Below, one piece after another: positions 1 through 39,347 of a stretch of 39,347 nt of DNA. Positions within the stretch are counted from its first letter, which is position 1. The number at the start of each line of letters is the position of its first letter. Location of the stretch: positions 1 to 39,347 of the IMG/VR virus record IMGVR_UViG_3300006097_000020; one strand, written 5' to 3'. Below the pieces are notes generated by a model. It did not search any database. It worked only from the letters and a program-made list of their open reading frames with translations, and was not told the origin of the DNA. Both the position numbers and the translations under genes were made by a program. This DNA is from a virus.

Positions 1-55
1 TTTGAAAAATTGCGCCCGTATTGTCGACCGCATGCTCGTCGTCCAGTTGGACAAA
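1..55. repeat. Terminal direct repeat, copy 1 (identical to 39293..39347)
   Basis: tttgaaaaattgcgcccgtattgtcgaccgcatgctcgtcgtccagttggacaaa occurs at both ends of the window, 55/55 identical by direct reading. Confidence 0.95.
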
Positions 56-151
56 GAACAATGCGTTGGGCTGGGAAAAGTTTGTTCTGTTTACTTTTAA
101 ATAAGCCTTTTCCCGCAATTGAGTTCCTGTAATTTCATAAATGCGTTTCAT
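1..151 (-). CDS. Hypothetical acidic protein, N-terminal segment of an ORF that crosses the window junction
   Basis: ATG at 151..149 reads MKRIYEITGTQLREKAYLKVNRTNFSQPNALFFVQLDDEHAVDNTGAIFQ down to position 1 with no stop. The frame continues through the 55-nt overlap into 39292..39108 (IVDKYSAEDV...AEDYL, TAA at 39110..39108). This gives 111 aa in the circularised molecule. It is absent from the ORF track because it is split. Confidence 0.7.
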   Translation of the reverse strand, partial: MKRIYEITGTQLREKAYLKVNRTNFSQPNALFFVQLDDEHAVDNTGAIFQ

Positions 152-223
152 AGTTGTTTTTGTTTTTGATGTTGAAATTATTGATAAGTGTAATAACCGG
201 ATTGTGCGCCCAGGGTAAATAAA

Positions 224-598
224 TTATTCATAACTAACATTCCAGTCAGAGTCAATAATTATTTGTTCTTGACTCCCTGTTTCGTGCTCTGATTCATCAT
301 AATCTGAAACATCAGTATATTTTTGCCAAAATTTATTGGCGGCTTCCGTTCTAAGAATAGAACGAAATTCTGATACCCCTGCCATATCTTCCATGTTGTC
401 AATCACAAAGTCGACAACATCTTTATATAAGCCAATTCCTCTAAACCCTTCGTCTAATTCAACTGACTCTGGGTAAATATAATCATCAGCAATTTGAAAT
501 GTAGCAGAACCAATCTCTTCGTCATTGTATCGAAGAGAAATAACTGACAAGTCATCTTCGCTTATTAGTTCAATTTCTTTTTTTATTTTCGTTTTCAT
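224..598 (-). CDS. Small GNAT-like acetyltransferase (tentative)
   Basis: 124-aa ORF. EGFRGIGLYKDVVDFVIDN resembles the GNAT acetyl-CoA loop (R/Q-x-x-G-x-G/A), followed by a helix and EAANKFWQKY, similar to the C-terminal GNAT motif. Motif-level only. Confidence 0.35.
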   Translation of the reverse strand: MKTKIKKEIELISEDDLSVISLRYNDEEIGSATFQIADDYIYPESVELDEGFRGIGLYKDVVDFVIDNMEDMAGVSEFRSILRTEAANKFWQKYTDVSDYDESEHETGSQEQIIIDSDWNVSYE

Positions 599-708
599 CT
601 CAGTGATTTTTTATTGTATTTCTTAATAACAAATATACTTCATTATACGATACGATGCAAACATTTTGAGTTAAATAATGTTAAAACAAGGAGATTTTTT
701 GCAGATAA

Positions 709-1293
709 TTACCAGAGACGGAAACTACCAGAAACGCCGAAGGCTTTCTGATCCCCTACCTGGATTAATTGAAGTCCTAAAGAGTATTTATTAGAAGGCA
801 TGTAAGAAAGGCCTATGGTTCCGGCGAATTGATCCCCGAACCCTATTGAGGAAGTTAGATAGAACCCTCTATTGAAAATTTCTTTTTCGATGTATTCAGG
901 AACCACGACCGGCCGAAATTTCGTGATTTCTTTTTCTTTGAAGTGGATGACAGGGGTATATTTCCAATCAATTTGATATAGCTCTTTGGCTCTTATATCT
1001 GCCCAAATGCGGATGGAGTCATTGACAATACTATCTCTATAAGTTGAGTAGTTATCTATTTCAGGCAAATCATCGAATTGACTTGAAAATGTAATAGTAT
1101 TAGTAGACACAATAATTGTGTCTTTAAAGACGGTATCAGGCGGCATTGCTTTTACCGCCTTGATACTGTCTAAAATAGCTTCATATTTTGATTTTTCTTT
1201 CTTCAATGACGCATTTTGCCTATTGAGGTATAAAATCAAAAAAATGACGGCAAAAACAACTAAAATCAATATTGTATTGCCAAGTTTTTTCAT
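709..1293 (-). CDS. Membrane-anchored protein with beta-rich C-terminus ending in FRLW (lysis-cassette accessory, possibly spanin-like or outer-membrane protein)
   Basis: 194 aa. N-terminal hydrophobic helix LGNTILILVVFAVIFLILYL. C-terminal alternating hydrophobic pattern ending in an aromatic residue, as in OMP beta-signals. Start overlaps the upstream stop (ATGA at 1290..1293). Confidence 0.4.
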   Translation of the reverse strand: MKKLGNTILILVVFAVIFLILYLNRQNASLKKEKSKYEAILDSIKAVKAMPPDTVFKDTIIVSTNTITFSSQFDDLPEIDNYSTYRDSIVNDSIRIWADIRAKELYQIDWKYTPVIHFKEKEITKFRPVVVPEYIEKEIFNRGFYLTSSIGFGDQFAGTIGLSYMPSNKYSLGLQLIQVGDQKAFGVSGSFRLW

Positions 1294-1529
1294 TTGATTT
1301 TGTCTTTTAAAGACGAAAAATCCTTCAATGCTTTCGGGAAATATGCCCCGAACAGGAACACTACAATTAACGTTATCGCGTTAATCGTAATCTGGTTTCC
1401 TTCCGTTACGAAGTACTGATACGAAAAGAACATGACAAAAAGTGTCATTAAAATCATCTGAACACGTGTAATGCTGAATTCAACCAGTCCAGCTTCTTTG
1501 TTCCAAGTTTCAAAAAAACCTATTTTCAT
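1290..1529 (-). CDS. Holin-like small membrane protein
   Basis: 79 aa with two predicted TM helices (MILMTLFVMFFSYQYF, ITLIVVFLFGAYF) and a charged C-terminus. Sits immediately downstream of the endolysin. Confidence 0.5.
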   Translation of the reverse strand: MKIGFFETWNKEAGLVEFSITRVQMILMTLFVMFFSYQYFVTEGNQITINAITLIVVFLFGAYFPKALKDFSSLKDKIK

Positions 1530-1540
1530 AGCTTTGATTT

Positions 1541-1996
1541 TTAAAATTCATAAATAATTCCGTCGTTTGGATGTTCAAAAAAATCGATATGCACCCAGGT
1601 TGGCGCCAAAATATTGCTTTCAATCCTGCATTTTCTTATGTAACAAGGATTGTCATTAAAGAATTCGTGAATATTGTCTTTAAGATATTCGCGTACGTCA
1701 TTAGGATGAACGTTCTTTACATTGAAATCGACCCCTGCGCCTAACATGTGCGCAGAAGCGTACAGTATATTTTTATTTTTTACTAAAGGACACAAATTAC
1801 ACCGGTATCCGCGTTGTGTCTTGTCGCCACCCCAATACCAGTTATTTATATAAACAGGCCGATCTATTCTTTCCCGAAACCAATCAATGAAGTCAATCAA
1901 TTCAGGTCGGAAATACCGCCATGCGAGTTCTTTGTCTCGTTTATAAATATCAGGACAAACGAGCTCGTGTATCTTAAAATTTCTTGCCCTTTTCAT
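1541..1996 (-). CDS. Endolysin, zinc peptidase M15 (VanY / D-Ala-D-Ala carboxypeptidase-like) family
   Basis: 151 aa. SAHMLGAGVDF (S-x-H...G...D zinc motif) and a C-terminal WVHIDF histidine match the M15 peptidoglycan peptidase signature. Flanked by small membrane proteins. Confidence 0.75.
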   Translation of the reverse strand: MKRARNFKIHELVCPDIYKRDKELAWRYFRPELIDFIDWFRERIDRPVYINNWYWGGDKTQRGYRCNLCPLVKNKNILYASAHMLGAGVDFNVKNVHPNDVREYLKDNIHEFFNDNPCYIRKCRIESNILAPTWVHIDFFEHPNDGIIYEF

Positions 1997-2253
1997 TTGT
2001 CAAATCGTTCGTTGATTCTGTCTTCAAGTCGTTCTGTTCGCTTATCTATCCGCTTAAGAAGAATGAACATTGATTCATTCTGAATTTCCTGTTCTCTCCT
2101 TACTGATTCGATTTCCTTGTCAACATAATCTTTAGAGGCAAGATTACCGAATAACTCTAAATTAAACGACGTAAAAATCGCTATTATAGAAATAATCAGG
2201 GTGATTATCCAATCGAGCCATTTCTTATTGATATATTCTTTTGTTAGAGGCAT
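1993..2253 (-). CDS. Membrane-anchored coiled-coil protein (lysis cassette)
   Basis: 86 aa. TM helix WIITLIISIIAIFTSF followed by a charged helical tail. Overlaps the endolysin start by 4 nt. Confidence 0.45.
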   Translation of the reverse strand: MPLTKEYINKKWLDWIITLIISIIAIFTSFNLELFGNLASKDYVDKEIESVRREQEIQNESMFILLKRIDKRTERLEDRINERFDK

Positions 2254-2569
2254 ATAAATAAAATGATAATGCTATTAGCCAGTAATTTACAATTAAAATA
2301 TCTGTATAAAATTCATTTATTTCAAAGTTAAGATAAAACATCAAATTTATCCAGCACAATAATGCCTTAAATGCTATAACAATATAAGAAAAAATCTTCA
2401 ATCTTGCTTCTTTTATGATATTTGAGAGAATTATCAAAAGGCTGATAACAAGAAAATTCTCATTCAGATATAAAATGGTGCTCCAGGTTCTGGAATATTC
2501 TCCCCAGAATACCCAAATCAGGTAAATTATCAGATAAAGCGTAAATGTGAATGATAATTTTTGTCTCAT
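2225..2569 (-). CDS. Polytopic membrane protein (3-4 TM), function unknown
   Basis: 114 aa, almost entirely hydrophobic helices, very AT-rich. Overlaps its neighbours in operon fashion. Confidence 0.5.
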   Translation of the reverse strand: MRQKLSFTFTLYLIIYLIWVFWGEYSRTWSTILYLNENFLVISLLIILSNIIKEARLKIFSYIVIAFKALLCWINLMFYLNFEINEFYTDILIVNYWLIALSFYLYASNKRIYQ

Positions 2570-3411
2570 TTTAGGTTGTATTGGTAAATTTTTGCGCTGT
2601 CAGCTCCAATTTCATATAGTTTCGTCCCGTCCGGTTTAAAAAATAAATCTGATGGAGAAATATCCTGTGTTGAAATATTTAGATTATCATAAGTTGCTGT
2701 TGATAAGTCCCAAACTGTCGATAATGTAGATTGATAAATTAAATCAAAGGTTGGCCCAATTTCGTATAGCTTTGTTCCGTCCGGTTTGAAAAATAAACCA
2801 AGTCCAGAAATATTGTTAGTTGTAATGCTAATACTATCATAATTCATTGTATATAAATCCCATGCCTGACTTAAAGAATATTGGTATATAGTTGCCGGTT
2901 CGCCTACTAAATATAATTTACTTCCATCATATTTAAAGAAAAATTCTAATGGATTAGAATTTTGTGCATCTACATTTAGATTATTATAAATTGCTGTCGA
3001 CAAATCCCATGCTGTCGATAAAGAATATTGATAAATTTTAGTAGAATTATTCCCCAATTCATATAATTTCGTGCCATCTGGCTTGAAAAATAAACCTAAT
3101 GGCGCTGTATCTTGCGTTACAATGCTAATACTATCATAAGTAGCAGTAGATAAATCCCACGCCGTTGATAAGGTGTATTGATAGATTGAATCACCATCGC
3201 TTCCGATTTCATACAGTTTCATGCCGTCCGGCTTAAAAAATAAACCTTGCGGAGCTGCATCTTGCGTCCCAATACTCACCCCCGAATATTCATAACACGT
3301 AATATCCCACGCTTCACACACTCTCCCGGCGTGCGACCAGAAAAAATTCCCCTGTCCGAACGAAGACAGGCTAATTAAAATAATCCCTGATAAAAATTTT
3401 AGTCTATTCAT
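2566..3411 (-). CDS. Signal-peptide protein built of five ~50-aa tandem repeats (beta-propeller/lectin-like)
   Basis: 281 aa. N-terminus MNRLKFLSGIILISLSSFGQ. Five repeats of Y-Q-Y-x-L-S-T-A-W-D-L-S-T-A-x-Y...G-L-F-F-K-P-D-G-T-K-L-Y-E-x-G. DNA copies of ccgtccggtttRaaaaataaa lie at 2627, 2777, 3074 and 3224, with a divergent copy near 2924 (150-nt period). Confidence 0.6.
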   Translation of the reverse strand: MNRLKFLSGIILISLSSFGQGNFFWSHAGRVCEAWDITCYEYSGVSIGTQDAAPQGLFFKPDGMKLYEIGSDGDSIYQYTLSTAWDLSTATYDSISIVTQDTAPLGLFFKPDGTKLYELGNNSTKIYQYSLSTAWDLSTAIYNNLNVDAQNSNPLEFFFKYDGSKLYLVGEPATIYQYSLSQAWDLYTMNYDSISITTNNISGLGLFFKPDGTKLYEIGPTFDLIYQSTLSTVWDLSTATYDNLNISTQDISPSDLFFKPDGTKLYEIGADSAKIYQYNLK

Positions 3412-4594
3412 AGCTTAAAGTTCCGTTTATAAATACTTGTGTTCCGTCATAATACCATGATAATACGTCTTTCTCCGATGCTCCGCTCATTGTTATGGTG
3501 TCCCCCGAAGCATTAAGTGCCGGGGAAATGTAAAAGGTGTATCCTGAGAACGTAATTGTGTACGCCGTACTTGCATTTGTTACAGTCAAGTTACCTGTTG
3601 TCCCGGCAACTAAATTACTCATCGTTATTGTTGTATTGCCTGAAAGGGTAATTTTAGCATGGTGCCCTGATGAGGCATTCCATGTTACTGTTGTCCCTGA
3701 TAATGATTGTACTGTTGTATTGATATTATCAGCTGTTACTTCACCAGAGGCGAGGATGTTGCCGTTAACGTCTAATTTTTCAGTAGGCATAGCTATACCT
3801 ATTCCAACTCTCCCCCCAGAAGTTAGCTTCATTACATTGACTAAATTTCCAGCATTCTGAGTTCTAAGTTGTAAATCAATATTCGATGTTCCAGAATTAT
3901 CCCGGGCTTGCAGATAAGCTGTTCCTGAATTTCCTTCTCCTTCAAAGGCGTATAAAAAAACATGCCCTCTAGCCGTGAAATCATTTGTAAATTTAAGTTT
4001 CCCTGTAGCAATATCATCCACATCAGAACGAAGAAACTGACCTGAGTCTAATCCATCTAATAAGTTTGCATCTGCTGCTTTAGCATTAATTCCAAGATAA
4101 TTCGTTCCTACCCATGTTTCAGTAGCATAACCCTGAAGAGAGTGATCTCCCCACAAATAAGCTGTCTGTCCATTCAAAATCCTGCTATCATTTCCTTCTG
4201 CTACAGTGCCTGCTGTCGTGCCAAAATTCTTATTAAACGCTGTATTTTTTACAAATTTCTGTTCAAACTGACCTGTTGACCAATATCGAGTTGCTATTGT
4301 TGAAATAGTATCATTCCACTCAAGCGCCCATGGGTGATCGGCGGAGTCGTCGAGGCCGGTCAAACTCCCGTGGTCAATAGCTCCAACCGACGATTGAAGT
4401 AACTTGTCAACGAAAACACTGTCTGTCGAATGCACAAAAATAGTATCTCCCGGCATGGAAAGCGAAAGAGTATCCGCCACGTCTAATGAAATAAAATGCC
4501 GTGTGCCGTAAAAATCCGGCCCTTCAGATGGCGGAATTTGAGCGCCGGCAAATACGCTATTTAGAACCAGTAAAAATAAAATTAATCGTTTCAT
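3404..4594 (-). CDS. Tail fibre-like protein with an N-terminal signal-peptide-like segment
   Basis: 396 aa. ADANLLDGLDSGQFLRSD is the motif that recurs in phage tail fibres. Gly/Thr/Ser-rich beta-type C-terminus. Located downstream of the large tail protein. N-terminus MKRLILFLLVLNSVFAGAQ. Confidence 0.6.
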   Translation of the reverse strand: MKRLILFLLVLNSVFAGAQIPPSEGPDFYGTRHFISLDVADTLSLSMPGDTIFVHSTDSVFVDKLLQSSVGAIDHGSLTGLDDSADHPWALEWNDTISTIATRYWSTGQFEQKFVKNTAFNKNFGTTAGTVAEGNDSRILNGQTAYLWGDHSLQGYATETWVGTNYLGINAKAADANLLDGLDSGQFLRSDVDDIATGKLKFTNDFTARGHVFLYAFEGEGNSGTAYLQARDNSGTSNIDLQLRTQNAGNLVNVMKLTSGGRVGIGIAMPTEKLDVNGNILASGEVTADNINTTVQSLSGTTVTWNASSGHHAKITLSGNTTITMSNLVAGTTGNLTVTNASTAYTITFSGYTFYISPALNASGDTITMSGASEKDVLSWYYDGTQVFINGTLSYE

Positions 4595-7500
4595 AATATT
4601 CGATATTTAAAAGTGTCTGTTAATTGAAATGGTACTGAAAGTGTAATAATAATATGGTCAGTGCTCTGCTCTGTGTCAAACGTAAAGTTAGCAGGATTAA
4701 GTTGTTTCCCGGCCTTCAAAAGAACAACGTAAGTCGGTTCGTATCCTAAGTTGTGATAAATTGTTATCTGCCTGTTTGTAATTGAGCTGCCTGAGAATGT
4801 TCCTACCTTGCCAAGAATTAAAGCATTCACCTGGTCTTGCGTTAAGTAATTACTAAGGTCAACCGGCATAGCTTCTTCACTTCCCGAAATTGTTGTATAA
4901 CTATTCTTACCAGAAGAGCTTTCAGCGAATGATTTCTCTTCATCAATAACTGTAAGTCCTGATGTATCCAGGTTTATCTGCTCCCACTCCCCTGAAACAA
5001 GGCACCTCTTTATATTCCACTGCCCCCCCGTCAGAGTGAATAGCTTATCATCTATCGTCTTCACTCTGATAATATCACGAAGCTCAAGCGTCCCGTAAAT
5101 ATCAGCCGATAGGATAATTGGCGGCCCCATCCTGTCGGCAGTAACCCCTGCCGGAGTTTTCGCATATTCACTTAAGTAAAAATGTCTCACATGGTCAAGT
5201 AATCGCTTTGGATTAACTGGCGAAGAGGGGTTTGTATCCCATAATCCTGTTAAGTGATTGTTGCCTTCTCCATCTATCCAGTATAGAGCATTCTTATATA
5301 GCTGCTTAGCGTTAATGAGTTGAGGAACATCTCCAATATTTATGTCTTGATCATAAACTTGATAAGTAAGTTCATTTACATTTTGTTGATGATAAGAGTA
5401 ATTTCTAACGCCTGTTTTTGCATAAGCGTTTATTTTTATTTCGACTGATTTTAAATAAACTCTAACTCCATCAGGCTGATAAATTCTTATCTCTGCTTTT
5501 GCTTCCTGAGCACTGAAAGTTTCTGGGTAATCAAATTTTAAAGAGAATGTCTGATCCCCTGATGTTTCTGAACAATCAATTAGCATGTCTGTTTCTATTG
5601 TTTCCCAGGTAAAGCCAAACTCTTCTGACTCATTCAGCCACAGGGAAGTTGTCCCATCGCTTATCACTAATTGAATATTGAAATTAGCTGCAACATTAGG
5701 ATCATTTTTTCCCCCTAAATATCTTATTAATAATTCAAATTGATTGTCACGCGTATCTCCTTGAATTATATTACCTATTTGAAATTTTTGTCCTAAATAG
5801 AACTTATCTGCCTGTCCGTAATCGCTTGATAAAACAAGATAATCACCAGATTTATATACTTTTGAAAGAAATGAAGACTGAATAACACCGTTAAACAACA
5901 ACTGCCACGGGTATAAGTGATTAGGGGTTTCTTCATTTAAAAATTCATCAACATTTGAAAAAGCCGGGAATTTTAACAGTTGATCAACAAACCCAAAAGA
6001 TTGTTTCAACTGAATACCTCTGTATACATCAGCATATTCAATTTCTGTATTATTGTTAAGTAATATGTTTGAATAAGATTTACCCCCTACATCATATATG
6101 TTAAATGTCTTATTCGCTGTTCCCTTTTTAGCTCCATATGCCGAATAAGTTCTGTAGGAAAATGTATCTAATAATTTATCTTTTGGCCGAAGTTCCCAGT
6201 GCCCGTTTTTTTGAAGCAATTCAGCTTTTAGAATAGTCATTATCTCCTCAAGTACATCATAACAGGACCTGTCGTTAAGTCTTGCGGTTTCCTGATACGC
6301 CTGTTCAAGCGGGGACGAGTTTGTATTCATGTTTAATTCATACAAATCAAATGCTTCATATATATCAAAATTAAGACCGGTTTTTGCAAGTGAAAAGACA
6401 ACAATTTCAAGCAAATTTTTTAATTCAAAAGCCCTGGCTCCTCTCATATCGAAAGGGATGTTCTTTAAATCTCCAAGTCCATCAATCGCAGTCATGCTAA
6501 TGTTAACATATCCTGATGTTCTATGTTCTTTGTAAATCCCCGGGATTATCCATCCTACCCATTTATTTATGCTGCCACCAGACTGTGAAAATGAAACAAA
6601 ATCAATCGGTGAAACAGAAGAATTACCGCTTGTTGCTATTCTATACGTCCATGTTGATGCGTCTTCTGACGTTTCAAGATGTATCATTGAATTATCAACA
6701 ATATCAATGTAAACGTTAAATATTGATGTGTTATCTTGAACAGAATTAACAAGTCGTTCTATTATTGATTGTATAGTATCTCCTTCATAAGCTGTTGTGC
6801 TTCCTATTATTTTGAAATTTCCGTCATTTAATTGTATCCAAAAATAGTCTCCCCCGGAATCTCCGCCAGTAAAATTTTCTTTTGTCCACGAGTATGTGCC
6901 GCCATTTATTTGCCTTATCTCAATAAAAGTGTCATTCGGACGACCTGACGTATACTCTGATTCATTTCTGATAGGGATATTTCCTATCTCTCCAAGTCCG
7001 TCGAGCGTAATTGTGAAATTTGCAAGATTGTAAGGAAGATTTTGCGATGCTTGAAAATTAACATTTGAATAATCATCAGATACCGGGAAATATATGTTAG
7101 TCAGCGTACCGTAGTCATTAATTTGTTGAACAATATCATTTGCTATATCTACAAAATTTTCGCCTGTATCAAAATAATGTCTTGCGAGTGTATAAGCATA
7201 CGGCGTTCCTGATGCAAGCTCGTTGGCTGCAATGAAATTTATCTCCATCCATTGTCTCGAAGTCGTGGCAGAAAAGTAAAAATATTTATAGAGATAATCT
7301 GAAGTATAATCAATTTTTATTTGCCAGGATGTTTTTATACGAGGTTCATAATCTGTTTCTGTGTACTTTAATCGTCTGTCAAGATATTGAGGTGTTTCTT
7401 GTGTAAATTTAGGATTTTGAGCTATGATTTTATTAATAACATCGTCATATGAATCAGTTGATAATACAGTTACTTCAGCAAGTACAATTGCATCGTAAAC

Positions 7501-7998
7501 GTCATTAATGCTATACTCATCTTTTAAAGCAACAAGTCGCAAAGTTTGATCAGCACCACTAAAAAGCCCTAATGAAAATTCAACATAACAAAAAGAATCA
7601 TTAGCGACACTCCCAACACCAGTTATTTCAACGTCCGCAGTTGGATCAGTTGATACATTAAGAATATCAAGTGTATCAATTGATACACTCCCTTTGTAAA
7701 TACTATCTCCGACTGTCTTTTTGAGGATAGCCCGCCATTCCCTGTCTGTAATATTCCCAAAATCTTGCCGAAACATTTCCTTTATAGCAGGTGAAACAAG
7801 AAAGTTCATATCGAGTTTTGACCCTTTAATCGGTGTGAATTTGCCTTTGCCATTATTTGGGTCATTCATAATAACAGGGTCGCCGGTACCTATTAGCTTA
7901 TATGAAGTTCCGGAATATTCCTCTTTCGCGAGTTCAAGTTCCCACGATTGATTTTTGAAGTCTTTGAAAGGAAGATAATATTTCTTGTTATATGCCAT
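4591..7998 (-). CDS. Large distal tail / baseplate (Dit-Tal-like) host-recognition protein
   Basis: 1135 aa, the largest ORF, immediately downstream of the tape measure (ATG at 7998 overlaps the TMP stop). Assigned from position and size. No catalytic motif recognised. Confidence 0.5.
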   Translation of the reverse strand: MAYNKKYYLPFKDFKNQSWELELAKEEYSGTSYKLIGTGDPVIMNDPNNGKGKFTPIKGSKLDMNFLVSPAIKEMFRQDFGNITDREWRAILKKTVGDSIYKGSVSIDTLDILNVSTDPTADVEITGVGSVANDSFCYVEFSLGLFSGADQTLRLVALKDEYSINDVYDAIVLAEVTVLSTDSYDDVINKIIAQNPKFTQETPQYLDRRLKYTETDYEPRIKTSWQIKIDYTSDYLYKYFYFSATTSRQWMEINFIAANELASGTPYAYTLARHYFDTGENFVDIANDIVQQINDYGTLTNIYFPVSDDYSNVNFQASQNLPYNLANFTITLDGLGEIGNIPIRNESEYTSGRPNDTFIEIRQINGGTYSWTKENFTGGDSGGDYFWIQLNDGNFKIIGSTTAYEGDTIQSIIERLVNSVQDNTSIFNVYIDIVDNSMIHLETSEDASTWTYRIATSGNSSVSPIDFVSFSQSGGSINKWVGWIIPGIYKEHRTSGYVNISMTAIDGLGDLKNIPFDMRGARAFELKNLLEIVVFSLAKTGLNFDIYEAFDLYELNMNTNSSPLEQAYQETARLNDRSCYDVLEEIMTILKAELLQKNGHWELRPKDKLLDTFSYRTYSAYGAKKGTANKTFNIYDVGGKSYSNILLNNNTEIEYADVYRGIQLKQSFGFVDQLLKFPAFSNVDEFLNEETPNHLYPWQLLFNGVIQSSFLSKVYKSGDYLVLSSDYGQADKFYLGQKFQIGNIIQGDTRDNQFELLIRYLGGKNDPNVAANFNIQLVISDGTTSLWLNESEEFGFTWETIETDMLIDCSETSGDQTFSLKFDYPETFSAQEAKAEIRIYQPDGVRVYLKSVEIKINAYAKTGVRNYSYHQQNVNELTYQVYDQDINIGDVPQLINAKQLYKNALYWIDGEGNNHLTGLWDTNPSSPVNPKRLLDHVRHFYLSEYAKTPAGVTADRMGPPIILSADIYGTLELRDIIRVKTIDDKLFTLTGGQWNIKRCLVSGEWEQINLDTSGLTVIDEEKSFAESSSGKNSYTTISGSEEAMPVDLSNYLTQDQVNALILGKVGTFSGSSITNRQITIYHNLGYEPTYVVLLKAGKQLNPANFTFDTEQSTDHIIITLSVPFQLTDTFKYRIL

Positions 7999-9962
7999 CA
8001 GGTTATCCTGTTTTTATTTCTACCCCATTTTTGAAGTACAATTTCTATGTCCTGTCCTGAAATTCGTGTCTTCAATTCCTCTGAGCGTCCGCCGCCAGCT
8101 GCGATAGTCGGGAGTTTGTCCGGCGGTGTAACAATTTCACCAGACGTTAACATTGCCGGATAAGTATCATTAGGGTATCCGGCAGGGACAACACCACCAT
8201 TTGCCATGCCGGCCATGCCTTTTATGCCTGAAATTGCTCCAAATACGTCTTTAAATTTGCTTGCAGAGCTTAATCCGCCAACATTTATTCCTGTCAGTGA
8301 TAATAAGGCGAACAGAGCGGCTGCAGCCGTTGCTGCTGCAATTAATTTAATGATTAATCCTTTGATAAAATCTTTGAAAAATGTCCAAAATCCTTGTAAG
8401 ATATTCTTAGAGTTTGCAAGTGCATCAGAAATTGACGTTTGCATACCTTGAAAGGCATTGCCTATAATGCTTCCAACTATCTGTGAATTTGCCCCTGTAT
8501 TCTGTAATGCAGCAGCAATTTCATTATTCTTTTGAATGAAAGCGTCCATATTGGCAAGTTGCGGCTCTACTGTTTCAGTGTCAAAAGGAGTAATTCCAAG
8601 GCCTTGCATTTTTTCTCCGCCCTGCTCCCCGCCAATGCCACCTCCACCGGTCATTCCCATGGCCATTCCCTGCTGCATGCCTCTTGCAAAACCTGCTCCG
8701 GCGGCTTTACCACTTTCTTCACCGGCTTTTTCTGCCGTTTCTTTTGCAAGAATTTCCTGATAATTAGGTTTAGATATGCCCTCAAAGTTTTTTCTGAAAT
8801 TCTCTCCTGTCCTTTTTCCTAAGTCCTTAAAATCTCCGGCTATCTTCGCAAATCCTTCCTTCAAAACTTCTCCAGGACTTTTACCTTTTGTAAATATCGC
8901 TTTAATGGCATCCCAGAGAACCTTCGCGCTGTCGCCTATCGAAGAAAAATAAGTCTTAATTGTATCATATAGTGATTGAACGCCTGATTTTATCAGAGCA
9001 AAAGCTATTTGAAAGCGATATGCAACTGATTTTGCAACATAAATGACAATTGCTCTGAATTTGTCTGAAGTTTTATACGCTGTAATAAAAGCGGAGACAA
9101 GAATTCCTAATGCTGAAATTATCAAGCCGATCGGGTTTGCTTTCATTGCAATATTCAACGCTATCATTGCAATTCTTGCAGCGCCTAATCCTGATACGGC
9201 TATTCCGAGTGCAGTTGCCCACTTTTTTACTTTTTCCTCGTTATCCTGTATCCATATTGCCGCTTGTTTTATTTTGTCAGCCCATTTTGTAAGAATTGGT
9301 AAAAGAGCATTTCCAACCCTCTCCATTACATCGCCAAGGGCATTTTGCATTTGTTTTATCGCCCCAGTGCCAGTTTGAGCTTCAGCTTTTGCAATTTCAA
9401 ATCCATCTGCAAGAGCTTTTTGGAATACTGCATGTTTTTCAACTTCTGTTGAAGCTGTTTGAAGCGCCGGGATATATCGTTGTAGCATCTGATAATCACC
9501 AGCCTGAGCGCGAGCAACTCCTTTAAGAGCAGCCTGAAGATTCATTCCGTATGCCTTGCTCAAGGCAATTGCTCCCTGTGCTGCCTGTTGCGGGGCATCA
9601 GATTGCATGGCCTCGGCCATCTGGATGAGCTCGATTGTTGTCTCATCTCCAACAGTGGTTAACTTTTGAAGTTGAGAAGCAAATTCAACATGAGATTTGA
9701 ATGTTTCATCTACAGCTTTTCCATTTGCCTCAATTGCAGCTCTTAACTTTGCCTCTGCCTGTTCCTGAATACCGGCAGCCTCAACTGATTTTTTAGCAAA
9801 ATCAAAAACTTTCTTTACTGCAAAAGCACCTGCTATTGTAGCTCCCAATTTTTTTATCTGAGAACTAAACTTATTAGCACTTGCTTTCGATTTATCAAGT
9901 CCTTTCTGAAATTGCTTATCATCAAGGCCTAATATCGCTTTTAATTTACCTATTACTTTCAT
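7998..9962 (-). CDS. Tail tape measure protein
   Basis: 654 aa. Long Ala/Gln/Lys-rich helical N-terminal half, internal hydrophobic helices (IGLIISALGILVSAFITA, LIIKLIAAATAAAALFALL) and Gly-rich segments. Follows the frameshifted chaperone pair. Confidence 0.8.
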   Translation of the reverse strand: MKVIGKLKAILGLDDKQFQKGLDKSKASANKFSSQIKKLGATIAGAFAVKKVFDFAKKSVEAAGIQEQAEAKLRAAIEANGKAVDETFKSHVEFASQLQKLTTVGDETTIELIQMAEAMQSDAPQQAAQGAIALSKAYGMNLQAALKGVARAQAGDYQMLQRYIPALQTASTEVEKHAVFQKALADGFEIAKAEAQTGTGAIKQMQNALGDVMERVGNALLPILTKWADKIKQAAIWIQDNEEKVKKWATALGIAVSGLGAARIAMIALNIAMKANPIGLIISALGILVSAFITAYKTSDKFRAIVIYVAKSVAYRFQIAFALIKSGVQSLYDTIKTYFSSIGDSAKVLWDAIKAIFTKGKSPGEVLKEGFAKIAGDFKDLGKRTGENFRKNFEGISKPNYQEILAKETAEKAGEESGKAAGAGFARGMQQGMAMGMTGGGGIGGEQGGEKMQGLGITPFDTETVEPQLANMDAFIQKNNEIAAALQNTGANSQIVGSIIGNAFQGMQTSISDALANSKNILQGFWTFFKDFIKGLIIKLIAAATAAAALFALLSLTGINVGGLSSASKFKDVFGAISGIKGMAGMANGGVVPAGYPNDTYPAMLTSGEIVTPPDKLPTIAAGGGRSEELKTRISGQDIEIVLQKWGRNKNRIT

Positions 9963-10312
9963 CAGTTCCAGACTTTTAACATTCTACGAACCAGGTCGTC
10001 GTCCCACTCATATTCAGATTTTTTGTTGTCAAAGGATAATTCAATAATATCTCTTCCCTTGATTGCACGTCTCGCGTTCATCGAACCATTATGAATCATA
10101 GCAATTACTTCTCTCGCTATCTCCCATCTACGTTCCTGTTTCCTCAAATAGAAAAGTTGAAGTCGATATAACTCTGCCGGCGTTGTGTCGAGCAATTCTT
10201 CATAAGTAAGTCCTAAATCCTGAATAGCTACTTCAATTATATCTTCTTTTTTGATTTTTTTTTTGCTATTTCCTGTTCTCCTTCTTTCTCTTTTGATAGC
10301 ATAGTCATCCAT
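9962..10312 (-). CDS. Tail assembly chaperone, downstream (-1) frame (T-like part of a G/GT-type pair)
   Basis: This frame overlaps the 3' end of 10237..10638 and is in the -1 frame relative to it across an A-rich slippery run. It ends at the tape measure start. Confidence 0.65.
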   Translation of the reverse strand: MDDYAIKRERRRTGNSKKKIKKEDIIEVAIQDLGLTYEELLDTTPAELYRLQLFYLRKQERRWEIAREVIAMIHNGSMNARRAIKGRDIIELSFDNKKSEYEWDDDLVRRMLKVWN

Positions 10313-10638
10313 TCAGGCCATGAAGCATTTACCATTGCCATACCAATTTTTTTGTTCTGTTCCATAGTGGCTTTCATAAGAATATTCGTCATCTCCTTTG
10401 TCGTGTATCGCTTCTTTTTGCCCTGCTTCATGTTACAATAATTTGCCGCGCCGGCAGCTACTGATGCTAACTGTTCTCCCTGATCCAATTTATTGAAGTC
10501 ATCAGGAGATACATTCAATTCATCAAAGGCAAAGAACCACGCGTATTGTGTAAACAGAAAACCAATTTTCCGTTTAAAAAAAAGGCCGAAAGGCCATAAG
10601 CCCCCGGCCCTTGTTTTTAATTCAACAAAATTACTCAT
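10237..10638 (-). CDS. Tail assembly chaperone (G-like, frame 0)
   Basis: 133 aa, located between the major tail protein and the tape measure. Ends ...EQEIAKKKSKKKI* inside the slippery run. Confidence 0.65.
   Translation of the reverse strand: MSNFVELKTRAGGLWPFGLFFKRKIGFLFTQYAWFFAFDELNVSPDDFNKLDQGEQLASVAAGAANYCNMKQGKKKRYTTKEMTNILMKATMEQNKKIGMAMVNASWPEWMTMLSKEKEGEQEIAKKKSKKKI
10247..10264 (-). promoter_or_regulatory. Candidate -1 programmed ribosomal frameshift slippery run
   Basis: The minus strand reads GCA AAA AAA AAA TCA AAA AAG (plus strand T10 at 10255..10264 and T6 at 10247..10252). A_AAA_AAA heptamers sit in frame 0, and the -1 frame is open through to 9962. Confidence 0.6.
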
Positions 10639-11042
10639 TGTACTGTTTTTGTCTCAGGTTTCCCGGTTATAGTCATTTCTACTGAATAATTTTGAAGGTC
10701 GGTATATTCACCTGACCAGGTCACTGAATTAACAATCGCGGCCGCTTCTTCGTAAGAGTCGCCGACTTCAATTCCACCAAAGTAGACAGTTGCTTCAGCC
10801 CCTGTTTTCAAACTTGCTAAGAATTCTGCAAGGCCCGCGCCTGTCAAATCAGGATTGTGAAGTCCTTCAACAGAAATAGTACCACCCTTTTGAAGCGATA
10901 CATATTCTTTCCACATCTCGACGCTGTCGTCTGTCGTTGCCTCGGCAAGGTCGGCTTCATAGTTGAGTTCTTTTGATCTCATCCCAACTACCGCTTGAGC
11001 GCCGATTTTAACTTTTAATGCTAATCCTTTTTTGTATGCCAT
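10635..11042 (-). CDS. Major tail protein (TP901-1/phi13-like small MTP)
   Basis: 135 aa. Position is directly upstream of the chaperones. Pattern MAYKKG...VGMRSKELNYEADLAEATTDDS...SVEGLHNP...TITG is typical of the small siphovirus major tail family. Confidence 0.65.
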   Translation of the reverse strand: MAYKKGLALKVKIGAQAVVGMRSKELNYEADLAEATTDDSVEMWKEYVSLQKGGTISVEGLHNPDLTGAGLAEFLASLKTGAEATVYFGGIEVGDSYEEAAAIVNSVTWSGEYTDLQNYSVEMTITGKPETKTVQ

Positions 11043-11048
11043 GATATT

Positions 11049-11585
11049 TTAATTTACTCCGGTTAATAATAGCACCTCTAAGGTGTCAGAATTTAATGTA
11101 TAATCAATCGATAATGCTGAAGCACTCACAGCAGTGAGCGCCGTATCACAATTAAACAGAATGCTCTGCTTAGGTTTTAAAGTGATTGAATAAGTGCTTC
11201 CTAATAGTGGGTATGGATTTACCGATCCTTGGGTTATGTTGATAGCCCCGGTTCCGGTCTTTGATGAATTCTTAAATTTTATAGCTAAAATTCGCTCACC
11301 AGTGAGATCAAGCGCTTCACCCAACGTGTTTGTCAATGAAGTTAAATCAATTGATGTGCCGGAAGTGAGTTGCGCTGAATAAACGTGGCTCGGCTCATAG
11401 TCGGTACCGGCTCGATAATTAATAACTTCATTCAGGGCTGAGTGATTGACAGCCTGATTTATTTGTCCTGAAACGATTTGCTCATTAACCGTCAACTGAC
11501 TAACTAATCTTGAACTATTGATAGTCGTTGCAGCCGTCGCAATAATTGCTATCAGGATTAATATTGCATAAATGATTTTTTTCAT
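11049..11585 (-). CDS. Hypothetical protein with N-terminal signal/anchor, embedded in the tail module
   Basis: 178 aa. N-terminus MKKIIYAILILIAIIATAATTINS, followed by a Ser/Thr-rich beta-type sequence. Overlaps the upstream gene by 4 nt. Confidence 0.5.
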   Translation of the reverse strand: MKKIIYAILILIAIIATAATTINSSRLVSQLTVNEQIVSGQINQAVNHSALNEVINYRAGTDYEPSHVYSAQLTSGTSIDLTSLTNTLGEALDLTGERILAIKFKNSSKTGTGAINITQGSVNPYPLLGSTYSITLKPKQSILFNCDTALTAVSASALSIDYTLNSDTLEVLLLTGVN

Positions 11586-12010
11586 AGTTGCTCTGTTATT
11601 AGTGTGAAATCTTTCCTCTTAATAATTAAACTACTGATGTTATCTTGATCGACTTCTCTCGAAGCTGATTGAGGATAAACAAGTATCACATTGAAATTTG
11701 AAAGTAAGGCGTTAACTGCCGTTTCATCTGAAATTAACGGTGTTATCTGCTCCATTATCTTATTCGCTACCGTCTCGCGTTCTTCTTTCGCCAGATACTC
11801 AGTAACTACTTCAACACGTAAGGTCAACTCGTATATTACTGAATCGTCTGTGCCATTATTTTCGAAACTTGGAATTGACAACATTACATATACGGTATCA
11901 GAATGATTGAATGTAGCCGTGACAGGTACAGGGATATTATCGTATGAAATCCCGTTTAGGATTGTCATATATGCTTTTAATATTTCCTGAACCGGGTCTT
12001 TGGCTGTCAT
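11582..12010 (-). CDS. Tail terminator / tail completion protein (DUF3168-like)
   Basis: 142 aa. Assigned from its position after the HK97 gp10-like gene and a general resemblance to DUF3168. Confidence 0.45.
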   Translation of the reverse strand: MTAKDPVQEILKAYMTILNGISYDNIPVPVTATFNHSDTVYVMLSIPSFENNGTDDSVIYELTLRVEVVTEYLAKEERETVANKIMEQITPLISDETAVNALLSNFNVILVYPQSASREVDQDNISSLIIKRKDFTLITEQL

Positions 12011-12438
12011 CTGAATAGTTTTTTCATGTTATCAATTAGCTTCTTATATCCATATCGTACAGAAGGCTCTAAAAATGGTTGAGGCGACGTCCCTGGGTGA
12101 TTCACTTTCTTACCGAAAAATTGGCCTGTGTTTACATTCGCCAAGACCTTCTTATTTTTAACCCGGATAACATGAGGTTTACTGCCGAATTCTACCGGGG
12201 CTGAATGGTCAGCTCCTGAAATCACAGTGCCTGTTAACGTTCCTTTTTGAATTTCGCTTCTTATCTTTTGCCTCAAATCGCCTTCCTTTGCAGGCGCCTT
12301 TTTCTTTGCAAGTCGTTCAGCTGTCAATGTCGCATCTGCTATTTCAAGCCCTAATTTAGAATGATTCTGCTTTGCATACCTCTTAATTTCTCTTTCGAGT
12401 TTATTCAATTCCGATTTTGGTATGTTGAGACTAATCAT
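12007..12438 (-). CDS. HK97 gp10-family neck/tail-completion protein
   Basis: 143 aa. ...AKKKAPAKEGDLRQKIRSE...GADHSAPVEFGSKPH matches the gp10-family pattern (aP..tG.Lr.si ... a..vEfG). Confidence 0.65.
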   Translation of the reverse strand: MISLNIPKSELNKLEREIKRYAKQNHSKLGLEIADATLTAERLAKKKAPAKEGDLRQKIRSEIQKGTLTGTVISGADHSAPVEFGSKPHVIRVKNKKVLANVNTGQFFGKKVNHPGTSPQPFLEPSVRYGYKKLIDNMKKLFR

Positions 12439-12761
12439 TTCTCAATTTTTACGACTTCAAGAATGAGTTCAAATTCACGTTCATCAGTTAACCAACTTAA
12501 CACCTGATAATCGACGTTTCGATGTGTTATTATCTGATCTTTTGACGGTTCCCACGATTGTGGGTAATGCATTTTGATTTCAAAAATTGCTTCCCGTATA
12601 TTCTGATCATACTTAATTAGTCGATTCCCGGAAGCAGGCTTTATAGATGCATATTCAGTTGCTATTTCAGCAGGCGTTTTCTCATATCGATCACCGAGTT
12701 CATCTGTTGAATAAGTAGCTTCTTTGATTGTTACTATCTTATTGTAATTTTTATGTCTCAT
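12435..12761 (-). CDS. Head-tail adaptor / head closure protein (SPP1 gp16-like)
   Basis: 108 aa. ...YASIKPASGNRLIKYDQN...FEIKMHY fits the head-tail joining family pattern. Canonical position. Confidence 0.6.
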   Translation of the reverse strand: MRHKNYNKIVTIKEATYSTDELGDRYEKTPAEIATEYASIKPASGNRLIKYDQNIREAIFEIKMHYPQSWEPSKDQIITHRNVDYQVLSWLTDEREFELILEVVKIEK

Positions 12762-13282
12762 AAATTATTTGAGTAAACGCCTATTTTCGCCATAACTGAC
12801 TTCGATAATTCACCCATATCAGTAGTTCCTTCGTACCAATTCCCAACCTGCTCTGCCAATGCCATCTTCAAGCCGGAAGGGATGTTGTCGTATCCTGACT
12901 GAAATTCAACTTTGAAAAAACCAGATGTTCCATCTAAAATTGTAAGATTAAAGACACCGGACAAATCATCTATATAAAAATTAGTAATTGTCGATTCCTC
13001 GCCGAATTCAACTCTTTTAACAGACACAGAATTTGCTTTATGAGGCGGGCGTAAAAGCATTATCTCATTAACGCGCATCTCTTCTTTAGAGAAGGTCATT
13101 TCATAAGTTTTTTCAACGAGTGAACGATCAAGAACGCCTTCAAAAAGTTCCGTAGCCGCTAAAATGTATTCTTCGATAATGTCATTCGTCTCAGGTGATG
13201 TGTCTATCCATCTGAGATACTGTTTGACAAATTCAACTGAAACAGCGAGTTTCGTAGCCGGTGTCTTTACTCTTAAGATCAT
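12758..13282 (-). CDS. Head-tail connector (gp6-like / QLRG-type)
   Basis: 174 aa. The N-terminus VSVEFVKQYLRWIDTSPETNDIIEEYILAATELFEG is typical of gp6-like connectors. Confidence 0.6.
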   Translation of the reverse strand: MILRVKTPATKLAVSVEFVKQYLRWIDTSPETNDIIEEYILAATELFEGVLDRSLVEKTYEMTFSKEEMRVNEIMLLRPPHKANSVSVKRVEFGEESTITNFYIDDLSGVFNLTILDGTSGFFKVEFQSGYDNIPSGLKMALAEQVGNWYEGTTDMGELSKSVMAKIGVYSNNL

Positions 13283-13479
13283 TTAGTTGTTCTTTGAGTT
13301 TTTTCTTCCTTCGTCACGCGTTCTTCTTTATTCTCTTTCTTCTTCTTTTCTGTGACAAATCCTGACTTCTTAAGAATTTCAGCTTCATGGGGAAGCACGT
13401 TTCGCGCTTCCCCATTGCTGTCATATACTGTTATTCGCTTTGTTTTAATCATCGCTCGTAAAATTTCCAGTAAATCCAA
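13279..13479 (-). CDS. Small lysine/glutamate-rich hypothetical protein
   Basis: 66-aa ORF in operon register with neighbours, with 4-nt and 31-nt overlaps. Confidence 0.4.
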   Translation of the reverse strand: MDLLEILRAMIKTKRITVYDSNGEARNVLPHEAEILKKSGFVTEKKKKENKEERVTKEEKTQRTTK

Positions 13480-13964
13480 TCAAGTTTCACCTGCTCTCCG
13501 GCAGTTAACCCGGTAGTGTTATCGAATAATATAAGTACCCGGTACTGCCGATAAAATGGTGCTGTATTGGCCGCCGTAGTATCGAGCATCGCCGACAGGT
13601 CGCTATAAAAATTGACTGTTAACTCGGACGTTACATTCTGAGCCGTTTTGGTTACATCAATATTTGACCAACTATCAGTAGAGAAAACTCTTCCCTGGAG
13701 GAATACTGAGGCCGTGATAACTCCATCTATGGTTCCGACAGGCGAAGTCTTTACTTGAATATTATGTAAGACAGGCCGATTTTTATCAACCCTCAAAGTA
13801 TATTCAAGGGTATCGACAGATATTCCGAGTGCGTCGGCAGCAACACCCTGATATTCGAGCATTGTATAATTTGTTCCGAGCACTCGTGAAACAGTTCTGT
13901 CTTGAGCTGTGAGGGCTGCTACGCTAAGTAGCAGCACACTCATTATTACTAACAATTTCTTCAT
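13449..13964 (-). CDS. Hypothetical protein with signal peptide, directly after the major capsid gene (decoration-protein position)
   Basis: 171 aa. N-terminus MKKLLVIMSVLLLSVAALTAQD, then beta-rich sequence. Its start abuts the MCP stop. Confidence 0.5.
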   Translation of the reverse strand: MKKLLVIMSVLLLSVAALTAQDRTVSRVLGTNYTMLEYQGVAADALGISVDTLEYTLRVDKNRPVLHNIQVKTSPVGTIDGVITASVFLQGRVFSTDSWSNIDVTKTAQNVTSELTVNFYSDLSAMLDTTAANTAPFYRQYRVLILFDNTTGLTAGEQVKLDWIYWKFYER

Positions 13965-15274
13965 TATCCTACTGTTTTGGTAATTTGACTTAAAGCACTA
14001 TCAAAAGTGCCGAACGTGAATGCGTAGTCGTGAGGTGTTGGCACAAAGAAAGCAATTCGGTAAGTAAGAACGAATGTCAATACATCTTCTTCTCCCAACG
14101 AAGCGTTCTGATCCAGAATCTTCAAAGAAATATTCCGGCGAACAAAAGGCCTTGCTTGACGGAAATCTCCAATCAAGAATGAATCATGGTCAATGAATTT
14201 GCTTTGAACAATAGGAACACCAGCAAAAGAACGACCATCCATCGAAAGAAGTGGGTGTTTTCTAAAGTGTCCATCACTTGCCCGGTCGCCCATCATATTC
14301 ACAACCTGAGTAGGATGAAGCACGATACCATTAGCCATGTAGCCGGTTTCAAAATCATTATCCTTACCAAGACTGATTTGTGCAAGAGCAACATTCAACA
14401 CATCACTGATAGAAGGCTCAACAACTGCTTTAATACCAGCAGGTTTGGCAAATGGTTTCGCGATTGGATTTGCTGAATAAATCAACCCGTGCAGATCGTT
14501 GCCGGTTCCGGTACCTGTCAAAAGCTGGTTTTCACGCTTCTGGACAATGTCATGATTCAACAGGCGCTGAATTTCACTTTGCAGATAATCAACATCATCG
14601 ATTGAATCACGCGAAGCATAGAGCTTAACAGAGATTTTCTTAACGATTGCCTGCTTATCTGTGAAGCTAATATCAGCCTGTCCGCCTGCTGTGGTGTCGT
14701 CAACCATTGAAGCCCCTGAAGTGTATCCAGTTCGTTCAACATAAGGGACATAACGCTTCGATGTGACGCCGGGATTCATAAGGTTGAAAACGGTTGGTTG
14801 AGGCATTGGGGCCTGCTGGATTCCGGGAAGACGCGTGTCTTGAGGAATTGCCTGGTAATAGTTTTCGGTAAAGCTGTTAGAGAAATTCACCTCGTTGGCC
14901 TTAATTTCAATGCCTTCGTCAGTTTTTGCTTTCGCGATAAAGTTATTACGCCCCTCCTTCAAAGCTGATTTCAGTCCTTCATAAATCAACTGAGCTTGTG
15001 ATTTGTATGAAGCACTTTTGTTCTCCTCGAGTTCTTTAATACGAGTCTCAAGGTTGTTGTTGTGTTCCTGAAGAGTTTTAGCATATTCTCCAAGGTCCTT
15101 ACCTTCGATTTGAAGCTTATCCTGCACTCCTTTCAGGTTTTCTGACAATTCAGAAAGCTGTTTCGTGTCAACTTTCCCCTGAAGAGCATCTCCGATTTCT
15201 TTCTGCCTCTTCAGAATGTCGTTAATACTCTGATTTACCTTATCGGTAAACTCTTTGATTTTTGTATCTTCCAT
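13964..15274 (-). CDS. Major capsid protein, HK97 fold, with N-terminal coiled-coil (delta/scaffold-like) domain
   Basis: 436 aa. The first ~110 aa are a charged coiled coil. The remainder resembles the HK97-family capsid, and the gene follows the prohead protease. Confidence 0.8.
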   Translation of the reverse strand: MEDTKIKEFTDKVNQSINDILKRQKEIGDALQGKVDTKQLSELSENLKGVQDKLQIEGKDLGEYAKTLQEHNNNLETRIKELEENKSASYKSQAQLIYEGLKSALKEGRNNFIAKAKTDEGIEIKANEVNFSNSFTENYYQAIPQDTRLPGIQQAPMPQPTVFNLMNPGVTSKRYVPYVERTGYTSGASMVDDTTAGGQADISFTDKQAIVKKISVKLYASRDSIDDVDYLQSEIQRLLNHDIVQKRENQLLTGTGTGNDLHGLIYSANPIAKPFAKPAGIKAVVEPSISDVLNVALAQISLGKDNDFETGYMANGIVLHPTQVVNMMGDRASDGHFRKHPLLSMDGRSFAGVPIVQSKFIDHDSFLIGDFRQARPFVRRNISLKILDQNASLGEEDVLTFVLTYRIAFFVPTPHDYAFTFGTFDSALSQITKTVG

Positions 15275-15278
15275 TTCT

Positions 15279-15974
15279 TTAGATTTTCAAGTTATTAATT
15301 AAATACTCCCATCCTTTAGTGCCATCAAGCGGCCGGGCACCGGTGCCATCAAGCGACTTTAGTTGGTTATACAGTATTTGCATTTGTTTATATTTTACTT
15401 CAAATTCCTTTAACAGTTCGTCGGAAAATTCACCGACTGTCAGATACTTATTAATCACATCGAGTGTGTTGATTAACTGTTGTTCTGACTTAATGTCCTT
15501 AATGTCAAGTGTCGGAGTATCCGATTGAGCGCCCCAACCTGTAAGGCTTGATACTTCCCATAAAAACCCCTCAGTGATATGGTTTAACCCTTTATCATCC
15601 TGATTTTTAGCGTTAAGTTGATTAAAGCCGTGACTATGTTCCGTGATTAATCCTTCCTGATATTCAATTAAGGTATCTTTGCCCAAGGTTGTACTGGCAA
15701 TTTTTGAAACGGCAATTCCGTATCCGCCTTCATCGTAAATCTCTAAGAGTTTGCCGGGAACATATCTGTTATCGTGCCATTTGAAGTGCTTAATTTGCCC
15801 GGTACCTTTCGGCCCTCTTTCTTTATATGATTTTTTATACGCACCAGCGTGAATAATATCTCCATCACTGTCTGCTTTGTCATAAGCTGCAAAAGCGAAC
15901 TTCACAATACCCTGTTTAGAATCAACATCCTTGACAGAGTTTTTTGTTATCGATTTAATTACTTTTTGTTCCAT
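15279..15974 (-). CDS. Prohead serine protease (HK97 / S78 family)
   Basis: 231 aa. GIVKFAFAAYDKADSDGDIIHAGAYKKS matches the S78 N-terminal signature (D..gD.i..GAf). Sits upstream of the MCP. Confidence 0.75.
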   Translation of the reverse strand: MEQKVIKSITKNSVKDVDSKQGIVKFAFAAYDKADSDGDIIHAGAYKKSYKERGPKGTGQIKHFKWHDNRYVPGKLLEIYDEGGYGIAVSKIASTTLGKDTLIEYQEGLITEHSHGFNQLNAKNQDDKGLNHITEGFLWEVSSLTGWGAQSDTPTLDIKDIKSEQQLINTLDVINKYLTVGEFSDELLKEFEVKYKQMQILYNQLKSLDGTGARPLDGTKGWEYLINNLKI

Positions 15975-15984
15975 ATTCTTATAT

Positions 15985-16018
15985 TAAAAAAGCCGAAACC
16001 AACTTAATGATTTCGGCT
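15985..16018 (-). terminator. Rho-independent terminator-like hairpin
   Basis: The minus strand reads AGCCGAAA-tcattaagttgg-TTTCGGCT followed by TTTTTT (plus strand agccgaaa 15991..15998, tttcggct 16011..16018, A-run 15986..15990). It overlaps the stop codon of the Com-like ORF. Confidence 0.6.
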
Positions 16019-16150
16019 TTCTTGAAGCTCATTTACAAACCCGCAGCGGGGGCATTTTATCTCAATTTCAGGATGTCGCTCTTTTGATTTCCCGAGCAAT
16101 TTTCGACACTTTTTACATCTTATTTCGTAAATGTATATATTTTTTTTCAT
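16004..16150 (-). CDS. Com-like zinc-ribbon protein (48 aa, not in the supplied ORF track)
   Basis: Hand translation gives MKKNIYIYEIRCKKCRKLLGKSKERHPEIEIKCPRCGFVNELQESRNH. CxxC-x17-CxxC, with IRCxxCxKLL...IEIxCPRC closely recalling phage Mu Com. Confidence 0.6.
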   Translation of the reverse strand: MKKNIYIYEIRCKKCRKLLGKSKERHPEIEIKCPRCGFVNELQESRNH

Positions 16151-16159
16151 TCTGTCAAA

Positions 16160-17113
16160 CTATCTGATTAAATGAAATGAATGTGTACACATACAGTTAA
16201 CTACATTCGCCGCTGAGGCGGAGGGATCACCGGGATATTCCATTGTGTCAAATCCTACCTGAAAAAAATCATTTTTAGGCACGCGTTGTCCGTGAACAGC
16301 TGCATGATCATCTCTTGTATTAACAAAAGCTGCTATCCATTCTTTCTCATAGTCATACCCTGTTGAATCCATGCCGGTGATGCTTCCAACGTTGCTCGCT
16401 GTCGTTGTCTCGGTTCTTACTATTCGCTGAAGACGCCAACGCCTATCCCATGAGTATTTTTCCATTAGCTTATCATGCATGCTCATTGCTTGAGCTCTAC
16501 TCCCAAGTCCGGGGTCTTCCTTCAATAAGTCATTTAGATATTTTTGAAATAATCTTTTTGTGTCGCCTGTTACAGATACAATTCTGTCGCCAAGTCGATT
16601 GTTAACATAGTCATAAAATCCGGCAGCCCATACATCCTCTAATATCTCTTCCTCTTCTGATTGTTTAACATTCATTCCCGTTATAGGGCTTTTAATCGTG
16701 ATGTTTCCTACGATACTTTTTGTTTTTTTGAAATCGAGTTTTGCAAAGTAAGTCCCAACTTCCCGATAAAATTTATGATACGTATTACGAAGTTCTGTTT
16801 CCTGAATTAAAGAATCCATCTGCCCGACAATCGTATCTGCCCCAACGTTGAGAAGCTCTTCAAAAACCGGCTTTACCATCCTGTCCATGGTTTTTTGAAA
16901 GACACTCAGATATTTCCGTCTGAATTGTGCTCGATAACGTTGTGTTGTATTCCATGAACGTTGTTGATATGCCTTCTCTTTAGGGAGTTGAGAAATACAC
17001 ACAGCATAACGCTGTGACTCATCAGGAAATTCAGAGCGCATCGTAGCAGAATTCATACATCGCTGCAAAAATTCAGGTCTCGATTCAGAACTATGCGGCT
17101 TCGGTATTGGCAT
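16160..17113 (-). CDS. Head morphogenesis protein (Mu F / SPP1 gp7 family)
   Basis: 317 aa. RIVRTETTTASNVG ... TRDDHAAVHGQRV ... YPGDPSASAANVVNCMCT is the Mu-F-like signature. Confidence 0.8.
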   Translation of the reverse strand: MPIPKPHSSESRPEFLQRCMNSATMRSEFPDESQRYAVCISQLPKEKAYQQRSWNTTQRYRAQFRRKYLSVFQKTMDRMVKPVFEELLNVGADTIVGQMDSLIQETELRNTYHKFYREVGTYFAKLDFKKTKSIVGNITIKSPITGMNVKQSEEEEILEDVWAAGFYDYVNNRLGDRIVSVTGDTKRLFQKYLNDLLKEDPGLGSRAQAMSMHDKLMEKYSWDRRWRLQRIVRTETTTASNVGSITGMDSTGYDYEKEWIAAFVNTRDDHAAVHGQRVPKNDFFQVGFDTMEYPGDPSASAANVVNCMCTHSFHLIR

Positions 17114-17114
17114 A

Positions 17115-17243
17115 TTAGAACAGTAAACCTTTTAATGCTAAAGAGACAATTGTTACTATCATCAATAAGTACATAACAGATAAGAAAGTTACAAGGTCGA
17201 AATTTCGCCTTGCATGCTTAAATATCAATTGAATTCGTCTCAT
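17115..17243 (-). CDS. Possible 42-aa single-TM peptide
   Basis: Hand translation gives MRRIQLIFKHARRNFDLVTFLSVMYLLMIVTIVSLALKGLLF. Its stop lies 1 nt before the Mu-F-like start codon (17113..17111). Short, so uncertain. Confidence 0.3.
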   Translation of the reverse strand: MRRIQLIFKHARRNFDLVTFLSVMYLLMIVTIVSLALKGLLF

Positions 17244-17247
17244 TGTC

Positions 17248-17394
17248 TTATTCTTCGCTATATACATCCTCGATGATTTTTAAAATTCGTGACTTGTGAA
17301 GATTGTCAGCATTACAGGCTTTGATAGCCTTTATAAGTTCTTTTTTCCTGTCTGCAACAGTTTTTGTCTTGACTGATTTTGTTTCTTTGTCCAT
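17248..17394 (-). CDS. Possible 48-aa basic helical protein
   Basis: Hand translation gives MDKETKSVKTKTVADRKKELIKAIKACNADNLHKSRILKIIEDVYSEE. It fills an otherwise empty gap. Not in the track because it is under 60 aa. Confidence 0.35.
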   Translation of the reverse strand: MDKETKSVKTKTVADRKKELIKAIKACNADNLHKSRILKIIEDVYSEE

Positions 17395-17405
17395 TTTACT
17401 ATAAT

Positions 17406-17879
17406 TTAGACGATTATCTTACTTGCTTCAATAAAAAAATCCATCTTCTGGTCTTCTGAAAATCCAAATGCTTCAACAAATTTATTGACAAGGGCATTGT
17501 CATATTCCCATTCTTTTGTAGCTTCAAAAACTATTTTTTCACGCTTTGTCATACCCTCTATTTGTGTTATAAATTGCTCATACAAGCCTAATTGATCAAG
17601 CATTAATAGACCTTGAGCTTTCGTTATCACATGGGGAGCGATCTCTTCTTTAGTTTTTTCATATATAGTGTATTCCTGCCTGTATTCCTTATTCTCCAAA
17701 TCAACCACCCACTCTGCCGACAACTTTTGTGTATCAGGGATAGACGGTCTTTCCTGCTCTACCACCTGTAATTCCACGATGTGAGAAGGTAATTTAGGCT
17801 TCTTGCCGTCAACCAAATATTCCCCTTGTCTAATAGAGCCTACTTGATTTGTCTGTATGTTATATAGTAGTGTTTTCAT
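17406..17879 (-). CDS. Hypothetical protein
   Basis: 157-aa ORF overlapping the upstream gene by 4 nt. No motif recognised. Confidence 0.5.
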   Translation of the reverse strand: MKTLLYNIQTNQVGSIRQGEYLVDGKKPKLPSHIVELQVVEQERPSIPDTQKLSAEWVVDLENKEYRQEYTIYEKTKEEIAPHVITKAQGLLMLDQLGLYEQFITQIEGMTKREKIVFEATKEWEYDNALVNKFVEAFGFSEDQKMDFFIEASKIIV

Positions 17880-18559
17880 AATCGATTACTTAAAATATTA
17901 TTCAAATATAAAATTTCTTCATCACTTAATTCTCTGTTATATAATGAAATATAATTAATGTCACCAATTAAAGATTCACTCATTCTGTCAGGAAGTCTTG
18001 TACCAATAGCTAAACTACTTCCTGAATAAGTATTAATGAACGGGATTCCCCCATACTCTATAATATTATTAGAAAAAATCTTTAACCCACTTTCAGATGC
18101 TGTTGCAATAAAAATTGATGCTCCAATATATTGTTTTGATGATAATTGAGAAGATGAAAAAGCATTATTTCCCCCACTGTTTAGAACTTGAAATATATCA
18201 TAATATTCCCTATATCTAATTCCATAATTATCTCCCCATGACAATACGTTGCCAGAAACTAATGCTCCAACAATAACAATTGAAATTCCATTTATCTCTG
18301 AGAGGAGTGGAAGAGTATTAAATTGAACTGCACCGTATATTGTTCCGTCAAAAATTATATAACTACTTTTATCAGTAAATGTTTGTGGAGTTTTATTCAA
18401 AGTACATGTATTTCCACCTTTTAAATCATATATGATATTGCCACCACTATACGATGAAGGATTGTTTATGTCATATTCCAACATTAACCCTTCTTGGATT
18501 ATTCCCTGACTTAAATTCCTTGCCTGCTGCAAAATCCCGGCTGTTAAAAATCTGCTCAT
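17876..18559 (-). CDS. LamG / concanavalin-A-like jelly-roll domain protein
   Basis: 227 aa. The C-terminus GDINYISLYNRELSDEEILYLNN matches the hallmark end of LamG_3 domains (vriYnRaLsaeEi). Confidence 0.55.
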   Translation of the reverse strand: MSRFLTAGILQQARNLSQGIIQEGLMLEYDINNPSSYSGGNIIYDLKGGNTCTLNKTPQTFTDKSSYIIFDGTIYGAVQFNTLPLLSEINGISIVIVGALVSGNVLSWGDNYGIRYREYYDIFQVLNSGGNNAFSSSQLSSKQYIGASIFIATASESGLKIFSNNIIEYGGIPFINTYSGSSLAIGTRLPDRMSESLIGDINYISLYNRELSDEEILYLNNILSNRL

Positions 18560-18999
18560 GCTACACCTCCTATTACGTCAAATAAATTATCAGCTACTTT
18601 TATTATCTGAATAGCCGTATATTGCCCGGCAGTAGATAAATTGCCGTTAAGTATCACCCCCGTATCCCCGGCAAGCGTAATCTTCCCCGCCCCGGCCTGC
18701 CAAAAAGTGATTGGTTGACCTGTTAACATTGAATTCGGAACGGTAACAGTTATATCTGTTGCGCCTGTATAACGGATATACTTATTCCCATCAGCGACGC
18801 CAACAATGAAAGTCCCTGGTTCCTGCCTTATCGAAACAGAATTGTCAAGTTTGCTATTCAAATCAGATGCAACAACATACTCATTATTGGAAGAAGGATT
18901 ATCAGCAGCATTCAGAGCATCAAGAATATTCAACTTCAATGCTCCTGTTCCATCTTCCGACAATTTTATGGGTTCTAATATTTTAACAGTTATTGCCAT
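18556..18999 (-). CDS. Hypothetical (probably structural) protein
   Basis: 147-aa beta-rich ORF in operon register. Confidence 0.45.
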   Translation of the reverse strand: MAITVKILEPIKLSEDGTGALKLNILDALNAADNPSSNNEYVVASDLNSKLDNSVSIRQEPGTFIVGVADGNKYIRYTGATDITVTVPNSMLTGQPITFWQAGAGKITLAGDTGVILNGNLSTAGQYTAIQIIKVADNLFDVIGGVA

Positions 19000-19334
19000 C
19001 AGCTTTCGTTAATTTCAGGGGTTATCGTGAAAACTCCATAAATGGTGATATATGGTTGCCCAAATGAATTCATTATATCAATTTCATATCGATGAACACC
19101 GGCTTTTCCTTTTGTGTCTTCTGGTAATAGTTGAATAACAAACGACGTATTATCAGGATTAATTGTAATTCCATCCACTGATGTTTTCCTCAGAATTAAA
19201 GAATTATTGTTGTCTCTTACCTCAAGGCTTATTGAGTTGTTCGTCAAATCAACATTCGTAAATTCAATCTCTATATCAGAAAGGTTCCCCTCGTGACGTG
19301 TTATGTTGTACTTATATGGTTCGTAGGTTGCCAT
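18999..19334 (-). CDS. Small Ig-like/beta-sandwich hypothetical protein
   Basis: 111 aa with alternating beta pattern (IEIEFTNVDL..., HRYEIDIMN..., GVFTITP) reminiscent of phage Ig-like decoration domains. Confidence 0.4.
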   Translation of the reverse strand: MATYEPYKYNITRHEGNLSDIEIEFTNVDLTNNSISLEVRDNNNSLILRKTSVDGITINPDNTSFVIQLLPEDTKGKAGVHRYEIDIMNSFGQPYITIYGVFTITPEINES

Positions 19335-19335
19335 C

Positions 19336-20694
19336 TCAGTAAGTTATTTCATTTTTTTGATAAAAGGCCTTCTCTTCCTCTGTAACATCAAACACTTCAG
19401 AGTCTATCTGGTCGACAGGAATACGATTCATTGCTATATATTTCCTGTTAAGATGTTCTTCTTCAAGAGGTGAAACTCCCAATAGCTCTCTGTATTCATT
19501 ACCTGAAATTACTGAATCATTGTACATCTTAGAAACCCAGGTTGATTTTTTTGCTTTGTCTTCCTGCAACTCTTCAATTTCTGAATAATCAGGAATGTAT
19601 CTCATTGTTTCTTTGCCGGCATAGCCCGGAAGGATATTATTTGTGATGCCTTCGTGAAACGCTCTCAAATCAACCATTATCCTGTCTGTCCACATCTCCT
19701 TCCGCGCCTCGCTTCTATTATTAAAAGTACTTCCGACGCTGTCATTGAATAGCTCGGCAGCTACCTGAAGGACGTTACAGAACACGCGTCTGCCGTCTTG
19801 AACATTTTCCAATATTCCGAGTTCTTTTACTGATTTATAACCTAACTGATGAATTTGAACACCAGAGCCCATGAGCGCCGGGATATTAACGTTCCGGTCA
19901 TCTTTATATTTGTTCCTCCAAACATTTTCAAATTGTTCTTTCTGCTCCTTCGTTGGCTGGGTAACAAGATTTTCATCTGATATCAAAAATGGCGGCATCC
20001 CCTGATTGTACATTTTTGCAGCTCTGTCATAACCTCCATTCTGCATGTTGATAATCCTTACAGCTGCTTTTAAAGGTGATAACCCCATAAAGTTTCGTCC
20101 ATGCTCATATTGAAGCGAAGGAAAACGTTCGTGCCATACATTTTCCGGGGATATGCCTTTTTCGGCCTCATTTATTGTAAAAGTATACTCGCCAATTGGC
20201 TGAGACCAGCCACCAGAACGAATTTCAACGAGTTGAGTCGGCATCATTAAAAGCCCGTTCGTTGTTAGTTTTCCCTTGTCGTTGCCATTTTCAAGTTTAG
20301 GACAATAAACAATGCTGTTCCCCGTTATCAATCTAAATAATTCCCATGCCATCTTGAATTCAAACCACGTCTGATAATGATTAGGTCTCTGAATTACATC
20401 AAGGAATTCATGTGAATCAACGTCTTCCCATTTGTTTTTTCTTTTAACCTGTAGTTTACCGGGAGCCATTCCGAATTTTGCAGCAATTTTGGTAGCTATT
20501 GAGAAAACATCAGCGTTGCCTTCATACCCTTTTTTTACATAATCGTCGGTAGACAAGTCGCGATCAAGGAACATTCCTTCTCCTGATATATATTGAAGGA
20601 TTGATTTGTAGAGTTCATTCTCCCTTGTTATTTCCGCCCTAAATTCTTTTTTTGAAAGGGCTTTTAAATTTTGTAGGAAAGTCTTAAGTGCCAT
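19336..20694 (-). CDS. Portal protein (HK97-type)
   Basis: 452 aa. Position is after TerL, and size and general sequence character fit the portal family. Confidence 0.75.
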   Translation of the reverse strand: MALKTFLQNLKALSKKEFRAEITRENELYKSILQYISGEGMFLDRDLSTDDYVKKGYEGNADVFSIATKIAAKFGMAPGKLQVKRKNKWEDVDSHEFLDVIQRPNHYQTWFEFKMAWELFRLITGNSIVYCPKLENGNDKGKLTTNGLLMMPTQLVEIRSGGWSQPIGEYTFTINEAEKGISPENVWHERFPSLQYEHGRNFMGLSPLKAAVRIINMQNGGYDRAAKMYNQGMPPFLISDENLVTQPTKEQKEQFENVWRNKYKDDRNVNIPALMGSGVQIHQLGYKSVKELGILENVQDGRRVFCNVLQVAAELFNDSVGSTFNNRSEARKEMWTDRIMVDLRAFHEGITNNILPGYAGKETMRYIPDYSEIEELQEDKAKKSTWVSKMYNDSVISGNEYRELLGVSPLEEEHLNRKYIAMNRIPVDQIDSEVFDVTEEEKAFYQKNEITY

Positions 20695-20947
20695 ATCGAT
20701 TGATAAAATCCAATTCTGTCTGTATCTGTCCTTTGAACATCTTTATCAGCAATTCATCGTCTTGAGCAATGCTGTCATAAGCGATAAATGAGATGCTGAA
20801 CTCATTGATTGAAGAAACACGAGTAATTCTTACCTTTTTCAATCCCTTAGCTTCATCTGTGATGATGAAAATCCAGTCTTTGTATGTAAATTGTCTCATT
20901 CTGTAAATGTAAGGATTTTTGTTCTTAAAATGCAAATTATCACACAA
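20684..20947 (-). CDS. Hypothetical protein between TerL and portal
   Basis: 87-aa ORF. The more likely start is MRQFTYKDW at 20899, which avoids the deep overlap with TerL. Confidence 0.4.
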   Translation of the reverse strand: MCDNLHFKNKNPYIYRMRQFTYKDWIFIITDEAKGLKKVRITRVSSINEFSISFIAYDSIAQDDELLIKMFKGQIQTELDFINRYGT

Positions 20948-22247
20948 TAAAGAATTCTTTCTGTGTTTTTAAATCAAAATAAAATCTCATCAAAAGAGCA
21001 TCACGCCAATCCGGAGAACGTCCAATCATTTTTTTTATTTCATCTTTGCCAACCAACTTTTTTTTACCTTCCGCGTCGTTAGTTATTCGCTTAAGATGTT
21101 CAAGTTCCTCTGCAATTTCATCTTTTCTGTCGCCTGACAAGACTACCTCAATTGCCAATTTACTTTCATTTATACAATCGGCAAGAGCAAATCCGCATTG
21201 ACTTTGAAGGTTTGAAAAATTTTGTTTTTCTCCGTTGATTTCAAAAGGTGTTGCGTTGTTTACAAAGTTCTCACAATCTACCTGATCTGCTACACCTCCC
21301 CCGACACCGTCACTATCCACAACTGTCTGCCGATTTGGAATATTATATTGTTGTTGAAATTTCTTTATTCTGGCGCTTATTTCTGTTGTCTTTGAAATTT
21401 CCATAACAGCTGCGTCAATGACTACATATCCGTCCCATACTAAAATTATTGATTTATCGCTTCCAAAGCGCGCAGCGTCACAGGTTATATATTTCTTCCC
21501 TCGAACCCCTGCATTTGTGAAAATATCTACGATTGCATCGTATGATTCGATTAATCGAGCCGGATCATCGTCATATTCCCAGTTGCCATAATAAAGTCTT
21601 TGTCTGCTATTTTCGTCTAATCTAAGAAGAGAATCGAGATATGTTTTCGGAAGATATGGGTTTTCAGTTGGAAGAGATTGAACAAAAGCTCTGTTCCGTT
21701 TCAAGGTTTTTTCTTTTGCTGGCTTATAGAATTCTTTGTATCCCCATCCTTTCCAAGGATTACAAGTTCCAAGCGTTTTTGGAGTTAGACCAAAATCATT
21801 CAATCTATATCGTTGCCGCGATTGAACAATTTGCCAAGCTTTCCAACTGACCTGCGATGCTTCATCTATAAAGGCGCCAGTTATTTCAAGCGAACCCAGA
21901 GAGTCAAACTCCGGATCGGAAGGATATAAAAATAAGTCCTTAAGAATGATAGAAGAACCATTGTTGAAGTTAATAACACCCCCAACTGAATTGTATTTAT
22001 ATTGATTTGATATTCCGAGTTTATTAGAAAGGTCAAAAAATGTTGCGAGAGTTGTTTCTTTAAGAGTTTTTAATTTTGAGCGTCCGAGGAGCCACCTACT
22101 CCCTTTATATTTCTGTGCCTGCTCAATAGCCCTCAAGGCAAGCAATGCAGTTTTCCCACCTCCGGCCGCCCCTCCAAACAAAACCTCCGTAATTGCCGGA
22201 TGATTAAGATACCATACTGCCTCTCGTTGTTTTCCTAATAATTTCAT
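20940..22247 (-). CDS. terL: Terminase large subunit
   Basis: 435 aa. Walker A GGAAGGGKTA, a downstream acidic ATPase motif (AFIDEASQ) and a C-terminal nuclease-like half. Confidence 0.85.
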   Translation of the reverse strand: MKLLGKQREAVWYLNHPAITEVLFGGAAGGGKTALLALRAIEQAQKYKGSRWLLGRSKLKTLKETTLATFFDLSNKLGISNQYKYNSVGGVINFNNGSSIILKDLFLYPSDPEFDSLGSLEITGAFIDEASQVSWKAWQIVQSRQRYRLNDFGLTPKTLGTCNPWKGWGYKEFYKPAKEKTLKRNRAFVQSLPTENPYLPKTYLDSLLRLDENSRQRLYYGNWEYDDDPARLIESYDAIVDIFTNAGVRGKKYITCDAARFGSDKSIILVWDGYVVIDAAVMEISKTTEISARIKKFQQQYNIPNRQTVVDSDGVGGGVADQVDCENFVNNATPFEINGEKQNFSNLQSQCGFALADCINESKLAIEVVLSGDRKDEIAEELEHLKRITNDAEGKKKLVGKDEIKKMIGRSPDWRDALLMRFYFDLKTQKEFFIV

Positions 22248-22609
22248 TAATCAGGTTTTTTCCCGTCACCTAAGTTGATGATATTAATTGTTTCTCCGTT
22301 TGTGGTATGATCTATGTAATGCTGATTTAACTTCATGTGTTCTTCCTTTGTTGCAATCAATCTCATTGCAGCAATTTGCAAAGTTGGATTGTCACTCGCT
22401 ATCCATTTGTTAATCATATACGTTTTTGCTTTTACCCGGTTTTGAATGATAGCTTCCTTTATGTAGTCTATTTTGTCCAAATTGTACTTATATGCAGTTG
22501 CGCGGGAAAATGAAGTAAACGCAAAGCAATGATCGAAATAAACAATCTTGTGTTTTTTTATGACTTCGATTAATTCGTTTTCGTATTTTTTTTTACTTCC
22601 TCGTGCCAT
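22247..22609 (-). CDS. Terminase small subunit-like (HTH) protein
   Basis: 120 aa, directly upstream of TerL and overlapping it. The basic N-terminus and helical core are typical of small terminases in AT-rich phages. Confidence 0.5.
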   Translation of the reverse strand: MARGSKKKYENELIEVIKKHKIVYFDHCFAFTSFSRATAYKYNLDKIDYIKEAIIQNRVKAKTYMINKWIASDNPTLQIAAMRLIATKEEHMKLNQHYIDHTTNGETINIINLGDGKKPD

Positions 22610-22803
22610 TTTAGTTTATTTTAATCGGTTTTTTAGAATTCAAACTAAATTGCTGCTTATCAATAAATGTAGCCCAAACTTCTTTGGCTGTGTATTTATC
22701 TGCAAATCTTAATAATTGAAAGACAAACTCCCGTCTTCATCTTTTCCGGCGTCATAATCTTCCCATGTCATGTTCCAGTCATCCATATCCATAATATATA
22801 ACT

Positions 22804-23574
22804 TTATTTGCGACCAAAATGTTTTCGCCAATCAACAAAGTGATGCGGACGTCCAAACCGAATTACAACATCTACATACTGTGGCCATACTTTTTGCAGC
22901 ATTTTAGCTTTCAAGAGTTTTTTGTCGTATGAGTTGTTCTTGTAGAGTTCAGTTTGATTACCACCTTTCATTTTGGCAACAGTCGATGTTTTATTTATTA
23001 AATAAAGCTGGCTTGAGGCTGTGATGCCCCCGTTATGCAATACTTGAAGACATAAGTCAACATCCTCATTATACTTAAGTCTCCATCTGTATTTAAGATT
23101 ATTTTTTATCAACAAAGCTGAGTAAACATGACAATTGATTTTAAATGCTTTTCGCGGCGGTTTAGTAGAAAAATATCTGTATTCAAAGCCAGATATATCG
23201 ATATTGTATTTATTAACAAAATCTTCAACGAATACTAAAGCCTCATTATAATCATATATGTTTTTTTTCTTTCCGCCCTGCCATTTGCAAAATCCTCTGA
23301 TGTTGTCATCGAACAACCAGTGATATTTGTGTCCATTTTTTTTTGCATGCTCCCAGCAATAATTCCTTGCAGGATAACTCCCAAGCCCTAAATCAGAAAA
23401 AGGCAATTTTAAAATCTTGCTTGAGTCAATTACTTCTGAATATTTTTTAAATTCATGTGGTTCGACAGCAATTAGATAATCAATTTGATGTTCGTCAAAA
23501 TATCTTGCTGTTATAGGATTATAGTATCGCCCTTTTGATATTACATAGACTGGGTATTTATGCTGACCTGCCAT
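22804..23574 (-). CDS. GT-A-like glycosyltransferase-type protein (tentative)
   Basis: 256 aa. The N-terminal beta-strand YPVYVISKGR, then HWLFDDNI (DxD-like) and later NEDVDL, resemble nucleotide-sugar transferase folds. Overlaps the ParB-like gene by 34 nt. Confidence 0.35.
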   Translation of the reverse strand: MAGQHKYPVYVISKGRYYNPITARYFDEHQIDYLIAVEPHEFKKYSEVIDSSKILKLPFSDLGLGSYPARNYCWEHAKKNGHKYHWLFDDNIRGFCKWQGGKKKNIYDYNEALVFVEDFVNKYNIDISGFEYRYFSTKPPRKAFKINCHVYSALLIKNNLKYRWRLKYNEDVDLCLQVLHNGGITASSQLYLINKTSTVAKMKGGNQTELYKNNSYDKKLLKAKMLQKVWPQYVDVVIRFGRPHHFVDWRKHFGRK

Positions 23575-24104
23575 GCCTGTCCTTGTTTTTTAGCATTTAT
23601 ATTATACTTTTTTAAATATCTTTCAGCAGCATCTTTGTTTTCAAAAATAAAAACGACTCTTTGAACGTCTGTTTTTGCACCAATTTCTCTAAGTTCTTCT
23701 TCATCTAACAGAATATCATCTTCTGACATTTCATTAGCATTATTCCATATACTAACATCTACGCCCCACTGATTAATCTCATCTACATTCCACTCAGATC
23801 TGATCATTTCCCAATCCCATTCCCCAAAATTTTCATTGTCGATTAAAATAAATCGACGTTGTTCTTCTTCTGTTAATTCTGATGCCTTCTTTATCCAGGT
23901 ATCAGGAATTTCTTTATATCCAAGATCAATTAAAGCCTTTAGCCGCTGATTGCCGCCTAATATCATATTATTATCGTCGACAACAATTGGCCTTAGGGCC
24001 ATCATTTTTGGAAATTCCGCAATAGATTTCTTTAATTTTTTAAATCTTTCATCTCTGATAAATCTCGGATTATCAGGATTTGGTTTTAAGTCTGAAATTT
24101 TCAT
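23541..24104 (-). CDS. ParB N-terminal (ParB/Srx) domain protein
   Basis: 187 aa. ISDLKPNPDNPRFI ... PIVVDDNNMILGGNQRLKALIDLG is the ParB-like nuclease/CTP-binding domain signature. Confidence 0.7.
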   Translation of the reverse strand: MKISDLKPNPDNPRFIRDERFKKLKKSIAEFPKMMALRPIVVDDNNMILGGNQRLKALIDLGYKEIPDTWIKKASELTEEEQRRFILIDNENFGEWDWEMIRSEWNVDEINQWGVDVSIWNNANEMSEDDILLDEEELREIGAKTDVQRVVFIFENKDAAERYLKKYNINAKKQGQAWQVSINTQSM

Positions 24105-24105
24105 C

Positions 24106-24279
24106 TCAAATGCATTCTTTTACGAAAAACAGGAATAAGACTAAAAACATTATCAAATTTACAATTCTATTTAGCCATTTCCAAATTTTTACGTTTTGTC
24201 TCTCGGTTTTGAGAGATACTCGGCGATGTGTATCTCTTATCATATCGCCGACTGTTGGAATCTCTTTGTTTGTTTTCAT
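24106..24279 (-). CDS. Small tail-anchored membrane protein (start trimmed to MKTNKE)
   Basis: The track ORF 24106..24357 has an N-terminal extension that is simply the translated 56-nt repeat block. The ATG at 24279 follows that block. C-terminal TM helix IVNLIMFLVLFLFFV. Confidence 0.45.
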   Translation of the reverse strand: MKTNKEIPTVGDMIRDTHRRVSLKTERQNVKIWKWLNRIVNLIMFLVLFLFFVKECI

Positions 24280-24285
24280 GGTTTT

Positions 24286-24341
24286 TTTATTTAACGATAA
24301 TTTATTATGCATCATTGACGCTATATATGTGTTATGCCTCA
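24286..24341. repeat. 56-nt intergenic repeat block, copy 1 (partner at 28014..28069)
   Basis: tttatttaacgataatttattatgcatcattgacgctatatatgtgttatgcctca matches the partner at 51/56 positions by hand alignment. Both copies sit immediately 5' of a small-gene start codon. Confidence 0.85.
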
Positions 24342-24580
24342 GCTTCAAAAACATCAATGCTTACAAAGGCTTCTTTTCTCAAGTATATTCCGTTTGTATA
24401 TTGATGTAAGAAACTGATTTGTTCATCCTTAGTCATTTTTTTAGATGATTTAAAGAAGCCTGTGCCAACAGTTCTACCGTTCTGTTTACTTGTAACCGAA
24501 AATCTATAACCAAAAGCCGAAGGCATAACACCGTGTATAGTGCATGGCTCGGTTTGTGTTTTATTTGATGTATTTTCCAT
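24332..24580 (-). CDS. Hypothetical protein
   Basis: 82-aa ORF. Its 5' end carries the recurrent TATACACGGTGTTATGCC motif, and its stop codon lies inside the 56-nt repeat block. Confidence 0.45.
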   Translation of the reverse strand: MENTSNKTQTEPCTIHGVMPSAFGYRFSVTSKQNGRTVGTGFFKSSKKMTKDEQISFLHQYTNGIYLRKEAFVSIDVFEAEA

Positions 24581-24676
24581 TATATTAATTTTTTACTTGT
24601 TCGATACTTTGGTGCTATTTATACGCCACGACACCATACACGTGGCACGTTAGAAAATATTTGCTTACGCGCAGTT

Positions 24677-24853
24677 CTAAGCCTTAAATTTAGCCCCAAC
24701 CACTCTCTCTAATTCCTCTAACTCATTTTTATTTAAAATCACCACGCTTTTATATCCATCAATAAACTGAGTTATTACAATAGATTTATCTGTATAATCA
24801 GCATATTTCCTTTTAGAAGTGTTCTCGCTTAATATTGTTATAGTTGTTTCCAT
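24677..24853 (-). CDS. Hypothetical protein (start trimmed to METTITIL)
   Basis: Starting at the ATG at 24853 removes a 59-nt overlap and leaves 1 nt after the upstream stop. Confidence 0.45.
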   Translation of the reverse strand: METTITILSENTSKRKYADYTDKSIVITQFIDGYKSVVILNKNELEELERVVGAKFKA

Positions 24854-24854
24854 T

Positions 24855-25079
24855 TCAGTCGGTTTTAATCCAATAATTCCAAATTCCTTGTGCCCACGAA
24901 TATGCGTAAACAAATGTCATTATTAATATTCCCCATTGCTCATTTTGGATCGTTGTATATACCCAAAATGGTTGTCCACACAATCCTAATATATAGCCCC
25001 ATCGTTTCCATTTTTCAGTTCTACTCACAAACCAAATTGCTGAAGCTCCAAAAATCATAATTGCTATTTGTGAAATCAT
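24855..25079 (-). CDS. Small 3-TM, Trp-rich membrane protein
   Basis: 74 aa with three hydrophobic helices and many Trp/Tyr (GQPFWVY, YAYSWAQGIWNYW). Function unknown. Confidence 0.5.
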   Translation of the reverse strand: MISQIAIMIFGASAIWFVSRTEKWKRWGYILGLCGQPFWVYTTIQNEQWGILIMTFVYAYSWAQGIWNYWIKTD

Positions 25080-25191
25080 CCCGCTAAACGTTTTCTAACA
25101 AGCTTGTAATATGCCATGCCTGTTAAGTTAGTGCCGTTTTTTTTCTGTATGAGGCTTGCACGGCACATACAAGCCGGGACGTTGGCAGCAA

Positions 25192-25374
25192 TTAAGAATA
25201 CTCAATCACCACCACATCCATAGTATCATCTTCTTCGGGTGCGTTTGCGTCCCACAACTCTATCTCTTTAACCGTGTAGGCTTTCATATAGTCAAACTCT
25301 TCACCTTGCTGAATCATTACCTCTTTTTCTGGGTCTTGCTTTTGAAGCTCTGCAATCAATTCTTTTACTTTCAT
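25192..25374 (-). CDS. Small acidic hypothetical protein (start trimmed to MKVKEL)
   Basis: The track start at 25398 is a TTG inside an inverted-repeat arm. The first ATG is at 25374. Confidence 0.45.
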   Translation of the reverse strand: MKVKELIAELQKQDPEKEVMIQQGEEFDYMKAYTVKEIELWDANAPEEDDTMDVVVIEYS

Positions 25375-25480
25375 CTGATTAAATTTAACTGCTGCCAACA
25401 GGTCGGTATAAACAAGCCGCCGACAGCTATTTACAAATTTTGAACAGACTTACAAGGCGGCCTGTTCATACCGCCATAGC

Positions 25481-25510
25481 GTTGGCAGCACATTAAAACG
25501 ATTGCACAAC
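25481..25510 (-). repeat. Intergenic hairpin, family copy A (loop ATTAAAACG on the plus strand)
   Basis: gttggca(25481..25487) pairs with tgc-a-caac (25503..25510) with one bulge. The loop contains attaaaacg. Flanking sequence 25491..25578 is about 77% identical to copy B by hand alignment. Confidence 0.7.
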
Positions 25511-25573
25511 ATGCAATATAAAACATGCTTAGCGTCGTGCTTCGTAGTATCGTTTGTGCTAAATTCACCATAA

Positions 25574-25993
25574 TTAAATTTTTTCTTTACCCACGCTCTC
25601 AAAATAGAATATTCCGTCAAATGGCTTTGTTGGAGTAATTCCAAAATATGAAGCCACTTTATTTAAATATTCCTTTTTGCGTTTAGATTTTTCAGTTCTT
25701 GGATTCTTTGGTTTATCCAATCTTTCGTGCAATCCGCCTAAAAACCAAGTTCTAAATGTTTCCAAGTCTAAAGACCCTTTATAGTGGTTAATTATTTTCT
25801 GTACAGGCACAAGATTTTCATCACAATGAGCATCAGGAAACATTGAAGTTCCATCCCACCAATTTCTAACAAGTGGCTTTATATGTTCAACTTGCCAATC
25901 ATCTTCAAGTGGCGTTCCTGAATAAGCACAAAGCCCACCAAACTTTTGCTTAATTTCTTCTCTTTGTTTTTTACTGATATATCCCACACTCAA
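25574..25993 (-). CDS. HNH endonuclease
   Basis: 139 aa. GGLCAYSG...WQVEHIKP...DENLVPVQKIINHYK gives the His-Asn-(His/Asn) beta-beta-alpha-metal signature. The track start is a TTG, so the true start is uncertain. Confidence 0.65.
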   Translation of the reverse strand: MSVGYISKKQREEIKQKFGGLCAYSGTPLEDDWQVEHIKPLVRNWWDGTSMFPDAHCDENLVPVQKIINHYKGSLDLETFRTWFLGGLHERLDKPKNPRTEKSKRKKEYLNKVASYFGITPTKPFDGIFYFESVGKEKI

Positions 25994-26056
25994 AAAATTT
26001 AATTATTACTGTTGTTCTTCGATTCAAACTTTGTGCTGTAAATCCGCCCATACTAA

Positions 26057-26095
26057 GGCATAACATTGTGTATAAGAAATAGGGGCTGTTGTGCC
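26057..26095 (-). repeat. Intergenic hairpin using the same GGCAyAACA / TGTTGTGCC arms (copy G)
   Basis: ggcataaca (26057..26065) and tgttgtgcc (26087..26095) form a 9-bp stem (one G:U in RNA) around a 21-nt loop that contains TATA. Confidence 0.6.
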
Positions 26096-26182
26096 ACCAT
26101 TCAAGGATGTTAATGAATTGAGTTGTACACCTCGCATCAAAGCCGTTAGCCAAATTCCCCTACTTCTCATACACAAGTACCG

Positions 26183-26497
26183 TTAGGCTTCATTTTGCCC
26201 AACGCTCTGAATATCATCTCTTAATCGGTGCATCCATCTATAATAATGGTCAGGTAAGAATATCCGCTGTTTTCGTTCGTCAAAGTCAACCATTACACCC
26301 CATCCGCATTCACACAAAAAGGCGAAGTGATAAAGGAATTTTGTAAACGGCCCAATCATTTCACCTGTCATTGTTGAATTGCACACCTCATTTTGATAAT
26401 CTTCGTCATCTAACCAGCGGGTAATTTCCTGCTTTGCTATTTGTTCCCACGATTTCAATTTACGTGGTTCATCTACTTTGTATTTCGGTTCATTCAT
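26183..26497 (-). CDS. Hypothetical protein
   Basis: 104-aa ORF. No motif recognised. Its stop lies inside GCCTAACGG. Confidence 0.5.
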   Translation of the reverse strand: MNEPKYKVDEPRKLKSWEQIAKQEITRWLDDEDYQNEVCNSTMTGEMIGPFTKFLYHFAFLCECGWGVMVDFDERKQRIFLPDHYYRWMHRLRDDIQSVGQNEA

Positions 26498-26590
26498 ATT
26501 TCAGTTATTTAATTCCAACGCTAAAAACGAAAGCCTAACAGCACCTATACGTCAGCTTCCTATCGTCAGCCGAACGCATAGCTGCATCAC

Positions 26591-26620
26591 GTTGTGGCGC
26601 ATTAAAACGGCGCCCACAAC
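26591..26620 (-). repeat. Intergenic hairpin, family copy C
   Basis: gttgtggcgc (26591..26600), loop attaaaacg (26601..26609), gcgcccacaac (26610..26620). This is a 10-bp stem with a one-base bulge and the same loop as copies A and B. Confidence 0.7.
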
Positions 26621-26995
26621 AGCAATCTAAAATATACTTACCCGAAAGCAACGAATGCCCAACAATGGGTATATTGCATGGCGGGGTTTCTGCTTGTATT
26701 TGAGTTTCTTTCATCTATCTAAGTTTTTGTTTGTGGACATCTGTTCGGCTTTGAATCCGCCACTGTTCATACCCGCAGCCGTGAGCGTCTGCATAAATTC
26801 ATGCATTTCTATTTTCTTTGAGTTTTTCCAATCGGTTCTACGATCATCTGAATTTTACAATTTTATTCAATCTATGAAAAAGAGAAATTGCTTCTTTCTC
26901 TCTCATCGCTGAAGTCAGTTGTTTTGCTCCGTCGAAAACTTCATATAACCCTTTACTTGTCTTACTGTTTCTAATGTTTAAAGATTGATATAATT

Positions 26996-27415
26996 TCATG
27001 ATTTCTGATATTTATTGATTATTTTAACAATTTCAAAATGTCTGGAAGGAATGGTTTTTTTTGTTAACAAGATATATCGATTTTGATTTTCGAAAATTTT
27101 ACCATGCCAACGTGGTTTGTCATTAATTAAGTAGATTTCTTTCATAAAGACTTTTCCAAGAAAACGTTCTATGCAGGCGCCTTTTGATTGTTTCCAGTCC
27201 GGGATCAATAACACTTTGTCAGATTTCAAAACGTTAAAGAAAGCAGGTATCATATAGAATAACCACCTTTTTATTCCTAAGAAAGGCTTAACATAGATAG
27301 GGTTTATAATTTTTACACGACCAAAATCTTTTCGAATTCTGGCTTCGTAGGAGACAAATTTGGTTATGTAGTTTTCATCTCCACTTATTTTCCCTGAAAT
27401 GTAAATTGTTTTCAT
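26996..27415 (-). CDS. DUF4406-like (nucleoside 2-deoxyribosyltransferase-like superfamily) protein
   Basis: 139 aa. MKTIYISGKISGD ... INP ... LKSDKVLLIPDWKQSKGACIE follows the DUF4406 pattern (iYisGpitG ... NP ... cD.v..l.gW..S.Ga..E). Confidence 0.5.
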   Translation of the reverse strand: MKTIYISGKISGDENYITKFVSYEARIRKDFGRVKIINPIYVKPFLGIKRWLFYMIPAFFNVLKSDKVLLIPDWKQSKGACIERFLGKVFMKEIYLINDKPRWHGKIFENQNRYILLTKKTIPSRHFEIVKIINKYQKS

Positions 27416-27417
27416 AT

Positions 27418-27621
27418 TTATTTAAATTCGTGAAAGCGTCTAAATTCATCTCCGTAAACTTCAACGCCTTTGATCTTTTCAAGCGTCGGTATAATGTTTC
27501 TATCTTTAATCTTAATCCACCTCGATACAAGACACTTAGTTCCAATTCTTCTATCAAGTGGTATCTTCTCAATATGTCTTTTAATATCCTCTATGTCGTA
27601 ATTCTCTGGCATAAGCATCAA
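27418..27621 (-). CDS. Hypothetical protein
   Basis: 67-aa ORF ending 2 nt before the next start. Preferred over the overlapping frame 27375..27572. Confidence 0.4.
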   Translation of the reverse strand: MMLMPENYDIEDIKRHIEKIPLDRRIGTKCLVSRWIKIKDRNIIPTLEKIKGVEVYGDEFRRFHEFK

Positions 27622-27835
27622 TTTTTATGAGGTTAATCATAACTCTGAATGCAAAGAATAAAGACAAAAGGACTACTAATATCTGCCATATTCCTGATGC
27701 CGGGAATATGGTTCCCGCAAATGAAATTAAGACAAATGAAATTAATGCATTGAAAAAGCATTTCCTCAATTGAATTATTGTCATTCGTCTAAGTTCTTTT
27801 TTTGATAGCTTCTTGAAGTCAACTATTGTTTTCAT
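27581..27835 (-). CDS. Small 2-TM membrane protein
   Basis: 84 aa with helices ALISFVLISFAGTIF and ILVVLLSLFFAFRVMI. Confidence 0.45.
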   Translation of the reverse strand: MKTIVDFKKLSKKELRRMTIIQLRKCFFNALISFVLISFAGTIFPASGIWQILVVLLSLFFAFRVMINLIKIDAYARELRHRGY

Positions 27836-27839
27836 ATTG

Positions 27840-28007
27840 TTAATGTTCTTTGTTTTTAGGACTTAAATACTTCTCAGGACACTGTCCTAATTCGTATAAC
27901 CGACAAATGTTTGTCCCGTTGCCGCTAAACGGCACAAAACATTCTCTTTTTCTGCATTTATCAGAAAGAACCAAATACTCTTTTTTGTTGTATCTTATTG
28001 TAGCCAT
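27840..28007 (-). CDS. Small Cys-rich protein (start trimmed to MATIRY)
   Basis: The 47 N-terminal codons of track ORF 27840..28148 are the translated intergenic repeat (copy B plus the 56-nt block). The ATG at 28007 follows the block, as at 24279. Confidence 0.45.
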   Translation of the reverse strand: MATIRYNKKEYLVLSDKCRKRECFVPFSGNGTNICRLYELGQCPEKYLSPKNKEH

Positions 28008-28013
28008 AATTTC

Positions 28014-28069
28014 TTTATTTAACAATAATTGATTATGCGTCATTGACGCTATATATGTGTTGTGCTTCA
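28014..28069. repeat. 56-nt intergenic repeat block, copy 2 (partner at 24286..24341)
   Basis: tttatttaacaataattgattatgcgtcattgacgctatatatgtgttgtgcttca. Contains the perfect 13-bp palindrome gcgtcattgacgc at 28037..28049. Confidence 0.85.
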
Positions 28070-28097
28070 TTAAAACGAAAGCACAACATGGTATATA
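28050..28097 (-). repeat. Intergenic hairpin, family copy B (longest stem)
   Basis: tgttgtgctt (28058..28067) pairs perfectly with aagcacaaca (28079..28088). The loop is cattaaaacga. Outer tatata arms (28050..28055 and 28092..28097) can extend the stem. Confidence 0.75.
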
Positions 28098-28151
28098 AGC
28101 CATGCTTAGGTCTGTGCTTCGTAGTGATGTTTGTACAAACTTGCCCATAAT

Positions 28152-28901
28152 TTAAAAAGCCCCTCCCGCTTCGGTTTTTTCAAAACCGTTTGGTATAAGT
28201 TCTGTAAGCAATTCACGTTCCTGTGTAAAAATAGGTGGTTCTGTACTTACCCATCTTGTTCTCAATGCACCGTTCTTCTCGTATTGTTCCTTTACAATTA
28301 ATCTACCCCGTTTAAGTTTAGGTTCATAATCGTTCCAGTTAATACCTTTTTGAAAACACATTTCTTGCATTTCACCTATGTCTTTTCCGTGCAATTCTCT
28401 TGGGCTATATAGGTATTGTGCAACGCTACTAATACTATTCCTTATTGTGTCTTGCTGTCTCCAAATCAAGTAATTCTCAACTTCAACGGCTGTTGGTATT
28501 GTAAACACACGGCTGTCAAATAAAGCAATCTTATTTGGTCGTAATTCATTAAATTTTGCAGTTGCCATACTTGCACTTATACTTGCCATTTTTTGTATAT
28601 TTCCATCAAACCAAGCATTAGTACCTAATTTTTCAAAATCAGTAAGTAAAATACTTATTTCATCACTTTGCACAAATGCCAATTTTGCTCCCTGAATATT
28701 CTTGCACATATAGCAAGCAGTTTCATCCATATCTGAAATTAGTTTTGCATCAAAAGGTCTCTCAAGCCCTCTTGTGTAAGTATGAAATGCTTTGCCATCT
28801 ACACGTATAATTGTGTACGTTCTTCTTGGGAGTAAGCTTCGAGTTCTATTTTCGTAAAACTCCTTCATTCTATCTCCTAAGCTATCTTTTTTATTTGCCA
28901 T
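28152..28901 (-). CDS. Thg1-like protein (tRNA-His guanylyltransferase family, 3'-5' nucleotidyltransferase)
   Basis: 249 aa. MANKKDSLGDRMKEFYE...YTIIRVDGKAFHTYT...AFVQSDEISILL reproduces the Thg1/TLP N-terminal palm motifs (RxDGxxFH and SDE carboxylates). Confidence 0.7.
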   Translation of the reverse strand: MANKKDSLGDRMKEFYENRTRSLLPRRTYTIIRVDGKAFHTYTRGLERPFDAKLISDMDETACYMCKNIQGAKLAFVQSDEISILLTDFEKLGTNAWFDGNIQKMASISASMATAKFNELRPNKIALFDSRVFTIPTAVEVENYLIWRQQDTIRNSISSVAQYLYSPRELHGKDIGEMQEMCFQKGINWNDYEPKLKRGRLIVKEQYEKNGALRTRWVSTEPPIFTQERELLTELIPNGFEKTEAGGAF

Positions 28902-28997
28902 CGCTTCGCTTTTTAAATTATTACTGTTGTTCTTTGTAGTTAGGTTTGTTGGTTAATCCGCACAGCTCATATACCTGTCCGTTAGAAACAAGCTCCG

Positions 28998-29879
28998 TCA
29001 TTCACATAAATGATAGTAGCTTGAACATGAAATAGGGCTGTCCTCTGCGAATAAATCAATAGTCGCATTTTTAGCTTCTAAATATCGTTTAACATCTTCG
29101 GCGGTTGTGTATTTTTTCGCAGTTCTTTTGCATACACCTGACTGGCTGTGTTCAGGTACAAAGTCAATTTTAAAGAAAGAGGAACCTATTCGCTTTTCAT
29201 GCTCAATAATTTCATCAAACTTTTTCGGGTATCGCTTTAATATTTCGTAAACTTCACGATGCCCTGACATAATGCAAGGGAAACAACCAACTCGCTTAAA
29301 CCCTTCTTTGTAAAGCGTATTAGGTTTCTGACCGTTTTCAATAATGTAATCAATAACTTCCTGACCAGACCAGTTGAAAATTGGTCTTAAAATGTCATCA
29401 GAGTATTCCTCACACCACATTTTCACATCTTTTTTTCTGTATGTATGCGTTTTGCCATTGTCATTATACGGTTCAAAATAGTATTTAAAATACCTGCATT
29501 GTCGCTGCATTAAACTTCTATTATGGCTTTCCTGCGCTCTAATTCCCTGTATTATCAACAAGTGTTCTTTTTGCTTTAGAACATAGTCAATAAAAGGGAT
29601 AGATTTTAATTCAGAAGTGCAGAACCGGGCCATCGTTGACGGAAATCTTTTTTTCTTTTCTGCCAGGTCAATCATTCCATCGTATTTTTTGCTTTTGACA
29701 GTAACAAGTTTTACACCCAATTCAGAAGTAGTTTCTTTAATATGCTTATAGGTAACTGGATGTTCCCATCCTGTATCACAAAATACAGCTTCCACATTTT
29801 TAGCACCGTATTTTTTGACCGTCCACAAAAGGCAGGCTTGTGAATCCTTACCTCCTGAATATGCTACTAATATTTTCAT
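28998..29879 (-). CDS. PP-loop ATP pyrophosphatase, PAPS reductase / DndC-like family
   Basis: 293 aa. MKILVAYSGGKDSQACL (SGGxDS PP-loop), FCTSELKSIPF, GIRAQESHNR and RVGCFPC (similar to the DndC-type GCWxC). Confidence 0.7.
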   Translation of the reverse strand: MKILVAYSGGKDSQACLLWTVKKYGAKNVEAVFCDTGWEHPVTYKHIKETTSELGVKLVTVKSKKYDGMIDLAEKKKRFPSTMARFCTSELKSIPFIDYVLKQKEHLLIIQGIRAQESHNRSLMQRQCRYFKYYFEPYNDNGKTHTYRKKDVKMWCEEYSDDILRPIFNWSGQEVIDYIIENGQKPNTLYKEGFKRVGCFPCIMSGHREVYEILKRYPKKFDEIIEHEKRIGSSFFKIDFVPEHSQSGVCKRTAKKYTTAEDVKRYLEAKNATIDLFAEDSPISCSSYYHLCE

Positions 29880-29966
29880 AAAAATTTGATTTTAATTTGG
29901 CCGCCAGTTTCTAACAAGCGGTCATAAACAACTCCGCTACGCTCCGCAGTTCATACCGCCAGCCCG

Positions 29967-30581
29967 TTAGTGGCAATTAAAGTACAGGTCAACTTGTTGC
30001 TTCTCGCTTTGTATGCCAATGTCGGTGTAACTTACATTAGGTTTTTTATCTATGTCGGCTTTAAAACAGCATGGTATATTTACCAAATGTATTTCCGAAT
30101 ATCCGTGTAGCATTTTAAGGCAGTCGCTTATTTTAGCGTGTGAGTGTACACAAACAACCACCGCACTATTATTTTCTCCTTCAAATGTTAATTCTTCTGC
30201 TTTGTTTTTATATGTTTCTAAGCGTTTAATATTCCATTGTTTCTCCCGCATTTGTGGGTCTATGCTTTTAACATTCCATTTCGTCAAGCAAGCTATTAGC
30301 GCACCTGTCCGTGGGCTGTGTCCATCACCTACTACATACACATCAACATCGTCAGTACGGCTTACATATTTATCAATTAGGTGGTCTTGTATTGCCACAA
30401 ATGCTCCCACACTCTCGGTTATTTCTTTAATATTCGGAAATACTTTCGCGCTCATTAGCAACGGGGCGGTATTCATTTTAAAAAACCTATGTAAATATCG
30501 GTTGTCATAGAAATAACTGCCACTAACACCGTGTAATACGGCATTGCCTTGTGGCTTTTTTGTTACTGTATCTGTATTCAT
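29967..30581 (-). CDS. Rossmann-fold methyltransferase-like protein (uncertain)
   Basis: The track start at 30602 is a TTG. The first ATG (MNTDTV) is at 30581. VDVYVVGDGHSPRTGALIA...SIDP resembles SAM-binding motif I and the post-I acidic residue. VVCVHSHA...PCC follows. Confidence 0.35.
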   Translation of the reverse strand: MNTDTVTKKPQGNAVLHGVSGSYFYDNRYLHRFFKMNTAPLLMSAKVFPNIKEITESVGAFVAIQDHLIDKYVSRTDDVDVYVVGDGHSPRTGALIACLTKWNVKSIDPQMREKQWNIKRLETYKNKAEELTFEGENNSAVVVCVHSHAKISDCLKMLHGYSEIHLVNIPCCFKADIDKKPNVSYTDIGIQSEKQQVDLYFNCH

Positions 30582-30646
30582 ATCTTTAGTTCTTTTAATC
30601 AAATTTGTACTGTATTTAAAGCGGCAACGACCGCATACACAAACCG

Positions 30647-31429
30647 TTATGCGCCATGCCGAAAGACCAAGATACTTTCGTGTTGCACCCTGCTTTTTGC
30701 ATTTTGCCCGAAACCCATTCTTGGAGTTTCGATTTTAATTTCATCAATAAGTTTCATTCCAAAATCTAACAATGTTTGTTTATGCCAATCAACCACGTTT
30801 ACAATTTGCCCTTTTCTAATATGGTCAGAAACATTCACAATCATCAATCCATTTGGCTTTAATACGCGCAAACATTCCTTGTAAATCTCAATATGCTTTT
30901 GTCGGTACTTTACACCCCATTGCATCCTTCCAGTATTCTCTTCATTTAATGGTCTTCCCAAGAAATGTCTGTAAGTAATGCGCTTGCTTCCATCTTTCGC
31001 TTCAAAGTGGTCTGCCATTCTGTTACCATAAGTAGGGCTTGTACATATAGCATCAAATTCGTGATTCGCAAATTGCAAATTAGCCGCATCACCTATACAC
31101 CATTCATCAACATCATATTCAGACGCATTAACCCATTCAGGTTCAATTTCATTGCATACCACTTTTCCGCTAAATCCGTAATCCTTAATAAGAGCAAGTT
31201 TCCCGACACCGCCGAAAGGGTCAAGTACGTTACTACAATCTTTTAGTAATTCCGCAAATTTTGGAATAAAACTATCAGTGTATTTTGCAGGGTGCTTTAC
31301 GGAAGAAGGCACAGGCGCATAACACGTGCTATAAGCAATAGCGGTGTCCGTGTTATCCGAAAGTTCCTGCTTTTTATTATCGTTTGTCATATTATGAAAG
31401 TTTATCGTTTTTAATCCGCTACTGCTCAT
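30647..31429 (-). CDS. DNA methyltransferase (N6-adenine / N4-cytosine type)
   Basis: 260 aa. VLDPFGGVGK (motif I, FxGxG-like) precedes AICTSPTYGN (motif IV, a (D/S)PP(Y/F)-like variant SPTY). LKPNGLMIVNV lies downstream. Confidence 0.65.
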   Translation of the reverse strand: MSSSGLKTINFHNMTNDNKKQELSDNTDTAIAYSTCYAPVPSSVKHPAKYTDSFIPKFAELLKDCSNVLDPFGGVGKLALIKDYGFSGKVVCNEIEPEWVNASEYDVDEWCIGDAANLQFANHEFDAICTSPTYGNRMADHFEAKDGSKRITYRHFLGRPLNEENTGRMQWGVKYRQKHIEIYKECLRVLKPNGLMIVNVSDHIRKGQIVNVVDWHKQTLLDFGMKLIDEIKIETPRMGFGQNAKSRVQHESILVFRHGA

Positions 31430-31456
31430 AGCACCATTCGTTAGAAGTAATAAATC

Positions 31457-31690
31457 TTATAAATCTCTTAACTTCTTAGCCCATTCAGAATAAGGTGTGA
31501 TATTTTTATCTTTTAATCCGCTTTTTGAAGAAGATTTACCACTTCTAACATCAGATATGTTTAATTTACCTATCACAAATTCACAAAAGTCTATAATATC
31601 TTCTTGTGCATCCCAAACTTCATCACAACTTTCCTTAATTACCTCACCGAAGTAATAATCAAATAATTCATTTATTTTATCTCTTTTCAT
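31457..31690 (-). CDS. Hypothetical protein
   Basis: 77-aa ORF. No motif recognised. Confidence 0.45.
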   Translation of the reverse strand: MKRDKINELFDYYFGEVIKESCDEVWDAQEDIIDFCEFVIGKLNISDVRSGKSSSKSGLKDKNITPYSEWAKKLRDL

Positions 31691-31732
31691 AATCTATATA
31701 TTTAATTTTAAACTAAACATATCTGAGAACCG

Positions 31733-32143
31733 TTAGCTACAAGTACTACTTTCCGTTTTCAATTCAAGTTCAGTTCCAGTGAGCGCAAAAAATAAATTCT
31801 GCAACTCGTGAACATATCGTATATCTCTCAAAGTGATGCTTTCCGTATCATTGTATGCCCATGAAACCAAATATCCATCGAACTTTTCAGGTTTGTATAA
31901 ATTAAATGAACACCAAAAACCATCAACTTTTATATGCCAACAATTATCTTTTTTATGAACAAATCCAAATTTTTGAAGCCATCCGTCAGTCAATGGTATT
32001 CCCTCCCAAGTGTCTAAAGCCAAATTGTGTTTCTTGTCAGTTGGCATCTGCTTAAACGAAATAGGCCAAACCTGAAAAGGTTCTTTGTTTGTTGGATACA
32101 CCGTGCGAACCCAATTCCCAATCCGTAAATTTTTTGCTTCCAT
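31733..32143 (-). CDS. Hypothetical protein (start trimmed to MEAKNLRIGNW)
   Basis: The ATG at 32143 avoids overlap with the unlisted 57-aa ORF upstream. Trp-rich globular sequence. Confidence 0.45.
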   Translation of the reverse strand: MEAKNLRIGNWVRTVYPTNKEPFQVWPISFKQMPTDKKHNLALDTWEGIPLTDGWLQKFGFVHKKDNCWHIKVDGFWCSFNLYKPEKFDGYLVSWAYNDTESITLRDIRYVHELQNLFFALTGTELELKTESSTCS

Positions 32144-32156
32144 TTTCGTTTTCAAT

Positions 32157-32330
32157 TTAAAGTTTGTACCTCGTTTCCTTACTATCTTTCCTGATAATTT
32201 CACGCTTAATTTCGTAAGCGTCAGGATACTTTTTGAGACACTCTTTTCTCGCCTGACTGATTGTTTTTGATTTTAAAAGTACAGTTCTGTCAGGACAGAT
32301 AGCATATAAATTCTTTACAATTTTAGTCAT
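32157..32330 (-). CDS. Hypothetical 57-aa protein (not in the supplied track)
   Basis: Hand translation gives MTKIVKNLYAICPDRTVLLKSKTISQARKECLKKYPDAYEIKREIIRKDSKETRYKL. Its ATG overlaps the upstream TGA (ATGA at 32327..32330). Confidence 0.45.
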   Translation of the reverse strand: MTKIVKNLYAICPDRTVLLKSKTISQARKECLKKYPDAYEIKREIIRKDSKETRYKL

Positions 32331-32527
32331 AATCCATAGTTTAAAATGTCAATAATTTCATGTTCCTCATCTGGCGTAATGTCTATTTCGTTAAATTCTA
32401 TGTCTGAAACAGATATTATCTCAATTTCAGAGAATTCTGGTGGATTGTAATACGTTGATGGGATATATTCACTTCGTTTATACTCAACGTATATCTTTTC
32501 GCCCTTGTAATTAATCCAGTCAATCAT
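32327..32527 (-). CDS. Small acidic hypothetical protein
   Basis: 66-aa ORF in operon register. Confidence 0.45.
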   Translation of the reverse strand: MIDWINYKGEKIYVEYKRSEYIPSTYYNPPEFSEIEIISVSDIEFNEIDITPDEEHEIIDILNYGL

Positions 32528-32539
32528 ATCTATTGTTTT

Positions 32540-32830
32540 TCATAATGCACTTAACGGTACACGTAATATTTGCTTTTTATTTATAGCCACTAAAGCGCAT
32601 TTGCATTGTGGTTTATTAATCCAATAGCTGTTTTCTACAAGTTCACCATCGAAAGTTGTATCATTTTCAGACATGAAATGTGTAGCTATAAGCATTCTAT
32701 AACCGACAAAAATTCCTTTAGTTTCTTTTATCGGTTCTTCAATCCAGCGCTTACAGTATTTCGAATAGGAAATGTCTTCCTCAACTCTTATGTACCTTGT
32801 TCTAATAACAACATTATCGCCTAAATTCAT
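32540..32830 (-). CDS. Hypothetical protein
   Basis: 96-aa ORF downstream of the helicase gene. Confidence 0.45.
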   Translation of the reverse strand: MNLGDNVVIRTRYIRVEEDISYSKYCKRWIEEPIKETKGIFVGYRMLIATHFMSENDTTFDGELVENSYWINKPQCKCALVAINKKQILRVPLSAL

Positions 32831-32899
32831 ATCTCTTATTTTTTGTTTAAAGTTAATCTGTTAATTCTTTAATTACAACACAAAAAAAGTTAATGTTAA

Positions 32900-34222
32900 T
32901 TAATATGGAGCGTCTTCGTCATATTGATGAATAATATCATAAAATTTTGTGATAGTGTCGTTAACGTGTACTCTGGCCATGCCCGTCTGCCCGTTCCTGT
33001 TTTTAGCAATCAAAATTTCAGCTATATTCTTAAACTCGTCGTCATCCGGGAAATAGTACGCAGGGCGATGTGGAAAAATGATAATATCTGCATCCTGTTC
33101 ACTCGCTCCTGATTCTCGTAAATCTGACATTCGTGGTCTATAGGCGCTTTCTTTTCTATTCTCAGGGCCCCGGTTCAGCTGAGTAACTAAAAAAATCGGT
33201 ACCTGGAATTCTTTTGCAATTAATTTACAGCTTCTGGTTATTTGAGCAACTTGCTGTTCGCGAGGAATTGACTTATCTGTCTGCATCAGCTGCATGTAGT
33301 CAATAACGACAGCTTTTATATCGTGATTCTTTTTGAAGATTTTTATTTTTGCTTTTAAATGAGATATAGATACATTCGGTGTATCATCTATGAATAATTG
33401 CCAATTTTTCATATAAGAAATGGCTTCTTCGATTAATTTCCATTGATCGATTGTCGGGTTGTCAAGATCATATCGCGAAAGTCCTGTTTCACGCTGAATG
33501 TTCCTGTTCACGAGTTGACGACGATGCATTTCAAGCGAAAAAAAGAGAACGGCACCTTCCGTGGATGCGATATGTGCTGTTTCATTCAGCACAAAAGCCG
33601 TCTTGCCCATACCGGGTCTTGCAGCGACAATAATCAAATCACCATTTTCCCAGAGTGGTATAAAAGTTCTAACCGCTCTTAGATGAGGTTTTATGCCGTA
33701 CTTGTTAATATCTGAATTTTGTCTTTCCTGAATAACTTCGACAGCTTCTTTTAAATTTTCATCGTAATTCTTGATGTTTGATTTGTTGTCAATTTCTGAC
33801 AGAACGTTGTCTATTAATACAGACGTCTTATCAATAAGAATATCTAAATCAGTAGTGCTGTCAAGACCAATTTTTTTAAGACGCTCAATCTCAAGGAGTA
33901 ATTTACGTCTGATTGATAAGTCTTTCAAAATTCGAGCGTGATATTCAATATGCGCCGCTGAGGCTACATTTTCAGTCAATTTTGAAAGATCAAATGCTGA
34001 AACTTTCACACCGCTTTCATTCAGCTTTGTGTGAATAGTGATTATATCAATAGCTTTGTTTAATACAAATAAATCCTGAATTGCTTCATAAATTTTTGCA
34101 TGTGTCTCTTTGTAAAAATCACTCGATTCAATAATTTCTGAAACGATTAGATAAGCATCTTTTTCAAGGATTAATGCTCCTAAGACTGCTTCCTCCGTTT
34201 TTATATCATAGAATAAATTCAT
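32900..34222 (-). CDS. dnaB: Replicative DNA helicase (DnaB family)
   Basis: 440 aa. N-terminal domain EEAVLGALIL. Walker A AARPGMGKTAF, FFSLEM, IDYMQLM and RESGASEQDADII are typical of DnaB. Confidence 0.85.
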   Translation of the reverse strand: MNLFYDIKTEEAVLGALILEKDAYLIVSEIIESSDFYKETHAKIYEAIQDLFVLNKAIDIITIHTKLNESGVKVSAFDLSKLTENVASAAHIEYHARILKDLSIRRKLLLEIERLKKIGLDSTTDLDILIDKTSVLIDNVLSEIDNKSNIKNYDENLKEAVEVIQERQNSDINKYGIKPHLRAVRTFIPLWENGDLIIVAARPGMGKTAFVLNETAHIASTEGAVLFFSLEMHRRQLVNRNIQRETGLSRYDLDNPTIDQWKLIEEAISYMKNWQLFIDDTPNVSISHLKAKIKIFKKNHDIKAVVIDYMQLMQTDKSIPREQQVAQITRSCKLIAKEFQVPIFLVTQLNRGPENRKESAYRPRMSDLRESGASEQDADIIIFPHRPAYYFPDDDEFKNIAEILIAKNRNGQTGMARVHVNDTITKFYDIIHQYDEDAPY

Positions 34223-34336
34223 ATAATATCTATTTTTGACGCATTAGACGTTATTTTTTTGTGTTTTTTTCTTTTTATGATATGTAATTAGGACAATGAA
34301 AAATAAATTGATTAAACAGCCTTATTTTGTATTTTT

Positions 34337-35008
34337 TCAAATAACTCTGTATTGATTTGATCTAAATGCTTTTTTTACTTTTTCTATATCATCGTTTTTG
34401 TCGTTCTTTTCCCAGGTTCTGACAGCAGCTTTCCAGTCCTTCATCTTATTCTTTCCAATCATCCAGTTTTTTGCTGTGTAAAAGTCGAACCAACGCTCAG
34501 CATCCACATCGTTGTTTCTTTCCTTACAATATTTTTTGACATCATCTAAGGAAGGTGGTGTAAATCTTGGCGTTTTAGCCACACTATTATTCTTTTCATT
34601 CTTTTCATTCTTTTCATTCTTGTTTGTTGTTAGTTGCTTGTTAGTTGCTTGTTGGTTGCTTGTTAGTTGCTTGTTAGGTTGCTTGTTGTCTTCGCCAATT
34701 GCACGATTGTAATTATCATAGTTATAGATAGTTATTAACGAAAATCGATTGTTAGTTTGCCTGTTGATTTCTCCTGTTTTTTCTAATTTTTTTAAACAAG
34801 ACCTTAATGTCTGAATTGAAATATTTGTTTCTTCATGAAGTTGCTTCAATCCAGTTATCAATTGCCCTCTTTTAACTTCAATTCCACGCCAGTTAATTGT
34901 TTCGTGATTAGCCTTAAGCAGTAGGTGAACGAATAAGTGTACCATTTCACTTATATCGTACCATTCCCAATCAATGAATTTCCTGTGTAATTTGATCCAT
35001 CCTTCCAT
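34337..35008 (-). CDS. Replication initiator / replisome organiser (winged-HTH N-domain), start trimmed to MEGWIKLHRK
   Basis: MEGWIKLHRKFIDWEWY... followed by a wHTH-like segment (QTLRSCLKKLEKTGEI), a low-complexity linker that holds the iterons, and a C-terminal domain DDVKKYCKERNN...WFDFYTAKNW. The 20 upstream codons of the track ORF are a translated terminator hairpin. Confidence 0.6.
   Translation of the reverse strand: MEGWIKLHRKFIDWEWYDISEMVHLFVHLLLKANHETINWRGIEVKRGQLITGLKQLHEETNISIQTLRSCLKKLEKTGEINRQTNNRFSLITIYNYDNYNRAIGEDNKQPNKQLTSNQQATNKQLTTNKNEKNEKNEKNNSVAKTPRFTPPSLDDVKKYCKERNNDVDAERWFDFYTAKNWMIGKNKMKDWKAAVRTWEKNDKNDDIEKVKKAFRSNQYRVI
34591..34617. repeat. 3 x 9-nt direct repeat (tcttttcat)
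   Basis: Copies at 34591..34599, 34600..34608 and 34609..34617. They encode NEKNEKNEK in the initiator linker. Confidence 0.8.
34631..34686. repeat. Five tandem 11-nt iteron-like repeats (tagttgcttgt)
   Basis: Units at 34631, 34642, 34653 (tggttgcttgt), 34664 and 34675 (12 nt, taggttgcttgt). The period is not a multiple of 3, so the repeat is read in all three frames of the initiator ORF. Confidence 0.8.
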
Positions 35009-35011
35009 AGC

Positions 35012-35093
35012 AAAAAAAAATACCCCCAAAAAGCGAAACAACACGGTCACATGGGCATCCACTCCCAACCGTGTTGTTGTTCGCCTAAGGGGG
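35012..35093 (-). terminator. Long imperfect hairpin followed by a T9 run (terminator-like), just upstream of the initiator ATG
   Basis: Plus-strand ccccc (35023..35027) and gcgaaacaacacgg (35033..35046) pair with ccgtgttgttgttcgc (35069..35084) and ggggg (35089..35093). The A9 run at 35012..35020 becomes a U-tract after the stem on the minus strand. Confidence 0.55.
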
Positions 35094-35157
35094 CTATTGA
35101 ATTATTATTTAATCCTGATTTTTTCATTGTGGATGTATTTGTAGAGGCAAATATAAC

Positions 35158-35361
35158 TTATTTTTCTTGAATATCACAAATGAAATACCGAAACTTATCT
35201 TTCGCCGTGCCCAAATGGCTGCCAACTGGGACTTGTTTACCGATGATACTACCATCTCTTGTGCGCCAAATCCCAGTATAAGGCCAATCCCCGGTTGCGT
35301 GATAAGCAACATCCTTATCTTTTACAAAATCCCATAATTCTTCGTTCGTTACTTCCCTCAT
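35158..35361 (-). CDS. Hypothetical protein
   Basis: 67-aa ORF overlapping the NinG-like stop by 4 nt. Preferred over frame 35124..35312. Confidence 0.45.
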   Translation of the reverse strand: MREVTNEELWDFVKDKDVAYHATGDWPYTGIWRTRDGSIIGKQVPVGSHLGTAKDKFRYFICDIQEK

Positions 35362-35759
35362 TTCTTAAGATTTTTTTCTTTCAATAATTTTGCAACTTCT
35401 TGCTTGTAGTAATTTATCATAATACGTGCTTCTGCATCTGAAATATGATTTGATCTATGCTTAGCAATTTCAAGCTCTTTGATAATTTCATCACCGTATT
35501 TCTCAATCAATCCTCTCTGGTAGCCAATGTTATTGCCTTCGTCGAACCGATTACAGTGCCGGCACTGGGCGTTACAATTCTTTTCTGAATAACGTAAACT
35601 CATGTGGCTTCTATTCACGAAATGCCCGTTATCGCCATCTTTCCAAAACACGTGTTTCCCACAACTTATACAGCGAAAAATGCCGTTGTCGTCTGAATCT
35701 CTCAACCGGATATACTTTGAAAATACGTCATCGAGTTTCTTTTTGAGAGTTTTGTTCAT
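35358..35759 (-). CDS. NinG/Rap-like recombination endonuclease
   Basis: 133 aa. FSKYIRLRD...CISCGK...GHFVNRSH...NCNAQCRHCNRF...GN..GY matches the lambda NinG family pattern. Confidence 0.65.
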   Translation of the reverse strand: MNKTLKKKLDDVFSKYIRLRDSDDNGIFRCISCGKHVFWKDGDNGHFVNRSHMSLRYSEKNCNAQCRHCNRFDEGNNIGYQRGLIEKYGDEIIKELEIAKHRSNHISDAEARIMINYYKQEVAKLLKEKNLKK

Positions 35760-36000
35760 TGTTTAAAGTTTTAATGAAGAAATTAAACGAAATTACCTGA
35801 TATCCGTCTCTTTTTGCGTCAAAAACACAAGAATATCCAAAGCGTGGTTCAAAAGACAATACGGTTGATTCGCCGTAATTATTCCATAACTGAACATTGC
35901 TCATCGGACGATCTCCGTTATTCCATTTGAACCCTAATTCCTCAAAAATCTGCAACAGTGTCGCAAATTGTTCTTTTGTCTTAGTGTGAATGACTTTCAT
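35728..36000 (-). CDS. Hypothetical protein
   Basis: 90-aa ORF. No motif recognised. Confidence 0.45.
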   Translation of the reverse strand: MKVIHTKTKEQFATLLQIFEELGFKWNNGDRPMSNVQLWNNYGESTVLSFEPRFGYSCVFDAKRDGYQVISFNFFIKTLNNEQNSQKETR

Positions 36001-36060
36001 TTTAAAAGTTTATTAGTTCTTTGTCAAATTCCTCAATCGACAACCAATGAAGAGAGACAA

Positions 36061-36363
36061 TTAAAGGCACGTCTTTACTTTTTTAATGAAACTTTCGGGC
36101 AAATCAAGAACATATGCACATTCTTCAACAGATAGCCTTTCAATTGCTTTCTTGTGAAATGCAACTCTATCTGTGATTGAAGCTAATATTTGTTTTACAA
36201 ATTTTTTCTGGCGAAACTTCCACACATCCATAGATTGCATATCTGGACGGGAAACAGAATCGTGATGCCAATACCAATCCCGATTAGCGTCCAGGTTGTT
36301 GAGAATGACCTGGACATCTTTTATAGTTAAAATCTCCGCTAATTGTCTGTCTTTCGTTATCAT
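36061..36363 (-). CDS. Hypothetical protein
   Basis: 100-aa ORF, the first gene after the 227-nt non-coding region. Confidence 0.45.
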   Translation of the reverse strand: MITKDRQLAEILTIKDVQVILNNLDANRDWYWHHDSVSRPDMQSMDVWKFRQKKFVKQILASITDRVAFHKKAIERLSVEECAYVLDLPESFIKKVKTCL

Positions 36364-36590
36364 ATCCTAAATATACAACATTTGTTGTAAGTATGTAAGT
36401 TTTTTAACATTTATTTGCAATATTCGTTGTTATTTATTTTTATTCTAAATAAGAACGCAAAGGAAAAACGGGCGGTAACACGATATATAAAAAATAGGCG
36501 TTTAAGTGCTTAATTTAAGCAGTTTAGCACTTTCAAAGTTTACAACGTGGGATAAGTCCGTAGGCGGTGTTTTTGAGGTATAATTCCATT
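36364..36590 (-). promoter_or_regulatory. 227-nt AT-rich non-coding region with several palindromes (candidate promoter/operator region)
   Basis: tacaacatttgttgta at 36374..36389 (6-bp arms tacaac/gttgta). aagtgct...agcactt at 36503..36532 encloses gcttaatttaagc at 36507..36519. No ORF on either strand. Confidence 0.4.
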
Positions 36591-37202
36591 TTAGATTAAG
36601 TCATTTTTTACTAATTGAAACAACTTAGCTCTGTCAATAATTTCATTGATTACTGATTCATCTCTGTGTATTCTAAATTTGATCACATCTTCGGAAAGAA
36701 TATCTCTGTGATAATTATCTTCGTCTTCGTAGGAATATACAGATATAAATGTCAGTGTAGCTGATTCAATATTGCTACACAGTAACTGAAATTGTACTTG
36801 ATTGTAGTAATTTTTGAATTTTTGTTTAATGATTTTCTGTTTTTCTTCGTCAGAAAATTCAATTAAAGGCATTATTTTTTCTGCAAAATCCGGGAAAAAC
36901 ATCGTTTTCGTTTCTTCGAAATCGACAACTTTACCGGCATCGAATTTAGCAAAATCGAGTGTTGCGACTAATACGTCTAATTTCTCGTGTTGTACTTTAA
37001 CTTGAGGATAGAAATCGTAGGGAAGTATCTGTATGTATCTATCTTCAAGAATGCTACCTGTTCTAAGTGCGTCAATTGGAGATGACAGAGCGTTATAGAA
37101 AGGCTTTTCGCCAATAAATTTTCGCCATAAATTCTGATAAGATTTAGATTTCTTATCAGATAACAAAGAATTAACATCCCCGGAGCCTATTGTCAAATTC
37201 AT
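36591..37202 (-). CDS. YqaJ-like (lambda Exo-type, PD-(D/E)xK) recombination exonuclease
   Basis: 203 aa. The N-terminus TIGSGDVNSLLSD...YQNLWRKFIGEKP...ALRTGSILEDRY resembles the YqaJ domain. LDFAKFD...VVDFEETKT provides D...ExK. Adjacent to the ERF-like gene. Confidence 0.5.
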   Translation of the reverse strand: MNLTIGSGDVNSLLSDKKSKSYQNLWRKFIGEKPFYNALSSPIDALRTGSILEDRYIQILPYDFYPQVKVQHEKLDVLVATLDFAKFDAGKVVDFEETKTMFFPDFAEKIMPLIEFSDEEKQKIIKQKFKNYYNQVQFQLLCSNIESATLTFISVYSYEDEDNYHRDILSEDVIKFRIHRDESVINEIIDRAKLFQLVKNDLI

Positions 37203-37810
37203 ATCAGCCCTTTCTTTTTGTATGATTTAAAAATCTTGTCATACATATCATCAGACAATTCGTCTAAATGACCTACGTTGAAGTGTTTCATTATTCCTTG
37301 AGCAGCATCAACGCGTGTCGTCAGATAGTTAAGAACAGCTACTTTTTTCTCAGAAGGTGAAAGTTGACCTTCTTGTTCTTTTGATTTTTCAGCGTCTGGG
37401 TCATCGCCGGTTGCGATTTTGTAAGCATTCAGAAGGGCATACTTACGCGCGTATGTTGATGCTTTACCAAATCCTTTATCGCCGGAATCAAGTCCATGAC
37501 CGAACGTCTCAACCTCAATAAAATCTTGAGGGTTTTCAACGTCATAAATTCTTACAGTCATTTTTAGCAGGAAAGAATAATTGATTTTTTCTCCCTTATC
37601 TGTGACAGTCTTAACAATTTCGTGATGTACTAATTCTTGGCGTGTAGGTATTGATACAACACCATATTTCTGCTCAGCTTCTTTCACTTTTTTGGTAACA
37701 TTAAAGTCAGAAACCGCCTTATATCCATACTTGCTGTTGCCAACAGTCATATCCTTGTCGATAGACATAACCTCATTGGCTACTGATTGAATTTTCTTTA
37801 ATAATTCCAT
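37199..37810 (-). CDS. ERF-family single-strand annealing protein
   Basis: 203 aa. GHGLDSGDKGFGKASTYARKYALLNAYKIATGDDPD is the conserved ERF core motif. Confidence 0.7.
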   Translation of the reverse strand: MELLKKIQSVANEVMSIDKDMTVGNSKYGYKAVSDFNVTKKVKEAEQKYGVVSIPTRQELVHHEIVKTVTDKGEKINYSFLLKMTVRIYDVENPQDFIEVETFGHGLDSGDKGFGKASTYARKYALLNAYKIATGDDPDAEKSKEQEGQLSPSEKKVAVLNYLTTRVDAAQGIMKHFNVGHLDELSDDMYDKIFKSYKKKGLI

Positions 37811-37813
37811 TTT

Positions 37814-37996
37814 TTACAATTTTAAAAGATAAGTATTTGCTCTGATAATTTCAACTTTCATCCCAGTCGCTTTCTTAATAAAAATAAGAAAGTCCTTTTC
37901 CGGGTATTGGAAAATCCTTCTGACTAACATCTCTTTCTCTCTTTTTGGAAAGTCAGAATATACTTTCCTTATTATATCAGCTTTTTTTAAAATCAT
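37814..37996 (-). CDS. Small hypothetical protein
   Basis: 60-aa ORF in register with its neighbours. Confidence 0.35.
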   Translation of the reverse strand: MILKKADIIRKVYSDFPKREKEMLVRRIFQYPEKDFLIFIKKATGMKVEIIRANTYLLKL

Positions 37997-38175
37997 TCCT
38001 GTTTAGACAATAAAAAGTTGTGAATATTTACTATATGTTCACAGAACTCTTTCGTCTCGCATGAGGCAACGTACTCACCTGCTTCATCCAAGACAGCCCA
38101 CATGTTTGATGTCGGGTCTTTCACTGAATGATATGGCGGTACGGCGTACCATTTTCTTTTAATTTCTTCTTTCAT
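37993..38175 (-). CDS. Small hypothetical protein
   Basis: 60-aa ORF overlapping the downstream start by 4 nt. Confidence 0.4.
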   Translation of the reverse strand: MKEEIKRKWYAVPPYHSVKDPTSNMWAVLDEAGEYVASCETKEFCEHIVNIHNFLLSKQE

Positions 38176-38207
38176 GGTAAAATAATCTAAATCTTTATAG
38201 TTTTCAT

Positions 38208-38249
38208 TAAAAATAAAAAAAGCACCTGCCGCATAAATGCAGCAGATGC
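38208..38249 (-). terminator. Rho-independent terminator
   Basis: The minus strand reads GCATCTGCTGC-atttat-GCGGCAGGTGC, an 11-bp stem with two G:U pairs (plus 38222..38232 and 38239..38249), followed by TTTTTTTATTTTT (plus A-run 38209..38221). Directly after the stop at 38256. Confidence 0.7.
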
Positions 38250-38255
38250 CTCTTT

Positions 38256-38579
38256 TTATGCTGTCCGGGTAAGTTTCCCGAACGCATAACCTATTTGCTC
38301 AATTTCTTGAGCAGACAAAATTTTACCTTCCTCTGGGCGCCCGTTGAGCTTGAACACAAGCGCAACATCGCCTACGCCTTGGGAGTATTGTACCCTATTC
38401 ATAGGGACTTCGACTCCCAATAAAGTTTCCAATACGTCGCAAGTCGATTGATGACCTACGGCGCTATTAAATCCTTCTTGAACAAGTTCACGGGCTTGTT
38501 CAAGTGTTAACGGCTCGTAATTGTATGAACCGTAATGGGTTAGGATTGATGTGTTAAGGAGTGTTATTTTCATTTTCAA
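38256..38579 (-). CDS. DUF1874 (STIV B116-like) family protein
   Basis: 107 aa. LLNTSILTHYGSYNYEPL...SAVGHQSTCDVLETLLGVEVPMNR...LVFKLNGRPEEGKILS matches my recollection of the DUF1874 pattern. Confidence 0.45.
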   Translation of the reverse strand: MKMKITLLNTSILTHYGSYNYEPLTLEQARELVQEGFNSAVGHQSTCDVLETLLGVEVPMNRVQYSQGVGDVALVFKLNGRPEEGKILSAQEIEQIGYAFGKLTRTA

Positions 38580-38618
38580 TGAATTTTGTGCTCCCTGACA
38601 GCCGGGAGCGGGCTTTAA

Positions 38619-39038
38619 TTAAGACAACTCATCCAGATACGCCTGTTGTTTAGACGTAACCTGATCTTTGTCAAATTCCATGATAATTATCTCTGTCCAA
38701 CAGCCACCGCCGTTGGACGTCCGGACGGCGTTTGCATATAAAGCATTCGCCGGCCTCCTACTCGCCCAGTCATTCCAGGAACGATCGCCGCTCCCGGATC
38801 GCATCCAGAAAGTGTGCGTATCACCTTCTGTGATACGACAAGCCTGCCTGCCCTTTTTCGTCGTAAAGGGCACGGCCTTACAGTTGACAGGGTTATGGAA
38901 ATATTCTTTTTTCTCGTTATCGAATAAATCCCCGTATTTGCTGATATATTTTTCAGCAAACGAGTTATCTATGACTATAAGACTGTCTCTCATATCAACT
39001 ATCTTGCTCCCGTCTGGGAGCTCAATTAAATTTTTCAT
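38619..39038 (-). CDS. Hypothetical protein with a GC-rich core
   Basis: 139-aa ORF. The segment 38701..38880 is about 58% GC by hand count, against roughly 35-40% elsewhere, which also explains the long overlapping shadow ORFs. Confidence 0.5.
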   Translation of the reverse strand: MKNLIELPDGSKIVDMRDSLIVIDNSFAEKYISKYGDLFDNEKKEYFHNPVNCKAVPFTTKKGRQACRITEGDTHTFWMRSGSGDRSWNDWASRRPANALYANAVRTSNGGGCWTEIIIMEFDKDQVTSKQQAYLDELS

Positions 39039-39107
39039 AATTGTATTTTTTGAGGATGAAAAATTGTTGCAGTGTGGTAACCGGATGCTGCGCCCCGGGG
39101 AAAGATT

Positions 39108-39347
39108 TTACAAATAGTCTTCTGCTAACAATTCGGCCTGTTCTTTGCAGTGCGAATAGATTTCTAAGTCTTCGCTGTCTTCTTCAAATTCAGGCGCATC
39201 CTCGGCATAATTATAAATAATGCCAGATTCGCCTTCATATTGTAAAGCATTCGAGTTTTTAGCAACATCTTCAGCAGAATATTTGTCTACTATTTGAAAA
39301 ATTGCGCCCGTATTGTCGACCGCATGCTCGTCGTCCAGTTGGACAAA
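39108..39347 (-). CDS. C-terminal segment of the junction-spanning hypothetical acidic protein (see 1..151)
   Basis: Open from the window edge down to TAA at 39110..39108. Reads ...IVDKYSAEDVAKNSNALQYEGESGIIYNYAEDAPEFEEDSEDLEIYSHCKEQAELLAEDYL. Confidence 0.7.
   Translation of the reverse strand, partial: FVQLDDEHAVDNTGAIFQIVDKYSAEDVAKNSNALQYEGESGIIYNYAEDAPEFEEDSEDLEIYSHCKEQAELLAEDYL
39293..39347. repeat. Terminal direct repeat, copy 2 (identical to 1..55)
   Basis: Direct comparison of the two window ends. Confidence 0.95.

Follow-up and report, generated by a model that had tools for sequence, protein, structure and literature searches.

Inverted repeats around the accessory genes of a Bacteroidota phage as putative integron-like recombination sites

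The accessory-gene region and its two arrays

The window is the whole stretch of viral DNA that was analysed (39,347 nt), and all coordinates given here refer to its minus strand, which is the coding strand. From 31.5 to 24.3 kb a system of two helices orders about 7 kb of this strand in two arrays, array 1 and array 2. The first helix, the A-type bracket, is a cassette-specific inverted repeat GTTRNNNNN...NNNNNYAAC found around almost every accessory gene and built from an outer T·G pair, the GTTRNNNNN:NNNNNYAAC pairing and about five further inner pairs. The second one, the B-type spacer hairpin, is spacer-specific, has 16-20 bp and lies between brackets; in its consensus the D strand G-N4-GTATATGAGTAGTAGCC pairs with the P strand GGCTATTACTTATATAC-N3-T. 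Every unit contains both helices, on the gene-sense strand; its gene is normally located in the bracket loop and in some cases in that of the spacer hairpin.

Array 1 starts with the least certain bracket of all (GTTAGAAGT...ACTTCTAAC, 31440..31549, interior of 92 nt), followed by a spacer hairpin of the 117-nt class (31324..31439) in which the D strand GGTGCTATGAGCAGTAGCGG pairs with the P strand CCGCTATTGCTTATAGCAC at -35.2 kcal/mol. The next bracket (GTTATGCGC...GCGCATAAC, 30646..31323) holds a DNA methyltransferase gene with its stop codon within the 3' arm, and a spacer hairpin (30528..30645, -26.3 kcal/mol) separates it from a bracket with an unknown ORF of 204 aa (GTTAGTGGC...GCCACTAAC, 29966..30527). 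A PAPS-reductase-like gene is found within the bracket GTTAGAAAC...GTTTCTAAC (28981..29915). The B-type helix that follows (28088..28980, -25.6 kcal/mol) carries cargo, its D strand (starting at 28980) and P strand (ending at 28088) holding the Thg1-like gene in the loop. The last unit of array 1 is hairpin B (28059..28087), an empty A-type bracket made of the 5' arm GTTGTGCTT, the fused inner flanks TCGTTTTAATG and the 3' arm AAGCACAAC, with a fold of -14.1 kcal/mol (z = -4.3). The exit sequence of this array (ACATATATAGCGTCAATGACGCATAAT..., 27998..28058) is similar to the YAAC|TATTATATATA junction found ahead of the recombinase genes of relatives, and shares 85% identity with that of array 2 (ACATATATAGCGTCAATGATGCATAAT..., 24270..24330).

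The first unit of array 2 is also an empty A-type bracket, hairpin C (26591..26620, GTTGTG-G-GCGC / GCGCCACAAC), which forms a stem of 10 bp with a single bulged G, closed by the loop CGTTTTAAT (-14.3 kcal/mol, z = -1.9). A spacer hairpin of the short class (26540..26590, -26.5 kcal/mol), a bracket with a 104-aa ORF (GTTAGGCTT...AAGCCTAAC, 26182..26539) and a spacer hairpin of the 117-nt class (26065..26181, -33.8 kcal/mol) come next. The latter, together with the 5' arm that follows, contains a supposed fourth site (26057..26095), which had been taken for a variant with a different loop and turns out to combine the 3' strand of that hairpin with the 5' arm of the bracket that follows. This is an outer bracket (GTTATGCCT...AGGCATAAC, 24331..26064) whose interior of 1716 nt includes the HNH gene, site A (25481..25510) and three inner brackets. 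Downstream of site A we found a spacer hairpin of the 80-nt class (25400..25480, -37.7 kcal/mol), a bracket with a 60-aa ORF (GTTGGCAGC...GCTGCCAAC, 25181..25399), a second 80-nt class hairpin (25100..25180, -28.3 kcal/mol), a bracket with two small ORFs (GTTAGAAAA...TTTTCTAAC, 24649..25099) and a hairpin of the 117-nt class (24530..24648, -28.8 kcal/mol). The last unit of the array (24331..24529) is the bracket GTTATGCCT...AGGCATAAC around a 65-aa ORF that has its ATG within the 5' arm and its TAA within the 3' arm; the bracket at 24529 and the outer one have this 3' arm AGGCATAAC in common. In all eight B-type parts named above, the spacer strands pair with energies between -25 and -38 kcal/mol.

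Copies A, B and C are the smallest, gene-free units of this larger repeat system. The preliminary description had presented them as a stand-alone family of three or four hairpins with an invariant loop, and they are rather the cargo-less members of a set of gene-bracketing inverted repeats and spacer hairpins. Copies B and C do fold, but copy A folds no better than chance (-6.1 kcal/mol, z = 0.0). Site A is a hybrid of the 5' arm GTTGTGCAA, an intact 11-nt core and the 3' arm TGCTGCCAAC from a different cassette, and each of these arms belongs to another partner. The 3' arm forms the base of a complete palindrome of 106 nt with the shape of an attC site, found at 25388..25493 (3' arm TGCTGCCAAC, D strand, loop, P strand and 5' arm GTTGGCAGCA); it folds at -56.4 kcal/mol (z = -7.2), with a D:P pairing of -37.7 kcal/mol. 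The 9-mer CGTTTTAAT occurs exactly three times in the window, always on the minus strand and at copies A, B and C, for a chance expectation that we calculate as about 0.3. The loop is invariant as claimed, but it is not a loop read by a protein: the three copies have it in common because an empty loop, with the inner flanks of the bracket fused, reads TCGTTTTAATG. The similarity reported between the left flanks of A and B was confirmed and extends over 88 nt at 78% identity, with its start at the HNH and Thg1-like stop codons. In hairpin B this flank corresponds to the P strand of the Thg1 helix plus its inner flank. The second small hairpin described there (CATGG-cttatata-CCATG) did not hold up as a conserved hairpin, and the segment is one strand of a long-range helix with its partner 890 nt upstream, beyond the Thg1 gene.

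Pairing of both helices in related loci

In public collections 50 loci match a pattern that fixes only GTTGTG, the loop and CACAAC, and the inner triplets (among them CTT/AAG, CAA/TTG, GTG/CAC, GCA/TGC and TTG/CAA) are complementary in about 44 of them. This supports the covarying stems, and the selection on structure proposed from them, far more strongly than three copies could. For the brackets, the 9 nt following TATA-N4-6-T were used as query, and an exact reverse complement was found not more than 1.5 kb downstream at 88 of the 149 sites in related loci, versus 4 for a reversed-word control. There are 53 distinct pairs of bracket arms, with all four Watson-Crick pair types at positions 5-9, and the length of the inverted repeat is always 9-11 nt. 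In an unbiased test, in which the loci were fetched via the recombinase protein and not via the DNA element, the covariation score was 0.301 versus 0.166 ± 0.015 in shuffled pairs (none of 500 shuffles reached it) and 0.12-0.15 in slid controls. Pairing between adjacent cassettes was marginal. The spacer hairpins behave similarly, with -26.8 kcal/mol for the own D:P partners versus -11.7 ± 0.8 for shuffled ones, and of the 16 pairs that RNAalifold gave for the spacers, 12 show compensatory changes.

Selection for pairing acts on the gene-sense strand, where single mismatches are G·T in 12 cases and A·C in one, and where wobble pairs are kept at the outer U·G (71 of 87), the inner G·U (44 of 60) and the G·U of the spacer helix (13 of 16). 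Since wobble pairs favour this strand, a processing scaffold at the RNA level is the main rival to recombination, and the bias fits RNA equally well. According to this explanation a polycistronic early/accessory transcript would fold into alternating long-range brackets and spacer hairpins, and a double-strand-specific endoribonuclease of the RNase III type would cut it into single-gene mRNAs with paired ends; otherwise the helices could make the RNA more stable, keep Rho from loading or gate translation, the latter because start and stop codons sit in the helix flanks. Stop codons are found in or just 5' of the 3' arm of the bracket and start codons 4-100 nt past the 5' arm, and in nearly all loci the elements are intergenic with the same orientation as the flanking genes. 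The helices have about 15 bp plus 16-20 bp, with internal loops, a combined length that suits RNase III. They also resemble the RNase III sites of the T7 early mRNA and the stems of rRNA operons in being located between or around the cistrons of a polycistronic unit, and the A-type helices flank the ORFs in the way rRNA stems enclose the mature product. However, the T7 sites are local hairpins without gene-specific covariation, and neither they nor the rRNA stems have a link to a recombinase or to cassette exchange at the DNA level. No Rfam family supports the scaffold: with Rfam 15 there was no match at the gathering score in the whole window, and only noise at E <= 5 from 23.8 to 28.6 kb. 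Neither tRNA nor tmRNA genes were found. Processing of the RNase III type, one of the functions suggested originally, is a live but weaker candidate and we consider it unlikely. The attenuator and small-RNA readings suggested with it found no support.

The recombinase adjoining the arrays of relatives and the probable exchange of units

A search seeded with the recombinase protein showed that the arrays of relatives end 36-100 nt ahead of the gene of a small Xer/IntI-like tyrosine recombinase. From the last YAAC to the start codon there are 36-37 nt in 14 loci and 39-100 nt in about 20 others, and the junction YAAC|TATTATATATA is conserved ahead of the recombinase genes. On the recombinase strand 195 brackets were counted in 278 kb upstream versus 21 in 322 kb downstream. 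The recombinase is located after the last cassette and co-directional with it in 63 phage loci, and is convergent in chromosomes; arrays with the same spacers of 115-119 nt adjoin homologous recombinases in Bacteroidota chromosomes. The array-linked proteins have 266-288 aa and give two-stretch matches to TIGR02249 and NF011946 that stay below the curated cut-off. XerA_Arch is the model that fits them best, and its cut-off was passed only by the protein of locus L034; the nearest solved structures are XerA (4a8e, 5hxy) and then IntI4 (2a3v), the latter in two stretches. A tyrosine recombinase was not found in the window by tblastn, a point against the integron-like reading.

Gene content switches exactly at the elements when synteny is compared among relatives. 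Two contigs, L064 and L066, match at 100% from TAAC into the recombinase gene, and the sequences that precede TAAC are unrelated. Likewise, the Thg1 unit plus hairpin B (28984-28050) is 93% identical to a contig of a Prolixibacteraceae MAG, with both ends at YAAC and unrelated flanks. Among the 17 locus pairs having a common upstream flank, the point of divergence is the hairpin in 10. Furthermore, in locus L035 one bracket keeps the orientation of the array around an ORF encoded on the opposite strand, like the reversed cassettes of integrons. An RNA scaffold leaves four of these observations unexplained: the fixed distance from the array end to the recombinase gene, the exact swaps of units at YAAC between near-identical contigs, the orientation of the bracket around an opposite-strand ORF, and the chromosomal arrays convergent to the recombinase. 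With content changing at the elements and arrays coupled to a tyrosine recombinase, recombination sites that shuffle accessory genes are the best supported of the four functions offered in the preliminary description.

Judging from the sequence comparisons, the hairpins are probably cargo-less units of an integron-like gene-cassette array in a Bacteroidota phage, and the sites would be putative attC-like recombination sites. The folded strand would be the substrate of the small tyrosine recombinase of the Xer/IntI clade that relatives encode directly past the array's last YAAC. Strand exchange at or beside YAAC would then excise, insert or swap whole units, and the outcome would be the shuffling of accessory genes such as the DNA methylases and the Thg1-like, HNH and PAPS-reductase-like genes. 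The arrays of the window might be acted on in trans by a co-resident phage, prophage or chromosome; alternatively, they could be relics that still give homology to the phage's own Erf/RecE-like recombination system.

This last system is the only source of shuffling in another explanation, in which the intergenic unit would be a promoter/terminator, with the TATA box as -10 and the hairpin as attenuator, kept for expression and exchanged only by Erf/RecE homologous recombination. The promoter-early stem-loops (PeSLs) of T4-like phages behave in this manner (PMC2839356, PMC4122927). The phage does encode Erf, a RecE-like exonuclease and NinG, and about 100 nt of intergenic sequence are conserved between otherwise unrelated genes with mosaic breakpoints within. 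PeSLs, too, are intergenic cassettes of some 100 bp that are conserved and contain a stem-loop, clustered in hyperplastic regions rich in small orphan ORFs where gene content changes between relatives. But PeSLs have a consensus host promoter, a tested terminator and homologous recombination, whereas the elements described here do not match the Bacteroidetes -33/-7 consensus; TTTG-N19-21-TAnnTTTG is absent from them and present in the window at 35155 and 637, and sigma-70-like sites are not enriched, being below the shuffle expectation. No U-tract was found after the hairpins, as mostly G and mixed bases follow CAAC, and a terminator scan misses the sites. Here the AT-rich "TATA box" belongs to a spacer-specific helix and covaries with the opposite strand, the stems serve as gene-specific brackets and a site-specific recombinase is linked, and homologous recombination by itself yields neither brackets of 9-10 bp specific for each gene nor the link to the recombinase. 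We regard this explanation as quite improbable.

The possibility that the flank plus hairpin encode a small hydrophobic peptide (M..KL..TL.RST.LSM.YI.CCA[FI]VLM[KL]HN), for which an ORF stays open across the element in several loci of the long-flank class, or that the hairpin mimics a Cas13b-type CRISPR repeat (GTTG...CAAC) as an RNA anti-CRISPR, given the GTTG start, CAAC end and U-rich centre of Cas13b repeats, is effectively refuted by the gene-bracketing repeats, which neither version explains, and by compensatory changes in the stems and the presence of one loop on unrelated stems, for which coding cannot account. In addition, the 9-mer of the loop is in one reading frame in copies A and B and in another in copy C, the short-flank class has no ORF, and no repeat arrays were found in 596 Gb of genomes, the element being present in 1-2 copies per locus (8 kb), never spaced, and with freely varying stems.

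Comparison with integrons

The likeness to integrons extends to several levels. Cassettes are co-oriented, mostly with a single ORF, and parted by imperfect palindromes of 50-190 nt, two thirds of them in the classes of 79-81 or 115-120 nt, with AAC...GTT boundary motifs. The topology follows that of attC (YAAC, D strand, loop, P strand, GTTR), with strong spacer-specific pairing; the purine/pyrimidine pattern of attC ends (RYYYAAC / GTTRRRY), however, is kept only in part, and the sites are candidate attC sites. Cassettes show complementarity between their own 5' and 3' ends (the exact 9 nt at 88 of 149 sites), the signature expected of a circular intermediate. Repeats are highly similar within a lineage, as are the VCR repeats of the Vibrio chromosomal integron, and the cargo is rich in DNA methyltransferases. 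Finally, a tyrosine recombinase of the Xer/IntI clade adjoins the array, and arrays devoid of integrase also occur; since there is no recombinase in the window, it resembles a CALIN, an attC cluster without integrase.

On the other hand, the array-linked recombinase is nearest to archaeal XerA and falls under the cut-offs for integron integrases, and comparison of profiles and structures did not show it to be an integron integrase with the additional domain specific to IntI. It lies at the 3' end of the array, whereas intI and attI are at the 5' end and usually divergent. The complementarity of the own ends covers about 15 bp and encloses the ORF, compared with the 7-bp R box in the integron. 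The wobble bias points to the top (sense) strand, while canonical attC sites fold the bottom strand, and the apparent crossover is after YAAC and not at G|TT. The cargo is located inside the hairpin loops, and this argues against the integron-like reading, in that a crossover at YAAC leaves such a placement of the ORFs unexplained.

Somewhat more speculatively, these differences could define a second type of integron in tailed phages of Bacteroidota and in some Bacteroidota chromosomes, with a short Xer-like recombinase instead of IntI, double hairpins on the top strand, crossover after YAAC and cargo in the hairpin loops. Phages might use it to capture and reshuffle genes for DNA modification, anti-defence and other accessory functions, and the window would be its integrase-less array.

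Integrons are regarded as bacterial, and lately archaeal, devices with few examples in phages. The 10,705 phage genomes covered by one survey yielded 3 complete integrons and 17 CALINs (Qi et al. 2023, PMC9892861). The architecture described here orders the accessory-gene region in many uncultured Bacteroidota phages and in at least three cultured ones (Polaribacter P12002L, Cellulophaga phi39:1 and phi19:1), brings its own family of recombinases and has matching arrays in Bacteroidota chromosomes. If the recombination reading is true, it would account for the mosaic "moron" regions of these phages by a concrete mechanism, and would provide a route of cassette exchange between phage and host, a new recombinase/site pair with rules unlike those of IntI/attC, and a way of reading gene boundaries in phage dark matter. 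With ORFs placed within the hairpin loops, the old question of cassette birth would also become easier to test. In Polaribacter phage P12002L the element identical to that of the window was called an attC site ("attC1") by HattCI, a link in favour of the integron-like reading; a point against it is that this "attC1" was the one site IntI1 failed to recombine (PMC9892861).

Short hairpins with a common loop

Three intergenic hairpins with an invariant loop and covarying stems had been proposed on the minus strand of the window, copies A (25481..25510), C (26591..26620) and B (28058..28088). The exact 9-mer CGTTTTAAT of the loop was indeed found three times in the window, at these copies only, and the left flank described as common to A and B was recovered over 88 nt at 78% identity. 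The right flank of B was 85% identical to positions 24270-24341. As hairpins, B (-14.1 kcal/mol, z = -4.3) and C (-14.3 kcal/mol, z = -1.9, with one bulged G) were supported by their fold energies, but A was no better than shuffled sequences (z = 0.0) and its two arms are not partners. Site A is a hybrid: its 5' arm belongs to one partner and its 3' arm to the next cassette. Together with the spacer hairpin that follows and the next 5' arm, this 3' arm makes up a 106-nt palindrome (-56.4 kcal/mol, z = -7.2). Neither Rfam, at gathering and permissive thresholds, nor ARAGORN detected a known RNA family.

A pattern search that fixed only GTTGTG, CGTTTTAAT and CACAAC, leaving the inner stem bases free, retrieved 26 viral and 24 genome loci, mostly from Bacteroidota. 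The free bases were complementary in about 44 of these 50 loci, with at least six different triplets, bearing out the covariation of the stems. The element was intergenic, in the same orientation as both flanking genes, and at discrete distances from the upstream stop codon (20-24, 50, 63-64 or 86-88 nt). The proteins flanking it are mostly unrelated from locus to locus, and no shared neighbour was found among the first 50 loci, DNA methyltransferases being merely the commonest. The same 11-nt loop TCGTTTTAATG also tops hairpins whose stems are unrelated, frequently as tandem pairs, as just 5' of terS in the cultured Cellulophaga phage phi39:1, where a bare double hairpin (positions 907-975 of locus L053) separates the last early gene from terS. 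Apart from a weak match in Nonlabens phage P12024L, distant blastn comparisons gave the hairpin in Cellulophaga phages phi39:1 and phi19:1 only. Searching the literature with the sequence string of the element returned only primers.

Gene brackets and spacer hairpins

The structural observation is borne out for B and C and can be much extended. The motif TATA-N4-6-TGTTR precedes the hairpins, with 149 sites on the gene strand versus 29 on the other strand of these loci. When the reverse complement of the 9 nt starting at GTT was sought within 1.5 kb downstream, an exact match was present at 88 of the 149 sites, versus four for a control with the reversed word. About 30 of the 88 paired sites are short hairpins and about 58 enclose whole ORFs (interiors of 42-1147 nt), that is, they are brackets made of an inverted repeat (5' arm GTTR..., 3' arm ...YAAC) around one cassette. 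The repeat is always 9-11 nt long. A T.G pair just outside it is conserved in 71/87, and about five more pairs are found inside, including a conserved G.T (44/60), the other inner positions being paired in 77-82% versus 42-59% with shuffled partners. The stop codon of the cargo is located in the 3' arm (TAAC) or in a TAAAT or TAGTAT directly before it. In an unbiased test, in which loci were fetched via a protein and the arms defined by their outer flanks alone, arm covariation was 0.301 versus 0.166 +/- 0.015 in shuffled pairs (0 of 500 reached the observed value) and 0.12-0.15 in slid controls. The invariant loop TCGTTTTAATG consists of the inner flanks CGTTTT... and ...AATG joined without cargo in empty brackets, and on this ground a loop-specific protein-binding hairpin (nut/boxB-like) was discarded.

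A second helix is located between consecutive brackets. Within one spacer, the 30 nt that follow the 3' arm pair with the 26 nt that lead up to the next 5' arm at -26.8 kcal/mol versus -11.7 +/- 0.8 for shuffled combinations. RNAalifold on 16 of these spacers (three from the window) gave 16 pairs, 12 of them with compensatory changes and a G.U conserved in 13/16, and the spacers fall into two length clusters, 79-81 and 115-120 nt. The strands flanking one and the same cassette, as an outer extension of its bracket, showed no specific pairing (-8.9 vs -8.7 kcal/mol).

Two arrays of this kind are found on the minus strand of the window. Array 1 starts with bracket 31549-31440 and bracket 31323-30646 (methylase), each followed by a spacer hairpin, and bracket 30527-29966; a 50-nt spacer without a strong hairpin (29965-29916) leads to bracket 29915-28981 (PAPS-reductase-like), a spacer helix (28980-28088) whose loop holds the Thg1-like gene and, last, the empty bracket corresponding to hairpin B. 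Array 2 starts with the empty bracket corresponding to hairpin C and a spacer hairpin, followed by bracket 26539-26182 and its spacer hairpin, then a 5' arm at 26064, the HNH gene, hybrid site A and a spacer hairpin, in that order, brackets 25399-25181 and 25099-24649, both with a spacer hairpin, and bracket 24529-24331 as the last unit. Both arrays have a common end, ACATATATAGCGTCAATGA(C/T)GC. Two 5' arms of the minus strand stand apart: GTTGGGCAT at 26662 (26654-26673) has no partner, and the sole complement of GTTATGCCT at 26064 (26056-26064) is 1.7 kb away and shared with the 24529 bracket. They are probably scars of past rearrangements. In another locus (L035, 2442-3417) an array-oriented bracket surrounds a 298-aa ORF on the opposite strand, similar to the reversed cassettes known in integrons.

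Recombinase linkage and the nature of the elements

Four of the first 50 loci encode a tyrosine recombinase of 266-288 aa that starts right after the last bracket. Its best models were XerA/'integron integrase', XerC/D and IntI, mostly below cut-off, and the closest solved structures were archaeal XerA and then IntI4. A search seeded with the recombinase protein provided 63 viral loci, with 195 brackets on the recombinase strand in 278 kb upstream versus 21 in 322 kb downstream. The last YAAC precedes the recombinase start codon by 36-37 nt in 14 loci and by 39-100 nt in about 20 more, and the YAAC/TATTATATATA junction before the gene is conserved. One of the array-linked recombinases is the 268-aa protein of IMGVR_UViG_3300009095_000011 (L054, 6001-6804). 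Among bacterial genomes, co-directional arrays appeared only with the closer recombinase homologues (51% identity or more, and a single one at 43%). Long chromosomal arrays (Aquimarina, Cyclobacteriaceae, Mangrovivirga, Salegentibacter), one of them in the complete chromosome of Aquimarina sp. W85, have the same brackets and 115-119-nt spacers on the strand opposite a recombinase of 43-48% identity. The chromosomal arrays of L128, L130, L146, L166 and L175 (~6.8-12.7 kb of each locus) begin 45-165 nt past the recombinase 3' end, and in L166 one cassette (arm GTTAGCTCT) is present four times. No array-type tyrosine recombinase is encoded in the window.

Gene content was found to change at the elements, a comparison that the preliminary description had suggested: 10 of 17 pairs of loci sharing the upstream flank diverge at the hairpin. 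Between loci L064 and L066, identity begins at TAAC and extends through the recombinase gene, with unrelated sequence upstream, and the Thg1 unit of the window matches a Prolixibacteraceae contig at 93% identity, with YAAC at both ends. A member of the family is already in the literature. In a screen of 10,705 phage genomes, Qi et al. 2023 (PMC9892861) reported a CALIN (a cluster of attC sites without integrase) in Polaribacter phage P12002L, whose 'attC1' primer sequence, TGCTAAC-GGCTAC-GGCTAAACGG-TCGTTTTAATG-CCGTTTTAGCC-ATT-GTTAGGC, matches this family exactly, running from a 3' arm over an empty spacer hairpin into the following 5' arm. IntI1 failed to recombine this site (PMC9892861). In P12002L (NC_028924, L117 29237-31120) we found that brackets enclose gp37 and the DNA methyltransferase gp35, and that the spacer hairpins separating them are empty. 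The literature searched contained no description of the bracket architecture, the linked recombinase or the spread in Bacteroidota phages. The closest regulatory analogue is the PeSLs of T4-like phages.

With two covarying helices, genes enclosed by the brackets, an adjacent recombinase and breakpoints at YAAC, we consider it fairly probable that the elements are recombination sites of an integron-like cassette system. Among the explanations offered previously this is the best supported, by the YAAC breakpoints and the recombinase adjacency. The folded strand would be the substrate of the recombinase and whole units would move via strand exchange at YAAC, like integron cassettes. The system works like an integron but departs from it in several of the features that define membership. 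The main difficulty is strand choice: canonical attC sites use the bottom strand, whereas the wobbles in this family point to the gene-sense strand, on which all the conserved ones are found (single mismatches G.T versus A.C, 12 versus 1). The ORFs inside hairpin loops and the position of the recombinase at the 3' end of the arrays are also left unaccounted for by the recombination reading. Since the wobble bias suits RNA no less than top-strand DNA, an RNase III-type RNA scaffold is a serious rival, even if we regard it as rather unlikely. Both RNA and DNA levels may be used.

The promoter/terminator, peptide and CRISPR-mimic readings failed specific tests. A promoter at TATA-N5-TGTT was appealing at first for the strand bias (149 versus 29), an ATG that often follows at 18-35 nt and, in 30 sites, a GCAC box 16 nt ahead of it, but the TATA block is the 3' strand of the covarying spacer helix and therefore not a promoter; intrinsic terminators and sigma-70 promoters were not enriched. 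An attenuator, in which the 3' arm of one cassette would pair with the next 5' arm to the exclusion of the hairpin, had only a marginal excess (4.93 versus 4.64 in the control). A small peptide in the flank is contradicted by conserved nucleotides in different frames and covarying stems, and a Cas13b-type repeat mimic by the lack of arrays of the repeat.

The genome carrying the arrays

The window (~39.3 kb, G+C 37%) had no close relative among GenBank phages by megablast. The contig is a complete phage-like genome, either circularly assembled or terminally redundant, as shown by an exact 55-nt direct repeat at both ends (1-55 and 39293-39347). Nearly all genes are on the minus strand, in a lambdoid order: Erf annealing protein and RecE-like exonuclease, NinG, DnaD-like initiator and DnaB, the accessory region, and terminase and virion genes, with a ParB-like gene and a TET-associated glycosyltransferase placed between the last two blocks. 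The hairpin system is located in the accessory region, together with the DNA methylase, PAPS-reductase-like, Thg1-like and HNH genes and many small ORFs. The cargo at 22804-24104 and 28152-31429 is rich in nucleic-acid modification genes (DNA methylase, PAPS-reductase-like, Thg1-like), and here the TET-associated glycosyltransferase adjoins the ParB_N protein, which suggests hypermodified DNA and anti-restriction functions.

Within the ORF of the DnaD-like replication initiator (34337-35008), four to five tandem 11-nt repeats (GTTGCTTGTTAG, 34622-34677) resemble an iteron-type origin located within the initiator gene, by analogy with lambda O. Tandem repeats of ~150 nt, four copies at 67-74% identity, are present at 2606-3246 in ORF 2566-3411 of the virion module. 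Canonical Bacteroidetes promoters (TTTG-N20-TATATTTG) were found on the minus strand at 35155 and 637, ahead of the replication-initiator gene and ORF 224-598. They confirm a Bacteroidota host and show its consensus to be in use outside the arrays.

Follow-up and report, generated by a model that had tools for sequence, protein, structure and literature searches.

The window, i.e. the whole 39,347-nt stretch of viral DNA that was analysed, carries on its minus strand an open reading frame for a 249-residue Thg1-like protein (TLP; Table 1). This reading frame, which had been put forward in an earlier note on the same DNA, is real, and the plus-strand frame over the same interval contains stop codons throughout. 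As the first 55 bases recur exactly at the end of the window (positions 39293-39347), it is a complete circular assembly, corresponding to a genome of approximately 39.3 kb. The phage is a siphovirus, whose minus strand encodes typical tailed-phage proteins (large terminase, portal, head morphogenesis, major head and tape measure proteins) together with a DnaB-like helicase, a DnaD-like loader, ERF and NinG. Its terminase is closest to those of Cellulophaga phage phi10:1 and Flavobacterium phage 11b (52-53% amino acid identity), which indicates a likely host within the Bacteroidota. A megablast search with positions 20000-39347 gave no match among 50,697 phage records, and the assembly index has no entry for a protein identical to the TLP.

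Neither ARAGORN nor Rfam detected a tRNA gene in the window, in agreement with the earlier note. Clustering by BLASTP against the versions found in relatives revealed no RNA ligase, PNK, HAD_SAK or YqeY homologues in the window, and Pfam and PHROGs searches of approximately 45 window ORFs, in which the small ORFs of the structural module were only partly covered, likewise revealed no RNA ligase, PNK, HAD phosphatase or YqeY. The genome thus lacks the co-encoded end-healing and sealing enzymes or tRNA genes by which a phage tRNA-repair toolkit is recognised. PADLOC returned no defence-system match for the TLP.

Table 1. Features of the window discussed in the text
Feature	Position	Strand	Remarks
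TLP CDS, 249 aa	28152-28901	minus	ATG start; Pfam, PDB and PHROG matches
Upstream flank travelling with the TLP gene	28902-28984	minus	Conserved with a 97%-identical (amino acid) relative (L001) inside a 93%-identical block, 28050-28984
19-mer upstream of the TLP gene	28916-28934		Exact AAGAACAACAGTAATAATT
Downstream 88-nt element travelling with the TLP gene	28068-28155	minus	95% identical in L001
Imperfect hairpin in the downstream element	~28075-28122		Followed by UUUUAAU; terminator-like
HNH endonuclease gene	25574-25993	minus	PHROG 2118/1035; bracketed by TLP-type upstream 19-mer and downstream element
Second copy of the 19-mer	26001-26019		Upstream of the HNH gene
Second copy of the downstream element	25491-25578		After the HNH gene; 78% identical
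DUF4406 gene	26996-27415		Pfam
PAPS-reductase-like gene	28998-29879		Pfam
Gene for a 211-aa protein	29967-30602		No significant match (Pfam, PHROGs and NCBIfam among the searches)
N6_N4 DNA methylase gene	30647-31429		Pfam

The assignment of the protein to the Thg1 family, previously made from three sequence motifs, was borne out by Pfam, PDB and PHROG matches as well as by residue mapping and fold. All three motifs are present: GDRMKEFYE (residues 9-17), RVDGKAFH (residues 33-40, containing D35) and QSDEIS (residues 78-83, containing D80 and E81). The Pfam Thg1 model (PF04446) matched residues 10-136 over model positions 2-130 of 130, with an E-value of 6.7e-27 and 94.4 bits against a cut-off of 29.2 bits. 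The Pfam Thg1C model (PF14413) scored 15.5 bits (E=0.02), below its cut-off of 26.3 bits, and the equivalent region of BtTLP, the validated and crystallised TLP of Bacillus thuringiensis, also falls below it (20.4 bits), which may reflect the model more than the protein. BtTLP itself (PDB 4kgk_A) matched residues 6-235 of the window protein with an E-value of 3.7e-68 and 53.7% identity over approximately 230 residues, PHROG 4717 ('tRNA-His guanylyltransferase') matched with E=3e-85, and the PDB sequences of archaeal TLP and eukaryotic Thg1 structures matched at 1e-8 to 1e-12; no NCBIfam model matched. Judged by these scores, the family match lies far beyond chance. Relatives are plentiful, with more than 7,900 database proteins matching at E<1e-10, the best 120 of which are 74-93% identical. 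In IMG/VR, two narrow peptide patterns retrieved at least 193 confirmed TLP stretches, from which 80 loci on contigs of 5-430 kb were analysed, neighbouring ORFs being clustered and then annotated with Pfam.

The roles of individual residues and the BtTLP numbering were taken from PMC3701042 and mapped onto the window protein by alignment. The catalytic carboxylates, which are D30, D75 and E76 in BtTLP and D29, D76 and E77 in hTHG1 (PMC3701042), correspond to D35, D80 and E81, in the correct order, so that the catalytic motifs are intact as previously claimed. The clamp for the triphosphate of the incoming NTP (R28, K99', R131 and R16' in BtTLP) is identical in the window protein (R33, K104, R131 and R21), as are the supporting residues E12 (E17) and R147 (R148) and the activation-site residues S74 (S79), H35 (H40) and T38 (T43). 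The only substitutions among the mapped residues are K43 to R48, which is conservative, and M158 to S159. Bacterial- and archaeal-type TLPs are expected to be homotetramers (dimers of dimers) in which the active sites are completed by residues of the neighbouring monomer, and R21 and K104 are the counterparts of the residues acting in trans in BtTLP.

Contacts to tRNA appear to be preserved as well. In the complex of the archaeal enzyme MaTLP with tRNA, C72 and the 5' end are recognised by R136 and N137, and the elbow is contacted by a flexible beta-hairpin that bears a conserved arginine (R215) and measures the length of the acceptor stem (PMC4820378). The window residues R154 and N155 align with R136 and N137 and are putative readers of the tRNA 5' end. 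A beta-hairpin is predicted at approximately residues 200-220 (strands 200-209 and 212-220) from an AlphaFold2 model and the alignment, with an invariant R214 inside it that is probably the counterpart of MaTLP R215. Among 32 aligned relatives, none of the mapped catalytic, NTP-site and tRNA-reader positions varies. The AlphaFold2 monomer model, built from a 32-sequence alignment, reached a mean pLDDT of 81.7 and a pTM of 0.78, and its top 32 Foldseek matches in the PDB were all Thg1 or TLP structures, the best being BtTLP (E down to 6e-23, TM approximately 0.8 normalised to the target); the next matches, with E>0.03, were unrelated. Altogether, the window protein is almost certainly a TLP with an intact active site.

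Within this family, Thg1 adds G-1 to tRNA-His, and bacterial and archaeal TLPs repair 5'-truncated tRNAs by templated 3'-5' addition. In eukaryotic Thg1 the HINNLYN motif serves anticodon-dependent recognition of tRNA-His (PMC6471195); CaThg1 has HINNLYN, the window protein IRNSISS and BtTLP SKNSISM. Because HINNLYN is replaced by a segment resembling that of BtTLP, the protein is classed on its sequence as a bacterial-type TLP rather than a true tRNA-His guanylyltransferase, the name it usually bears in databases. That name is carried by most GenBank records of phage homologues, and a true tRNA-His guanylyltransferase, adding or restoring G-1 on host or co-infecting tRNA-His, would fit with the ability of TLPs to add G-1 opposite C73 (PMC4820378; PMC6471195) and with one viral locus (L074), where a tRNA-His gene starts 24 nt past the TLP stop codon. 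However, this tRNA-His already encodes G-1 opposite C73, such adjacency was found in only 1 of the 80 loci, and the window phage carries neither tRNA-His nor any other tRNA gene. The BtTLP clade is moreover reported to act on many tRNAs and to prefer 5'-end repair (PMC3061083; PMC3701042). With the motif replaced in addition, a guanylyltransferase of this kind is quite unlikely here. G-1 addition as the main role was rejected, as the sole phage tRNA-His adjacent to a TLP gene among the 80 loci has its G-1 encoded already.

The immediate surroundings of the gene had been described as a PP-loop ATPase, two methyltransferase-type proteins, a DUF4406 protein and an HNH nuclease. Pfam confirmed the first, as PP-loop/PAPS-reductase-like, and DUF4406, while the HNH nuclease was supported by PHROGs only. 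One of the two presumed methyltransferases is an N6_N4 DNA methylase; the other, the 211-aa protein, had no significant match. With a ParB-N protein and a TET-associated glycosyltransferase also nearby, the adjacent genes look like a DNA-modification module. Among 80 phage loci anchored on homologues of the PAPS-reductase-like neighbour, none had a TLP within 6 kb, and none represented a syntenic relative or an empty site. No counterpart of any other window ORF turned up around the TLP genes of the relatives examined. A functional linkage between the TLP and the DNA-modification genes was consequently rejected, since the flanks differ in every relative and the PAPS-reductase loci are devoid of TLPs, and on the same grounds the proposal of a novel 5'-extension activity on phage nucleic acid found no support. 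As the gene is a mobile cassette set in different flanks in each relative, its neighbours in the window are uninformative on its function, and the DNA-modification genes are not conserved partners.

The mobility of the gene is apparent from a closely similar copy (L001; 97% identical at the amino acid and 93% at the nucleotide level), whose 59.6-kb contig was placed in the bin of a Prolixibacteraceae MAG. The two sequences have only positions 28050-28984 in common, comprising the ORF, 83 nt upstream and approximately 100 nt downstream. The upstream flank contains a 19-mer that recurs exactly upstream of the HNH gene and is found upstream of these two genes only (2 matches in the window against 0.06 expected). 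This flank is probably the cassette's own expression signal; a sigma-70 promoter scan of the window gave fewer promoter-like sites than in shuffled sequences, and a degenerate search for the common ACAAAC...CTACRAAG core was not significant. The hairpin of the downstream element had a folding z of -1.8 in the window and -3.25 in L001, and was not called by a simple terminator scan. Rfam had no match to the repeated flanking element or elsewhere in the window. Bracketed by the same two elements, the HNH gene looks like a sister cassette of the TLP gene.

Across phage TLP copies in different genomes, dN/dS ranged from 0.04 to 0.12, and the most recent pair had a dN/dS of 0.038 at a dS of 0.36, demonstrating strong purifying selection on the protein. 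The TLP gene is an accessory cassette that spreads horizontally as a self-contained unit, together with conserved 5' and 3' flanks of its own; it moves between genomes while the protein stays strongly constrained. Such a gene could be a recent passenger, spread by recombination or by homing-endonuclease-assisted transfer and of little or no benefit to the window phage. In line with this, a GIY-YIG endonuclease gene immediately precedes the 93%-identical copy, which belongs to an unrelated genome, GIY-YIG/NUMOD3 genes lie within 10 kb of the TLP in 10 loci, the TLP-type flanks in the window also surround an endonuclease gene, and the usual repair partners are absent. Against it stand the purifying selection seen even in the most recent pair, the intact ORF, the retention of all catalytic residues and a GC content equal to that of the genome (35.5% for the gene, 36.9% overall), and we consider a mere passenger very unlikely.

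The genomic contexts of the relatives support RNA repair, though the co-occurrence counts are descriptive, were not set against background rates and include some loci from related lineages. Of 84 loci, 27 had a member of an RNA ligase family within 10 kb of the TLP (23 of the 64 groups left by de-replication at 90%), and in 13 of those 27 the distance from the end of the upstream ligase to the TLP was 0-1.4 kb. Sixteen loci contained HAD_SAK_2, the 'Swiss-army-knife RNA repair' HAD domain, and 16 the GatB-like YqeY. tRNA genes occurred within 10 kb in 16 of the 80 loci, in 5 of which the TLP borders arrays of 10-35 tRNAs. The contig of an 89%-identical relative (P0002), phage-like and 234 kb long, encodes an RNA ligase and a PNKP (AAA_33 + HAD_PNKP) as well as NUDIX, NADAR and NAMPT proteins. 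NAD-salvage genes were repeatedly observed near TLPs, with NAMPT in 20 loci, PRPP synthetase in 17 and NADAR in 16.

An operon running T4-type RNA ligase (Rnl1), Macro, TLP, tRNA-Arg(UCU), RtcB, ADP-ribosylglycohydrolase and DUF1152 is conserved between a Sphingobacteriales MAG (L004) and the isolate Xanthocytophaga flavus (L006), which represent different orders of Bacteroidota and whose TLPs show 69-72% identity to the window protein. From comparative genomics, Anantharaman et al. 2010 (PMC2904730) proposed that the Thg1 family acts in tRNA repair, and noted that Thg1 is associated with Macro and RNA ligase. The present contexts reproduce and extend that association, and support a role in RNA or tRNA repair for the clade of the window TLP.

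The explanation that we find best overall, and hold to be rather probable, is that the gene encodes a functional bacterial-type TLP that uses the mechanism of BtTLP and MaTLP on host tRNA and travels as a mobile cassette. Templated 3'-5' addition to 5'-truncated tRNAs in vitro is reported for both BtTLP (PMC3061083) and MaTLP (PMC4820378). By this mechanism, the enzyme would bind a tRNA whose acceptor stem has lost one or more 5' nucleotides; a 5'-monophosphate end would be activated with ATP or GTP, and a 5'-triphosphate end would be used directly. Nucleotides would then be added in the 3'-5' direction with the intact 3' strand as template and two metals on D35 and D80, until the beta-hairpin on the tRNA elbow, gauging stem length, ends the reaction. 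With neither a tRNA gene nor an RNA ligase or polynucleotide kinase in the phage, host RNAs would have to serve as substrates, most likely tRNAs that would thereby stay available to phage translation in the infected cell. What we infer from these comparisons is that the enzyme is active, that it works on host tRNA and that the phage benefits, be it through counter-defence or quality control. The tRNA 5'-end repair or editing function suggested in the earlier note is thus supported by the biochemistry of BtTLP and by the RNA-repair contexts of relatives, but draws nothing from the window neighbours, and the chances that 5'-end repair of host tRNAs is the role in this particular phage appear evenly balanced. 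Among the points that run counter to the best explanation, the usual partners of the gene (RNA ligase, PNK/HAD, YqeY and tRNA genes) are absent here, and the TLP may be put to a different use.

The analogy with counter-defence, which the earlier note had also drawn, fared less well, having no known attacker. Characterised antiphage tRNases cut at other sites: PrrC, VapC, colicin E5, PARIS, Cas13 and OLD in the anticodon loop or stem, type I-A retrons in D-loops, Cash in T-loops, retron Eco2 in the 3' strand of the acceptor stem and Cas12a3 in the CCA tail. A literature search found none among them that leaves an intact 3' template and a shortened 5' strand. Three readings of the substrate source remain, namely an undescribed 5'-directed attack, spontaneous or exonucleolytic 5' damage, and a non-tRNA substrate. 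That a solo TLP suffices as counter-defence, reversing 5'-strand trimming of the acceptor stem by an undescribed host immunity, stress nuclease or exonuclease, is unlikely.

A non-tRNA substrate would mean that RNAs of the phage or the host, for instance mRNAs and small RNAs, have their 5' ends extended, repaired or capped (by App/Gpp activation), or possibly that the enzyme acts on nucleic acid tied to the DNA-modification neighbours. RNA recognition by TLPs is broader than that of Thg1 (PMC6471195), the gene stands alone here with neither tRNA genes nor ligase, and no known defence produces 5'-truncated tRNAs. Conversely, the tRNA 5'-end readers and the predicted elbow-binding hairpin are conserved, relatives adjoin tRNA arrays and enzymes of tRNA or RNA repair, and the link to DNA modification is not conserved, so this reading too seems doubtful, and we prefer host tRNAs as the substrate.

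The novelty implied in the earlier note was overstated. Phage TLPs have a named PHROG; of the 50,697 deposited phage records, 162 carry one, for the most part annotated 'tRNA-His guanylyltransferase', and a repair role has been proposed not only by Anantharaman et al. but also for jumbo-phage Thg1, which was predicted to restore tRNA 5' ends (PMC7824862). The complete genomes among the 100 of these 162 records that were listed are all at least 88 kb, most being 100-600 kb. No experimental study of a phage TLP, enzymatic or genetic, was found in a literature search, and the 2019 family review (PMC6471195) never mentions phages or viruses and describes the physiological role of bacterial TLPs as still unsettled. 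With the gene type and the repair hypothesis already in databases and literature, the only distinctive aspect is the setting: a complete 39.3-kb genome with no tRNA, ligase or kinase, in which the TLP is a solo mobile cassette and its flanks are duplicated around an HNH gene.

This setting is nevertheless of use. The large number of phage TLPs (at least 193 stretches in IMG/VR besides the GenBank records), their mobility and the strong purifying selection on them speak for a genuine function during infection. What TLPs do physiologically in bacteria and archaea has been an open question ever since in vitro work revealed their capacity for repair. The window genome offers a minimal case, where any phenotype would come from the TLP alone acting on host RNA. 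If a 5'-end-directed attack on tRNA exists in Bacteroidota, the gene would be a handle to find it; and if solo-TLP counter-defence is true, it would constitute a portable 'anti-tRNase' module, whose distribution would point to where that immunity exists. Otherwise, the gene is one more correctly annotated member of its family, which corrects the misnomer 'tRNA-His guanylyltransferase' to 'Thg1-like protein'.

T4 Pnk and Rnl1 repair PrrC-cleaved tRNA-Lys by healing the ends and sealing the break in the anticodon loop. The logic is alike, in that a phage enzyme would restore host tRNA damaged in infection, but the chemistry differs, healing and sealing being replaced by templated 3'-5' fill-in of a 5'-truncated acceptor stem, and no cognate nuclease is known for the TLP. 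Eukaryotic Thg1 (PDB 3OTB, 3WBZ) has the same fold and carboxylates, yet only 20-27% identity to the window protein, which lacks HINNLYN. The PHROG 4717 proteins of large and jumbo phages, such as Bacillus phages Bcp1, TsarBomba and G, Pseudomonas phage 201phi2-1, Caulobacter CbK-like phages and Lak phages, belong to the same family (27-53% identity) and are likewise phage accessory genes; none of the deposited phage copies among the records listed exceeds 53% identity. In contrast to the 39.3-kb window, these phages usually carry many tRNA genes and other RNA-repair enzymes.

The chromosomal operon with Rnl1, Macro and RtcB is, like the likely host of the window phage, from the Bacteroidota, and its TLP is one part of a multi-enzyme repair set, whereas the window TLP stands alone. 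The best structural match remains BtTLP (PDB 4KGK/4KGM; Hyde et al. 2013, PMC3701042; Rao et al. 2011, PMC3061083), a bacterial protein with shown activity, whereas the window TLP is phage-encoded and its activity is predicted. The window protein differs from it in R48 and S159, which replace K43 and M158, and in a disordered C-terminal tail of 12 residues. Beyond these differences the two proteins, of 249 and 245 residues, are alike in the carboxylates, the nucleotidyl-transfer site, the activation residues S74, H35 and T38, and the TLP-type motif in place of HINNLYN.

The ends of the window overlap exactly over 55 bp (1-55 = 39293-39347), and this overlap indicates a circular assembly and a complete genome of approximately 39,292 bp. 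On this genome, the Thg1-like protein (TLP) gene and the HNH endonuclease gene (25574-25993) are bordered by matching upstream and downstream elements, as listed in the table below, and the exact 19-mer occurs only twice in the whole genome, upstream of these two genes. Moreover, both flanks of the TLP gene are 93-95% conserved (7918-8000 and 8742-8843) in L001, a contig of an unrelated genome binned with a Prolixibacteraceae MAG, where a GIY-YIG gene lies directly upstream of the TLP copy. Because the flanks match between the two genes and persist in L001 beside the GIY-YIG gene, the data suggest that the TLP and HNH genes are portable expression cassettes, the spread of which is possibly aided by homing endonucleases.

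Features of the window around the TLP gene
Feature	Window position	Strand	Remark
TET-associated glycosyltransferase (TAGT)	22804-23574		117 bits
ParB-N protein	23541-24104		
DUF4406	26996-27415		nucleoside deoxyribosyltransferase-like
PAPS-reductase/PP-loop protein	28998-29879		BrxP/SspD/DndC-like
211-aa protein	29967-30602		no significant database match; mid-module position
N6_N4 DNA methylase	30647-31429		
TLP gene upstream element	28902-28984		exact 19-mer shared with HNH gene
TLP gene downstream element	28068-28155		~88 nt, hairpin and U-tract
HNH gene upstream element	25994-26045		exact 19-mer shared with TLP gene
HNH gene downstream element	25491-25578		~88 nt, hairpin and U-tract
Second intergenic repeat, 72 nt	27998-28069; 24270-24341		copies 85% identical
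102-aa ORF	27840-28148	-	probably too long

Both copies of the 72-nt repeat are found directly upstream of small ORFs, and 3' of the TLP gene the repeat forms a composite intergenic block of approximately 160 nt together with the 88-nt element. The 72-nt repeat had no match in Rfam and its predicted fold was not significant. The 102-aa ORF has probably been extended too far, through the repeated intergenic element, and its N-terminal "peptide" is found in other frames or ORFs only because the repeat occurs again at the DNA level; the ATG at 28004 is the more plausible start codon and would give 54 aa.

The TAGT, ParB-N, DUF4406, PAPS-reductase/PP-loop and N6_N4 DNA methylase genes constitute an apparent DNA-hypermodification module, for which no TET/JBP dioxygenase was identified.

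In the large phage contigs, genes recurrent within 10 kb of the TLP at many loci (L017, L030-L099) encode NAMPT, PRPP synthetase, NADAR and NUDIX proteins, here grouped as NAD-salvage and ADP-ribose-related, and R2K ATP-grasp genes are likewise recurrent. In these genomes the TLP seems to reside in a region devoted to counter-defence or auxiliary metabolism. The viral contig L074, 299 kb long, carries an 11-tRNA array whose tRNA-His(GUG) gene starts 24 nt past the TLP stop codon (10001-10928), with its G-1 encoded in the genome opposite C73. The arrays of two further TLP-bearing loci each contain a pair of tRNA genes, namely two tRNA(UCA) called as "SeC" in L062 and two tRNA(CUA) called as "Pyl" in L094 (ARAGORN). 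All four may be suppressor tRNAs and, if so, would be a hint that these large phages recode stop codons.

An RNA-repair operon with TLP is retained in the Bacteroidota loci L004 (Sphingobacteriales MAG; 6201-14164) and L006 (Xanthocytophaga flavus; 188-5487), in the order RNA_lig_T4_1, Macro, TLP, RtcB, ADP-ribosylglycohydrolase and DUF1152. In both, a tRNA-Arg(UCU) gene is lodged between TLP and RtcB, an odd arrangement for such an operon.

Follow-up and report, generated by a model that had tools for sequence, protein, structure and literature searches.

The segment at 28.9-31.5 kb of the window (the whole stretch of viral DNA analyzed here, 39,347 nucleotides, from a roughly 39-kb tailed phage, probably of Bacteroidota) is best explained as an accretion zone of independent accessory genes that make up no pathway, a reading to which we assign a probability of about 0.7. 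The early (replication-side) region would have gained three unrelated accessory genes, inserted singly, whose role is probably counter-defence. The three genes are intact minus-strand ORFs separated by gaps of 65-96 nt: a PP-loop gene (28998..29879; 293 aa, containing AYSGGKDSQ, IQGIRAQESHNRS, and RVGCFPCIM), a middle gene (29967..30581; 204 aa from the ATG, containing VYVVGDGHSPRTGAL), and a DNA methyltransferase gene (30647..31429; 260 aa, containing VLDPFGGVGK and CTSPTYGN). The motifs of all three proteins look functional and not like chance strings because they are invariant within each family. Three such genes side by side are unremarkable as such in a phage early region. The earlier note had described this cluster, and its positions, motifs, and gene-level assignments (a PP-loop enzyme of the PAPS-reductase family other than CysH, a Rossmann SAM-transferase-like protein, and a DNA methyltransferase) are borne out. 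Pfam and PHROG profile matches likewise recover the neighbors that it named, i.e., a gene for a Thg1-like 3'-5' nucleotidyltransferase (28152..28901, minus strand; PF04446, 6.7e-27; phrog_4717, 3e-85), a DUF4406 gene (26996-27415; 3.2e-11), and a ParB-like gene (23541-24104, minus strand; several ParB PHROGs at 1e-23). Its further proposal of a candidate modification module stands as far as the gene identities are concerned but finds no support as a single module, given that the genes almost never co-occur and near-identical copies are found in differing contexts.

The only ORFs longer than 450 aa in the window encode the portal protein (452 aa), the tape measure protein, and a 1135-aa tail-region protein. 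No tRNA genes or Rfam families were found in the window, and megablast of the 28-32 kb region against 50,697 phage records returned zero matches. Promoter and terminator scans gave results at or below the shuffle expectation, the sigma-70 model being possibly unsuited to Bacteroidota.

Co-occurrence was assessed in sets of loci collected around the PP-loop gene (80 loci, 0.99 Mb), the middle gene (39 loci, 0.44 Mb), and Thg1 (80 loci, 1.45 Mb), each with flanks of 5-10 kb; the counts are local and not genome-wide, and positive controls of the HMM searches worked. Profile and tblastn searches of the 80 PP-loop loci detected no relative of the middle, Thg1-like, or TAGT-like genes, and tblastn with all early-region proteins added one methyltransferase orthologue (5.6 kb away) and one ParB. 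In HMM searches, the 39 middle-gene loci yielded a single PP-loop relative, at a distance of 3 kb, and the 80 Thg1 loci yielded no relative of either the PP-loop or the middle gene. The full trio is missing from all 80 PP-loop loci and was not seen among the 39 middle-gene loci. Close relatives are similarly dispersed: those of the PP-loop protein at 92, 80, and 76% identity lie in three differing neighborhoods, those of the methyltransferase at 78-81% identity lack both the PP-loop and the middle gene in their vicinity, and copies of the middle gene at 96% and 91% identity occupy two further contexts. Each gene travels separately between phages, and the three are therefore regarded as separate accessory genes and not as one modification pathway, although, being co-oriented, they may still share a transcript and have the same DNA as their target.

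Cooperation of the trio as one module that places phosphorothioate or a thiolated-then-methylated base on the phage DNA is, in our estimation, unlikely. In its favor are the adjacency and co-orientation of three enzymes that are all of nucleic-acid type, the proximity of the PP-loop protein to SspD and BrxP (both phosphorothioation enzymes) above all others, and the recurrence of DNA methyltransferases beside the PP-loop family. However, the trio recurs in none of the loci described above, the middle gene moves alone, the methyltransferases neighboring the PP-loop gene elsewhere differ in family and position, and the window contains no DndD/SspC/BrxC-type ATPase, nickase, or desulfurase.

The clearest case of independent movement is that of the middle gene, which together with 61 nt upstream forms a 677-bp cassette (29966..30642, minus strand) with 91% nucleotide identity to a copy in locus L089. 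The ORF map places that copy alone, on the opposite strand, amid the head, portal, and terminase genes of an unrelated phage, and DNA homology between L089 and the window is confined to 29966-30642 (blastn and tblastx). A further copy, 91% identical, lies in a third context (L297). These comparisons show transfer of the middle gene between unrelated phages in the form of a 677-bp cassette, and its product must therefore act alone, on a substrate found in any host. An alternative TTG start is present at 30602; the copy in L089, which is 96% identical, favors the ATG.

A repeat at the gene junctions is consistent with insertion of the genes one by one. Its first copy (31410..31446, minus strand; CTAACGAATGGTGCTATGAGCAGTAGCGGATT) includes the ATG that is annotated as the methyltransferase start; the second (29935..29975, minus strand) has a TAA with which the middle gene terminates and contains a vestigial mini-ORF (MNCGA followed by a stop); and the third (28952..28987, minus strand) begins 9 nt past the PP-loop stop codon and contains another (MSCAD followed by a stop), which resembles the 5' end of the methyltransferase gene. 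The pattern, which was defined post hoc, has three copies in the window and none in 298 other loci. We infer that these repeats are scars left by successive insertions.

The PP-loop protein matches PF01507 (PAPS_reduct) over residues 3-203 (5e-26; 92.2 bits vs a cut-off of 22.5) and phrog_424 at 7e-56; the latter alignment spans only profile positions 161-420 of 460, and the protein therefore has no counterpart of the N-terminal profile region. The canonical PP-loop SGGKDS (residues 8-13) is invariant across 38 close relatives, and its conservation is at least 90% in alignments of distant phage homologues. In the family alignments, Cys87, Cys199, Cys202, and Cys285 are invariant and Cys292 is nearly so. 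The AF2 model has a pLDDT of 86.5, with values below 50 for residues 280-293; the C-terminal tail, which is predicted to be disordered, ends in YYHLCE and holds Cys285 and Cys292. The best Foldseek match of the model is the Fe-S APS reductase 2goy (6e-7). APS and PAPS reductases are its best solved structural matches, and it is nearer to them than to the tRNA thiolases, of which MnmA and TtuA are also listed. Among PADLOC profiles, BrxP (8e-25) and SspD (1e-21) score far better than DndC (6e-8). The best sequence match in the PDB is 21fy, "PptA" (2.5e-7, or 2.4e-12 with a profile), for which a literature search found no describing paper. A look-up of the PP-loop protein itself returned no record. 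The GCFPC string, previously taken as a DndC-type motif, is not specific to DndC; in an alignment with Fe-S APS reductases (7lhr), it falls on their CxxC. The four invariant cysteines, including this APS-reductase-like CxxC, likely form an Fe-S site. Judged by its sequence, the protein is a member of the large phage "PAPS reductase" family and not an assimilatory CysH.

Phage PAPS reductase has been treated as an auxiliary metabolic gene (AMG) (PMC13369170), and our search of the literature on phage PAPS reductases found AMG-type inference only and no experimental work. We consider it highly improbable that the gene is a true auxiliary metabolic cysH that raises assimilatory sulfate reduction in the host. 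The prominence of APS/PAPS reductases among solved structures, the assignment to the Pfam family PAPS_reduct, and the alignment of the CxxC with the APS-reductase Fe-S motif agree with that role, whereas the NCBIfam CysH/APS-reductase models score only 27-49 bits against cut-offs of 154-254 (NF002537, 49 vs 154; TIGR00434, 27 vs 165; TIGR02055, 40 vs 235; TIGR02057, 29 vs 254). The corresponding CysH alignments extend over no more than positions 14-65 and 168-202 of the profile, leave out the SGGKDS loop, and stop at the VG ahead of the cysteines of the CxxC. In addition, the C-terminal domain of the protein (about 90 aa) is specific to the family and has two conserved cysteines, and the gene is located among DNA-metabolism genes and DNA methyltransferases. 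An adenylating, sulfur-transferring role in a DNA context, and not that of CysH, is suggested by the intact PP-loop, the five conserved cysteines, the low CysH scores, and the DNA-methylase neighbors.

Those neighbors are varied. Non-homologous DNA methyltransferases of differing families, in differing positions, adjoin PP-loop relatives in Bacteroides, Porphyromonas, Burkholderia, and Serratia phages and in several IMG/VR lineages. Methyltransferase-like ORFs within 3 kb of the PP-loop gene amount to 0.24 per 10 kb, compared with 0-0.05 for three other accessory genes, as counted with a crude regex detector on phylogenetically non-independent comparison sets. This repeated adjacency reveals a loose functional theme around the PP-loop family. 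Two candidate partners were rejected. The gene order methyltransferase, hypothetical protein, PAPS reductase in phage BS-TP4 and a Porphyromonas phage suggested a conserved partner 5' of the PP-loop gene; however, the two hypothetical proteins are unrelated to each other and to the middle gene. A Radical_SAM/DUF5131 gene overlaps the PP-loop gene upstream in locus L125, and the window has no such gene. The commonest upstream neighbor cluster of PP-loop relatives in IMG/VR (16 loci at position -1 and 20 loci overall) has no Pfam match and no detectable kinship to the L125 Radical_SAM/DUF5131 gene, and is absent from the window.

The ParB-like gene belongs elsewhere. It overlaps by 34 nt a TAGT-like glycosyltransferase gene (22804-23574, minus strand; PF20691, 1.1e-33), and a ParB homologue stands directly upstream of TAGT in 77 of 80 TAGT loci, with TerL downstream; the two genes are a separate conserved pair that heads the packaging module. 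The Pfam score of the ParB-like gene (23.8 bits) is below the cut-off of 26.3. It is 4.9 kb from the PP-loop gene, a ParB homologue lies within 8 kb in only 1 of 80 PP-loop loci, and a Pfam scan gave no match to DUF3440. The parallel with IbrA/IbrB drawn in the earlier note, in which the PP-loop and ParB-like genes would be linked, finds no support, the ParB-like gene being paired with TAGT instead. The Thg1-like protein is a clear family member (94.4 bits vs a Pfam cut-off of 29.2), and its gene adjoins the PP-loop gene but is unlinked to the PP-loop and middle genes in other phages.

Scans of the middle protein against Pfam, PHROG, NCBIfam, and PADLOC found nothing, and tblastn against the phage records gave zero matches. 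Its family nevertheless comprises 1703 clusters (50% identity) at E <= 1e-3, and a scan of the genome collection gave at least 4 loci, a count restricted by the search pattern. The family conserves FPNxKExTES, VGDGxxPRTGA, SxDP, VHSHA, and IPCC, with GDG and SxDP invariant or nearly so. The AF2 model (pLDDT 91) matches SAM-dependent CntL/NAS and methyltransferases in the PDB (Foldseek; best 5e-5, probability 1.0), the closest structures being the aminobutyrate transferases CntL/NAS, with a TM of about 0.5. Against BFVD, it matches giant-virus proteins at 1e-12 and TRM13-like models at 4.6e-4. Matches of the family profile to Rho/Rac P-loops among PDB sequences (E >= 0.055) involve "VVGDG" only and are spurious. 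The model shows a Rossmann-like fold of seven strands, in which a G-rich loop follows strand 1 and an acidic residue follows strand 2. By its predicted fold, the middle protein is a class I SAM-dependent transferase that stands alone; its family is large, unnamed, and mostly viral and has remote affinities to Methyltransf_32/TRM13.

These affinities bear on the proposal that the middle protein (as a TRM13-like 2'-O-methyltransferase), the PP-loop protein (as a TtcA/TtuA/MnmA-type tRNA thiolase), and the adjacent Thg1-like protein jointly shield or mend host tRNAs that defence nucleases attack. Methyltransf_32 is weakly matched in 4 of 54 family members (best, 1.4e-4), and in one jumbo-phage lineage (L122/L123), a divergent relative of the middle gene adjoins a Thg1-like gene. 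The best viral relatives of the middle protein are in giant viruses, which are rich in translation genes, and MnmA and TtuA appear among the Foldseek matches of the PP-loop model. We nevertheless judge a tRNA-directed set very unlikely, since neither partner occurs in the 80 Thg1 loci, the window is devoid of tRNA genes, and the PP-loop model is nearer to APS/PAPS reductases, with DNA methyltransferases as the family neighbors. The TRM13 likeness is also under every family threshold: the middle protein of the window reaches no Pfam threshold for Methyltransf_32/TRM13, and the resemblance to TRM13-like models is structural only (4.6e-4).

The third protein matches Pfam N6_N4_Mtase (PF01555; 1.1e-11, 45.6 bits vs a cut-off of 26.7) and PADLOC Type II methyltransferase models. 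Motif I (LDPFGGVGK) precedes motif IV (SPTY), and Asp70, Gly74, Gly76, Lys77, and Ser131-Pro132-(Thr133)-Tyr134 are invariant or nearly so across 27 relatives. Residues 1-43 form an extension that most relatives, with a length of about 219 aa, do not have; the relatives number at least 1798. The protein is classified from these features as an ordinary orphan N6/N4-type DNA methyltransferase.

If the three genes are independent accessory genes, as we prefer, the methyltransferase would most likely methylate the phage DNA and thereby evade host restriction. The PP-loop protein would most likely adenylate its substrate and transfer sulfur, by analogy with SspD and BrxP acting on DNA, and is probably a stand-alone enzyme of counter-defence or DNA modification that uses host sulfur donors; it may plausibly carry out, by itself, some ATP-dependent sulfur chemistry on DNA. 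More tentatively, and with a low probability, the phage "PAPS reductase" family as a whole would be an ATP-dependent Fe-S sulfurtransferase that thiolates DNA, and the middle gene would be the first noticed member of a viral SAM-dependent transferase family of about 1,700 clusters that has a new substrate. The backbone or a base of the DNA would be thiolated by the enzyme alone or with host sulfur donors and ATPases, as counter-defence, and such thiolation would account for the habitual siting of the family beside orphan DNA methyltransferases; the middle family would possibly perform tRNA 2'-O-methylation that blocks defence tRNases.

The region amounts to three ordinary, independently mobile accessory genes and not to a new multi-enzyme modification system. 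The phage "PAPS reductase/cysH" genes are widely reported as sulfur-metabolism AMGs, and the doubt cast here on a CysH role bears on the interpretation of viromes. The middle gene reveals a large viral family with a confidently predicted SAM-transferase fold, for which Pfam, PHROG, NCBIfam, and PADLOC nevertheless offer no model.

The resemblance to known systems is partial in every case. The window methyltransferase is like orphan phage N6_N4_Mtase enzymes in its Pfam match and conserved motifs I and IV, whereas its motif IV is SPTY instead of (D/N/S)PPY, and motif I comes first. With Methyltransf_32 (METTL25-like) and TRM13, the middle protein has in common a class I SAM fold, with a GDG loop, SxDP, HSHA, and PCC, which resemble the HxCG and CC motifs of those families; it is much shorter and lacks zinc fingers. 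The PP-loop protein shares with assimilatory CysH and Fe-S APS reductase the fold, the aligned CxxC, and a flexible, cysteine-bearing C-terminus. A degenerate P-loop and an ECGLH-type C-terminal catalytic cysteine are CysH features; the window protein differs in having a canonical SGGKDS and no ECGLH-type end. The PP-loop, the PAPS-reductase family, and cysteine richness are common to DndC; however, the specific likeness to DndC previously suggested did not hold up (TIGR03183, 21.7 bits vs a cut-off of 290.4), and the window has no DndD or DndE partner and no SMC/ABC-type ATPase.

By sequence, SspD and BrxP appear to be the closest characterized relatives of the PP-loop protein; they share its PP-loop fold and PAPS_reduct domain and are its best matches among defence-system profiles. 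The SspD match aligns residues 4-233 with profile positions 3-206 of 277 (1e-21, PADLOC having no curated cut-off for it), and within the BrxP match, the stretch with the best score lies at profile positions 134-263 of 779. BrxP is about 780 aa long, combines a PAPS-reductase domain with DUF4007, and is encoded in a brxPCZL cluster, whereas the window protein has 293 aa and no DUF4007 or other BrxP domains, and neither brxC, brxZ, nor brxL is present. Pfam and PHROG scans of the early-region ORFs likewise gave no sspB (DUF4007 nickase), sspC (ATPase), or sspA (desulfurase). BREX type 4 systems are found in Bacteroidota, and phosphorothioation requires a PAPS-domain protein together with a DndD/SspC/BrxC NTPase (PMC12914056). 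The PP-loop gene of the window is phage-borne and stand-alone. With the phage "PAPS reductase" family (phrog_424; BS-TP4 gp41, LoVEphage, and Burkholderia and Serratia homologues), its product shares homology over the full length and the invariant PP-loop and cysteines, and it is 51% identical to gp41 of Bacteroides phage BS-TP4; members of this family often have DNA methyltransferase neighbors, but the neighbors vary in every lineage.

By its gene content, the window reads as a tailed-phage genome, with a G+C content of 36 to 38% and all genes on the minus strand. The tail, tape measure, major head protein, protease, portal, and large terminase genes occupy approximately 3 to 22 kb, and an early region with ParB-like, HNH, DUF4406, Thg1-like, DnaB, DnaD-like, NinG, exonuclease, and Erf genes occupies approximately 22.8 to 38 kb. 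No tRNA genes or Rfam families were found in the window, and for the 28 to 32 kb region no DNA-level similarity was detected among 50,697 phage records. The host is likely a member of Bacteroidota, because the nearest isolated-phage relatives of the PP-loop protein (45 to 53% identity) infect Bacteroides, Phocaeicola, and Porphyromonas. Inside the DnaD-like gene, tandem 9- and 11-nt repeats (34589 to 34677) encode a low-complexity NEKNEKNEK/TNKQL linker.

An earlier note had proposed that three adjacent minus-strand genes form one nucleic-acid modification module, i.e., a PP-loop gene (28998 to 29879; PAPS_reduct, 92 bits against a cut-off of 22.5), a middle gene (29967 to 30581; no match in Pfam, PHROGs, NCBIfam, or PADLOC), and a DNA methyltransferase gene (30647 to 31429; N6_N4_Mtase, 45.6 bits against a cut-off of 26.7). 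The three reading frames, every motif quoted for them, and the Thg1-like, DUF4406, and ParB-like neighbors were confirmed in place; since the motifs are invariant or nearly so in each family alignment, they are functional-looking enzyme features rather than chance strings. The genes are separated by only 65 to 96 nt. The proposed association, however, is nearly absent elsewhere. In 80 IMG/VR loci of PP-loop relatives with 50 to 80% identity (flanks of up to 8 kb, 0.99 Mb), tblastn and HMM searches, the latter with positive controls that scored as expected, found no middle, Thg1, or TAGT gene, one methyltransferase orthologue (5.6 kb off), and one ParB gene. A single PP-loop relative (locus L092, 3 kb off) was present in 39 middle-gene loci (0.44 Mb), and neither the PP-loop nor the middle gene was present in 80 Thg1 loci (1.45 Mb). 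Close relatives also stand in unrelated settings: PP-loop relatives of 92%, 80%, and 76% identity adjoin a Mom-like gene with a second PAPS_reduct gene and a "Csf3" gene, an N6_N4 methyltransferase gene, and a Radical_SAM/DUF5131 gene, respectively, and methyltransferase relatives of 78 to 81% identity lack both PP-loop and middle-gene partners. We thus regard the cluster as a neighborhood of independent accessory genes, with a probability of roughly 0.7. Cooperation of the three close-set genes in DNA modification is unlikely given these loci, and a set for tRNA protection and repair formed together with the Thg1-like gene, which shares the early region, is slightly less likely again.

In the two contigs with the 92%-identical PP-loop protein (L126 and L127), the second PAPS_reduct gene, which is shorter (221 aa), and the "Csf3" gene (PF27782) precede the PP-loop gene, and the Mom-like gene (PF25680) lies further upstream, which gives the neighborhood a DNA-modification flavor. 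DNA methyltransferases of differing families (annotated as C5, N6_N4, Methyltransf_11-like, and ParB-MTase-like) often adjoin PP-loop family genes: two genes upstream in BS-TP4 and a Porphyromonas phage, upstream and overlapping in Burkholderia phage vB_E354, two genes downstream in Serratia phage Parlo, one gene downstream in the fetched locus L124, and also in several IMG/VR lineages. Methyltransferase-like ORFs, as counted by a crude motif detector in lineages whose non-independence limits the figure, number 0.24 per 10 kb of flank at PP-loop genes versus 0 to 0.05 at the middle, Thg1, and TAGT genes. This recurrence supports a DNA-modification or anti-restriction theme shared by the PP-loop family and lends no support to a fixed pathway.

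The methyltransferase of the window, a member of N6_N4_Mtase, appears to be an ordinary orphan phage DNA methyltransferase whose motif IV is of an unusual type. Its relatives number at least 1798 and are typically approximately 219 aa long. Motif I (LDPFxGxGK) is followed by an invariant motif IV, S-P-T-Y. Residues 1 to 43 are an N-terminal extension missing from most relatives, and, because the annotated ATG falls inside a junction repeat, translation may in fact begin downstream of it. This repeat of approximately 35 nt, CTAACGRR..GG...TATGAGCnG..GCGGAtT, marks three gene boundaries on the minus strand (31426 to 31444, 29951 to 29970, and 28967 to 28985). The copy at the methyltransferase start supplies that ATG, the copy right after the middle gene supplies the TAA stop codon of that gene, and the third copy follows the PP-loop gene; the last two contain vestigial mini-ORFs (4 to 5 codons) that resemble the 5' end of the methyltransferase gene. 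The pattern, which was defined after the copies had been viewed, had no match in 298 other fetched loci. The copies read as backbone junction sequences that would have been duplicated via successive insertions, and the repeat could be either a scar left by insertion or an element that regulates early genes.

The middle gene is a self-sufficient mobile cassette, because near-identical copies stand in unrelated contexts. In IMG/VR contig 3300038701_001500 (L089), which comes from an unrelated phage, a copy with 96% amino acid and 91% nucleotide identity stands alone, on the opposite strand, amid genes for head morphogenesis, the portal, and the terminase, and the homology is confined to window positions 29966 to 30642, i.e., the gene, ending at its stop codon, and 61 nt upstream. 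Another copy (91% identical) occupies a third context. A 95%-identical copy is carried by L293, a 2.2-kb contig of a MAG labeled Mycoplasma sp.; this contig is probably a mis-binned phage fragment. A word-indexed search returned only 27 relatives of the middle protein, and an exhaustive profile search returned 1703 clusters (50% identity) with E ≤ 1e-3, 627 of them with E ≤ 1e-30, which points to a large family without a curated model. Its invariant motifs are FPNxKExTES, VGDGxxPRTGA, SxDP, VHSHA, and IPCC. AF2 models the protein with high confidence (pLDDT 91) in a class I SAM-dependent fold. Among PDB entries, the SAM aminobutyrate transferases CntL and MtNAS match best (5e-5, TM approximately 0.5), and many methyltransferases come next. 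The best BFVD matches (1e-12 to 2.5e-9, TM approximately 0.7) are proteins of Tupanvirus, Hyperionvirus, Catovirus, and Klosneuvirus, uncharacterized except for one annotated "Methyltransferase," and TRM13-like proteins are lower in the list (4.6e-4). Pfam Methyltransf_32 matched 4 of 54 relatives weakly (best 1.4e-4). The earlier label "Rossmann methyltransferase-like" is thus borne out by the fold model and structure matches. The protein belongs to a family that has no name and shares the class I SAM-transferase fold, and it is predicted to transfer methyl or aminocarboxypropyl groups from SAM, two activities that the fold does not distinguish. The family is mostly viral: 35 viral contigs, including those of jumbo phages, were found, and a scan of 185,579 species genomes, limited by its search pattern, gave 4 loci. 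This large uncharacterized SAM-transferase family is a wider lead. In a jumbo-phage lineage (L122 and L123, 4459 to 6552), a divergent member (HMM 6e-24) is divergently transcribed from a Thg1-like gene approximately 400 nt away that is 36% identical to that of the window, the sole other co-occurrence of the two seen.

The ParB-like gene, which had been suggested as a partner of the PP-loop gene, overlaps a TAGT-like gene (PF20691, TET-associated glycosyltransferase; 1.1e-33) by 34 nt just upstream of the terminase genes (22804 to 24104, minus strand). A ParB homologue lies directly upstream of the TAGT relative in 77 of 80 IMG/VR TAGT loci, usually with the large terminase then downstream, and ParB thus belongs with the TAGT gene rather than the PP-loop gene. 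A TET/JBP-type dioxygenase was found neither in the window nor among conserved neighbor clusters. Published phage T-dioxygenase pathways unite ParB, glycosyltransferases, and terminases (PMC13229309), in light of which the coupling of ParB to a glycosyltransferase where no dioxygenase is present lacks an explanation; of the DNA-modification leads in the window, this pair may be the more interesting one. The motif GCAYAACAYNRTRTATA has four copies (0.32 expected) at 24523 to 24539, 25504 to 25520, 26058 to 26074, and 28081 to 28097 (plus-strand coordinates). It occurs inside longer repeats of 72 to 88 nt (24270 to 24341/27998 to 28069 and 25491 to 25578/28068 to 28155; 78 to 85% identical), which fall in a small-gene accessory region. 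The motif has a CATGG...CCATG hairpin-like core and overlaps the 5' part of a listed 102-aa ORF (27840 to 28148), the true start of which may be internal.

The PP-loop protein is a further member of the known, uncharacterized phage PAPS-reductase family. It matches phrog_424 "PAPS reductase" (7e-56) at profile positions 161 to 420 of 460 and thus lacks the N-terminal part of the profile. The alignment reached homologues of approximately 34% identity in Acinetobacter, Serratia, and Burkholderia phages; throughout, the SGGKDS loop is conserved, Cys87 (RFCTxELK), Cys199 and Cys202 (RVGCxPC), and Cys285 are invariant, and Cys292 in the terminal LCE is kept in at least 90%. The CxxC lines up with the Fe-S CxxC in the Mycobacterium tuberculosis APS reductase. 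Profile alignments with CysH structures leave out the PP-loop and end at "VG," immediately before the cysteines. In the AF2 model (pLDDT 86.5), residues 280 to 293 are a disordered tail bearing Cys285 and Cys292; the best solved structural neighbors are the Fe-S APS reductase 2goy (6e-7) and PAPS reductases, and next in order come QueC, MnmA, TtuA, and LarE. The nearest solved-structure sequence to the family, chain C of PDB 21fy ("PptA"; profile E 2.4e-12), for which no describing paper was found, has FSCGAPS where SGGKDS is expected and NCVGC where GCFPC is expected. An intact SGGxDS loop in PP-loop enzymes denotes ATP alpha-beta cleavage and substrate adenylation. Given this loop, together with a site that probably holds an Fe-S cluster and a mobile tail bearing cysteines, ATP-dependent sulfur transfer is the most likely chemistry.

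All curated CysH/APS-reductase models and the DndC equivalog score the protein far under their cut-offs. A true cysH auxiliary metabolic gene is thus very improbable. The probable mis-annotation of phage "cysH" genes is a second wider lead. The DndC likeness suggested earlier is not upheld either, as the DndC defense model is much weaker (6e-8) than the closest models, BrxP (8e-25) and SspD (1e-21, nearly full length). Phosphorothioation as currently understood requires a PAPS-domain protein and a DndD/SspC/BrxC NTPase (PMC12914056), and no ATPase of this type, nickase, or desulfurase was found in the window. Membership tests place the protein outside both DndC and CysH. Although it also stands outside the SspD/BrxP systems, being without their partners and DUF4007, its predicted mode of action is most similar to that of the SspD/BrxP-type sulfurtransferases.
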